In this document: piece by piece, positions 1-64,000 of the stretch
How positions within the stretch are numbered: the stretch's first letter is position 1
Layout: each line of letters opens with the position of its first letter
Source: Schmidtea polychroa
Taxonomy: Eukaryota
Length of the DNA stretch: 64,000 nt
Assembly (NCBI GenBank): GCA_044892525.1
Contig: CM097886.1
Location: 82,770,001-82,834,000, forward strand
Direction of reading: 5' to 3'
Made by a program: the position numbers and the translations under genes
The notes under the pieces: model-generated
What the model was told of the DNA's origin: nothing
Seen by the model: only the letters and a program-made list of their open reading frames with translations
Databases searched by the model: none

Positions 1-725
1 TATTTTGATATTAAATAAATAAATAACAATATGATTTATAAAAATTTATTCAGGTTAATTTAAATTACAGAAAAACTTGATTGATAAAAACAACAAATAC
101 TGACTGCGCTTAAGTTAAGATAACGGTTATTCAAACCGCCCTAAAGATTACTTCTAAGAATCAAGGCTGGCCTTAAATGCGCCAACAGCCCGATATAGGT
201 GGAAGGATAAATAAGAGGGATTTCCAAAATTTAATCGCGATACTATTAACCCAGATAGATGGTTAATAGTTTTATTTAAAATAGTCAAAACAGCTACAAA
301 AAGTGTTGGCTGATGACTGTACCCTTTAGATATATTTAAATTTTTAAATATTAATATTTGAATAATTATTATTACCGTAAATAATTAATAGAATAACGAG
401 AATTTCTTAACTCCTGTGAATAGTGATGAACAAATTGAAATAATATAATCCGCAATAGATATCTCTGATCGATAAATATTCTGCTAGTAAAATTCCTATA
501 GAAATTAGAACTATCTTGATTGGTTTCTAAAAATAGCTTTTGATTTAGTTTATTTAATAGTGAGCCTTTTAAAAATATATTCTTTTTCTTTTCCTTTCGT
601 CTCTCCTATTGTTTTTCCCTCCCTTAACTAAAATTTATAATTATATTTATACTACTTTTATTTAACTTATTCTATAAATAGTAATTATTTAACTACTATT
701 TTTACTACATATTTTTATTTAAATA

Positions 726-3044
726 CACCTATCCCCCGATTTACACGGTACTTGTTTTACACGTTTTCGCTTTTACACGGTTTTCCAAATAATTTCTTTT
801 TGTTTTTATCGCACTCTGCTAAATGCTACTGTGTTTGAACACGTGCGCTGTGTACACATCTCACAGGGAATCCCGAGCTTATGTGCTGACTTGCTGCACA
901 TGCACACTGTGTCTGTATTTCTTCGCATAAAATTAAAGTTTTAAAGTTTAAAGTGAGTGCATAATTTAGATTACATATTATAAATTAACATAAATTAAAA
1001 AAAATTATAGGCTTATAATGTCGAAAGAAGTTAAAAGAAAAGTTATTTCTTTAGAAACTAAAATCGAAATTTTGGATCGCTTACGAAAGGGAGATAGAGT
1101 AGTAGATGTTGCAAAATCATATAGCATGAACGAAGCTACAATAAGAACTATTAGAACAAATGAAAATACAATTAGAAAGAGTGTTGCAGCTGGCAATACC
1201 ACGAGTATGGGCACAACATCATACACCAGAAATATCGCAATGGAAAAAATGGAGAAAGCGTTAATGCTTTGGATAGAAGATCAAACACAAAAAAGAGTAC
1301 CCATTGATACGGCCGCTATAACAAATAAAGCAGTACGAATTTACGAAAAAATTGTAGAGCAATTACCATCTTCTTCTTCAACTGAAAAGAAGCCAAATTT
1401 TTTGGCAAGTCATGGCTGGTTTGAAAGATTTAAAATAAGACATTCTTTGCACAGCTTAAAATTAAAAGGTGAACTGGCTTCTGGCGACGTAGATGCAGCC
1501 CAAGAATATCCAGCAAATTTTGGAGAAATTATTAACGACAATTCATACACCTCTGATCAGGTTTTCAATGCTGATGAGTCAGGGTTATTCTGGAAAAAAT
1601 GCCTGAAAGGACTTATGTCTCAAAATTTTATAAATCGGCTAGTGGTCATAAAGCAGCAAAAGATCGCATAACAATTCTTTTCTGTAGCAATGCTTTAGGA
1701 GATTATATTATGAAACCATTAGTAATTAACAAATCAAAAATGCCCCGTGCCTTTAAAGGAGTAAACATCAAAAATCTTCCCGTTTATTGGAGGGCTAATA
1801 AGAAAGCGTGGGTTACTGCTGCAATGTTTACTGAATGGTTTCATGAATGTTTTATCCCAGATGCCAAAAAATATTTAGGTTCAAAGGTATTGCCTTTTAA
1901 AGTGCTTTTGTTAATTGACAATGCGCCGGGTCACCCACAAGATCTAGAATATGAGAACGTTGAAGTAAAATTTTCATTATAAAAATTTCATTATTACAAC
2001 CATTGGACCAAGGCATAATTTCTACTTTTAAAGCTTTGTACAAAAAAAGAGCCTTTACATATAATTTGGAACAAATGGAGAAAAATGAATCTTTAACAGT
2101 TATTAGTGCTTGGAAAAATTTTACAATACTAGACTGTGTGAAGCATATCGCCTTATCATACACTGCGATTAAACAAACAACGCTCAATAGCTGTTGGAAA
2201 AAATTGTGGCCAAATATAGTCAAAAATGAACATTCCATTTCAACGTTAAATGATGAATATTCGCAGATAGTACAGATGGCGCATTCATTGGGCGGAGAAG
2301 GTTTTGATGATTTTACTGATGATGATATCGCAGAGTTAATGGCTGATAAAGAACTAAGTGAGAATGATTTAGTTAACTTAGTTTGCGAAAGTGAGTCTGA
2401 AAAATCTGATGAAGAGGAATTAGTACCAGTAACATTCACTGCTAAAGTCATCCGCGAAGGACTCGCATTGGGAAGAAAGCTGGGTAATCATTTTATACAA
2501 AATGACACAAACGTAGAAAGGGCTTTACGATTCCAACGTGACATAAATCGCTGCTTGGCTCAATATGAAGAAGTTTACAAAGATCTTACAAAAAATTCGA
2601 AGCAATTGTTAATAACCGATTTTATTACCACCTCTCAGAATGTAAATATTTCTGCTTCAAACATCGAATCGGCACAAATAACTTCGAGTGATGAAAATGA
2701 ATTCCAACCTTCGATTCCGAAAAAAAGAATGAGTAATTTCTGATAGTGATGAAGGATAATAAAACACATTTGGTTTTATTTTTTGTTCTTCTGTTTAATG
2801 TATTGTAATTAAATAAAAAAACAGTGTTTCCGTAATATATTACATATTTTAACCTGTCAATGCATTTTATTTTTATTTCTGTGTACACCTAAAAATATTG
2901 AAAAAAATCACAACTGTTAAATTGCAAAATTATGCATTTTCTGCAAGCTTTTCGATTTACACGGTTTTGACTTGAAAATTTTTAATTTTCGATTTACACG
3001 TTTTTCTCAGGAACGTATCTACCGTGTAAATCGGGGGATAGGTG
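726..3044 (+). mobile_element. Tigger/pogo DNA transposon, full length (2319 bp)
   Basis: Perfect 25-bp TIRs CACCTATCCCCCGATTTACACGGTA (726-750 and 3020-3044). TA duplication on both sides (724-725, 3045-3046). Subterminal TTTACACG repeats. Confidence 0.97.
1018..2743 (+). pseudogene. pogo/Tigger transposase (psq-HTH, CENP-B HTH, DDD domain), frameshifted
   Basis: Three consecutive ORFs give FLASHGWFERFK, FNADESGL (D1), LLIDNAPGH (D2) and QPLDQGII (D3). Frameshifts near 1598 (A-run) and 1980. Confidence 0.93.
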
Positions 3045-3530
3045 TACTATTATTATTTAAAATCTAAATCTAGTAATTGTTTATTACTATTACTATTTTG
3101 GTTCTAATATTAGTAATTGTTTTCTATTTTAGGTAATTTTTAAATACTATTTTTAATTTATCTTTGTTTCTTTCCTAACTTGTCTTTATTTCCTTATCTT
3201 GGCTCCTATTGAACCTCAACATGTCTTCCCCTTAACAAGATTTTCGTCCCGAAAATTAAAGCGGTAAGACAAGATAATTTGCAGCCAAAACTAAAAAATA
3301 AAATATAATATATATAATGCAAGCGTAAAAATTTCAAATCACACAATGCTCAATGTTCATATATACACATAAAACAAATGATCACTAAATGTCTAAAAAA
3401 TGTTTAATAAATGTCCAATCAATAGTGTTCACTGAATGAATAGTTGAATGGATCATGATGGCTGTCGAAGATGCTGGTACTTGAAGACGTATAGCAAATA
3501 GCTAGGTCCATTGATTACATAGCAGAATTG

Positions 3531-4055
3531 CTAATATTTCCTTCTCTGCAGGACCTTGGCATTTTCATTCCGGATTCTTTGTTCTACGATGTCCGGCCTG
3601 TAACTAACCACCAACGTCTCCCGTGTACTTACTTCTTTGTACATGATTGATGAGATGATATAAGAGCCCTCATTAGCGTCCAATACTCCGCAATCGGGGA
3701 AATTGGACACGGCTACTTCATGAATTGGGCCCCCGTCGTATTCCTTGACATGCGGTTTCCATTTACTATCGGGTCTTTGCCACCAACTGGGGTCTTCTCT
3801 GTCGGCATCTTCTCGTATTTTAATTGAATTGAGTTTGCCAATGAATTTGTCTTCTTTCACGACAATAGGCTCCCCTGCAACCATGGGTTCGACCTTTGTT
3901 GTCAATATCTTGGTCAAGGCTGGATCTGGTGGCTGATAGTGAGTTTCTAAGAGATCGTCATCCTCATCCTGGATTGATATCCAAAGCATTTTCTTTTTGG
4001 TACTCTTGGGATCTCCTTTTTTCTCTTTGTAGAGGTAGGAACGTTTTTCTCTTTG
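3531..4055 (-). pseudogene. C-terminal part of accessory ORF of LTR element copy A (homolog of 60647-62809)
   Basis: The 152-aa ORF aligns with the last ~150 aa of the 720-aa ORF, about 21 differences in 149 residues by eye. Homology continues through a frameshift to KEKNVPTSTKRK and stops at 4055. Confidence 0.92.
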
Positions 4056-4536
4056 CTATGCAAAGCTTGGTTTTACCTACCGCTCCAAAGAGAAGGTCGG
4101 GTCCTGGCGGATGAGCTTCAACCTCAAAGCGGTCATAGCATAACTGGTTAGGTTTTTAATCGAAGTATTGTCTTCTGTGTTCCCATGGGGGATCATCAGT
4201 CATCACTACGCTGGTGGCCAAGGATTTGAGCACTATTATGTAGTGCTTCACGGAAATATCAGAGATAAAACCGCTCAATGAATTGATATTAGCGAGTTAT
4301 CAAGCCATTTACATGTTTGTTATGTGTCAGTTGGTTATTTATGCCTCTGACTACATTTATTCTTGCTATTTTTAGTCTACCCTAAAAGACCCATTTCTGA
4401 TCCGGGGTCCGTTAGGGTACTTGCCCTAATAAGCACTCTGTGCCATTAGATGCATTTAGGTTTATTATTTTTTGTTTCATGGTCCTAAGCCCTTCTCCTG
4501 TGTCACAGTCAGTATGTTATCATTAGTATAATATAG

Positions 4537-4688
4537 NNNNNNNNNNNNNNNNNNNNNNNNNNNNNNNNNNNNNNNNNNNNNNNNNNNNNNNNNNNNNNNN
4601 NNNNNNNNNNNNNNNNNNNNNNNNNNNNNNNNNNNNNNNNNNNNNNNNNNNNNNNNNNNNNNNNNNNNNNNNNNNNNNNNNNNNNNNN
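4537..4688. other. Assembly gap (152 N)
   Basis: Run of N. Confidence 1.
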
Positions 4689-4741
4689 CTCTGCTTCACT
4701 GAGATCATGGTGGTTAGAATGGGTTTATGTTGTTATGTATC

Positions 4742-7700
4742 TTATTGTGTGTTTGATAATGTTTTACTTATATTTGTTATGTGATCCATGTATAGTGCAA
4801 AGCTGGCAGCCACTGCAGTTTTCATACATAGCTTGGCTATTGCTTTGATTTCACTGTTGTTTAGTCCTATCTTGGTAAGTGCTGTGTCATTATTTTTGTC
4901 CCAGGAGCCTAGAGTGCCGACAACTAGTGCATCCAATGTAGTTTTGCAGTCATTCTTTTTCCCTGTTTCAATTGCTAATGTTCTGTATTTTTTGTAGTTG
5001 TCTTCCCTGGCAATTTTGAAGTTTTCCTCACGGTCGTAGGGTACCTTAATGTCAAGTATGTGAATTTTGTTATTTCTTTTTGTTTTGATGATGAGGTCGG
5101 GTCTTAGCCTTGTGTCTATTCCGGGAGGTGGGCGTTCTACGTCAACTTGGAAACCTTTTGAAATGAGATACCCGCTAACTTTATCCATGACTTTATTGTG
5201 TTTGTTTCTCCTAGCATTTGTTGTTTTGAGGCAGTGATTGAAGATGTGTGCTTGTGTTTCTGGTTCAGCATTACAGAGCCTACATTTTGTGTTCATATTT
5301 TCTTTCATTCTGTATGCGCTATAGTTGAGGCTTATCATATTGTTTCGTGCTTTAATGAGGAATATGTATTGTTTATCTGTCAGGGTATGTGATTTGATTA
5401 GGTGTGCTGATTGTCTATTTGCGCCTATGGTTCTAGAAATGTATCCTTGACATGTCATCTGGTACCATTGATCCGCATACCATTCACTTGTGATTTCATG
5501 TAGTTTGGCAGAGGTTTCTGTGAGGTTTGTTTCGTTAATATATATGGTGTAGTCTTTTGTTTTAAGGAGTAGTATGTATTTGTTGTTGTCAAGTGTGAGT
5601 GTGATTTTGATGCCGAATTTTTCATTCATCCTTTTTATGGCAGACCAAAATTTGCCAAATATGGTTGCTGGTCCACTTATGTCACCTTTAATGTCTGCGT
5701 TAATCCATCGTAGTGTTTGGTGTATATCTATTGTAGTGTGTTTAAGTCGTATTTTGGCTACTGCTATCATTTGCTTGATAATGAATTCCCTCATGCTAGT
5801 ATCTCGTGTGTGTAGTATTTTGATGATGTGTGTGATGCCTTGTATCATGTATTCATCTATACTTGGCACTATGCCAAGACCTCCGAGTTTACAATGTGCA
5901 TAAAAGAAGTTGTTATTAATGTTCTGGTGTATATCATCTAGTGTGTCTTTTAATATTCTCTTTATTTTTTGGTCATATCCTAATTGTTTGGGTCTATTTT
6001 GTACTACCTTGTTTCTGTTGCTATCAAGAATCATGTTGTTAATTGTGCAGTTTCTGAAGGGAAATATTAGTCTAGAGTGTATGAAAGTCTTGTATGCTTG
6101 AAGTTTTTGTGCTGGGTGTAGGTCAGAGGTCATTATTTTTGTCGTGTCATCAATCGCTTTTATGAGTGTGTTGTCAATGTCATGTTTGCCTTTCTGGCCG
6201 AAGTCAACTCCCAGGTATTTATATATGTTGTCGTGATCAATGATGGGTATTTCTTCATTGTATATAGTTAGGGGTATCTCTTTGTGGTTTCGTTGTAGTT
6301 GGAAGTAGCCGCACTTAGAGGGTCTGAATTTAAGGTGTGATATGTCAGCAAGTTCAACTATAGTTCGTAACATGTTACCTATTTCTTGCCGTGTGTTGGA
6401 GATCATGACAATGTCATCTGCATATGCCATTATGCTTATATTGTGTCCATCTATAATAAGTGGGTGTTGTTTGAGGATTTTCTGGAGGATATAGTCAATG
6501 GAGAGGCTGAACAGAGTCATAGACATTGGGCAGCCTTGCTTGACTCCATTGTTTATCCGTATCTCCCTTGATCGTCGGTCCTCGCATTCGTATATTGAGT
6601 AGCAGTCAGTATACATTTCTTTAATAAGGTTGATTGTTTTTACCTTCAGTTTCAGTCTCGACAGGGTATGCGAAATAAGGTCATGCGGAAGGCTACCAAA
6701 AGCATCTGCAAGGTCCAGCCAGATGATATTAATATCCGTCCCATTTCTCACTGCACATTCCTTGGCGAGACTGATAACTGTGTTATGTTCAACGCATCCA
6801 TCCGGAGTACCCACCGCTTTCTGGTTAGTGCTCAACAAGTGTCCTATCTGAATCCACGAGAGAAGTCTATCATTCATGATAGAGGCAAAGGTGCGATAGG
6901 CTGAGTGCAGTATAGCAAGTGGTCTCCAGGATGATACTTCGTGCGGTGATTGCTCTTTGCCTGGTTTAAGGATGAGTTTCGTTCTAAAGGTTTTCCAGGT
7001 TTTGGGGCTATGTCCATTGCGTAGTATGTTGTTAAAAAGTGCAAGTCTAAATTTGTTTTTTGGGTCTATCATTTTCCACTCTTTGTATGTGATTTTGTCA
7101 CTACCAGGGGCTGATGTGCTGTCAAGTTTGAGTATGGATTCGTTGAGTTCTGTGTCTGTTATGGGTTTATCTGATATAAGGTCAATGTATGAGGGTTGTG
7201 TATCTGATGTACTATATTTAGTTATGTGTTTTGTTGTGGTTTGGAAGTTTTTGTAGATGTCGTCGTCTGTCGGTGTGGTCGATGTGTTTTCATTTTCGTT
7301 GAGTATTTTTTCGAGTGTTGCTTTTGGTCTTCTATCAAAGTCAAGTTGTAGTTCAAATACTAAGCGCTTAGTGTCTTTTGTGTTGAGGATATTTGTTGGT
7401 ATTGTTTTATTTTTGTATTTGTTGGGGTATATGGCTTCGTGTATTTTGGCGATTTCTTGGAGGCTCTCATCAATATCAACAGTATTATTGTCAAGCTGAG
7501 TGATTATGTCGTCTATGAATGTAGTATATCTGGTCACGTCATCAGTTGCTTTCCTTCTATATATTAATAGTTTTAATATTTTGTTAAGGTCAGTGCGTAT
7601 GTTTTGTATGTTGGGGAGTGTGATGCATCTGTTGGAGGCTAGGCATTTGGTAAAGTGGCATATGTAATATCCTGATTGCTTTGTTTCATTGCATCTTGGA

Positions 7701-8032
7701 TATGTTAGTTCTTGTAGGGTGAAATCATTTGTGGTTATTATGTTTTGGAGGTTGGTCAGTATGTTGAGTATAGTTGTTGCTGTGTTGTAATGTTTCATGG
7801 TGCTAATTTGGCAGGTGGGGTCAATAATTGTAGCAAGGTTGCGTTTTTTATTAATGTAAAAGAGTATCCAGAGGTTCTTTTCGATGTTTATGGGCCAAAT
7901 TAGGTCTGTCCATGCAGGATATTTGTGAAATGGGAAGGCAGAGAAAAAGGTTTGGTAGTGTTTTTCAATGCATGCAAGTCCTATAAAGCTATCTATGTAT
8001 ATAGTGTTTTCAGTAGTTGCATGTGTTAGCAT
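4742..8032 (-). CDS. Reverse transcriptase plus CCHC and PD-(D/E)xK endonuclease (uninterrupted 1096-aa part of the retrotransposon ORF)
   Basis: RT motifs SAPGSDKI, WRPLAI, WLDLADAFGSLPH, GVKQGCPMS, YADD and YKYLG. Zinc knuckle CRLCNAEPETQAHIFNHC. REL motifs RHNKV, RPDLII, DIKVPYD and LVVGTLG. Confidence 0.95.
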   Translation of the reverse strand: MLTHATTENTIYIDSFIGLACIEKHYQTFFSAFPFHKYPAWTDLIWPINIEKNLWILFYINKKRNLATIIDPTCQISTMKHYNTATTILNILTNLQNIITTNDFTLQELTYPRCNETKQSGYYICHFTKCLASNRCITLPNIQNIRTDLNKILKLLIYRRKATDDVTRYTTFIDDIITQLDNNTVDIDESLQEIAKIHEAIYPNKYKNKTIPTNILNTKDTKRLVFELQLDFDRRPKATLEKILNENENTSTTPTDDDIYKNFQTTTKHITKYSTSDTQPSYIDLISDKPITDTELNESILKLDSTSAPGSDKITYKEWKMIDPKNKFRLALFNNILRNGHSPKTWKTFRTKLILKPGKEQSPHEVSSWRPLAILHSAYRTFASIMNDRLLSWIQIGHLLSTNQKAVGTPDGCVEHNTVISLAKECAVRNGTDINIIWLDLADAFGSLPHDLISHTLSRLKLKVKTINLIKEMYTDCYSIYECEDRRSREIRINNGVKQGCPMSMTLFSLSIDYILQKILKQHPLIIDGHNISIMAYADDIVMISNTRQEIGNMLRTIVELADISHLKFRPSKCGYFQLQRNHKEIPLTIYNEEIPIIDHDNIYKYLGVDFGQKGKHDIDNTLIKAIDDTTKIMTSDLHPAQKLQAYKTFIHSRLIFPFRNCTINNMILDSNRNKVVQNRPKQLGYDQKIKRILKDTLDDIHQNINNNFFYAHCKLGGLGIVPSIDEYMIQGITHIIKILHTRDTSMREFIIKQMIAVAKIRLKHTTIDIHQTLRWINADIKGDISGPATIFGKFWSAIKRMNEKFGIKITLTLDNNKYILLLKTKDYTIYINETNLTETSAKLHEITSEWYADQWYQMTCQGYISRTIGANRQSAHLIKSHTLTDKQYIFLIKARNNMISLNYSAYRMKENMNTKCRLCNAEPETQAHIFNHCLKTTNARRNKHNKVMDKVSGYLISKGFQVDVERPPPGIDTRLRPDLIIKTKRNNKIHILDIKVPYDREENFKIAREDNYKKYRTLAIETGKKNDCKTTLDALVVGTLGSWDKNNDTALTKIGLNNSEIKAIAKLCMKTAVAASFALYMDHITNISKTLSNTQ

Positions 8033-9818
8033 GTATGCGGAGATCTGGTGTTGGTTTAGTCAATCTGAGTCTATATCTTTGGAGGTTACTGGAATGTTTG
8101 TGGGGGGCTCATTGTTTATTTCAGTGGGTTCAAGTATTCCCATGTGTGATTGGTGGTGTTGTTTCATGTTATCGAAGCTTATTGTTTCACCGCAGTGGCA
8201 TTTGATGTTTGTGGTCTGGTCAAATACTTTACTTTTGTGTTTTGCAGAGATGTGTTTGAGTATGTCAGTGACGGTGGTCTTCACAGTCATATGTATATCA
8301 CAGGGGTTTTTCTTACATATGTATGTGCACAGTAGTGTTCCCTCTTCATTGAGCTCTAGTGTGAGGATTCTCCTTTTGTCATTATATTGTTCTCTAGTGC
8401 CCGGGATTTGTTTTTCAGGGTGATAATCAAGCCAGTGTTCTTCAATATTTGTGAGAAGGAATTTGGTTTGGTTCTGTCCTTTTTTCCTCTGTCTTTGGCA
8501 TATTAGGCATGCATGCTTTTCATATGTTCATGTTGCTTGTCTTCCATCAGTGGGCCAATTTTGCCGTGTTTGCAGTTTTTCATCCTACATTTTAGGTAGC
8601 CTTCACTACCAAGTTTAAATAGTGCCTGTTTTTTGAGCGTGAATGGGGAGTCAATCGTAGTGAGGTTTTGTGTTACTGGTTGTTCGTTGGTGTTGAGTAG
8701 GTTATATAGTGGATTGGGTGTATTGGTGGATGATTCTGAGGTTTGTGTATCTGGTGCTGGTGGCGTTTTCATTATGTCTTTAACGATTGCAAAGTCTTTT
8801 ATGTGGAGGACATCTAGTGCATGATACATGTTAAAGGGGTCGTTGAGGTCAACTGGAGTTATGTTTTCTATTGGTGAAAAAAGGGAGCCGCTGGAAGATG
8901 TTGTTCTTTTTATTGTTTGTTCTTGTTGGGTGGTGTTGGTTTGTACATATTGTGATGGTGTTTGTTGAGTTGGGGTCTCATCGATGTCTACGTTGTAATT
9001 CACATGGACTTGTCGTTCTATTTCTGTGATGTATCCATCATAGTCATCTTCCGATTGGGAATAATTTGATTCATTGTCTGAGGGTTCAGGTTGATGAAAT
9101 TGTGGAGGTATGTTTAGGTCATCATCCTTGGGTGTGAGAGTTAAGTGTACATCATCAATGTCGTGAGGGAGTTGGGAGGATGCTGCTGTATTGTGTGTGA
9201 GTAGTTGTTGTTGCAATTTTGTCATTTGTGAGATTAGGAGCGTTAATGTTTTGTGAGTATTAGCTTGTTCATGTTGTTGTATTATGTTTTGTTGCAGGTT
9301 TTTTGTGGTTGTTTCATGTTTTTTGGAGATTTCGTGATTGTTACAGTTGATTATTCTGTGGATTTCTTGTATGAGATGTTTATCCCTTTTATTGTGGGTG
9401 ATATATTTGCATCCTTATTTGGGGACGAGTGTATTGGGGTTTCGATATTATTATTGCATGTATTTAATGGAGTATTGCAAGTGGATGGTTTAGCTGTTGA
9501 TTGTATTGTGTTTGATTGGTTAGCTTTGATTGGGGAAGATTGAGTTTCTATGTGTTTGGTAGGGGAGGAGATGTAATGAGGTTGTGGGACACTAGTGGTA
9601 CTGTTAGTGGTGGACGTAGGAATGTTGTAGTTGGACGGTGCAGGTGGGTTTGCGTCTGTTATATTATTTACATTTGGGTCATTACTTATGGTGGCTAAGG
9701 CGTAAAATTTGTTATTCGTGAGTCTAGGTGAGGTTTCATATTTGTCGTTTTTGTTGGCTGGTGTTTTGGATAATGTATGGTCATTATTATTAGATATGGG
9801 TAGTGTGGGTACATTCAT
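8033..9818 (-). pseudogene. N-terminal part of the same retrotransposon ORF: T/N/P-rich region and four C2H2-like fingers
   Basis: CRMKNC..HEHMK, CLIC..HWLDYH, CKKNPC..HISAKH and CHC..HHQSH. An in-frame TGA at 8060-8062 (probably W of WLNQHQI) and frameshifts near 8520 and 9350 separate the listed ORFs. Confidence 0.8.
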
Positions 9819-10966
9819 TGTAGCGAAAAATTTTGGACATCATTGTTTTTCAAAAAAGGGAGTTGTTTAGGTAGTTTAAACAAATTTCCAATTTTGTATT
9901 TAAAATTAATTAAATTATTATCAAATTTTAATTTAAAATCAGAGAATTCCTTTTCGATTTGATTCAAATTATAATTCAATGTATTAATTTTTTCATCATT
10001 ATTACTTATAACTTTATTATTAAATTTGTTATTAGAGTTTTTATAGTTTTTAAAATTATTAGATTTATAATTTTCATTATTATTAGATTCATAGTAATTA
10101 AAATTCTTATTATTATCATATTCATTATTATTAACATTTTTATTATAATTATGTTGTTTAAATACTTTATAATTATCTTTATTAATTAATTCAAATTTAT
10201 TTTCGCCATTTTTGGCAAAGCGTTTATCGCCAAAACAAATATATTCATCAGGACAGTAGTATTTTTTACTATTGTCAAGATGAATATTACATTCATCATT
10301 ATATTCCATTTTATTATGTAGACTGTATTTTCTAATACAGTCTTCATTAATTCGCTCCTCATGGGCATTATTTTTATTAATTCCATTTATTAATCTTTCT
10401 TTATAGGAAGGTGGATTTATTTTTAAAGATGCTCTACTTTCGTCGTATTGGGCTGAAGATGGATGTTCAAGAAGGTAGGTATTGGCATAAGTTTGGTTAT
10501 TATTATTTATTTTTGCTATTATTATCGCATTTAGTTCATTAATTTTCATTGTTTCGTCACAATTAGGCAGATCAGGATTATGAAGATAGTATGCCTTTTT
10601 ATTTATCGGATGGCTATTCATGTAAGGATTATTTTTATTTTCATTATTATAGTCTTTAGAGCAAGTGTTATTTTCAGCAGGCAAACTAGAAGAAGAAAAG
10701 CCATAGACTGTTTTCCTTACAATTATTTTGGTATTTGTCCTCCTGGGCAAAGTAATCGCCCTCTGGTCCATATCAGTCGCTCTCTTCATATTTCCATTCA
10801 GGGTTTGTTCCACGTACAGCGCTGTGTTCGAGTATTTCTGTATTAGCTGCGTCCGGATCCGGTTCCAGCATTGTGTGAGATCAGCTGCGCTATTCGTCTT
10901 TCCTGAATTAAAAAATACAATTAGTTTTTCGCAGTCACGGACAATTTCTGGCCAAGTGCTATGAAT
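9815..10966 (-). CDS. Open frame of ~385 codons: alpha/beta (possibly SGNH-like) segment followed by an Asn-rich region; candidate ORF1 of the non-LTR element
   Basis: The listed 332-aa ORF extends upstream in frame (NIHSTWPEIVRDCEKLIVFFNSGKTNSAADLTQCWNRIRTQLIQKYSNTALYV) to the junction at 10967. Its TGA overlaps the ATG at 9818. Confidence 0.5.
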   Translation of the reverse strand: MHSTWPEIVRDCEKLIVFFNSGKTNSAADLTQCWNRIRTQLIQKYSNTALYVEQTLNGNMKRATDMDQRAITLPRRTNTKIIVRKTVYGFSSSSLPAENNTCSKDYNNENKNNPYMNSHPINKKAYYLHNPDLPNCDETMKINELNAIIIAKINNNNQTYANTYLLEHPSSAQYDESRASLKINPPSYKERLINGINKNNAHEERINEDCIRKYSLHNKMEYNDECNIHLDNSKKYYCPDEYICFGDKRFAKNGENKFELINKDNYKVFKQHNYNKNVNNNEYDNNKNFNYYESNNNENYKSNNFKNYKNSNNKFNNKVISNNDEKINTLNYNLNQIEKEFSDFKLKFDNNLINFKYKIGNLFKLPKQLPFLKNNDVQNFSLQ

Positions 10967-11181
10967 GTTCGCTCGACGGGGCTAATGCTTTCAAGATCTT
11001 GGTGACCCGTTCAACCAGTTTTTTTGCTGGTGGTGATTTTTCCGTCTTCATTTTAGCAGAATTCACAACTCTACCATCATTGGTAAACGTGACTTGGAGA
11101 CAATTATCGTCGGCGCTTTCGCAAGTGGAATAATCGTCTTCGTCAGCAATTGAGATGGCTGGCGGCGACAAGGAATCTTCT
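10967..11181 (-). pseudogene. Middle fragment of accessory ORF of LTR element copy A
   Basis: EDSLSPPAISIADEDDYSTCESADDNCLQV..KILKALAP is near-identical to copy B 61285-61500. Confidence 0.92.
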
Positions 11182-11686
11182 GCATATTTAAAAAATAATT
11201 TTCCTCTAATGCTGTCCAAATGCCACCTTGTCACAAGAAAGATGCAATCAATGAAAAGATGGACAAGATCTATTTTCAGTCAAAATATTTCATTTTATGA
11301 ATAAATACTACTAAAATTGGTTACACATTTATTTGAATTATTTTTAATAATAATAATAATAATAATATTTTGAATTACATCTGGAAATTTTTCAAAAATT
11401 TTTAAATAAAATTGAAAACTTATAGAAAACATTTAAACAATTAATATATTCTTTTATTTTGAATTTTATATTGCATTGATTTTCTGTGGATTTGTTTTTA
11501 TTCATTTCAACTAATGAGTATGCAGATAAACTAAATTAAAAAGAAGACCAAAAAGCATTTGAAAATTGAAACAGCTAAATTCTACGAAATTGACAAGAAT
11601 TATTTTCATTATCCAAAGTTATTTCATTTCATAAATAATAATAATAATAATTAATAATAATAATTAACAATAATAATAATAATAAT

Positions 11687-12056
11687 CAGTGCTCGAAGTG
11701 AGGCGGGATAGCCGGGATATTATCCCGGCATTGATTATGTAGGCGGAATTGCATCCCGGCACTTCATTTCATATAATCTATAGGTTTATCCCGGTACTTA
11801 TTTCATTTTATAGGCACACAAATACTGCAATTAAGGTCACACATAGTACATCCATATATGTATGTATATATATATATATATATTCTTTATTCTCTATTCT
11901 CTATTCAATTAAGAATTTCCCAAGCAGCAGTAATGGATAGGTAGGTATTTGTTGGACACCCCCCCCCAAGTTTTGCAACACCCCCAACTGAAAATTTCTG
12001 CATAAAAGCCTGGAATCCCGGGTGCCACAGCATGCCTATCCCGGCACATATTTTGT
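11687..12056 (+). mobile_element. Terminus of a hAT-like element, cut by the gap
   Basis: CAGTGCTCGAAGTG end next to an (AAT)n tract, with repeated ATCCCGGCA subterminal motifs. Confidence 0.5.
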
Positions 12057-12490
12057 NNNNNNNNNNNNNNNNNNNNNNNNNNNNNNNNNNNNNNNNNNNN
12101 NNNNNNNNNNNNNNNNNNNNNNNNNNNNNNNNNNNNNNNNNNNNNNNNNNNNNNNNNNNNNNNNNNNNNNNNNNNNNNNNNNNNNNNNNNNNNNNNNNNN
12201 NNNNNNNNNNNNNNNNNNNNNNNNNNNNNNNNNNNNNNNNNNNNNNNNNNNNNNNNNNNNNNNNNNNNNNNNNNNNNNNNNNNNNNNNNNNNNNNNNNNN
12301 NNNNNNNNNNNNNNNNNNNNNNNNNNNNNNNNNNNNNNNNNNNNNNNNNNNNNNNNNNNNNNNNNNNNNNNNNNNNNNNNNNNNNNNNNNNNNNNNNNNN
12401 NNNNNNNNNNNNNNNNNNNNNNNNNNNNNNNNNNNNNNNNNNNNNNNNNNNNNNNNNNNNNNNNNNNNNNNNNNNNNNNNNNNNNNNNNN
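12057..12490. other. Assembly gap (434 N); ORFs listed across it are artefacts
   Basis: Run of N. Confidence 1.
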
Positions 12491-12649
12491 GACAAATAAT
12501 TCCATAAGTCATAAATGTCAGCACATAAAATAAAAAACCGAAAATCATCAGAAAATCGTATTTTTACACGAGTAAAAATGAAACATCAAGCATGATTAGA
12601 GCGCTGGCAATCCATCATCATTGCAATCCATTATGTGATGAAACGCTCT

Positions 12650-13678
12650 TCAGTTTTTCTTGTTTTCTATATGAGCCATATATCTCGAGATGAATACGGA
12701 CTTTTTCATCACTGTCGGTGATGTTGCCAATGAGACACTGGTAGGTTTTGAATTGAATTTCACAGTTTCGTCATAACTGGTAGACCTTTCTGTCGTTAAG
12801 GTGGAAAATAGTTTAGTCTTGTCTGTTGAATCGGACATAAAATGTCCAGTATTGATATTCAGTGAATTTTTCAAAGATCCTCTGCGTTTGTTCAAGTTCA
12901 CGGGTGTATTTGATTTGGATTTAGAATCAAATAAAGATGTTATGCTCTCAAATTTAGAGTTAAGTTTCTTCACAGAGTTAGCAATTGTGTTGTTAATCTT
13001 TTGTTTCAATTTGAGCTCATTGTTACTAATGTCAGCACCGTTAGGAAGATTACTTTCTCCATTGAGTGACTGGTTCAGATTTTTAGGATTTGTAGAATTA
13101 TTCGGATTTTCATCGCTATTTTCATCAACATTAAAAAATTTTTTATCCAGTTTTTCCTTTTCATTGTTATTGGCTATATGATTTAGGTTCGATTCAATCA
13201 ATTTAGAATTACCATTTGTACAAGTTGTTGTTTGATTATCATTTTGGGAATTTTTATTACATTCATCAGCTTTCATTGGACAATTACGAGGAGTTAAAAT
13301 ATCGGATTCCTCAATTAGAATTTCTGAAGGACTGGAAGAATCACAAAGTTTTCGGTTAGAAATAGTGGGAATATTGAGTTCAAAATGTAATTTATTAGAC
13401 TTTGTTTTTCCATGAAAGTTTTCGATATTGTTGTTATCATTGGTTGCTTTTAAACTATCAAAATTATTCTCACAGTTCCTGATATCGGGATTATTATCAA
13501 GATTACTGCCTTCCAAAGATTTATCCGAAGTTGGCTCTAAAGTACTTGATCGGAATTTTCCACTAGAATTTAAAAGCAATAGATCATCTTTGTTATCAGT
13601 GCAATCGAGAGAATTTTCTAAATCTTCATTTAAATCATTTATTTCCAGATGTTTTCTTAATAATATTGGAGTGATGGA
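12650..13678 (-). CDS. DAPK: DAPK-family kinase, coding exon 9 (Ser/Asn-rich disordered tail and stop)
   Basis: Acceptor ttttag|TCC at 13679, phase 0. 342 open codons including the listed 309-aa ORF, ending in TGA at 12650. Confidence 0.75.
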   Translation of the reverse strand, partial: SITPILLRKHLEINDLNEDLENSLDCTDNKDDLLLLNSSGKFRSSTLEPTSDKSLEGSNLDNNPDIRNCENNFDSLKATNDNNNIENFHGKTKSNKLHFELNIPTISNRKLCDSSSPSEILIEESDILTPRNCPMKADECNKNSQNDNQTTTCTNGNSKLIESNLNHIANNNEKEKLDKKFFNVDENSDENPNNSTNPKNLNQSLNGESNLPNGADISNNELKLKQKINNTIANSVKKLNSKFESITSLFDSKSKSNTPVNLNKRRGSLKNSLNINTGHFMSDSTDKTKLFSTLTTERSTSYDETVKFNSKPTSVSLATSPTVMKKSVFISRYMAHIENKKN

Positions 13679-13798
13679 CTAAAATGTAAAATAAAATTTT
13701 AAATCCACATCTTTCATATTTTTATCAATTTTAAATGAACAATAAAACTTATTTTTTTTTTAAAATACGTTTAAAATAAGTAAATTTATCACCCTTAC

Positions 13799-13906
13799 CC
13801 CACTACTAGGAGGTGATGGATATACCACAAATTGTTTCAGAGACTGTAGTTTATCACGAGATATGATAGAAGATCTTCTTCTGAAAACTGAAGCTTGTTC
13901 CATTGG
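13799..13906 (-). CDS. DAPK: DAPK-family kinase, coding exon 8 (PMEQASVFRRRSSIISRDKLQSLKQFVVYPSPPSSG)
   Basis: tttag|CCA acceptor and GGG|gtaagg donor, both phase 0. It follows WIK| as the DAPK1 autoregulatory segment PKDTQQALSRKAS does. Confidence 0.75.
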
Positions 13907-15073
13907 CTAAATACGTTCACATTGTTTAATCAATATAAATATCTTATTACAAAAATTATTCAATTGGATATATATTACAAAATAGTAGATATGTCTAACG
14001 CACAAACATAAAGCCAGCTTAAACTTTACCTATGCACTGACTTTTATTAATCAATCGTTTCTTGCCGACAAAGACATTTAAAAATATAACTCAAAAAACA
14101 TAAAAATAAAAATAAAATTTTGACAAATAATCATAAATTTTAGATTATATGCTCTTATTTTGTTTTTCCTTCAAACTAAACTTTTTACGGTAAAATATAT
14201 AATTAAAATATTGCAATGCCCAACATATCGACTGTCATAGACTTAGAACTTATATGTCATTTTAAATCGAAAGGGTCATTTAAATATGGACCTTGAACTC
14301 AATCACTGTGAAATTACGAGCATTTTAATTAGGCTTTCCAAATACTCGAAGATTTTTAATACTTGATTACCAAGTACTTTAAAATGAGATACTCGATAAT
14401 ACTCAATTAATCGATTAATTGAAAAAATGAAAAACATATATGCAATAACAACAATAACAATAATAAAAGTATATTTGCAAGTGATGTGATTTCCAGTGTA
14501 GCACGGAAAGTATGCAGTAGAGTTGAATCAGCAATATTGTATACTTACCTAGCGCGAAGAGAAATCTTCGCGTCTCCTGCATAGTACCGATGGGACTTTT
14601 TTTCTCAACCAATCAGGATTGACTAAACTCGTTCTATTTAATTTATTTCATAATTTAATTTTTCTGACTTTTTATTTGTGGTTTGTTATTCCATTTTAAT
14701 TATTTGATTTATCGTTTTCTAATTTCATTTTTATAGGTTAGATTTCCTTTCAAGGATATTTATTGTTGTTCTATTGGTTTAATTCTAATTATTTTTTTGA
14801 TTTTACGTCCTATTTTTAAATTATTTAATTTATAAATTTAATTTTTCTTTTATTGTTTATTTAATCCTGGTTGGTTGTCGATTATCATATTTTATTGGTC
14901 ATCTCCTGTGTGTTATGCTTTCTATTCTATGTTATCGCTGTGGCTTTTGTAGTTCAGATCTTATTTTAATTTTTAATGCTCGAAACTAGTTTACTATTGG
15001 GATTTGCACTGGGTATTACAAAGCCTGTAATGTTTATATTAATAAAAATATACTAACAGTATAATATTCAAAA

Positions 15074-16900
15074 TCATTTTAATTTATTATTATTAAACAT
15101 GTATTTTAAGAATAAACGTGAGTTGAATATTTCAAAGTTCAATCTGGTTCGCAATTTTGTTTTAACCATTTCAGCGGTCGAAAACACACGTTCAGTTGCA
15201 GCTGATGTCGGCCTAATAGCTAAAAGGGCATGGTACAATATATCCAATAAAGCTGTTCTTTGGTCGTTTTTTAATTGTTTTTGTATATAATTTTCAGCAA
15301 AACTTTGTGATGATGATGAGGTATTAGTTATTGAATCCATAGATTTTTAAGCTCTTCGTGAATGTTTTGACCAACTGAAGTTTGCTATAGTATAGAAGGG
15401 TTGGATTCTTCAGGAATTTCGTGTTCGTTTAGGTCTAATGAATCTTGAGGAAAAATTCTTGCATAATCTTGACTCCTAACAATATTGCAGCATTCTTTGA
15501 TGAATATTTAAAATGTTCGGTTGACTTAGGAATATTTCCACTATCGAGGTATATTATTAAGGTCACCAAAACTTCATCACGGCTTCCGTTCATTCTTTTC
15601 TTAACTGTTGCTAGTAGATTTTGTACTAATGCTATATTTTGTTTTCCTCTAATTTATTAAAGATGAATTTGTAAACGCCTTCAGCTGTTTCGCATCATTT
15701 TTACTTAATTCGGTAACCGCCATTTCGATAGGCTTTGAGGCTTCTTAATAACTTTTTATCAAAGTAATCTTCGTCATCGGTAACAGTAGGCAAATGAATT
15801 TCTGCAAGTGACTCATTTACGCTATACACTAAATATGTAAATCACTTCAACATTTTACACATGGAACTCCAACGAGTTTTCATCTTTTTTCCCCAGAATA
15901 AATAATTTTTTATTGCAAAATAGTTTTTAAAGCAGATTGCTTAAGGATAATTTTCCTTATTTTTTGAATTAGACTATTTAAATCATCAGATAGAAGTAAA
16001 GCAGCATCATTTTCTTCATGTTGAAGTTCAAAAATCCGCGAACATGTTTCTATCTAAACGAACTTCCTTATTAGTTAGATGATCATCATCTTCAATGTCA
16101 TCATCAACATCATAAAAATGTTCTTCATCGTCCTAATTTATATCAATATTACATTCCACGCTTTTCTTATAAAAACTGTCCATTATAGCCAAATGTAATG
16201 CATGGTTGTGGCACATCTGGCTAACAGGATTTATCATTTACCATACTTACGCATTACCGACGCAGAATCATGTGTAGAAGCAAATACGTCGATATTTATG
16301 TCAATACTAAATTCATTTAATTTTTGCTCCACCAATAATTTAATTTTATCAGCGGCTCCTTTGACTTTAATTTCACATCATCCATGAACATATGAATTAC
16401 ATATTTTAATATTTTTCAAATCAACGACGTGAAAACTAATATTCATATAACGAATGAAATTACAATCAGTTCATTCGTCGACTGTTATAGAGAATTTTCT
16501 ATTTTCCTTTTTATAAGGTGAAAATAAATCACACAATTCTTTATATTTTACTTCAAAAAACGATTAATATAAGAAACCCCTGTCGTAATGCTACTTGGCA
16601 TTTTATATCCTCTGGAATTCACATATTCATTAATTGCCTTTGAGTGGATCATACTATTGAGTGACATTCCTTCTACTACTGCTACTCTCGCTAATATTTC
16701 ATCTAAAGATTCCTTCTTTAAATAATTCGATACACAATTATTTGATTCAAATTGCAATTTAATTTTTTGCCCTACACTATTCGGTGCTGATTCTTCTCCG
16801 ATTTTCTGAAGTTCTTTTATATGAAAATTTCTCATATGATTTCTCATGCCCGATTTTGTTGAACCCTCGCAGCTTATTGTTTTGGAGCATGCGTTATAAA
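15074..16900 (-). pseudogene. Degenerate hAT transposase (BED finger to dimerisation domain)
   Basis: CSKTISC..MRNHMRNFH BED-like finger. Fragments LDEWTD and THDSASVM. PTSAATERVFS..RTRL dimerisation motif. Many stops. Confidence 0.8.
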
Positions 16901-16976
16901 TTGCTTCGGAAGAATTTTTAGAATCCTTTTAAAATGTTTCCAAATATCTGATCGTTTTGACATGGCCTACAAGCTT

Positions 16977-17743
16977 TTAAAAGCGACATCAAAATTATTT
17001 TTTATAGACATACATCAAATTCTGTTATCTGTTTGTGTTTACGTACCGCATATGATAATATTATAAATTTATAACGTATAATATAATATTTAATAAATTG
17101 TAAGATACTGATTAGTTTTTAAACGACTATTTTGAATTGATTGAATTTCTCTCGATTCGGTTGACGTAAAATGAAATACCAAAGTAATACAACGGAAATG
17201 AAATCAACAACAGCTCGGCTCTCCATCTATTTGTGAGTTTTGTAATGTTAAAGATAAATAGCTGCATTTCAAAAAGAGTACTCTTTGCAAGTATTTCATA
17301 GGTGAAAAATAAAGAAGAAAAAACGATAAAAACTTTATTTTCTTTTAAAAACATATTTTTCTTCGGAGTGGATTTTTTTTTGCTAAATGAGTATGTTCGT
17401 CTAATAATGTAGCCACATCCGAATAACTTTCATTTTGCATATTAAATTTGATCATTAAGACGGCAGATAATGTTTATACAGTAAGTTGCGACTTCTCACT
17501 GCTCCAATAATCATTCCCTAGTGAAAATACCCTTTCAACAGCAGCATTAGTGCCTGGACAACATAAGGAAATTTCTATTAAAACTTTTAAATTTTCATGT
17601 GGGATATGATCTTTTAATGCCTGATGTTTCTCTTTCGATTGATTCCAAATTTAAAATCTTAATTTGAATACCGTTCTTAATATAGAAATACCTTACTAAA
17701 ATTGGATAAAGTTTTATTTCAGTGTGATTCGATGTGTTTGATA

Positions 17744-17800
<57 letters not shown>

Positions 17801-18570
17801 ACAGAATCGAGATTTTCTGATAGCATTTTCTTGCAGTATTCATTAAATACGCTGGTTACGATAGACTCACATTTTGTTCGCACACAAGAAATTTTTTCGT
17901 CACAAAATCTTTTTAATAATTTAGTAGTACAGTCTATGCTGCGAAAACTTTGATTATGGATTATTGTGTGAAAAGCGAAAGTACCCTCCATTACTGCCAT
18001 TTTTTTTTCATTAGTTCCAAAAGTATTCCCTTAAAAAATGTTGTCAGTTTTGATGTTGACGCTGCTATGTCATGAGACGTTTTATGTACTTTATTTTCAA
18101 TGTGTGCCGCTATTGCACTACGTCCATGAATTGCAATTGAAAATTCCCTATTGCAGATTGTGCATTTAACCAAGGAGTCATCATTTTAACTACAGTGAAC
18201 GGAAACTCTTTTTTTAAATTTTCGTTTAAAAGATTTTTCCTTCTTTTGTTATCGCTCATATTTGAATTAATAATCTAATTATATTATAAAATAATTAGTA
18301 ATATATTTTTTTTTATTTTAAATAAATATTATAATCTGATATTATATAAGTAAAATGAAAATTAAACTATAATAAATCAAATCACTGTCAAAATAATTTT
18401 AAATATTTAATTAATAAAATCGAAATAAAATAATCTAATAAAATGTTTTAGAAATACAAATGAGTATAAAATTATACAAATGAGTACTTTCAGAGTACAG
18501 GATTTGAAAAGAGTACGTTTGCGAAAAAAGAGTACAAAACTCAGTAAATGAGTATAGATGGTCGCCTTAA
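16977..18570 (-). mobile_element. Internally deleted hAT element
   Basis: CTICNREFSIAIHGRSAIAAH finger, EGTFAFH..SFRSIDC..RTKCESIV, SNH..KLYPILVRYF and PGTNAAVERVFS. Imperfect ends TAAGGCGACCATC (18570) and TAAAAGCGACATC (16977). GAGTAC subterminal repeats. Confidence 0.75.
17746..17797. repeat. (TA)n microsatellite inside hAT coding sequence
   Basis: About 26 TA units; source of the YIYIYI ORFs. Confidence 0.95.
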
Positions 18571-18780
18571 TTATAACAAAGTATAAAATTGACGAATAAT
18601 TAATCTAAATAATTCAATAATCTAAATACATAATTCTCTATGTATGCATGTGAATGAGTGATTATGGAATAACGCTTAATTAAAATCACCAAATGGCAAA
18701 TTTTATTATAACTTTTAATTCTGATCGACAACATAGCATTTTGATTTTAATGTTATCTGAAAATCGACTTTCCTCTATCG

Positions 18781-18993
18781 CAGTGGTTCTCAAACTTTTT
18801 TGATCACGACCCAAATTTTTGACATTTCATGCCAAAAATTTTATTGCGACCCACATGACAAAGATTAAATAAATTTAAAAGGCTTAAACTTCCAAAATTT
18901 ATATTTGTAGATCTTTCCATAAGTCATCGCGACCCACCAAAAATTCTTTCGCGACCCAAAAATGGGTCGCGACCCATAGTTTGAGAAACACTG
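18781..18993. mobile_element. hAT (Charlie-type) MITE, 213 bp
   Basis: TIRs CAGTGGTTCTCAAAC / GTTTGAGAAACACTG and a perfect 8-bp TSD CTCTATCG. Confidence 0.95.
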
Positions 18994-19802
18994 CTCTATC
19001 GAATGATGCATAATTTGTCTAATTTGGACTATTAATTCTTTTTTTGAACTGTTATCTACTATATAATAATACCAAAAAATATTGTCATTATAGAGTTATT
19101 GAATTAGAATAAATAAAACTGTAATTGTTGCATATGTGCTGAAAGGGTAGAATTCACGTTTAAGTTAAAACTGGATATTGCTAATAAACATTTAAATTGT
19201 ATATATCAGATTACATAAATTTTTATATAAATATTTAAATTAATAAATTAAAGTAAGTTTAAAATATAAAAGTAAATTAAAATATATTAAATATTAAAAT
19301 AAATTAAACCAGCATTGAAATCAGCATCAAAATTAAAATAATAAAAAAGCCTCGAACAGATTGTTTGAATATTACAAAAAAGCGCAGTTTTGTGAATAAA
19401 ATAAATTTAGTAATTTTATTTGTTTAATTTATTAATTATGGAGATTGAGAATGAATTCGACGTTGTTGCGGCTAACATGTGCAAAAATGGGTCTTAAATA
19501 CTTAGAAACACAAAATTCCACTAAAAACTTTATTAATTTCATGTTTTAATAAATGTTGGGAACTTGTGTTGCATATGTGCAACCCGCAGCGAAACAGGAT
19601 TAAGAGTTTTATTGTTAAAATTATCCTTATACTTTCTATAATTTACTAATTTATAAATCATTTCAAAATAACTGATAATTATTCTTTAGAAGATAATAAT
19701 CGATCACAACTGGATTTTCATTAGAAAATAATGTGCAATTTATTAAAATTTGAAAAGCAAAATTTATTTTAGCGACTATAAAAATAAATATTAAAATCTT
19801 AC

Positions 19803-19848
19803 TTTAATCCAACGATGTTTCAAGCATAAATTGGCAGTTGAGCGTTTT
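19803..19848 (-). CDS. DAPK: DAPK-family kinase, coding exon 7 (RKRSTANLCLKHRWIK)
   Basis: ttctag| acceptor and AAA|gtaag donor; kinase subdomain XI. Confidence 0.9.
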
Positions 19849-19916
19849 CTAGAATAATACACGTAATCAGCAGGTTCTAATTTAACCTTTTATTTAAAAT
19901 ATATAATTAACATTAC

Positions 19917-20069
19917 CTGGGATCTAAAACCAAAAGAGAATTGATAAAACTTTTAGCCATTTCCGACATATCACTACAAACATCCTCTTCAAAATCTAAT
20001 TTACATGTGACAATATTCTGGAATGTCGAGGATTGATCATCTCCACTAAAAGGTGAAACACCCGTGAGC
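19917..20069 (-). CDS. DAPK: DAPK-family kinase, coding exon 6 (LTGVSPFSGDDQSSTFQNI..SFINSLLVLDP)
   Basis: ttcag| acceptor and CAG|gtaatg donor; phases match the neighbouring exons. Confidence 0.92.
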
Positions 20070-23000
20070 CTGAATTATTGAAAATACATAAACTGAAACA
20101 TAACGTATATATTTTGTCTATATTTTTCTATACATTAAACCTATTATCTTAAAATACGATAGAGTTAAATAAAATATAAATGTTCACTAAAAACAGAAAG
20201 ACGTAAATATTGGTACATTGACGGTCGTAACATGTTTGATTTAGATGATAACTTATTGTTTGGTTACAGGGTTCGATACGGGACACTGGTGTTTCAATAG
20301 AAGTAAATAGGCCTGAAATGACCAGTTATCATTAATCTATCGACAGTAACTAAGATCGTCAAGCTGATAAATATTATTCACAAATCTGAATATAAAATCA
20401 AACCAAACGGCTTGGAAATACTTGTTAACATATTACCTATTTGACAAGTAAGTTTGTGTTGTTTTAATAATTAAAATTTAATCGAATTTGAATCGAAACT
20501 ATATGTAAATTATTCACATAACATTATGCTTATATACCTTGAAAAATATAAATCGTTTAAAAATAACATTTTGACAAAATTGTTTTTCTTATTACAAAAT
20601 TTAAATATTATTCAAAGACTATGAATGGAACTTCAACGAAAGAAATACATTGTAATTGGGCTGATATACATATACGATTGAAGAAGTGGATAAATATACA
20701 AAATCTAATATTAAAGAATATTGGAAATGCAGATGCTACGGGTATGTTTAATGTCATTTTCTTTATAAAAAATTTAAAAAGACAAGGTATTCCGTTAAAA
20801 TTTCTGGATTAACGAAATTTTTCATAACAGAGAAACTTTGGGAAACCCATCTTTATGTCAACTCAAAAGCTGTGAATTATTAAAGCTGGAATATTATGAA
20901 ATTGACAGAATTTTATTTGACAAAGTAGACGTTAGTAATTAATTAATGATTTAAACAGATTGTAAATTAAATACCATAAATACAAAAGTGAAATTTTACA
21001 CTCAAGTTCACGCTCTTTAAACCAAAACAGTATTCCGTACAAACTGCAAATCATAAGTGGAATGTTATCCTTTTATTTGGGAAATTCTAATAGTGAATGT
21101 GATAAGAAATTACAACACCATCACGGTAATTTTTCAAGTCTATTTTGGTTATAGATAAAAATTATTATTATCTGTAGTCTCTTAATACTTTAACTATTTT
21201 AGTGTACGATAAATATTAATAATTTTCATAAAATCTTTTCATGAAGTATCACAAATGTGAAAGATGAATTAAAAATTATTATGAGAACACATTCCAAACA
21301 ATGTTGTAAGCATGACAAAATATATGGTTAATCCTGAATTTTTTTATGTATTCTGTGTATTGCCTTTGACTTCCACATTAACAAAAATATCAACTTCATA
21401 ATTTAAACTTTAAATATTTTTTTCATTCAAAAAACGATATAAAAACAATTCATGCATCATTCGACATCTCAAACGTTAAATTTCATCAAAATCAATAAAA
21501 AAATATGCCAAACATTTGAGAAGCTGAAACCTTTGTTTTACTAGCTGTGATTTCTCTGTTGATGAGCTTGATCATCATCACCTATTCAACCAAAGAAATT
21601 TTCCTTAGAATACTAATTCGCGATTCTAGTGATTCTCATGATAAAGTTCGTTTCGTGAGCCAGACTGACCCACCCGTCTTTGATTGCCAAAAGAAGACAA
21701 TGAACAAAGTTATTCCAGATAAAGATTACAATACTTTCACATCGTACAATACTGGAGTCTAGATGCCCAAACGCGAGTTCATCAACAATCTCAGTACAAT
21801 CGTCAGATAAGGTGTCAATGCTTTCGTGGGAACATTGACTGCTAGAACAAATATTTCTATGATCGATTTAAATGTCGTATTAAATAAAAGCTTTATGCAA
21901 ATTAGTTTCGTGTCCCTATATTCTGCATAATCAAATGTTTGGAAAGTTTTGTTTAAATATTAATGAATAAACAAGTTGAGTTTAAAAGTAAATTTTTGAA
22001 TTGTGCCGAATGTATTTTATGAACGATAAATCTGAAAGTATAGTAATTTGAATTTCGTTTGGATAACTCAAAACCACACGCTTTTCCCAGTACAGAAGCA
22101 ACGTCAGTAATAACAATTGTTTCACTTTTTAATGCAATTCATCTTACACCTGAGTCAAGAAAATGTTAATTGAAAATAAGATTCATAAATAGGATGATTA
22201 GCTATTCACACATTACTGAGACAAAATAATTGAAATAAAAGGTGATCATATTATCAAATTTGACTTCCTAAAATAATGTAAGATAAATTGTGAACAGATT
22301 CATAAATTTAAAACACAGCAAAGAAATTCATTTGAATGACACATGTCATTTGTATTGTAGAGAGATATGAAAACAAGAAATAATATAAACAAATATATGC
22401 GTATAGATGTCTAAAAAATTCATGAGATAAGATAGATTTTATTTTTTTATTTTCATTTAATATGGGAATTTCTATTCAATCTTATTTTACTGTCGAAAAT
22501 TCAATTTCATTTAGAAAATTTGTTTATTTAAATCCGTCTAACGGTTGTCTTAATCATGTACGGTAGATGTTTCAGATAAAATTTTAAATATTTGCGATGT
22601 AAATTTCACATTTATAATTATGAAAAAAATTATGAACTTTGTTTATTCTCCAATTCTGATTTTAAATATTTTCAAGGCAAAACATTTCTGAAAACAAATA
22701 ATATAATATTTTATAATATGACTCGTTTGAGGAAGGAAGTAAGAAATGTACTATCTCAAATAAAATCTGAATGGGTTCAAATCTTCCGTTTTTATTTTTA
22801 AATGAAATAGAAGATAAACAATTTCGTTTCGATACCCAATCTGCGACACCAAGTTAATTATCATTTTGACTTCAAATTGAAGTCAACTAAATAGTTTAAT
22901 ATTATGAGTTTTGAGCACTTAAATAGATTGGATAAACTGCCAAAAAATTTCTCTTCATCTTATTGTTTTCCACTTTATTTTTTCAGTCCTTTCTTTATTA

Positions 23001-23164
23001 GATAATAAATATTCTTTAAGAAAATATTTAGTTTGTAACTCAGGCAAATAAACGAGTTTTATGTGATGCCAGATAACTAACTGTTGTTTGAGTTTTTTAA
23101 TACAAAATATAACTATTGAATGAATTATTTCAAAAATGTTTTTAATAATATCATTAGAAAACTT

Positions 23165-26100
23165 TGGAGACATAATTTATTAATATCAAAAAACTGATTA
23201 TCCCTCCGGATGAAGTAATTATATTTTAAGTATCTTGAGCAAGACACACACATATATCAATAACACAATATTACACCTTTAACATTCAGACATACATTAC
23301 ATAATAATCAAACATACAAATTCAACTTGCAATAATATTATTTCAAACAGTTATTCTACATCCCCCTCGTTTTAAAATGTTTGATCCATTCCACATTTCT
23401 AATTTTCGATTTTCTATTCTGAAATTCGATCATGAAACTTCTGTCATGCTACTTCTTTATTATTTTACCTAGACCCTCAAATCTCTCTTCATTTTTATTT
23501 GCCACATGTCTTTTACCAATACAACATCCCGACATTCAAAATTCGATGCTACAGTTTTCCATCTTCTTGACACATGAGTGCTAGAATCTTTCTTTTTAGT
23601 TTTCCTGTTTTTGGTTCCCCGTGAATCGTTTGACATTGTATGCACTTATCGCATCTTCATTAGAATGCGTTTCACCTTTACGGTATTCTATTTCAATGTT
23701 CACACCACTTAATTATGGCTAAAAATTCTTTCCGGCTGATACAATAGCCTACTTCATGTTTGTTCATTGAATGTGAACCATATGAAATTACTCTTCCTTT
23801 GCCATTTTCATCTAATTGTGATAAAACTGCTCCAATTCTGTCTAAACTGACATATACGTTCAAAAAAAATTCTTTTGTAAAGTCAGAATGAAAGAATTGG
23901 AGCTTTTACTAATGCTTTCTTTAATTCTTGAAAGGCCTCTTTGCATTCATTTGTCTGATTTACACCGTACAACTTTTCAAGGGGTTTTGAATACATACTA
24001 TAATTTTTTATAAATCGACGATAATAATTTGTTAATCCAAGAAAATTTCGTAATTTTTTAAGACATTTTGGGGTTTCGACATCGTTTTGTTGTCATCAGT
24101 GTGTATTCCTTCATCGTCTATGACATGCCCTAAAGATTGTATCTCTTTTTTAATAAAATAACATTTTTCTGGACTAATCTTTAACCCATAATCACTCATT
24201 CTTTGAAATATTTTTCTTATTCTCTTATAGTGTTCTTACAAGAAAGACGAAAATATTAATATCTCGCCAAGATAAACAACAGCTTCTTTACCGTTCAGTG
24301 GTCCTTATATTTTATTCATGAGATTTTGAAACGTTGTAGATGCACCTGCAGTGCCAAAAAGGCATACGATTAAAACAATATGGAGTATTATTTGTGGAAA
24401 TGCTGTTTTTAATCTAGATACATCTTGTAGATCAACTTGATAATAAGCATTCCCTAAATCAAGGGTGGTAAAATATTTGGCGCCATACAAGATATCTAAC
24501 ATTTCTTGAGTATTCGCAATGGAAAATATTGGTCTTTCTGTCACCCATATAAGGCTCTATAATCTAAACATATCCTAATATCATCTTTATCTTTCTTTTT
24601 AACACACATTAAAGATGAGTTTCATGGAGACTCACATTGACTTATCATTCCGTTTTCCTCCATATCCTTAATATTTTTTTCAATTTTCTAATTTAGATGA
24701 AATGGTTGGCGTCCACGGTTAATAACAATAGGCTCACTTTTTGTTAATATATTATGTTTTACGAAATTGGTTTGCCTACATAATATTTATGTTTGATAAA
24801 TATATTTTCATATTCTTTATTCAAAGTCACATCTCGACTAATTTGATCATTATTTTTTAAATTACTTGGTTTTCCATCATTCAACATTAAAATATTTTCA
24901 TTACGTGGGTTCAATAAAAGTTTAATATTAAATTGATCTAACATATTAATACTTCCTATTACACTTGGCAAAATTTCATTTGCAATAAAGAAATCGACCT
25001 TATTTTCTTGATTTGAAATTTATATTTTTAACGAAACCTTTCCTAATATTTCTAACGAGCTCTCATTTGCACATTTTACCAATAAATTTGTGCTTTCAAC
25101 TTTTACATTTTCGAGTGCGTTTAGTACTTCTTTACTAATGACACTTATTTCGGCTCCCGTATCAAAAATACAATTAAATTTCTTATTATTAATCAAGTTA
25201 TTAATAATGGACCTAGCCCCTTCTATTTTATCGTATTTTATTACCCTATCATAATCATTATTTAAACTGCATACTTTATTGTCAATACCTTTATCTATTT
25301 TATCTCCAGAATCTATACACATAACATCAAGCATAAAACAATAATCGCCTCCTTGGTCTGTAATCGCTGTCATATTCAGTTGATATCTGTAATTTTGAGA
25401 TCCTCTTAAATCGAAGCATTGTAATTTAAATTGACCTGCCTTCTTACAATGAGAAAATTTTATGTTCGGACACTGAGCCCTTATATATCCTACTTTTTGC
25501 ATCCCCAGTATTGCTTTGATCGTGGTTGTTCATATCTTCGATTTGACTGATCAATTGAATTTGAAAAATTCGATCTGTTTTGTGATGGTCGACGAAGTAA
25601 ACTCCTTTGATCTACAATTCTATTATTGTTTCTAAATGGTTCTCTGTGTGGTAGGCCATTTTCTTGAAATCTTTGTTGTTGTTGTTGTTCTGGTCGTGAT
25701 TGTCGATATTATTGAGTTAGAAATTGGCTCCGATTTTGGACCACATTTGCATAACTTTTTTTTTGAATGGTTTCATAGCCGCAATCTCTTCATTTTTCAT
25801 TTCTTTATTAATTTCTTCTCTTTATAATGATCTCCTTAATCTCCTTTACATTAGAAATATTTATCATCTTGATTTCTCATTTTATATCTTTATCTTCTAT
25901 TGCATTTTGCAATAAAAAGGCAGTTAATTTCTCTTTCGATAATTCGTGTTTTAAGACATTTTTTGTTAATCAATCAATGGTCCCAAAATAGTCTTAAATT
26001 GAGTTATTACCTTTTTTGTAACGAATATTTAATTTAATTCTTTGAAGGTTTTTCGAAGGCTTTTCTGTATCTTTCTTCATAACTGTCAGTTTCTTCATTG

Positions 26101-26464
26101 ACTCCTTCATATAATTTAGCCGCTTCGATTGATATGAATGGTCTTATGAACGTTTTTTTTTTAATTGAATTGGAGTTTGAGTTAAATCATAAAATCTTCT
26201 AATCTCTCCTAAGAAAATTTCCAGACTGTCTCTAAAAAGCATTTAATGGGTTATTTGTTGTGGGTCTTGGGTGGTCACCGTATTAGAAGACATATAATTT
26301 ATTAATATCAAAACACTGATTATTCCTCCGGAGGAACTAATTATATTGTAAGTATCTTGAGCAAGTTTCTTGAGTAAGTATCAATATCACAATATTACAC
26401 CTTTGACATTCAGACATACAAGTTCAAGATGCAATAATATTGTTTCAAACAGGTATTATTTACA
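23165..26464 (-). mobile_element. Decayed, internally deleted Gypsy LTR retrotransposon (3.3 kb)
   Basis: Two diverged ~190-bp LTRs (23165-23360 and about 26282-26464). PPT GAGGGGGA before TG at 23360. PBS-like CGGTGACC. Remnants of CCHC knuckles, protease FDTGAEIS, RT LDLGNAYYQ and RNase H IGAVLSQ. No convincing TSD. Confidence 0.88.
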
Positions 26465-28127
26465 GCTATCCTACAGATATTAAAGCTTTGAAAATTTTCA
26501 TAAAAAGTCAATTTTTTTCAAAGTGTTTCTTAATTCTTTATTTTTTGCTGCCCATCTACGTAAAATTGTAGAAAAAGTAAATTTCTAAATATATACGAAA
26601 AATAATTTTAATAAATCTTTCAAGTTTTAACATTTTTATACAAACTTTTTATAAATTTAAATAGAGAAAATAAAAACTTAACTTCATGAGAAAATCCTAA
26701 CAAAAAATTAAGAGTTATTTTTAAGATTTCGTGGCACATCTGAAAATTTTTACGACACACTTTAAGAAGTGTGATTAATAATGATTATTAATCTCGATGT
26801 TTACATAAAAATTAAAAATAGTATGATATTACAAAAAGTATCTCGAAGCCAGGCATGTTAAACTCGTTGCGCACTAACCCGTGAGTAAGATATTTTAAAT
26901 ATTAAATAAATAGGTATGATAGTAGAAAAAATTGTCATTTACAAATAGTAAATTTAACATGTAAAAAAGTAAATAACAAAAATAGAAATTATAAAAAATT
27001 AACATAATGGTTACATATTATTTAATTCCCAACATACAAAGATTGCAAACAAATTTGTTTTATTAATGTGGTTAACATAAATTATGGTACCAAAATCCAA
27101 AAGATGAACTAAAATATCGGGTGGTTATCGAATTATTATATGTTTTCTTAATTACTCGTCTTAATGAAAAACATTACACAGAAAAGAATATTTGTATAGA
27201 ATTATTTTGATATTTTATAATTAGAATTCTTTTAAGCCTCTCTGTCGTGAATTTTTGATAATGAAAATTAATTTTTTGACCTATAAATGTTATGGTGTCA
27301 AATTCGAGTTAATAAAACTTTTGGAGTTTTGTTTGATAAATAGAAAACTATGCCTAAACTTACATAGAAACCTAATTTTTATATTTTGTTCTTACATATT
27401 ATGTTTTAACAATAAGTAGTATTTTATTTGAAAAAGTAGAATAGAATATTGTTCACACAACTGATGCTTTATGTCGGAGTCAAAAACATTTTTGGCTCAT
27501 CACCTCCATTTCAAGGATATTATTTTAGAACCCTCTCAGAGAAACCATTTATATCTCTACTAACAAAAAATTCTAAGTGTAGATGTGTTCGTAATTTTTC
27601 AAAATAAAAAACGCTAATTTGAAAATTAACAAATTGCAAATAAAATTATAAAATTAATTACCTATTAAAAAAATGCGTATAAACACACTAGATTTCTCAT
27701 TATTATTAATAGCCAATATCAATAAAATTAGTTTAATTAAAAATATATATAATTAGAAGGATATTTCTTGAGTTGTGGTATCATTTTGACTATAATTTTT
27801 AGAATAATATTTAAATCTCTGTCGTCAACTATTCGCATTCAGTTCTTTCTTTTATTTAAGACCTTTAGCGGAACTTGAATTTACAGAAGTCGAAAATAAA
27901 CACAACTTTTTTTCTTTTTTATTTCATAAATAAATATTTTCATGTTTATTACATGTTTCTATTATTGGCCAAAAAAGCAGTATTAATCAATAAATATCAA
28001 AATGAGTTAAATTATAATTTATTTAGATATAATCTATATCGAAATGTGAATTAAGTATTTATAACTAGATTCCAAACATGGCACATAGTGATTGGAAAAT
28101 AATATGGACTAACTGAGATATTTCCTT

Positions 28128-28203
28128 TTTTTATCTGCACCTTTATTTTTTGCGTCTTTATTTATTTGCGCCTTTATTGTTTGCGTCTTTATTTATCTGC
28201 GCC
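28128..28203. repeat. Short minisatellite with alternating 15/16-bp units (TTTATTTATYTGCGYC-like, five copies)
   Basis: Read directly from the sequence. Confidence 0.8.
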
Positions 28204-28608
28204 GTTATTGGAGTAAACCAGTTCTTTAAATAGTCGAGTGAACATTCCCCTATCACCAAATTTATATAGATTCCTTGTTGCACACAATCTACTTTGGGAA
28301 ACACTATTTTATATTAATATAGCAAGTCATCTTAATATCAAGTAAACCAGGAAAAACATTTAATTTACTTTCCCAGAAATTTCTCTCGGAATATTCGTTT
28401 ATTAGAGCGGAGAAATCAAATTTTTCAGAATTATCACTCTTAATAGATGGTTTTTGTGGTCAGTCTTTCTGACTTGTCCCTTTAAACGGTTGCCTAACAC
28501 TTTACCTCTTCCCCCTTAAAGTCAACTCTGTTAAACATTTGATATAATTTGCAAACTTGCTTAATAACGCTATCAATAAAAAATATAAAGCAAATACAAA
28601 ACTCTTAC

Positions 28609-28684
28609 ATGATATAAGTGATGACACCAATTGCCCACATATCAGTGGCGTAGGAAATCGCCTCATAATTAATAACTTCAGGAG
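28609..28684 (-). CDS. DAPK: DAPK-family kinase, coding exon 5 ([26 protein letters not shown])
   Basis: ttccag| acceptor and AT|gtaag donor; subdomains VIII-IX. Confidence 0.93.
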
Positions 28685-29932
28685 CTGGAAATAAACAGGA
28701 AAAAATAATGTAATTAAAAGTTTAATAAATCAATTAAATAATCATAAAAAATAGAAAAAGACATTTAACTTGTTTGATGTAATAAACAAGTGTTCAATGT
28801 TAATTAATCTAATTTTGAAAACAGATTTTTGATTTCAGGATAAGAATTCAAGCTGATTTCAGATTGAACTACATATGTAAAGCTTAAGTTAGACTAAAAC
28901 CATTTGCTCTGAATCAGGATTGAAAATTGGGAGAATAAATTTTTACGAATTTCACTGATAATACATTGATCGTTGTATAAATAATGTCTGTTTCAGTAAT
29001 TGGCATTTATAATAGGTAAATTGAAATAACTGTTTGACAATTATTATTAACTAAACCGATTTTAAATGAAGTCTATTAAATATTTTATTCTATAACTTAG
29101 GAGTTCTCTACTTTTTTGCATTCGCAACACACTTTAAGAATTTTTTTTCATTAATTAAAGTTTGTAAAAATTAATTAATTTAAAATTCCATATAAAATGA
29201 AGATCAAAAGTAAAAGAGAAAATTTATCGATTTTTAATGAAAAATTTGTGCAAATGGTCATTACAAAATTTTTGGAATTTGGGCATAATATTTGATAAAC
29301 TTACTCGCCTTTCGTTGTCAACGTTTAGAATTTTATTTCTGGTTTTTGATTTAATAACGTTTTTGGTGGAACAGACTTTATCTCAAAGATAAGTGATAGA
29401 AGACGGAAGCAAAAGCTTCATGGTTACATCAAAAATTTTGAAGAATTTATTTTTTCAAAATATATCTGTTAAAATTTCAATTAATTGGTCTTTTTGATTG
29501 ATTGTTAAATTTTCTGCAGTGTTCAAATTTTGATCAACAGAAAATTCAAAAGGTGAAATAATTCATTTCATTTTTTTAGAGTAATAAGAGACCGAAAATA
29601 TTTTTGAATTCCTTCTTGGATGCTAAATAAATGAAAATTTTAAAATTTCTTTTTTTTCTTCTTTGGTTATATTGAAAAGTGAGGTATGAAAGGTTGGAAA
29701 TATTGAAAAACCATTCTGTTGAATGGCAGAAATCCACAAACTAAATTTTAAAAATCCTATTATTTTATCTCTTTCGTAATGATTATTTAATTTTTTCTTT
29801 GGATAATTAAATTGGAAATATAAAATTTACTAAAAATATCAGTTTTTACCGAATATTCTACATTTTCGTATTCGAAATAGAGAGCATTCCAACTTTAAAT
29901 TTGAAAATTCTATTTAACATTTCCCCCTTGAT

Positions 29933-30542
29933 CAGGGCCGGCTGTGGTTTTGCGGGGCCCCTTCCCAAAATGGAAGAAATGATACATGAACATAATTTTA
30001 TAAATTTATTTAATGAAATATTTATTTCTTCAATATATTCAATAATATAAATACTTAAACATAATATTTTTTATTCTTATTTCGTACAAACTTTTTTACT
30101 GCTAATTCCTCGATAATATCATCAAAATTTATCTGTTTTGTTAGCTCCTGCTCTATTGACAACTCTAACCTATCTTGTTGCATGGTTGATCTTAGATAAT
30201 TCTTAATTAACTTTTTATTTGGAAAAACTGCGTTCGATGGAAGGTAATGAAAAAATAGAGCGGAGTGGTGTATATGCGCAACGCGAGCATTGGTCTTTTA
30301 CTTTACGCAGCAGCTGCAACAGACAAGAAGGCAGCAGGTGACATGACATGCACAGACATGTAAAGAAACAACTTTAACGAACGAGATGTTAATGCATGGA
30401 AAGACCTGCGTTAACATCCGACATGTAAAAAACATTGCATTTGGTATAAAAAACTTGCACTAGCTACTAATAATAGCTAGAAATATGAAAGTGCAGGCCC
30501 TCGAGAAAAATCCCCGAAGTTTCGACATCTGACCCGGCTATG
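29933..30542 (-). mobile_element. Non-autonomous hAT element with dimerisation-domain remnant
   Basis: Ends CAGGGCCGG / CCGGCTATG. Flanks cccttgat and atcttgat (6/8). ERSFSKIKLIKNYLRSTMQQDRL on the minus strand. Confidence 0.75.
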
Positions 30543-30704
30543 ATCTTGATAAATGTTAGAAGATTTAACTTTATTATTAAATTGTTTTAAGAATATATTA
30601 TTAAAACAAAAATAATTTTCCAATATAATATATGTGGAGTATTTTAACGAAATATAAATAATATTACGAGAAACGTATTTATACAATTTCAACATACCAC
30701 AATC

Positions 30705-31226
30705 CAGTGGCGTAGCAATAGGTTGTGCAGGTTGTGCACGGCACAAGGGCCCAGGACGAAAAATTAGTAAAATTTATACGTTCGAGCATTATAAATTCCC
30801 CGATTGTCATCAAACCAAGCATCGCTTTGGCGTTTGTTTTGTTTTTATTAAGACAGCAACCACAGTTTGGACGGTTTATACATTTAATATTATTAGGAAT
30901 CTATATTGGATATAGTTGTAAACTATATCAAATTATGTTTCAATAAATTAGTGACAATAACAACAATTATTGTTCATTATATCATGATGGTACCTGGCAT
31001 GTGCCCATTCTATATACAGAGAATACCGAGAAGTAACAAAATATCCTTTCAACCCAACCCGAAACGCTACTATTTGTTTTAAAATGCGCAAATTTACTCA
31101 GAGAGTTGCTAATCACCTTCCCCCAAGCCTGCCTATGGTTTGGTTCCTCGGATCACTTCGTTCGACAAATATTTTGTGCGTCCCAAAATCTGCACAAGGG
31201 CCCCAGAAATCCTTGGTACGCCACTG
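30705..31226. mobile_element. hAT MITE, 522 bp
   Basis: TIRs CAGTGGCGTA / TACGCCACTG and a perfect 8-bp TSD CCACAATC. Confidence 0.95.
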
Positions 31227-31779
31227 CCACAATCATCCGAATATATTAATATTTAAAAATACCACTTACAATAACCATCGCATTTTAGAATTATACAATA
31301 TATATTTCTAGAGATATTTACTCGTCTGCTTTTAATAAAATTTATAATTTAAACTTTTCATTATTAACAAATTTTTACCAAGCGTCCTCAAATGGAAACA
31401 ATTAAACATAATTATATCTTTTACAGAATATTTTCAAATGTGTGCCAAAAATGTGCACAAGTGATAAATTTTTAATTTTAATTTAATATGTATTTTACAG
31501 ATGTTATAGTTTCTCTTGGAAATTTAATACTTTGTTTATAAAATTTTTGTCATCTGCTACAAGTTGGTATCTAAAGGACAAGAATAAATTTGGTCCCAAA
31601 TTGGTTAATTAAATTGATGCAAAAAAAGCAGCGCATAAAACTGATTGGAGGATATTCTTTTTTAACCAAACTTAAAAAATCTCTTTTATTTCTAGTCAAC
31701 GCAGCTGCACCATACAGATTACATATACAGAAATTAAACATAGAAATACAATTTGTCCTTTTTAATTTTTTTTAACAAA

Positions 31780-32130
31780 ATATCTATTTATCATATTAAA
31801 AATATCAATTCCCAGTTTCAGACAAAATAAATATTGTTCAATAAATTTTTCTCCTTCAATAAATCTTCCAAAACTCTGCTTTTCCCGAAATGGCTGTGCT
31901 TTCATCCAGTTGGATTGAAAATTTTGATTTTTTAACTAATTTTCTAATGACATTTTTCAATATCATTGAATATATTTTAAATTTTTCTGTGGATTGTATC
32001 ATTTGATCACGGAATTTTAAATATTTTTTCTAACATAATATTTATAATTTCTTTACATGCTTATAATAAAAGTTCTTCATCAATGCTATGCACTTTTTCC
32101 TTTTGAAAAGTTAACCTTATAAGATGCCAC
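31780..32130 (-). pseudogene. Buster/Charlie-type hAT transposase fragment
   Basis: SNDTIHRKI and FSIQLDEST motifs, broken by stops. Confidence 0.6.
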
Positions 32131-32929
32131 AAGAATTTTATACGATATAATTTCGATATTTTTATTCAATATTTTCTGATGCAATAATTTGTCTATTTAA
32201 TCGTATTGATATAATTATGACACTAAAATATTGTGGTTTAATTTTTAGGAAGAAACACTAGTAAAAATATAACAGACTAACTGTTAGAAATAATTTATCT
32301 AATAAATAATATTCGCATTATTATAGCTTACAAAAATATTTTATAAAAATTGTAAATAATATACAGTGAAAACTCGTGTAATATTAGTCCTTGTATTTAT
32401 TAACCAATTTTTATGGCCTGGCCAAAAGCAATTTAAGTTCAATTAAAAATGAATATTATTTTAATAACCATTTTATGTTAACTTTCCGATTTTTTCAATT
32501 CAGAGTTGCCAAATGTAGTTACAGAAGAATTCGATTCTGCACTATTGAATAAAGTTCTGTTGTAATGTCTAATGTAACTATATAAGATAAAAATGATAGA
32601 TAAATTTTTAATTATATTTTTTGCCAGATTTCAAGATATTTTTAATGAGCAATAATTTACGTAATCTGCAAAGTTTAGATTTGTACGGAACATAAATTTG
32701 GCTATATTTTATCCTTTGTACAAAAATGAATATGACAAATAGCAAAGAAGTTAAATAAATGACATTTATATTTTCAGTAGTTTACGATATCTTTTATATA
32801 TAATATAAATATTTACTACTAAGTGTTCATATAAGTTATAAATAATGTTGGAATCATATTTCAAGTCTCAATTTCGATTTCCTCCCAAAGAATTTTTTAT
32901 TTTGAAATTGTGGTTCAGTGTTAATATAA

Positions 32930-33900
32930 AATTCAAAATACTCCAGACTTTGTCAATTGACGGCCCTTGTGATTTATATGATGACAATATCATGTGGACG
33001 TGAATTCTTATTGAAAGAGAAAATTGTCATTAAGTGAAAATATATATATTGTCACGTAATAATTCCTAATATAAGTCACATTTTATGCTTCCTATAAAAA
33101 GGTCTCAATCTTTTAAATTATATAAAACCCAAGCATGGTAGAACTATTGATATGACTTTTTCTACAAGAATATAATTAATTGATGATTCAAAAATTGTAG
33201 CTATGAACCATCATATTCATTGGCCTTCATATTGCTCAAAACGTTTCATATTTATCCTTTCACTATATTTTAATTTGTTTATCAAATAATTGTCAGTTTG
33301 GCGCGTTTGCATTTATTTGGACTATTGTTTGCATTTATAATTTATTTATAGTGTATTTTCTCTAATGTATTTTGTTTATTAAATTGCATTTTAAAATAAA
33401 AAATAATAAATGCATGCTTCATTAACATATTGGTTTACAAACCTCATAATGCAGTTTTATAAAAGTCGCCTTTCTCCATTAAATAAATTATACATAGGTT
33501 TTATTTTAAAAATAAATATATAATTTAATAATAAATTATTTAAAAATATTTAATTTCCATTATTATTACTATTTAAATAATATCATTCCTTAAAAAGTGC
33601 ATCAAGTATAAATTCAAATAGTGACTTGTGTCAATGGAAAAAGTGCACAACACTCCATTGTTGAAGTAAATATAAACAAAATATATATTACTGTTAATAC
33701 GATGACCGTTAAGTATCTTTTTGATATTTTCCCATTGGGAGTTATTTTCTAATAATAACACTTGCCACATAATTTATACGATATCAGATTTACCGATTAT
33801 CATGTGGATTTTTGTATTAGTTTTATTATTTTTCTATAAGTGGATACGGTAGGCTAATGATATGAAAGATTCATTGATATTCTCAAAAAAGCTTAAATTT
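32930..33900 (-). pseudogene. Helitron Rep/helicase remnants
   Basis: KSQGPSIDKV near 32960 resembles the PIF1-type motif INKSQGQSL. The other fragments are weak. Confidence 0.35.
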
Positions 33901-35682
33901 TCAGTAAATTATTTTCTTTTTAGCATATACCGTAAATATCCGTTACAACGTTTTTGACTGAGTTAATTTTTGAAATATATTATCATTTATTGAGTGGTTG
34001 GAGTAATTAATATAAATAATAAATATGGAATTTGGCTGGAAATAATTTTAAAGATTAAGATTAACTTAATTTGTTTTAATTAAATTAATTAGTTGAATTG
34101 TAATTATTTTTTATTTTATTAAATTATCTATGATCCTACAAGACTTGATTTGCAATTTGGCTAAATCTGATGAATAAATTGTACTATCAAAAAAATATTT
34201 CAAGAATGTAATCAATGAGTGTTTCGATGAAAAATTGGGAATGTTTTTCAAATAATATTTTTTTGAGTTAGTGAAAATTGGTGATGGCTATGGAAACATT
34301 TTTTGAAAATTAAAAGTTAATTTTTTAATTATTAATAAGAAAAATTTTACAGTTGACTTTGGCTTTCTATATAAGGCTTATTACTTATTTAGTATTTCTT
34401 AGGTGGACCTTTCTTTCTGAATTCTTTCGGGACTAACCCGTATTTTGGTCTATTGCTAAACTACTTAGATGTTTCACTAAAGTTTCTGATTTTCAATGCT
34501 ATCCGTTATTAACTCTGTATTCATTATTGTTCGATGATGTCTGATATTAATTTTTAAAAAAATAATGGGTTAGGTGCATTTTGTATGAAATATGTAATAA
34601 ATGATTATAATGTAAATTTACTTTCTATAATAACTTACAATATTTAAAAATCATTTTTTAACAAAAACATAACAGCAAGTCGAATATTAATACTTGTACG
34701 TTTTTTGACTAAAATATCATTAAATAATATAATAGGGATTCCAATCAGTTTGGATAAATTTTGGTATTTTTTCAATTAATGTATACATAGGTATGGTTTA
34801 TCAAGTAAATGATAAGACCAATAAATAACTAATAAATAAGATGAAAACTATTTCCCGGTCAAAGGAAAATAATTAAAACGATAGAAATAAAATTGTAGCA
34901 ATATTTCAGACCAAATAATAATTTCTTGATAGACAAAATTCAAATATAGAATTAATGAATTCGAAGTATTATTTTTACCAATGCTAATTACTCTTTTTTG
35001 ATGATTATCTTAAAATTGTTATTAACGAAATTGAAAAATGCACAGAAGTAATTACAAATTTCAGAAATTGCAAAAAATGTTGTATGAAAATAGGGAATCG
35101 ATCATTTAAATTTTCAGCAGTGTAGGATTAGATATTGCAAAGCTGTAATTTGATAAAAGTTACAGACAAAAATTAATATTAATCAAAACACGCAATCTTT
35201 GTACACAAAATAAAACTCGCATCAATTAATTATTCATTAATACATCCTTGATTTATGAATATTTATAAAAAATTTAATAGTGAAAAATAAATCGAATCTA
35301 AAAATCTGCAAATAAAAAATATAATTTCTAATTTATGTGATTAATACCTAAAAATATAAAGGAATTCATTTTATCCAGCAATTAAGTTGAAATAAATAGC
35401 ATTCTTTTTACTTTGGAAAATTATGAACTATTTTTTAAACCCACAGCAAATTCTAAATGTTCCTCTGAACTATATTAGGCATATGGAATTAATAGAGCCA
35501 AATTAAACCAAATTGTGGACAACATTAAATTTTTATCGAAATATTTCCTTTGGAAAAAATTGCATGAAAATAATAATAAAATGAAAATATTTTAAATAGT
35601 TATTTACTTATTCTGTTCATACTTTAAACCATTTTAATAATTGAAATATTTTACAAAAATGTTCAAATAATCCTTTTATTAA

Positions 35683-36536
35683 CTCTGGCTTTCAATAAGC
35701 ACTTTTTCAGAGATTAATCAATAAATTTAAATATTGAAAAATTTCCAAAATGACCATTAGTATTCACCTTATTATGTATAATATGACGAATGTTATCCCT
35801 TACATCGCTAAGTCATGATGACACATTTATTGCAGAACTTTGAAGTTTTAACATCCTTGCATGAAGAATATATAGGGCATTGGCTTCTCTTTATTTTCAA
35901 ACGATTGTATTGGATTTGCATCACTTTCTAAGTTTTTAATCATATCCAGTGCAGTAGCTGTGTGTGACAAAATATACGTCTTATTTGTCATACTATCACT
36001 TCACTTACTTCCTCCGAAAACTGTCTTTGATGAGTTGTTTTATTTGTTTTCAATCAAGATATGTTTCGCAATATAATACAATTCTTTATAGCATGATATA
36101 ATTAAGTCACCTTATGATCATTATCTTACAACTGTATGGTACTACCATCTTATCCGTTGTTTCAACTGCGCCTTTTAACTCGTTACAATCTGTTACAATC
36201 TTCGGTTTCTATTTTTCATATGCCTTTATCTCGACTTTTTCCTGTAATGTACTTAGTACCAATACATTTTTCTTTTTCTTTTGTATGTATAAAACTAGAG
36301 TCATATTGGTTCTAAATGCAAACATTGATGAGTTTAGTCATTTCTTGGTTGCAGGAAGGCCAGTGGGAATTTGTGATTTTTTTTACGTAAACTACCGATA
36401 ATCGTTATTTTTTCTGCAACAATATTCATATTACGTAAAAAAAATTTCACAAGTCGAAATATTAGAAATTCAGTGGCAATCTAACGCAATATTTAATTTT
36501 TTATATAAGCGAAAATTGACCCGAAAGTACTAGGGG
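35683..36536 (-). mobile_element. piggyBac remnant
   Basis: TLVLYIQKKKKNVLVLST..KPKIVTDCNELKGAVETTDKM..YSC matches the piggyBac core. End GGGG-TTAA at 36536-36540; possible second TTAA at 35679-35682. Confidence 0.75.
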
Positions 36537-37496
36537 TTAAAATTATATTCTTTTTTAATTGCAGGGGATTGAAAAAATACTATCACAAACTGTTTAATTT
36601 CAAATAATAATAAAATTCAATAAGGAACATATCAACAGCACAAAAAATAATAAAAATTCATGGGAAAATTAAATAATTTTTTGGATCAAAATGACAAAAA
36701 GAGCCTACGAATGCTAAGGAAACCATTTGAATGATAATGCAGTATTAGAATCGATTCAGTGAATTTTTATAATATATGTCACTTGAAAGTGTTTTTTCAC
36801 AAAATTTATGATTTCGAAAAATATCATCATTAGAAGAGGTTAAATTTTCAATAAAGAAATGAAGACATTTCGAATATACATGCTTCTTGTTTATAAAATA
36901 ATTAAAAATTAACTGAATTGTATCTGAAGCTAAGGCAGACAAAGGCTGGTATTGCCACATCTTTGATTTAGAGAAATTAAAAAATATAATTTTAGAGAAA
37001 GTAAATCAATAAAAGAAACATATCAAAATGAACAGGAAAAGATTTATTAATTTAAAATAATAACATAAGGCTTCCATTTTAAAAGAAATTCCTAGGAAAA
37101 AAATTGAAAAGAATTTTACAAAATATGATAAATCTTTGAATATCTATAAGATCTTTTATCTTTTTTACCATTGATCCTTTTTTAATTTCCTTTATCTTCA
37201 TTTCTTTTTAGAATATCTATTTTTTTATATTGAACTAAAATTTTCGACATTTTTTTCCAATAAGTAATGCCATGAATCGTGTTAAATTATACGTATTTAT
37301 AATAATAGAAACATGAGTTTAATAATAACAAAAACGTAACAAATTCCCCAATTGTTATTTAATAAGTATTTTAGTCATGCACAATGATTTAATAAATGAA
37401 ATAATTGTAAAATGAAATTGCCTAACTTAGAAAATAATTGATAATTCATGCTTAATATAAACTCTCATGCTCAAGCACTTTATCATCGAATCTAAC

Positions 37497-37620
37497 CAAG
37501 AAATTCTGCAGTTCCTTGCATTTCAATTATTGTATCTTGCTTTTTAATTTCACGAGCCAACCCGAAATCTATTAGTTTAATTTTTCTTTCATCCAAGTCT
37601 TCAATCATAACGTTTTCCGG
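37497..37620 (-). CDS. DAPK: DAPK-family kinase, coding exon 4 (PENVMIEDLDERKIKLIDFGLARE..GTAEFL)
   Basis: catgcag| acceptor and G|gttag donor; contains PEN and DFG. Confidence 0.94.
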
Positions 37621-39471
37621 CTGCATGAAACATGTTTATATTTATTGGTAAAAATTCACTGAAAAATGTTTTCAAAACAAAAACTTTAATACAGAAAAAT
37701 AATTCATGGCCAAAATTTTTATAAATTATTCTATTTGAGAAGGAAACAAACAATATTGTAAGAAAATCAAGTCTGTTAGTAGCATTTGTGTGATCCAGAG
37801 CCAATAGGATCATAAGTAAGGAGCGGACCCCACTGGGTGCCACTTTCAAAATGGGTGATAAATGTTTAATGAATATTTTATAAGAAGGTTCATTTTTTAA
37901 ATTCTTTTGGGAATATTATTTAATAGTATACCCATCCCATGTTCAATATAATTTATGCCCGTAAACTGTACTCTTCATAAAAAATATATAAATATTGTAA
38001 ATATTTAATTATAATTACATTTTTCTTGTTGTATTATTTACAAGCGTATAATAAGAGTTTTAAAGGTGTTTAAAGATCTGGTTTCCAACCAAATTTATAC
38101 ATGGAATAATTCTAATGATTGTGAGAACACAAGTGGAAATCAAAAGTGGAAATCGAAACTCATGGACCTCAACTACATTGAGAAATATTACTATCTCTAT
38201 CAATTACTAGGGAAATTTCTCCAAAAACCAATGATCAATAACCCAAACAAACTAACTAGACACATTCATATTTTAGCTTAACCCTTTCGAAACTGATGGA
38301 ACAAAATATTGAAACTTATTTCATACACACTGGGACCATATAACCCAAGACTAGTGGTATATTATTTCCCAAAAATATAATAAAAAAGAATCAAAATGTT
38401 AATTTATATTAACAAAATTATATAGAAATAACATTTAACAACTTAATAAAATAATTCTAAAAATATAAAAAAAATAATGATTAAGTAAATAAGTAAAGAG
38501 TACTCCTTCTTCTCAAAATATCAAGAAATTAGATTATCAGTAAAAATTGTTATCATAATAAACATTTATTTACCACAAAATTTACAAAAAGCTGAGTCAA
38601 ATATTTATGTTAACTTGGAATGACGTGTTATGCACGTCGATAACTTTCTGTACCAAATGTTGATATGATGTGCTTAGTACGTTGTGTGATCTTTGCTAAG
38701 TTGGCAGTTCCATCAATAAATTATATATTGTATAACACCCGACTTACTTCTATAAGTCTAAATAAGTATAAATATATGGAGTAACTATAGTACACGGGAT
38801 GCAAAAAATAAAGTGTTTATATGTTCACTAAATAGTGTTACATTGTTTCGTTTTATTATATATTAGGAGTTTATCCGACAAGATAATCTGACCCTCTATG
38901 GGGTACTGTTACCAAGCGTACTAATCGCCAGGTAATGGTCGTGTTATTATACCCCTATTATACCCTTATTCTAAATTACATTGGAAGCAAGAATTTAGAA
39001 ATTAATTTTTGCGTCGCGAATACAATAGTCAACCAAATATTTTCTAATAAAGAATAAATTTAAAGTAGAACTCGAATAAGAAATGTTCCTCAATGCAATT
39101 CAAAATGCAATTATTTATTTTCGCATTACCAAATTATTTTCCATGACTATAGGAATCTAAGACTTTTGTAAAACTCTTTGACCTCGTTTCAAATTACTTG
39201 AGCTTCAAATTTTTCTATAAATATATTATTCAACTAATAAGCAAGCAAGAGGAGATTCGAATATATATTTGTTATTATTGAAATTAGTTATCAAATTATC
39301 AAATTCAATTTATATAGTATCATTTAATTTTAAAATTTAGATATATAGCTAAAAATTACGAAAAATCACTCCCTTGCTTGTCCTTTCTATCAAATGACAT
39401 AATTAAATCATAATTACTAAATACCCTAATTTCTTGCTTATAACCCGATATAGAGTACAACATTTATAATA

Positions 39472-40793
39472 CAGTAAAACCTCTACTTAAGACCACCTCC
39501 CTAAAGAGACCATCTCTAGTTAAGACCTCTATTTCTTCGGAACCAAATTTACACAGTAGTTTACTGGGACAAATAACCCTCCATAATAGGACCACCCCTC
39601 TCGTTAACACCACTTTTCGTAAAAAATATTTTTAGTTTAAATATTTTTTGTTTAAATATTTTTTTAAAATTAAAATGGGAGTAAAGAAACGAGAAAGGAG
39701 CTTACATTGAGCGAGAAGATGGATGTTATTAAATCTTCTGAGCGAGGAGAAGGACAGAGACTTATTGCAAGACGATTTTCTTGTAGTAAAACGCAAGTCC
39801 ACAATATCATTGTTAACAAAGAAGAAATAAAGGAGCTTTGGAACAATAATGCAAATAAAAAACTAAAACGACTAACAAATCAGCAGTTTAAACTTATCAA
39901 TGAGTATGTTCTAGAGTGGTATAAAAACAAAGTGCTGCGAGGCTTTCCTATTAACGAAGAATTGTTGAAAGCATCAGCTAAGAAGATAGCTATTAGTCTA
40001 AACAACAATGTGTTTAAAGCTAGTAATGGCTGGTTGGAGAAATTCCTCAAGAGAAACAATATTACTTTGAGGGTTTTATCAGGTGAATCTGCTTCCGTAA
40101 AACCATCTGTGCTATCAGATTGGTTTTCGAAAATCCCAGATGTTATTACAAACTATGAAAAGAAAGATATCTACAACATATGTTGTTGAGTTTGTAAAGG
40201 AGTCTTGGAATGCTGTTAAGCCGTCAACAGTTGAGAGCTGTTTTAAAAAATGTGGGTTCTGCTCGGATATCACGGTTAAACCAGATATTATAACTGAGAT
40301 CGAACAAGACGTAACAGATTTAGCTAAGAAGCTTGATTTCGACTTTGACTTTAGTGAGTTTGACATTTCTCTTGAACAAAACTGTTTTGAGAGTGACTGG
40401 GAAGAAAAACTGATTTCTTCTTACACTAGTTTGGATGATGCATCAAGTGAGGTTTCTGAACCAAACGAAGAAGAATCTGATTTACCAAAAATTGATTTAA
40501 AAACATCTTTATCTTATATTCAGCAGATTAAGAATCTTGGAATGGAACTGGGTGACAATAAATTAGTTGACATAATGTTTCAAGCTGAACAAAAGTTGAC
40601 GAATATGATAGTTTTTGATAACAGTGAAGCCAAATCGAAGAGACAAACAACATTAGATGAGTTTTTATAATAAAATCTTCAATTTAAGTCTAGTTTTCTT
40701 TATAAAAATAAAATCCTCTCTAATAGGACCACCTCTAGTAAAGACCACTTTTGGTCCGGGACCAAGAGTGGTCCTATTAGAGAGGTTTCACTG
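39472..40793 (+). mobile_element. Internally deleted pogo/Tigger element (1322 bp)
   Basis: TIRs CAGTAAAACCTCT / AGAGGTTTCACTG with TA on both sides. HTH domains with FKASNGWLEKF. The DDD core is missing between KDIYNI and VEFVKESW. Confidence 0.92.
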
Positions 40794-41821
40794 TATCGTA
40801 AATGGTGCAAATTTGACGTTACAAATGCCGTATAGTTTTCTTTTGCCTGCCCATTGTCAATTATTTTCATGGACGAATGTTTTTGAAAACATTTAATTCA
40901 CTGTCATTAACGTATAAAATCCTACAAATTAAGATAGCTGTGAGATTTCGTTACTTTTCATTTTCGTTAATTACATTCGCTTCTGGTTTTAACGCCATAA
41001 GTAGATCTAATTATTACTAATTACAAAGGTTTATACCCCAAAAAATATGTAAATTTTCAAGGCGATTTTACTATGAACCAAAACGAAATCGACTTGGATA
41101 AATGTTATGAAGGAATGTATTAAAGCAGATATTAGGATAAACAAGTTTTCTGAATTATTTAGTTTTATTAAGGATGGAGATGGGTAAGTTGAAGGGAGGA
41201 CGGAAAATTAATTTTACGTACGAGCTGTTAGTAAATTAGATATTTCAATATTTTAACTGAGAGAATTGACCATGAATTTAAGAACTTGAGGATTAAAGAA
41301 TCTTCATTGTTGAATGATAAGGAGATTCTAACCCCTACAAATGATATGGCAGTAATTATGAACAATTCATTATTAATGAAGCTATCATTTGAAGAATGGT
41401 AACATATGAATCATTGATGTCTATGAGGGAGAATACGATTCGCTTCCCAGTTGAGTTTTTGTATACCCTTAACTTAAATTACTCCAGACTTTATTTCAAA
41501 TAGGGAGTTTCAATAGTATTGCTACACAATATTAAACCTCAAAAGCGGCAAACTCTTTTTATATTTTATATTGTAACTATTAACATTATGCTAATTATAA
41601 ATAATGTGAAAAATGAAACTTAGTAATTTATTAAAACATTAATTAATTATAAAAAAATAACCGTCAATGTTTATTACATGTCTTGACTAAGTACTTCAGT
41701 GAAATTAATCGGTACCAGAAAATGCTAAAAAAATATTTTGTTTCATAAATTAGGAAATTTTCGGCAATCTCTAAATTCAATCAAATGACAAACAAATTTC
41801 TTATTTTCTATATAGATTTTC
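40794..41821 (+). repeat. Left arm of ~1.03 kb inverted repeat containing a Helitron helicase remnant
   Basis: Reverse complement of 43634-44672 with few mismatches. Encodes broken ILTPTN..NNSLL..TYES..FPVEFLYTL. Confidence 0.92.
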
Positions 41822-41837
41822 TGAGAGTTTCTGAGGT

Positions 41838-42104
41838 TTAACTGAGAGAATTGACCAGGAATTTAAGAACTTGAGCATTAAAGAATCTTCATTGTTGAAT
41901 GATAAGGAGATTCTAACCCCTACAAATGACATGGCAGTAATTATGAACAATTCATTATTAATGAAGTCAGCATTTGATGATTAGTAACATATGAATCATG
42001 ATGTATATCGTGGAGAATACGATTCGCTAGCCAGTTGAGTTTTTGTATACCCTTAACTTATATTACTCCAGACTTTATTTCAAATAGGGAGCTTCAATAG
42101 TATT
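41838..42104 (+). repeat. Third (direct) copy of the helicase core within the foldback spacer
   Basis: Direct repeat of about 41255-41520. Confidence 0.88.
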
Positions 42105-43633
42105 TGGACATCCAAAAAAAATGTCAGATTCAAAGAAGGAATTCTCATTTTAAACAGACGACCAACAATCAACACTAGAGAAGAAATCAATGAAATCATC
42201 AATTTGATCTTTTGTCATTGACCTTAAGAATAACTGATAATAAAAAAATTTTAAAAAAATAATAATTAAAATAATATAGAAACTTTAGGAAATATGCTTT
42301 CAAAAGAGGAATAAAAATCAAAATTGACGCATTTATTAAAATATTTAAATCGCGTGTATAAATAATTATTAGATACTTTATTTTATAAATATTTTTTATT
42401 AAAATAGGCTTCTATGAGCTAATAGAAGCTTTAAAAATTTAAAAATTTTGGTTGGTGTTTCATTTTGAATTTTAGAGGATATTTAATTTAATTTTAAATA
42501 AATTTTTTTTTTAAATTCTTCAATAAAAGAAAGTATATCACATTATATTATATTTTTAATCAATGAGAAGAAAGAGGAAATAAAAGAAAGATCAAGATGT
42601 ATTTTCAGGAAGAGGAATGCTAAATTCTAGAAGATTGACAAGGACTATCTTATAGTCGAAAATATTTTTATCAAATACATCATTCGCATCAAAAGGCTTA
42701 AATTATCACTTTATTGTTTTAAATAATAAATGCTGCTACCAAGAAATCATCACTTTATACATTAATATATAGTATGTGTATGACAGCATGTAAAAGTACA
42801 TTCATACGTAGAAATTATATTGACCCTATTTTAAGTGCGAGTTATACAAGAAATATTTTACTTTTTATGGAAACTATTGAAATTTATAAGGCGAGGGTTA
42901 TACACAAGAAATTAGGGTAGTTAAAAATTTGTATATATTATTAGCCTTCATATTTTATAGGATATCATAGAGAATAATTATATAATAAATTTTTGAAATC
43001 TTTGAATTATTAAATACGTGAAATGTAGAAGTAATTGTTTATCCAACAACTTAATATTAGGTTAGTACTAGGAAATACAATTTATAACATTTTGAACAGG
43101 CAGATTTCCGAAATTTCAGGAATTACTGGTTGATAACAGAGGGAAACATTCTATTTTGGAAGCGCATTTTAAATAAAATAGTAGTTTTTAGTTTTTTGTA
43201 TTTTTTAGAGTTTTCTCTTAACAGAAATTATTTGAATTTTTTCGTTTGATTATCACTCGAAAATAATCGACATTCTCCTGTTAATTTGAATGAAATTGTT
43301 ATGTATACCTAAAAACAAGCCGTCAGTCAAATTACAAATCAAATCAATTCAGAATATCCGAAGTCGAATTAAACTCGTATTATTATTGAAAAACTTAATG
43401 CTGATAAACAAAATATCAAAGAAAAGTGTTTTAATCGATTTTCTCATCGGCGAAAAATTGAAAATATTTATGTTAAAATCTTATGTAAAGCTATTGTTGT
43501 TATTTACCAATTCTGTGTATGATTTCTTTTGATAAGGGGTGAAATTTTTCTTTTTTAATTTCCTGAATTTAATGTTAAATCTGATAAAAAAATCAAATTC
43601 TCTGATCAATTAAGCTCGGTCTGATTAGTGTAG

Positions 43634-44672
43634 GAAAACCTATATAGAAAATAAGAAATTTGTTTGTCATTTGATTGAATTTAGAGATTGCCGAAAATTT
43701 CCTAATTTATGAAACAAAATATTTTTTTAGCATTTTCTGGTACCGATTAATTTCACTGAAGTACTTAGTCAAGACATGTAATAAACATTGACGGTTATTT
43801 TTTTATAATTAATTAATGTTTTAATAAATTACTAAGTTTCATTTTTCACATTATTTATAATTAGCATAATATTAATTAGTTACAATATAAAATATAAAGA
43901 CTTTGCCTCTTTTGAGGTTTAATATTGTGTAGCAATACTATTGAAACTCCCTATTTGAAATAAAGTCTGGAGTAATTTAAGTTAAGGGTATACAAAAACT
44001 CAACTGGGAAGCGAATCATATTCTCCCTCATAGACATCAATGATTCATATGTTACCATTCTTCAGATGCTAGCTTCATTAATAATGAATTGTTCATAATT
44101 ACTGCCATATCATTTGTAGGAGTTAGAATCTCCTTATCATTCAACAATGAAGGTTCTTTAATCCTCAAGTTCTTAAATTCCTGGTCAATTCTCTCAGTTA
44201 AAATATTGAAATATCTAATTTACTAACATAGCTCGTACGTAAAATTGATTTTCCGTCCTCCTTCCAATTTACCAATCTTACCAATCCTTAATAAAACTAA
44301 ATAATTCAGAAAACTTGTTTACCTTAATATCTGCTTTAATACATTCCTTCATTCCTTCATAACATTTATCCAAGTCGATTTCGTTTTGGTTTATAGTAAA
44401 ATCGCCTTGAAAATTTACATATTTTTGGGGTATAAACCTTTGTAATTAGTAATAATTAGATCTACTTATGGCGTTAAAACCATAAGCGAAGGTAATTAAC
44501 GAAAATGAAAAGTAACGAAATCTCACAGCTATCTTAATTTGTAGGATTTTATACGTTAATGACAGTGAATTAAATGTTTTCAAAAGCATTCGTCCATGAA
44601 AATAATTGACAATGGGCAGGCAAAAGAAAACTATACGGCATTTGTAACATCAACTTTGCACCATTTACGATA
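43634..44672 (-). repeat. Right arm of the inverted repeat
   Basis: For example, ccatttacgata at 44661-44672 pairs with tatcgtaaatgg at 40794. Confidence 0.92.
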
Positions 44673-44838
44673 TTATACTTTATATCATGGTATCGAAAAA
44701 ATCCATTTTTAGTTTGCAGTTTTGGCATCAAATGTACGTTACGGTAAATTTTCAACTAGCTGAAGCGGTTTAGGATATGTGAAACGCGAAAGGTGACAAA
44801 CATAGTTATATATATATATATTCATTCTAACCATAGAT

Positions 44839-45070
44839 CAGTGGTTTTGAAGCTGCGTTCCAAGAGACTCCGCGATTCAAAATAAAATATAAGGCTTGCA
44901 AATGAAGAAAAAGTAACAACTTATCGACAAATCAACAGATTTAATGTTAAAATCTAAATTTAATCGAGAGCAGCTCCTGGATTTGTGGTTGCAGAGTCAT
45001 GAAGAATATCCAGAACTTTCTAACACTACTATAAACTTTCCCCGCGGAACATCTTATTTCAGCGAATGGA
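44839..45070 (+). mobile_element. Charlie/Buster-type hAT fragment
   Basis: CAGTGGTTT end and LDLWLQSHEEYPELS remnant. Confidence 0.5.
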
Positions 45071-45976
45071 AACAAATTACCGAATATGAAATGTGACTGC
45101 AGGTAATATAAAGGCGAGCAACAAAATAAAGGCTTTTCAGTGGTAATTGAAAGTTATTAAATGTTGGGAGAGTGATAAAACGAGTAATTACAATAATAAA
45201 TTGCGCATTGCGTTACATTTGGATACAAATTATTGAATAACAACCGCAAGATTATCAAAAATCATTTTCTATACTTATTAATAATCAAGTAATTAAAATT
45301 CCAATTCAATTCCAATTATCTGTTTAATATTTGCTTTGCTAATTATTGTTATGAATAAAATCTTTAATCTTCAAACAAATCGAATTTGATGCGAAAGAAT
45401 TTAACTTGGATCACATAGGAAATAAATTGAATTTAAAAATAGAACACAATGTTTATCTTAATACATCTAGTATTGCTAACACACCGACAGCAGGAACGAG
45501 GCTCCTGTCCGTTTCTGTCATGCAGGTGCTATCTTAGATTGTATGATTTTTATATAAGACTAATAGAATTCATAGAAATTCCTATACCAGCAACCAAATG
45601 ATTCATCTTTAACAGTAGCACGCATACACACCAACAACACACGTACATACACACACAAACACGGCACACAAACACCAGCGCTTTTGCATAAGATATTTCC
45701 ATTAACTTCATCAATAAATATTTCCCATTTAATTGAATGAAATATTTAATAGATGGATAGCAGGAAATGATTTATAGCACATTATATTTTATCATACACT
45801 GCCCACTAGAACCTAATTATAAATAAAAACTATTGACCCTATTATCACAACACGACATGAATTATTTGTCAATAGCAAAAAAATTAACAACATATTTTAA
45901 AATTCAAATAAAATTAATTAAAAAAAATTCTTGAAAATATAACAATTAATAAAATATCTCATTCAATTGGACTTAC

Positions 45977-46115
45977 TTTGAGATCAAGATGTACGACTTT
46001 TTTTTCATGCATATGTTGAACACCATATAGAATTTGTTCGATAAATTCCGATGCTTCTTCTTCAGACAGTTTTTCACTGTCTGAAATATGGTCAAATAAT
46101 TCTCCACCAGCAACT
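45977..46115 (-). CDS. DAPK: DAPK-family kinase, coding exon 3 (VAGGELFDHI..VVHLDLK)
   Basis: taaag| acceptor and AAA|gtaagt donor; subdomains V-VIb. Confidence 0.95.
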
Positions 46116-46166
46116 CTTTAAGGATTTATAATCAATACATTTAAAATGATGGTAACTTTCTCTTAC

Positions 46167-46391
46167 AATTCTAAAACTAATGCTATGGTCTTTCCTAAAT
46201 GATGAGAGAAAAACAGTTTGATGATATTTTGATGATTTAACATTTGCAAAATATGAGCTTCTCTTTCAATTTCTTCGATACTCATTCCAGTGCTTTTTGA
46301 GTCTAATAATTGACGAACCCGAATAAATTTGGCTGCGTATTCTGTATTGGTATTTTTATCAATACAATGTTTGACTTCAGCAAAATGACCA
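46167..46391 (-). CDS. DAPK: DAPK-family kinase, coding exon 2 (GHFAEVKHC..YAAKFIRVRQ..EIERE..VLEL)
   Basis: ttattag| acceptor and TT|gtaag donor. Contains the DAPK-type basic-loop insertion. Confidence 0.95.
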
Positions 46392-46434
46392 CTAATAAAC
46401 TTTTTTTCAAAATCAAACTTTGATTAATACTTAC

Positions 46435-46493
46435 TGCCCCAATTTCTCTCCAATTTTATATATATCGAAAAATGTTCCAGATTCAAAATTCAT
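46435..46493 (-). CDS. DAPK: DAPK-family kinase, coding exon 1 (MNFESGTFFDIYKIGEKLG)
   Basis: ATG at 46493 and CA|gtaagt donor. The 43-nt phase-2 intron lies in the Gly-rich loop, as in DAPK1. Confidence 0.88.
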
Positions 46494-47339
46494 TTTTTCA
46501 TAAATAATATAAATTAAAAATTAAAATGTATTTATTGTATATACAGTTAATTAATAATTTTAAATTGTAGTTTAAATAGCTTCATTGTGAACCAATTAAT
46601 AAAACAAACAAACTGTATTCTGTGTTTATATCTATGTTTATATCTTTAAATAATGAATGAAAATTGAATATAAAAAAATATTTGTAACATTAAATATGAA
46701 ATAATAAAATAAACATAATGAAACAAAAAAGATGGTAAAAAATGTCACTAAATTATTAAAATATAATAAATGGGATTTGATTTTTTGGTGGGTTATCCTT
46801 AACCATTTTTATTTTGTATTTTACTTTAATAATCATCTCTGCTCTATGAAAAAATGATAAATTGCATTATCTTGGTTACAGAGGATTATTCTGACCTACG
46901 CAGTTTCCATCATTTCTACCATTTGTCCTTGGTTGCGAAGCAACTTGTGGATACGAGTCGAGGGGGAATTTCAGGCTCGTATTCGTTTATTTTCTCTTTA
47001 AAATCGTAACTCATGTACCAATGTGGGAGGCTTATTCAGAAAGCTTAAGATCAACGGGAGCAGTCGCTATTTCTTGTTGACCGCTCATTCCAAATCTCGA
47101 TTTTCACATGTAAGTTAGCTCTTATTAAAATCTGATAGTTGTGGCGCTTGGATCCGATCTTTGACTTTCATATCACGGCTGACACTCTCATTTTCCTCAA
47201 GTGCTTTCGTTAGTTTTTAATCTTTCTGTGCTCTGTCTTCACGTGTTCTATGTAAACTTGGTGAGATTTCTCGAGGATGATGTATAATGATGGTGATTCG
47301 TCAAACTTTACAATAATTAGATTACATAATCTACAACAG

Positions 47340-48330
47340 TTTTATATTCGATAAATTTTACTAATATTTAGATACTGATGCATCACATAATAGCATTGGA
47401 GCTGTCTTGTCGCAGATACAAGAAGGTGAGGAAAGTATATATGTCAGAGTAAGTGCCAGATATAGTGTCAGAGACATTATTGCATAACAAGGAAAGAACA
47501 ACTGGCAATTTATACATTTGTGTTAAAATTTAAACATTATTTACTTGGATCTAAAATTATCGTAAGAACTGATTACCAAGTATTGAAGTGGTTTTTGAAT
47601 TGGGATAGCCCAAATACATCTCAATATTGTGTTCGAAGAGCTGAATTGGAAATTTTTGACATGGTGGTCGAATATAGGAAAGGCAGTGAGCATGTTAAAG
47701 CTGATGCAATGTCACGATTACCGCCTTGTTAACAATATATGATCCCCCATGGTGACCCTAAGAAACGGAGAAATGTCAAAGTATACAAAGACGAAGAGGT
47801 TGAGGAAAATGACCATAAACCTGAAAGGACAATGAATCGAATAATCAAGGAAGAGGATGATTTGGGACAAGATAAGGATGTAAATATTCAGTTTATAGTT
47901 AATTTGATGGAGAAAGGTGATTATTTAACTGAAGAAAATCCAAGTAATTTAAAAAATGGCAGTAAAGAACTAAAAGAATTTATGGTCTCTTAAAACACAT
48001 TGGAGATAGCGAGGTCGTTTACTATATATATGCCGGAATGATAAATATTTAATGGTGGTACCAAGAACTGAAAGAGATTCCATCATTAGGCAGTTTCATT
48101 CCTGTTTATGGCATACAGGTATTGAAAAGACAATTGGAGCAATTAAAAATGAATTTTATTGGCCTGTCATGGATAAAGATATACAGGAAGTTATTGTAAC
48201 CTGTAGGGAATGTTTGCATAATAAGAACTTAAAAGGATGTTAAAGCACCTTTCAAAACATTGATGGTGAAATACCTTTCCAGATAATTGGAATAGACATA
48301 ACAGAACTCTATAAAGAAACAACATGGGTA
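47340..48330 (+). pseudogene. Gypsy pol fragment (RNase H and integrase N-terminus)
   Basis: DTDASHNSIGAVLSQ, VRTDY, EYRKGSEHVKADAMSR, H..HTGIEKT..FYWP..CREC and FQIIGIDI. Confidence 0.9.
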
Positions 48331-48490
48331 ACATTAGTAATGAGGACCATAATTAAACGAATAAATGCAGTGGCGTACGCAGGGGGGGTTACTGGGGACT
48401 TAACCCCCCCCCATGATTCCAACAATAATATAAAAAACTATAATTAATAAATATATAAACTTAAAACAATTTAAGAAATATTCCGAATGC

Positions 48491-48493
<3 letters not shown>

Positions 48494-48545
<52 letters not shown>
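48494..48545. repeat. (TA)n microsatellite
   Basis: Read directly; it is the insertion site of the nested hAT. Confidence 0.95.
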
Positions 48546-48548
<3 letters not shown>

Positions 48549-50083
48549 GCCCGACAAGAGGGGGGTTTGATAGGGAAAATACCCGGAGCCCTGGAGACAA
48601 AAAATCTATCATCATTTAAATCACTTGATTTTTTTATGAAAAAATCATGATTTCAATTTGTAGGAACTATGTTCCTCCTTTTGTAGGACGTGTTTGTGGG
48701 GTACGTCTGGAGAGTGTCCGTTGCCAAGATTGCTTTCGGAACCCCCGTTGCGAAAAAGTCTACACGGCACAAACGCATCTTGCAGTAATGGTAAGCACAT
48801 GTGGCAATCTTTTGTTTGTCAAGAGTCAAGTGCTTGCTATCACTGGTCTGGTGCCAGCGCCTTAAGGCCCTTAAGGGATGCGTGTGGGCCGACTAGGGAA
48901 CCGTGTGCGGGACACGGTTATTTTCACGCGAGTTCATCCTGTACCGCACACGATCAGTCAATCCAAATATATACTAGTTTTTGACATTTTGAGCCTGTTT
49001 CATTATTTACAAACTCTATTATCATTTAACTAAAAGAAAAATTACAAACATTAATAGTGTAGTAAGTGTATTTGTTTGATCAATGTGAAAATCTCCAGGA
49101 AGAAGCGGATAAAGTAATCGTGTTTGTGAACTAAGCCGAAAGTGAATAAGAAATTAACCTAAGCGTTGGGCTACAAAGCATTTCTTTACCGGTGCTGGAG
49201 TGCTGAAGTCTAATTTTCGATAATTAGTAATTAGCAGTCAATGGGAGACCGCCATCGACTCCGATATTCGCGACGTGGATGAATTAGAAATGATGCCAAG
49301 TGACGAATTCAGAACAAATGTTTTCAATGTTTTCTTAGATTGTATTATTGGAAATATTGCAAGAAGATTTAATGCGGTTGAAGAAATTGATTCGTTATTT
49401 AATGTATTATCGTTATTTCATAACCTTAATGATGAAGAAATACAAAAGAAGTCCGAAAAATTACAAAAGGTATATGAAAATAATATTGACCATAATCTTG
49501 GTGAAGAAATACTCCATTTAAAATCAATTTATGATGCCAATATACAAAACAAATCTCTCTCGCCCATTGAGTTACTAAACATCATTAAAAAATGAAACTG
49601 GATGTATTGTTTCCCAACATAATAATAGCAATAAGATTATTTTGTACGATCCCTGTAACCGTTGCTGAAGCAGAACGATACTTTAGTGTTTTAAAAAGGA
49701 TAAAAGATGTTTTGAGATCCAGAATGTCACAACACCGATTGAATGATTTAGGAATGTTGTCGATTGAATCTGAAATGGCTAAGAAAATTGATTTTCAAGA
49801 CGTAATTAATTTGTTTGCTAGGCGCAAGGTTCGGAAAGCAACATTCTAAAAAATAATTTGTTTTTTGTACTTTTTTTTGTAATTTTAGTTGTAAACGTTT
49901 TCATTTTTGTAAGAGAATTTTGGATGAATACATTGTTCCAATAACAATTAGGACATTTTTCGGTTTCCCGCTTCATTTATAAATAGCCCAAAGTCCGAGG
50001 GGAAAATTTTTTTTTCACGCTCTTGGCAGGGGCCCCCACAAGAAGTATATCCCCGGGCCCCAAAAGTCCTCTCGGCGGCCCTG
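48546..50083 (+). mobile_element. Internally deleted hAT element with C-terminal transposase remnant
   Basis: Ends CAGGCCCGACAAGAG / CTCGGCGGCCCTG flanked by TA repeats. ORFs 49275-49849 include FPNI..IPVTVAEAERYFSVLKRIK..RSRMSQHRL. Confidence 0.85.
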
Positions 50084-50245
50084 TATATATATAACCCCCC
50101 CCCCATGGATTCATCCTGCGTACGCGCCTGAAGCGCCTGAACAAATGAATGACAACGACCTAAGAAAGAAATATATAATGAACAGTGACGTAAGACCTTC
50201 TATCGGCAGTCCAGAACCCGAAAAAGAAAATATAATGAGGAGTAG

Positions 50246-50390
50246 TGTTAGTAGTTTTGCTCATTGATTTTCAACTAGTGTACATCACCAACATGGTTGT
50301 TACCATGAGTATGCTGATGATATAAAGTAAAATAATCATGAAAGCGTTTAGTAAAGAGTCGATTCAAAATCCGTAAGTAACCTTAAAACA
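50246..50390 (+). repeat. Possible 3' LTR of the Gypsy fragment
   Basis: GAGGAGTAG followed by TG..CA. No second copy in the window. Confidence 0.25.
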
Positions 50391-53300
50391 TTTAAATGAC
50401 ACACCGCCTAAGCGTTAACAACAATGTCTTAATTTAATTTCAAATAAATATCGTAATTGTTGATTAAATGATTAGTATCAGACAAATCATCACGATTACC
50501 TCTTTCGTCATCTAGTCTCATCGTGAAGGGCTTTGTTCCACAATGGATACCCTTCATTTACCTGCTATTTAAATCATCAAATTTTTTAGAGTTATATAAA
50601 TTATCTTAACAATAAATGTACAAATGTATAAATTACATCCTTCCGCACGTCCATCGCATCACGGTCTCCGTTCACAAGCCGTCGGGCGTCTCGTTCCTTA
50701 ATTTCTTTGATTCCACCATTACCAAATGAAATTTGTTTTCTTTTCCATCCATCGGAGATCACTTACCGTCAATTTCCTTTATTTTTTCTTTCATAACTCG
50801 GGTGTTCAGTATGTACTCCTGCATCATTTTATTAGTTGATTGATTTCCTACTCTTTTAATTTTCAGACATATTTGGAGAACTCGCTAAGAGAAAAAGTTG
50901 ATTGGCTCTGCCTTCAAACCACACCTACTAGCCACCACGATTGGATGTGACCAAACTTTGGTTAATAAAATTACTTGCTTTCTTGCAAATATGTCACACT
51001 GATAAATCTGTCATAATCACATTATTATCAAAATTATCCCAATACTTACTATGAATCAGTAAATATATCGATGTTTTTGATATTCGCGAATTTTTGGCAC
51101 TGTCTTTTTCAAGTGAATTTGAAATACCATATCAGGAGAGTCGCATCAAATACTACCAATTTCCGAATTGCTGTGTGTGTACGCCACATGTATTCACACA
51201 TGCACAATCCAATATGCTTCTGCGTGTTACATTATGACGTCTGTTATGTTCTTTTCATGCCTTCCTCGAATGAACACGAAAAATGACCATAAAATCTGAT
51301 CAAAAACACACTAGATCAATCCCGATTGGTCAAATCAAATTACAAAAATCAGTATAAGGGACCATCTCAGTGGACACTTTACCTTTTCAAAAGTTTTTAT
51401 AGGAACTATAGCTCAGCAAATCTTCCGGACAATCTAATCTAGCACAGTGTCAAATTCGGTATTGATAATCAAACTTTGAAACTAAGTAAAATTTTCGCTT
51501 ATTACGTATTATGTAATAATTTTTTATGTTAACGAAATTGAAAATGATATTAGTCCCTTCTTTTTGTAGAGGTCTCGATATTCGGGAACACTCAACTTAC
51601 TGGTTCTTATATATACCAAATATGAATTGATCTGCTATATTACAAAATCCTTTTAATATCCAACCGAATATGCGTGTATGTACTGTGTGAATGTTGTGTT
51701 TCTCTTGCTGTGTTGCGTGTAGGCTTTTGAACGTTTTTGTTTGTCTGTTCGAGTTTTAGCACTAATAAGGATTAACCTTTTTAGTATGTTATCGTGGTTA
51801 AAATTTTGGGCGAAAAAAATGAATTTTACCTCGCTATTTATACTATTTTCGTGTCTATGAAATTAAATTGATATATTTTTATAAGTATACTTAAGAAAAT
51901 AACATATTTTATAAATATGCTTAAAGTATTAAGTATTAATTATTGAAAAATTAATTAAAGTGTTAATTATTGTTATAAAAATGTCCTAAAATTATTATTA
52001 TTTAATTATTATTTTAAAATATCTAAAATTGTTATTCTAAAATCATGTCTTTTAAATTGCCACTTATGTTCTTATAAATCATATGTCTTTCAAAATTATT
52101 ATTATTCTTATAGCATATGTTTTGAAATCAAGATTATAATTTCAAATACTAATTATAATTTAAAATACTAATTAAGATTATTTATTTTGTAATTCTAAAT
52201 AATAATTAGTCCCCGTAATATATTTTATTTTAATGTACATGAACATCGAAACATAAAATAATATTCCAAAAAATAAATAAGATGTACAGTAATAATAATT
52301 GTCAAAAGCATAAACTAATGTACATAGTCAATAATCAAATTGCAATGATAATCGTCACTGTTTTGACTTGTCCGGCTTTGGTTATCTGGGTTCTACGTAG
52401 ATATTGACTCTGAACTTGTTGCTGCCCGTTCTATAGTAGTGAGTCAGTTCGAATTCTTCAATTCTCCTTCCTCTGTCATCCAACACTTTCCTTTTGACAT
52501 TTAATGATATTTTTGAGTTAAAATTTAAATTTTTATAATATTCATTGAGTAATTTTTATAAATATGGTGGAGTTGATACCTGCTTTTTTTCAGGAACCAG
52601 GAAGTACGTCACATCTTTCTATCTCGAGGACCAAAATGGGGTTCAATCACCCAGCTGCTGATCTTATCAGAGCTCTCACAGGAGACTACATGCGATCTGC
52701 CACTGACCTTTTTCAAGAGTTCTTAAATAGTAGAGAAAGTATTGACAATTTCATCAGTATAAAAACGTCATGATATCGCAAGTTAATGTAATAATAGAAT
52801 CTGGTTTCGATAAGACCTGATGTTTCACAGCGATTGCAGATGGCCACAGGGTAGTTTCCTTTAATACTCTTCAAATCGAATTAGATCCCATTTTTTTGTA
52901 TATAAAAATCTCAAAACCCGTCATAAAAATCTACTCAATCTACTTGTTTTAGAAATTTAAATGCACATGAGAACCAACAATCTATTCTTTTATTAATTTG
53001 CCTATATTCACCTAAGGATTTAGAAAAAAACAAATGTCTGACACAGAATCATGTATAAGGGGTATTGAGGCAAAAAGATAGGCCTTGATGCGATATTTTA
53101 TGAAGAGATAGTGCTAAAGATAGGAAGCTGGCCCTAGATAAACCCCAATCGAACCCACTGTTTAAGGATAATACCCATTAAAAATTAATAACATAGAATT
53201 GTAATAATTTTCAAATGACATCAGTGAGTAAAATCTGGAATTATTAATTCCAATAGTCCGCCATGCATGAAGAATTCATCAAGCGTGAAAACGCATAAAA

Positions 53301-56300
53301 GTCGGGGAAAATATATTTTTCGTTTTTGGCCAACGCCCTGGTTATAGTATATAGGAGGGGTCAAATATGAATCCAGCGCAAATTGATTATTTTTTATTAT
53401 TATGATTATTATTAATATCATTTTTGTTATTATTATATTTATCATTATTGTTATGATTATTGGTAGCATTATTATTATTTTTACTTTTCCTTCTTACATA
53501 TATCACCAGTATGGTTAGTCATATTATTGTCATTTCGACTTTTTCATCATCGGGCTTGGTTCACTCGTAACCATTCTCTTATAAATTCTTGTCCTTTTAA
53601 CAAAAACCACTGTCACTCCCGAAAATTCAGACACACAATTAACGTCACTTGATTCATTTTTTGTCTTTTACACTCCGAAGAATCTACAACTAAAACCCTG
53701 CTTCTCGTGTTCAGACAAAAACGTGACCATCCGAACATAGCAGAAGGAAATTTTTCTCTTAATTAAGAAGTTTGACCATCTGGATGAGACTTGGTTCACT
53801 CCCGTAAAGATGAAGGAGTCTACGCAAAAAGTGCTACGCCTAAAGCACTGCAGAGATAATCTGCTGGAGGATAATCGGGCCCAGTGTACCCTGATACGAG
53901 AGCAGTCCCAAGCTCTGTATCAGGCCTACGGATGCAATCTCTTCCCCGCCCATCATCTGGCGGAGGGCACGGCTGTAACTATCACTGCGATTGTTTGAAA
54001 AACGACACAGGTTATGCACAATTTCATGTTGAAGGAACTGTATACTTTTTAATCATTACACAAAGCGGATAATTGCAACAAATCCATATTAATATTTTGT
54101 TATACTTAAAATTTAAATTAAGTTTTTTGACAGAAAAAATAATTGGGTGAATTAACAGACAAGTACCAACATACGAGAATTTGATCGCTTAAGGGTCAAG
54201 TCTTCTATACTAAATCGATAATTTCACTTGAAAGTGAACATTGTACTAAATATTTGTATTAAAAGTTAATTAATATTCGTGACTAGCAACAGTTTTATAA
54301 TTATTTAATTCGTTTATCAAAATCCCATTTTTTCTAATATCCATAATTCAGAGAACAAACGTTCAATTATCAATCTGATACTTTATTTTCTGCCTAGCAA
54401 TCCAAAAACCTGTACAGACATAAATAATCTAATCGCCAACGATCCACCAAATTTATGCCAGACAATAAAAGAAAATTAAAATATTTATAATAAATTGTAC
54501 TAATCTAACATCTTTTTTTAAAATGAAAAATTAATTTAAGAAAGATTGATTTTAAAGAACAATAAATACAGTAATTTGTTAGCCAAACTATTATTTTAAA
54601 ACTAGTTTTATTTCCTAAAAATTTCTAATTAATATTCATTGAAAGTTTAACTATTCTTCATATATTTCTTCCAAAAAATTTCCATGTCTATCAAACATGG
54701 TCAATACACCAGATTCGTAAAGTCTACGCGTAGCAACAGCAGGATCATACTCCCTTGAAAAATGAATTTCAAAATTAACAAATTACATAATAATATGAAT
54801 TATATATTACTCATTGGCTTTTACATATTTTAACATCAAAGGTTCCTTAACATATTTGATCATAAAATAAAATGTTGCAGAGCAACTGATAGCAAGAAAA
54901 ATTCCAAAACGCTTAAGTGACCGTCTTCCTAAATATTTTAATTGAGGTTTATTTAAATGACTCTGGCTCATGTAAAAATATTAGATTGTTTATTTGAAAA
55001 ATATTTCAATTTTGAATTTATTTACACATTTCTTCATTTGAACAAAATTACAAATCGACAAATGTCAGTAAAACATTTATTCGATTATTGATTAATAACT
55101 AATCGAATAAATGAAATCTTTCATAAATGAAATATAAAAATCAATTAAAATTAAAGTTTTTATTATTTTATAAATAATGTCACTTAATAAGATATTTTTT
55201 AATAATTTTAATTTGTTGAGATACAAAGAAATTTATTAGAACACATTTTGTAAAGTCAGTTAATCATCAGGTGAATTAATTTTGCTTTGCTTCACTTATT
55301 AAGGATTTTCCAAATTTTATATTCAATAACCGAAATATTAAGTTATGAGTAAAAAGTTAATACCATATTAAATGGGATTTTGTGTACTTGCTTTTATGGG
55401 GTTTAATGGTGGGTATTTTGCATTACTTTTCTCATTTAGTAATTTACTTAGTAAACACATAATCTTGAGCTTATTAGGGAAAAATAAAATTTTATTCTGT
55501 TTATTAGTCTGTGAGGTAAATATTTGGGCATTTTTCGACCGATTGAAATGGTACAATCATAAATAGACAGAATTTAATTCTCCACAGCAGTGGTTCTCAA
55601 CCCTTTTAAAATGTTGTACCGGTATGTAGTAGACAATATAATGGCGTACCTGTAAATAAATATTTTTAAAAAAACGAGTCCTAAAAGAAAGGGGCAGAGT
55701 GCTTACTATACACAAAAAAACAATAAAGTTCAAAATCATGAAATACTTGTTGAGGTCTGTAAATTAAAGTAAATTTAAATGAAATTTAAGTTGAAAATTT
55801 AATTAAAAAGTAGGTGAAGAAAAAAGACAAATAAAAGCGTGATCATGCACAGAATTGATAGTAAAGGAAAGCATGATGGAATCAGTATTAGGAAATGGCA
55901 AAAGCAGTTGCGAAAGGCAAGAATCCGGAAATCCGAGAAAAATCAATAAATTTTAAAATGATCGAAATTGAATTGGGAAAACGTGACAGGTATAGATTAG
56001 CTAATGGTCAACAAGATTATGATTAGGGATTTATCAGAAAATGGTTAGAAAGGGTCAAAAAGCATTCAAATGTCTTAAAACAGAAAACGTTAATTAATGA
56101 ATTAATTGGCTAATAGAAAACCCAAGCAAATGGGAAACCCGAGCCAATGGAGAACCCGAGAGATGAAGGAAACCCGAGTTGGGTAAACAATGAAAAAAGT
56201 AAATAGAAGGAAGATTTCGGCCCATTAGCGTGACACAATGATTAATTGGAAAAGAACAAGGAGAAGATAGTGCGTGCAGAAAAACCAGACGGGTCATTAA

Positions 56301-57849
56301 TTATCTTTGTTCGTTGGTCCATTATGGGTGACAGCCGAAGCAGCTATGTGGAATCGAATGTCAAGTGACAGATTGGCTCGGCAATAATCATTTGTCATCC
56401 CGATTTCGAAGAGTATATAAGGAATGGGAAAATCAGAGCAAATCGGCATTTTGCCTTAGTTAGGGTAAGAAGAAACGAGAATAGGCGAGAGGTAAAACGA
56501 ATTAAGGAGATTAGGGAAAAAGATATAGAATAGGAATACGAAAAGGCGAAAAAAGGATCGAGTTAAAGAGGAAAAGAAAAACGTTGGTCAAGAGAACCTA
56601 AGGAAATAAAAGGTGAATATTATCTTTGGTCAGAGCATCAACACCGAGCTGAGAATCAGTCAAACTTAACTTTGATTATTAATTGTTTATTGTTGAGAAA
56701 AGAATATATTTTTGTGATTCCAATATACGTTAGGAAGTTCATTGTTTTGATTAAAAGGACACGATGAGTCAGAGGTAACTGACTTAAATAAACTAAAACC
56801 CAACATATTTATTAAGAGTATTTAAATATACATACATATTTAACTTACACTATTTTGTGCAATACGCGATATTTGTTGCGTACGAGTTGTCACCATTGTA
56901 ATTATAAGCAATTATAACCTTCCTTAAACATGAATAAATACATACAAGCTGATGCAAATGACCCCTCAGAGCGGTTATAGGGCGAAAAAGTGTGCAATAT
57001 GAATAAAGTCGAATACCAAGAACATTATTCACGTGCGTTAATCGTCGGAGAAACACGAACTTTGTTCGGCTTTTGGTTGTTAAGAAATGGCAGCTCTGTC
57101 TCTGTTTCAGGATTATGCGTCAGGTTGTTACCAACCACAATAGATGTTGAGGTCTCAATATTTGAGATTCCCAACTTGCTGGTTCTTATATCAAAATGAT
57201 TGATCTCGTACTGTATTTTATTTTATTTTAATCTAAAATAAGACTTGATTATTTTGGGGTCATTGAAAAGAATTTGTGAACGCTATTTATATAAAATTTT
57301 GGGCTACTATTTGTATTATTTATTTATCTTTTGGAAATTAAATAAATATATTTTGTTTTCTATCAATACAAAGATTAGGGTTTAATTGTTCAAAATTGCT
57401 TTCAAAATTATTTTAAATTCCCCCATTATTTATTTAAGCAAAATTATAGAAATTCACCCATTCCGGTCAATTTATATTTATTTGTTTACACTTTTCTGTC
57501 AAAAGAAAAATTATAAAGAAAATTGCTTTTTATTGGTATAAGCAAAATTCTTATTTTATATAATTTCCAAAATTATTATTATTGTTGCTTTAATCATAAA
57601 TTGATAGAAAATGTTATAAATTTAATGATCCCATTATATAATTATTTTTTCATGTAAATCATTTAAGTTAAGTTAACACCCATGTGCGGTGTACAACCAT
57701 CACACTTGCACAATATCTAACAAATGATAAACTTTAGAAAAAATATTGATTTAAAATAGTTTCAATTTATTTTTACACATTAAAATTTATTTTCTTTACA
57801 AATATCCTTCTTAGAAATCAGTCTTTGTAGAAATATTTCATGCCACATT

Positions 57850-58245
57850 TTATATAATTAAATATAAAAATATCATGGAAACGAAATAAGTCCATTGAGA
57901 AAGTGCAATTTGATTGACTGCATTGCACTTATCAGACGCACAATAACAGAAAGCTACAGACACATCCTTTATTCCTTTTGGTTTATAACATCCTTGAGAT
58001 ACTTCGGCTCCAATAATGTCGTTGTAAGTTGTGGAACACTTACGCAAATAATAATTTGAAGATTTAATATAACTTATTTGTTTAAAGCAATATTTAGTTT
58101 TTGTGGGACATGTAACGAGCTGTGATTGGTTAACTGAAATACAATTTTGTTGATTTGGATAGGATAAACATTTATAACATGAGAGCTGATTGGATAATCC
58201 GATTCGCCAAATAAGTAGTATTAAACAGACATTTAAATTATTCAT
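57850..58245 (-). CDS. Ly6/uPAR three-finger protein, probably GPI-anchored
   Basis: Signal peptide, LSCYKC start, internal Cys spacing typical of LU domains, CYCASDKCN end motif and a hydrophobic C-terminal tail. Single exon. Confidence 0.88.
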   Translation of the reverse strand: MNNLNVCLILLIWRIGLSNQLSCYKCLSYPNQQNCISVNQSQLVTCPTKTKYCFKQISYIKSSNYYLRKCSTTYNDIIGAEVSQGCYKPKGIKDVSVAFCYCASDKCNAVNQIALSQWTYFVSMIFLYLII

Positions 58246-58479
58246 TCAGTTTGCATTAAATATTGGCATTTTTTAAATCAATTTTTATTGATATAATAAA
58301 ATGATTCATTTCAAATATAATTAAAAAAATTTATAAAATATAAAATTTAGTCATGATTTTTTATTACGTTTAATTGTATTATTTCATTTTAGAACAGAAA
58401 CTATTGAACTTGACTTGTCATAAGGATAGCTTTCATTATGACTCATTAGTATAACAATAGAACTACTTTATGGAGTATA

Positions 58480-60336
58480 TTTATAGCATTTATACCGAAA
58501 AATGAGTAATTACTGCTAACAAATTATTGTCCAAAATTTTTATGAAATTTTGGAAATTTTTCATTCTAAAATGTCAAAAAAATGTAAAATTAAAATTATT
58601 TTAAAATAAAAATGGAATGGAGACCAAAATGAAATATTGATATAGACGTATGAACAAGAATAGAATTATTAGAAAACAAATAAACAGAAAGAAAATTGTA
58701 TTATTAAACATGAAAGGTACAAAATGCAAATGTGTTGAAAAGTGATAAATGACAGACTTTTAATTTAGAAAACAAGATAGTAATAGATTAGGTTATGGAG
58801 GACAAAGTGGTAAGAACGGATTTGTCGAAAAAGTCTGGGGGTATAGTAAAAAACTATAGTAAAACTCATAGTAAAAAACTATGAGGTATATAAAAATAGA
58901 AAACTCGTAAAATAATTATTTAGGTAAAATAATTATTTTCGGTAAACCACAAAAAAAATCAACAAAATAGATTTTAGATAGCCATTATCATAAGAACATG
59001 ATTAATGATAGTCAAAGGTGGTAAGGATTGGGTAATGAAAAACCCCAAAATGACCGTCCAAAGAATCACCGACATAGTTCAAAAGAAAAAAACTTATTTG
59101 AAAAATCGGCCACCTCGATAAGTAAGGAATAAAAATAAAATAATAAATTAGTAAGAATAATTATTGGTCGTATTTACATACGAAAGACCAGCGGTATATT
59201 GCCAAATTCGTAAGAAAGGATTCGCAGTTAGTATGTCCCCTTATGCCATATCGGTCACCGCCACAGTCAATCGAAAATTAGGGGATCTGGCGTCTGGACC
59301 CACGAAGCTCTTTCAGCGGAGTTTCGGATCCATCCGCCAAGGCTTTTTAAGTGTTTGAAGTCAAATAGAGCAAGTTTTGTTAGGTTCGATAGGTAGGTAG
59401 TCGAACTAACACAAAAACGTTCTATCTGACTCCAAATAAATAATTTATGCGTATAGGTAATAAATAAGAAATATGATTTACAATATTTATTAATGATAAA
59501 AATTACACGATTGTTTATTTGTACAAATTATTCACGCTGCTCTCTGAAGAAAAGAAAACGGTTATGCAAACCGCCCTGAAGAATATTTCTACGAATCAAG
59601 GCTGGCCCTAAATGCGCCAACAGCCCGATATAAGTGAAAGGAAAAAGATAGGGAAAATCACCAAATTTTACGCTATAGAGTCAACCCAGAAATTGGTTAA
59701 CTCTTTTTCAAATAACGATACAACACAAAAATTAGTGATGACGTTATTATATCCCTTATTAATTTAACTTAAATAAATCTTTTATATATATATACTTTAA
59801 AATTACTTAGAAATTGATAACAAAACTAACTGATAAAAATATTCTATGGCTCCGAAGAATTTCGTAATAAATAATTCCAAATTATTGGTTAATCAATAAT
59901 CGTTGATTGACTAAGACTGTTAAATGATGATCTGTCCAAATTTAATGTAACTATCTGTCTCTTAATGCGAGCTAATCAGTTTCGATTTATGTCGACTTTT
60001 TTGAACTACTTTAAATCTGTCGTGTCCGATCTTTTTCTCTCGTTCCTTCACAATGAAATTTTTGTGGTATTTATATTAGTTTATTTGTATTAAATCTATT
60101 TATAGTAATTGTTTAATTCCTATTTTTATTATATATTTTTAAATAATTTCTATAATTCTATTTTTAGTAATTATTTATTACTAATTATATTTTAGTTTTA
60201 ATTTTAGTATTTAATTTCTATTTTTGGTAATTTTAAAGTACTATTTTTATTTTACTTCATATTTTCGTAATTAATTATTATTTTAATTATTATTTAATTT
60301 CGAACCTTCAATTTCGGTTCCTACTGAACCCCAACA
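58480..60336 (-). repeat. Long 3' LTR of copy B (at least 0.9 kb by homology, probably 1.6-1.9 kb)
   Basis: Begins TGTTGG at 60336 after the PPT. AT-rich U3. Homologous to 1-725 and 3047-3221. The CA end was not located with certainty. Confidence 0.6.
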
Positions 60337-60348
60337 TGTCTTCCCCCT
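60337..60348 (-). other. Polypurine tract
   Basis: AGGGGGAAGACA directly before TG; conserved at 3222-3232. Confidence 0.75.
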
Positions 60349-60646
60349 AACAATATTTTCGTCCCGAAAATTAAAGCGGGAAAGACAAGACAATTGCAGC
60401 CAATACATAAAAAATAAAAAATATAAAAATAAAATAAAACAACTGAATAAAATGTATATACATAAAGTAATCAAAGTCAAATTCAAAATAATCAAAGATT
60501 GTTAAACAGAATTAAAAATCAGATTAATCAAATGTTGTTCATAATGTCTATCAATTTGAATATCTGGATTGGATTGAGTTGTCGAAGGTGTTGGGATTGA
60601 GGACATATAGCAAATTGCTAGGTCCATTGAACACATAGCCGAATTG

Positions 60647-62809
60647 CTAGTATTTTCTCCTTTTCATGACCTTGGCACTTTCGTTACGGATCCTTTGTTC
60701 TACAATGTCAGGCCTGTAACTGACCACCAAAGTCTCCCGTGTACTTACCTCTTTGTACACAATTGAGGAGATTATATATGAGCCCTCATTAGCCTCCAAT
60801 ACTCCGTAGTCGGGGAAATTGGATACGGCTACTTCATGGATTGGGCCTCCGTCGTATTCCGTGATACGCGGTTTCCATTTGCTGTCGGGTCTCTGCCACC
60901 AACTAGGATCTTCCCTGTCGAGGTCTTCCCGTATTTTGATTGAATTGCCCCTTCCGACGAACTCGCCTTCCTTTACGATAATAGGCTCTCCTGAAATCGT
61001 GGGTTCACTCTTTGTTGCCAATATCTTGGTCAACGCAGGATCTGGTGGCTGATAGTGGGTTTCTAGGAGATCGTCATCCTCATCTTGGATGGATATCCTA
61101 GGCATCTTCTTTTTCGTGCTCTTAGGAATCTCCGTTTTCCTCTTTGTAGAGGTAGGAACATTTTTCTCCTTGTCCTCTTTCTGGGGGGGTTTCTCCGTTG
61201 GTTTCTTTTTAAACTTCAAGTCTTGTAGCTTGAGTAATGGTGCTACAGCTTGGGGTAATGTTCCCCCTTCAGCTCCTTGTTTGGGTTCACCCAACGGGAC
61301 CAATGCTTTCAGGATCTTGGTGACCCGTTCAACTAACTTTTCTGCTGGCTGGGGTTTTACTACTTCCATTTTAGCCGAATTCACCACTCTGCCGTCATTG
61401 GTAAGGATGACTTGGAGGCAGTTATCGTCTGCACTCTCACAAGTGGCATAGTCGTCTTCATCAGCAATTGAAATGGCTGGCGGCGACAAGGAATCTTCTT
61501 CCACTATTTTCAACAACTTCGCCCTGGGGATATCTTCTTTCACATAGCTCTCCATAGCTAGTGGTTTCTGCCTGCTTGAGGTCCCGGGTTCCATCTGCTT
61601 GATTTGTGAAGACACCACCTCTTTCCGGGTGTCCGGTGAAATGTCGTCGACCCAGATGTCTTGTAGATTATCGTAAATCTCCTTGATGGTAGTTACATCA
61701 TTCTCCGTTTGAAGATCCGAGAAGTGATGTGCTTCTTTACCGGTGACTGCCTTTGCCAAATATGCCAGACGGTAATACCCGTTGCATTTCTTTAGGTCCC
61801 TACTTTCGAGACATTTAGCTGCGCCTAACTCACGGATTCCGAGAGCGCGCTGCATTGGGAATCTAATAACTTCTAGTAGGTCCTTTACTAGCAATCCCAC
61901 GATGATTTTCCCATCGCAGATTTTCCTGATTCGTTCGGCACAGTCTTCTCCGTCGAACTGACCTATTATTTCTTTCTCGGTCATACCATGCGCATGCGAT
62001 TGGTAATGTTTGACCTGTGCTCTGGGGGTGACTCTCGTGTTGAGTATCAAATCGCCATTGAAATGTGAGATTGAAATGGCCACGATTGCCGGTTTCAGGA
62101 ATTGTCGTAGTGTAGCGTAGTGAGCTGCTACGAAAATGGTGAGGTTATCCTCTTGTCTAGGGTCCAAACGCTGTCTAACAAAGGACTTAAATGTTTTAAT
62201 GTCGTTATCGTTGACATTATATGTCCAGTTTGGGTCATTAACCCATCTTGTTTGTGTTTCTCTGTGAGGTTCCAGGATTTCCATTGCTATGATGGTATCT
62301 ATACCTTCACATAACAGTGAGATGTTCTTTTCCCTTCCGTCCCCGTTTTCTATTTCGAGGGTAGTGTGCTTTTGTAGCAAAATGGGGTTTGTGGCGCCAG
62401 GAACATAAACCGTAAATGGTTTGTTAATGGCGTGTATCCACAGATGGTTGGTCAGACCATGTCTGCCAAACTCAGGCATGACCTCGGTAAGCCTAATACT
62501 ACCGTTATGCTTACCCGGGATTCTGGAGATAATCATTTGACGCTTTGGAGCCTCGTCAAATTTGAAATTATTGGGTATGCCTGAACAATGACCGTAAAAC
62601 CAGTGCCTTTGGCCTTTTCTACCTAGCTCCATAACCTGCTTCTCCAGGTTCTTGTAAATGAGTTTTTCTTTTAGTAAGGTTGTAGCACGTATAATGCTAT
62701 GCCTTCCTTGGTATTGGGATATTGGATGGCTCTGCATTCCTGAAATAAAAATCATTAACCATAATATCAGATATACTGATATGCCATAATAGGCTAAAAA
62801 GATATGCAT
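60647..62809 (-). CDS. Accessory protein (720 aa, or 696 aa from ATG 62737): AlkB-like fold, inactive DEDDh exonuclease fold, charged linker and conserved C-terminal domain
   Basis: Intact ORF with a conserved paralog in copy A. Residues ~222-384 align by eye with ISG20/REX4. Confidence 0.85.
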   Translation of the reverse strand: [720 protein letters not shown]

Positions 62810-62935
62810 AAGTCTTATAATAAAAGATCTACATATGCTGAATTTTAATGCTACCTGGAGCTCTACGTAAATATAGATTTTAAGATATATATAAATAGTT
62901 ATATATGATTTTTCCCTCGGGGGAGTCTGTAATTG

Positions 62936-64000
62936 TCATAATTGCGACATCAGTACTCCATCGTAAGCTCTTATGGCTTGTCTAAAATATAGCTTGGTCC
63001 AAATACCCATAGCTATCAGTGTAGTTACTAGCGATAGTACGGCCGATACCGTAATCCATACCCCTACTGGTATTTTCAGGATATATCCTGCATTAAAGTT
63101 TGTGATGGCATTACAATCACAACAGTTTGTCAGGTTTGGGGGCGTTTGACAAGATATTTGTTTGATAGGTGACAATTGTCTAAGATGTTGCTACATTTCG
63201 GGATGTATCACCATGTTCTCTCTGACTACTTTTGGTGGTATTTTCGTTATAACCGGCTGTTTCAGAGGTAGAATCTCCTCAAATACCTCGAACCACCTAT
63301 CGTCTTCCCGTTTCCTCGGACTATAGTATATAACTAAAACCGAATTTTCTACTGACTGATTTAGATACATTTCTTGGGAGGGAGAGTTCTGGTCTAACCA
63401 TAATGTTCCTCTCGTGGTTGATCCGTCTCGAATGCTGATTTTCACTTTCTCCTCCCTGTTAATTTGCTGGCGAAACTTTACTTTATCCCTTTCGTAGGAA
63501 ATCGATATGCGATTTGTGAAATCTGCCGTCCGTAGGATCCAATTTGATACGTGATAGGTATACCAACCACTCTGATATAGCCTTGATGCTGCGACATGCA
63601 GTTTATAATCCGTCTCGGCTTTTAAATCATATAAATCCCACTCTTTTTCTTCTGAATCGAGTTGGCGGATCCGCAAGTACTTGTTGTAGAAATGTAAATT
63701 GAATTTTGTGGCATTATCGCATGTTGTGAGTATGCTAATTCCGTGATACGTTCTTATAAAATGTAAGTGTTCCACTTGCATAGCCATAGGCTGAAAATAT
63801 GCCTTTCTATCCCTTTTTGCCATTGCTAAAGTCATCATACAGCTTATTATCAACAAAAAGGTTACCGATTTTGGAACACCCCGTGATCTCAATGGGTATC
63901 GGTGCTCTTGTGGTTCTTCGGTAGTGTTTAGTTTCACTTGTTTCTCTGGTGCTTTTACTTTTGAGGTTCCTTTTGTTGAGATTTCGCACCTTTTACACCG
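62936..64000 (-). CDS. Env-position type I membrane protein with FN3-like ectodomain; one in-frame TAG at 63191-63193; frame open to the window end
   Basis: ORFs 63191-63937 and 62936-63175 share a frame. Signal-like TFLLIISCMMTLAMA, LYDLKAETDYKLHVAA, CCDC, TM helix VWITVSAVLSLVTTLIAMGIW and a short tail. Confidence 0.75.

Follow-up and report, generated by a model that had tools for sequence, protein, structure and literature searches.

The right-hand end of a 64,000-nt window of the Schmidtea polychroa genome (CM097886.1, assembly GCA_044892525.1; the window is the whole stretch of DNA analysed here) very probably represents the 3' end of a large LTR retroelement carrying non-standard cargo. 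This cargo consists of two minus-strand ORFs, ORF A (64000-62936) and ORF B (62737-60647), the second of which is predicted to encode a protein of 696 aa (model pLDDT 91) in which a domain of AlkB/2OG-Fe(II) fold is joined to a DEDDh exonuclease domain of the ISG20/REX4 type. Taking the locus as a whole, the explanation that we favour, at a probability of roughly 0.55, is that of an LTR-retroelement 3' end in which ORF B would supply an RNA-binding accessory protein and ORF A a displayed glycoprotein. An earlier sequence-only reading had also seen two genes foreign to standard retroelements here, and both ORFs prove to be real; the retroelement end to which it assigned them is supported by a polypurine tract (PPT) followed by TG, a second copy of the element, a structured block in the LTR and purifying selection. 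The region of interest runs to the right edge of the window at 64000, and its features are listed below.

63194..64000, minus strand: 5'-open part of ORF A, 269 aa, from sequence features and fold searches
63191..63193, minus strand: in-frame TAG between the ORF A ectodomain and membrane anchor, from the sequence
62936..63190, minus strand: continuation of ORF A in the same frame, with a Cys cluster, one sequon, a TM helix and a short tail
62738..62935, minus strand: AT-rich spacer (GC 0.28), with a pyrimidine-rich splice-acceptor-like site at its end, 2 nt before the ORF B ATG
62264..62737, minus strand: ORF B domain 1 (aa 1-158), predicted AlkB/2OG-Fe(II) dioxygenase double-stranded beta-helix fold without HxD
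61634..62170, minus strand: ORF B domain 2 (aa 190-368), ISG20/ISG20L2/REX4-type DEDDh exonuclease fold
60647..61633, minus strand: ORF B linker and C-terminal region, charged and K/E/P/D-rich, the sole part in common with copy 2
60337..60348, minus strand: PPT, directly before the LTR-like start (TG at 60336)
59459..60336, minus strand: LTR-like segment homologous to copy 2, AT-rich and U3-like at first
57145..59458, minus strand: candidate distal LTR, best candidate terminus at 57145
57850..58245, minus strand: intronless 131-aa Ly6/uPAR (Quiver-like) ORF

Organisation of the element end

The window contains two copies of the element, diverged by about 0.7 synonymous substitutions per site, and what survives of the second is as follows.

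10967..11181, minus strand: 5'-most surviving ORF B fragment of copy 2, from the linker region, with no homology beyond
3045..4057, minus strand: ORF B 3' end, 3' UTR, PPT and LTR start (3221) of copy 2, by homology
1..723, minus strand: LTR-like segment of copy 2, running off the left edge of the window

Both copies have the PPT and the TG start, at 60336 and 3221 respectively, and the block spanning them is 87% identical between the copies, compared with 63-72% in the flanking non-coding parts (65% in the 3' UTR). Only four matches to a GGGG-containing purine run followed by TGT occur in the window, and two of these are the copies themselves. Below the TG start, the LTR-like segment holds a TATA-like run (59780-59794), a structured block (59545-59704) that includes a hairpin at 59677-59704, and an AATAAA at 59519. 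A 221-nt block of the LTR folds with a z of -3.2, which none of 200 shuffles equalled, and the hairpin differs between the copies by three two-sided changes among its 10 pairs with none broken, a covariation that, with two sequences only, is not significant against shuffles (61/500). The element ORFs are also set apart by their composition, with a GC3 of 0.42-0.49 compared with 0.24-0.28 for host-like ORFs.

The position of the other LTR end is less clear. By homology the LTR is at least 878 bp long, and it would reach 3192 bp if it ended at 57145, a position which forms an inverted repeat of the LTR start (14/300 shuffles as good with the element's own start, 1/300 with that of copy 2) and which has about 65 nt in common with another TG-starting end at 51565. 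Alternative candidate ends lie at 58416 and 55748. Strand skew fades near 58500, a point in favour of an end around 58416-58500 and against one at 57145. The position 58480 itself, where the element had previously been taken to end, is unsupported, having neither a TG terminus nor homology. Where the LTR ends decides the status of the Ly6/uPAR ORF (PF17064 QVR, E 1.5e-8), which could possibly lie inside the LTR, but only if the end is at 57145. This ORF encodes a signal-like N-terminus, a 10-Cys domain and a hydrophobic C-terminus, its GC3 is host-like at 0.24, and a PDB sequence search with it returned no useful match.

Within the 64-kb window no pol, 5' LTR, PBS or TSD is visible, and the element runs off the window edge. 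The proposal that the two genes lie between pol and the 3' LTR is therefore upheld at one side, by the PPT and the LTR-like start with TG, and at the other has no pol in the window to rest upon, with ORF A leaving the window at its edge; pol would be placed beyond 64000 and would end in ORF A. Downstream of ORF A, the splice-acceptor-like site in the spacer suggests that ORF B may be expressed from a spliced subgenomic mRNA. Wider searches returned no Rfam match over 51000-64000 and no tRNA anywhere in the window. Six translations from the window had no exact counterpart in the protein collection, PHROGs gave no match at E<0.08, and two pattern scans of prokaryotic genomes, with 12 and 7 matches, gave no confirmed relative.

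The ORF B protein and its family

ORF B belongs to an unnamed family with 77 outside homologue clusters (at <50% identity), 30 of them at E<=1e-10, whose members are 16-33% identical to the window protein in pairwise comparison; none of the 24 homologues that we looked up carries an informative name. A word-index homologue search with ORF B gave nothing, and Pfam on ORF B alone gave nothing near its cut-off.

Domain 2 adopts a DnaQ-like fold that matches ISG20 with a Z of 18.4 (rmsd 2.7, 161 residues aligned), and it is linked to ISG20L2 at E 0.0054, or 3.8e-32 by profile search. The small RNA degrading nuclease SDN1 is among its close solved relatives (E 1e-18, Z 13.6), but the closest are ISG20L2 and ISG20, not SDN1; Exuperantia is also found among the fold matches (Z 10.5). 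At the catalytic columns, canonically D, E, D, H and D, the window protein reads A, H, L, L and D, so that one of five is kept. Across the family the picture is different: of the 52 alignment rows with all five exonuclease sites present, 35 are intact (DE[D/E]HD) and 17 are degenerate. In a tree built from 50 of 73 rows with the catalytic columns dropped, the window protein falls inside a 10-row clade that is degenerate throughout (SH-aLRT 96), from which it follows that its loss of catalysis is old and has been maintained, and over the whole tree catalysis was lost more than once (four changes, at least two of them forced).

The assignment of domain 1 comes from its predicted structure alone. 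Structure comparison of residues 1-159 finds the AlkB-type N-terminal elements and the double-stranded beta-helix, with OsALKBH1 (Z 11.1, rmsd 3.1, 138 aligned), ALKBH6 (Z 11.0), P4H (Z 11.0) and ALKBH3 (Z 10.6) so close together that the subfamily of origin is tied. At the sequence level no link appears: a profile comparison with E. coli AlkB gave a probability of 0.1%, the PDB sequence search no useful match, and a search for phage relatives no match. A by-eye guess that the domain is dUTPase-like was set aside when the fold search returned AlkB and P4H proteins, with no dUTPase among the matches listed. The HxD/E motif is present in a single row of the 53 that cover the domain, and manual strand-by-strand mapping of these rows found neither a distal His nor a 2OG-binding Arg conserved in the expected strands. 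Other residues recur among these rows, namely His102 (47 rows), Ser/Thr126 (48), Glu/Asp153 (50), Pro55 (50), Asn56 (45) and Arg66 (30), and the window protein carries His102, Thr126 and Glu153. The description of ORF B as a double pseudo-enzyme of about 700 aa thus suits this copy, with its 696 aa, absent HxD and single remaining exonuclease residue, but cannot be extended to the family, in which the exonuclease is mostly intact and, judged from the alignment, only the AlkB half is consistently non-canonical.

It had also been claimed that this protein is conserved between the two copies. Copy 2 retains only pieces matching 60650-61172 and 61285-61499 of the window, which come from the non-enzymatic C-terminal part, and neither the AlkB fold nor the exonuclease fold is present in it. 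That ORF B is maintained cargo holds on other evidence, namely the outside homologue clusters and a dN/dS of 0.102 and 0.103 over 217 codons of the C-terminal region compared with copy 2 (Fisher p 7e-25), which indicates purifying selection. A profile made from this tail scored the window's own ORF B tail at an E of only 2.5, and the C-terminal motif is accordingly a visual lead only. A third copy of ORF B, with its tail at 52375-52550, was also considered and was supported by neither the family profile nor the tail profile.

The ORF A membrane protein

The 5'-open part of ORF A probably starts with the C-terminal end of a longer polyprotein. Next come an internal signal-like stretch (63818-63871), preceded by basic residues and ending in A-x-A, and an ectodomain that is modelled as two beta-sandwiches (Ig/FN3-like) and has two N-glycosylation sequons. 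Beyond the TAG, the frame continues through a TM helix at about 62996-63070 (hydropathy about 2.0) and a short tail, bearing what we take to be a YxxPhi-like motif, to a stop at 62936-62938. These features would make ORF A a type I membrane protein carrying a pair of Ig/FN3-like domains, and the FN3-like membrane protein of the sequence-only reading stands as regards its signal-like stretch, beta-sandwich and TM helix. The FN3 label itself is less secure: the model has a pLDDT of 48, and its best Z of 7.7 leaves fibronectin tied with other Ig-like domains. Foldseek gave a best E of 6e-3 and nothing at E<=0.001, with the top rows mostly FN3 receptors, and Atlas gave a weak recognition of 1813 (fn3 0.92, 158 shared features). 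Pfam found no family at E<=0.05 and no fn3 match, the PDB sequence search had no useful match, and word-index searches for near-length or longer relatives had none. The TAG before the anchor, unmentioned in that reading, could be an inactivating lesion or a leaky stop, which a single copy cannot separate.

Possible functions of the cargo

ORF B would most likely be an RNA 3'-end-binding accessory protein acting against host silencing or decay. A role in RNA binding we consider probable, and one specifically in counter-defence is put forward more tentatively, as somewhat short of an even chance. Its exonuclease fold may clamp RNA 3' ends, to which the non-catalytic AlkB fold could add a nucleic-acid or base-binding pocket rebuilt around His102, Thr126 and Glu153. 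Intact family members would then trim or destroy the bound RNA, be it host small RNAs or replication by-products, and degenerate members, ORF B of the window included, would keep it bound and covered, so that element RNA escapes silencing or decay by the host. As for ORF A, it may be a displayed type I glycoprotein serving as attachment protein or receptor decoy rather than as fusogen, and it may be decaying in this copy.

The same element could instead use ORF B as a replication or packaging chaperone that binds RNA of the element itself, such as the structured LTR block, in RNP assembly, transport or 3'-end processing, much as the pseudo-nucleases Exuperantia, Maelstrom and EXD1 do. The conservation of that block and the Exuperantia fold match speak for such a role, as do the 3'-end processing proposed for retroelement DEDDy proteins in PMC5408684 and the exaptation of inactivated poxvirus dioxygenases for non-enzymatic roles described in 10.1101/2022.11.22.517515; low family identity together with repeated catalytic loss would nevertheless be expected of a conflict with the host more than of a core step, and we regard the chaperone as rather unlikely. 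It is also conceivable that the AlkB-fold domain is not dead and has a rebuilt active or metal site, the family then being a new two-activity RNA enzyme of which this clade lost the exonuclease half alone. The six recurring residues favour this, the more so if, as fold analogy suggests, they lie on adjacent strands of one sheet, but a His-Glu pair that is buried may serve structure alone, and with HxD/E on strand II in one row of 53, and neither the distal His nor the 2OG-binding Arg forming a conserved column, we think it very improbable.

Other alternatives concern ORF A and the element itself. If ORF A were a true env-equivalent driving particle entry, its TAG could be a programmed readthrough site giving secreted and anchored forms. 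Its env-like position, signal, sequons, TM helix and tail would suit this, as would the 84 codons open past the TAG and the CAA that follows the stop, presumably a readthrough context. The ectodomain has no R-x-K/R-R (furin) site, no fusogen is among the fold matches listed for the low-confidence model, and the fold resembles tandem FN3/Ig domains, all of which makes true env function improbable. Similarly doubtful is the idea that this is something other than an autonomous LTR retroelement, be it a non-autonomous LTR derivative, a fragment of some other virus-like element or a repeat-carried host gene family. The lack of pol in the window, the ambiguous LTR 3' end and, more weakly, the lack of longer polyprotein relatives for ORF A point that way; they are opposed by the PPT and TG geometry in both copies, the long uninterrupted ORFs of non-host composition, the lack of relatives in the prokaryotic genomes scanned or in PHROGs, and the open 5' end of ORF A, whose basic motif we take to be typical of integrase C-termini.

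Beyond our favoured reading of an LTR-retroelement end with an RNA-binding accessory and a displayed glycoprotein lies a bolder one, which we consider unlikely: an undescribed provirus-like LTR lineage of invertebrates, with an AlkB-fold/ISG20 fusion alternating between active small-RNA nuclease and dead RNA shield, a receptor mimic of tandem FN3 domains where env would lie, and the Ly6/uPAR gene inside a 3.2-kb LTR (57145-60336). Were the LTR to include the Ly6 gene, every replication would duplicate that gene, and this would be one of the rare LTRs that carry a gene for a surface protein.

Comparison with known systems

For most of the extra ORFs in the LTR elements of invertebrates there is no explanation. 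Each ingredient seen here has a separate precedent, and we found no description of an AlkB-fold/exonuclease fusion. Among planarian elements, which for Gypsy are under piRNA control (PMC8532177), the giant Burro/GYPSM1 family (PMC6431247) resembles ours in consisting of large LTR elements that carry accessory cargo, in the AT-richness of its genome and in its provirus-like reading. Its hallmarks are multi-kb LTRs, an ORF1 of about 5000 aa with Gag, BIR/BCL2/ankyrin/MATH, and an in-frame fusion-glycoprotein env between gag and pol, and its cargo differs, comprising AIR1, Smc, MATH, BIR, ankyrin, BCL2, SUMO-like and dUTPase domains; none of the described domains lies within the window. A term search of the full text of PMC6431247 had no match for AlkB, dioxygenase or fibronectin; DEDD appears there for rotifer elements only.

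Those rotifer elements, Juno and Vesta of bdelloids, carry an ORF for a 3'-5' exonuclease downstream of pol and ahead of the 3' LTR; this ORF3 is separate and typically spliced, and sister families have ORF3s that bear TM helices (PMC5408684). Their exonuclease is RNase D-like DEDDy, catalytically intact and stand-alone or GDSL-fused, whereas ORF B joins a DEDDh fold to a predicted AlkB fold and belongs to a degenerate clade; the same source notes that inactive DEDD proteins act in piRNA biogenesis. The closest solved relatives of domain 2 (ISG20, ISG20L2, REX4 and SDN1) are cellular active enzymes with no AlkB-fold partner, at 13-16% identity. The ORF B family offers natural active and natural dead exonucleases on one scaffold, which makes possible a direct comparison of destroying RNA with shielding it in relation to piRNA and RNA-decay pathways.

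An AlkB-superfamily extra ORF is known from a large, long-LTR Ty3/Gypsy (Tat/Ogre) element of Phalaenopsis (PMC9289625), in which a recently captured m6A demethylase is sequence-detectable and reported functional; the AlkB fold predicted for ORF B differs in being seen by structure only, without HxD and fused to an exonuclease. A further parallel is given by the poxvirus proteins C4L, C10L, A37R, F11L and A51R, 2OG-Fe(II) folds that have lost their metal ligands and are kept by a viral genome (10.1101/2022.11.22.517515), and a viral fold search with ORF B placed a C4L/C10L-like protein at rank 42. These belong to DNA viruses and, as described there, have no exonuclease fusion, and the likeness is one of fold alone that does not imply common origin. 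If our reading is true, the exaptation of inactivated 2OG-Fe(II) folds would extend from poxviruses to retroelements.

Layout of the element

ORF A, a membrane-protein-like frame, and ORF B, an AlkB-fold/ISG20-type fusion, both lie on the minus strand; some 300 nt downstream of the ORF B stop comes a purine tract, followed by TG (60336). The two non-standard genes recognised in the sequence-only reading stand. The surrounding DNA is AT-rich and eukaryotic (GC mostly 0.22-0.37), with many transposon remains; its composition and a non-LTR element bearing Ulp1 would make a planarian host plausible.

64000-63194, minus: ORF A, frame open from the window edge
63191-63193, minus: in-frame TAG in the ORF A frame
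stop at 62936, minus: ORF A continuation after the TAG, 84 codons with a TM helix
between the stop at 62936 and ORF B, minus: AT-rich spacer
start 62737, minus: ORF B, 696 aa

The proposal of an LTR element is supported by the polypurine tract (PPT)/TG geometry but not by a pol gene, since none belonging to this element occurs within the 64-kb window. ORF B probably sits on an LTR retroelement whose pol would lie upstream of the window edge; the rival reading, an element of non-autonomous or non-LTR origin, accords with the missing pol and must account for the PPT/TG geometry. A pyrimidine-rich acceptor-like site ends 2 nt before the ORF B start, and the ORF B message may be spliced. By eye, the N-termini predicted for five homologues (P0014, P0036, P0038, P0065 and P0075) include, ahead of the point where the alignment begins, translated hydrophobic stretches that look like acceptor sites, much as in the window, which hints that the family is generally spliced.

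ORF A

In ORF A a hydrophobic segment that ends in A-x-A comes after a basic stretch; the ectodomain, Cys cluster, TM helix and short tail follow in that order, and three sequons stand past the signal. A search for near-length or longer relatives found no homologues. Atlas suggested fn3 (0.92, low recognition), the single-sequence model contains two sandwiches (pLDDT 48) with fold matches up to Z 7.7, tied among Ig-like folds, and Foldseek placed FN3 receptors first, none of its matches reaching E<=0.001. The evidence for an FN3-like ectodomain is weak but consistent. What had been read as an FN3-like membrane protein does have the signal-like segment, ectodomain and TM helix, but in this copy the TAG cuts the anchor off. 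On a rival reading, an env with readthrough of the TAG would restore that anchor, but the ORF A analyses (model pLDDT 48) gave no pointer to a fusogen.

ORF B and its family

ORF B has no Pfam match and no word-index homologue, but RNase_T was suggested by Atlas (0.92) and ISG20L2 was matched among PDB sequences (E 0.0054). In the predicted model (pLDDT 91, pTM 0.88), the fold of residues 200-366 aligns with ISG20 (Z 18.4, rmsd 2.7, 161 aligned) and that of residues 1-159 with AlkB/prolyl-hydroxylase dioxygenases (Z 11.1 for OsALKBH1, 11.0 for ALKBH6 and 11.0 for P4H); Foldseek concurs, less strongly. A full phmmer scan gave 77 homologue clusters at E<=0.001, of which 30 reach 1e-10 and many cover the two domains together. 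Separate scans of prokaryotic genomes confirmed no relative. None of 24 homologues looked up had an informative name, and one had a UniParc accession. We aligned 73 rows (71 of the 77 clusters, P0080 and the window protein, omitting P0016, P0047, P0062, P0068, P0069 and P0074), of which 31 match RNase_T at E<=1. A short beta-rich motif at about aa 645-675 seems common to many homologue tails, with a tail profile scoring only E 2.5 on the window tail.

In the window protein the five exonuclease positions are occupied by A,H,L,L,D. Among 52 complete rows 35 are intact and 17 retain 0-2 residues, with 21 further rows partial. On a quick, unrooted tree with long branches (50 of 73 rows, catalytic columns dropped), the window protein falls within a 10-row all-degenerate clade (SH-aLRT 96), and mapping the intact/degenerate label onto the tree takes 4 changes, of which starred branches force 2 or more. 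In the AlkB-fold part, a single row out of 53 has HxD/E on strand II, and the places where AlkB requires His or Arg show no conserved column of either (53 rows); strands were mapped manually, as profile alignment failed to link this domain to E. coli AlkB. Residues that are kept include His102 (47/53), Ser/Thr126 (48/53) and Glu/Asp153 (50/53), together with Pro55-Asn56 and Arg66. The description 'double pseudo-enzyme' is apt for this copy, whereas across the family a non-canonical AlkB fold is joined to an exonuclease that frequently survives intact.

Conservation in copy 2

Copy 2, a diverged and broken copy at the left of the window, is interrupted by a Tigger-like transposon and a non-LTR element.

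1-723, 3045-4057 and 10967-11181: surviving pieces of copy 2
724-3044, plus: Tigger/pogo-like DNA transposon (CENP-B, HTH_Tnp_Tc5, DDE_1; frameshifted)
about 4060-10966, minus: non-LTR retrotransposon with a 1105-aa unbroken ORF (Ulp1 protease, RT, zf-RVT)

The Tigger/pogo-like transposon, inserted into the LTR of copy 2, has terminal inverted repeats and a TA duplication. The non-LTR element, which we take to be NeSL-like by architecture, has further ORFs upstream (8060-10981).

Between copies, identity is 87% in the PPT/TG block, 65% in the 3' UTR and 63-72% in the U3-like part. A second conserved LTR block (80%; folding z -3.2, 0/200 shuffles as good) contains a hairpin of 10 pairs with 3 two-sided changes and 0 broken pairs, covariation that is not significant against shuffles (61/500; two sequences only). 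A ~700-aa protein had been thought conserved in both copies; this holds for the linker and C-terminal part, the only part that tblastn and the family profile find in copy 2, but not for the two enzyme folds, which are missing there. The shared part (217 codons) is under strong purifying selection (dN/dS 0.102 and 0.103, dS 0.70-0.76), and ORF B is a real, maintained cargo protein family.

Other elements lie elsewhere in the window, and no link was found between the studied element and the retropepsin or RNase H/integrase-like fragments.

12650-13678, minus: low-complexity host-like exon, 342 aa, no Pfam match
25020-25529, minus: retropepsin fragment
39674-40670: second pogo-like remnant, adjoining the foldback-like element
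40794-44672: inverted repeats of a foldback-like element, about 1 kb, 96% identity, internal duplications
47400-48350, plus: degraded fragments that by eye resemble RNase H/integrase of the Gypsy type

The LTR end

An LTR end at 58480 was not upheld, as neither a TG nor homology supports it.

57850-58245, minus: intronless Ly6/uPAR (Quiver-like) ORF, E 1.5e-8

At 57145 the start of the LTR recurs as a TG-anchored inverted repeat, noticed post hoc, which was equalled in 14/300 shuffles for this copy's start and 1/300 for copy 2's; about 65 nt there match a TG-starting end at 51565 (78%, E 1e-6). The LTR may possibly end here, giving 3192 bp with the Ly6/Quiver ORF inside. Otherwise the ORF would be a host gene immediately downstream of an LTR promoter. 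Against the 57145 end, the GC3 of the ORF (0.24) is host-like, strand skew fades near 58500, 58416 and 55748 offer alternative ends, and the terminus may be a neighbouring element's. Two more segments, 51565-52250 and 55748-57144, have a similar TG terminus; the former has weaker colinear blocks as well as the 65 nt in common with 57145, and the latter has a strand skew like that of 58500-59500, to which it is also weakly similar in colinear blocks (E 0.02-0.14). Both are possible related LTR remnants.

Proposed function

Beyond the observed folds, residue losses, selection and PPT/LTR geometry, we favour a role for ORF B as an accessory protein that would bind RNA 3' ends, with intact family members trimming the bound RNA and degenerate members shielding it, and that may thereby act against host silencing or decay. 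We favour this because ORF B is akin to ISG20/SDN1, because the family diverges fast with catalysis lost repeatedly, and because, in the available text of the sources, inactive DEDD proteins occur in piRNA pathways (PMC5408684) and planarian Gypsy elements face piRNA pressure (PMC8532177). Rival readings are an RNP chaperone and a rebuilt active site, for which the residues kept in the AlkB-fold part are candidates.

Comparison with known systems

In the mainly open literature that our survey covered, no AlkB-fold/ISG20 fusion or FN3 cargo was described for an LTR element; the ORF B family is apparently undescribed, though it may have been annotated earlier. The giant planarian Gypsy elements named Burro, proposed as a possible family, carry cargo of another kind in the available text of PMC6431247, and are merely mentioned in that of PMC11410931. 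The portions available also describe functional AlkB in orchid Gypsy elements (PMC9289625) and inactivated dioxygenases retained by poxviruses (10.1101/2022.11.22.517515). Rotifer LTR elements, as far as the available text of PMC5408684 goes, carry intact DEDDy ORF3s, whereas the exonuclease part here has become A,H,L,L,D.
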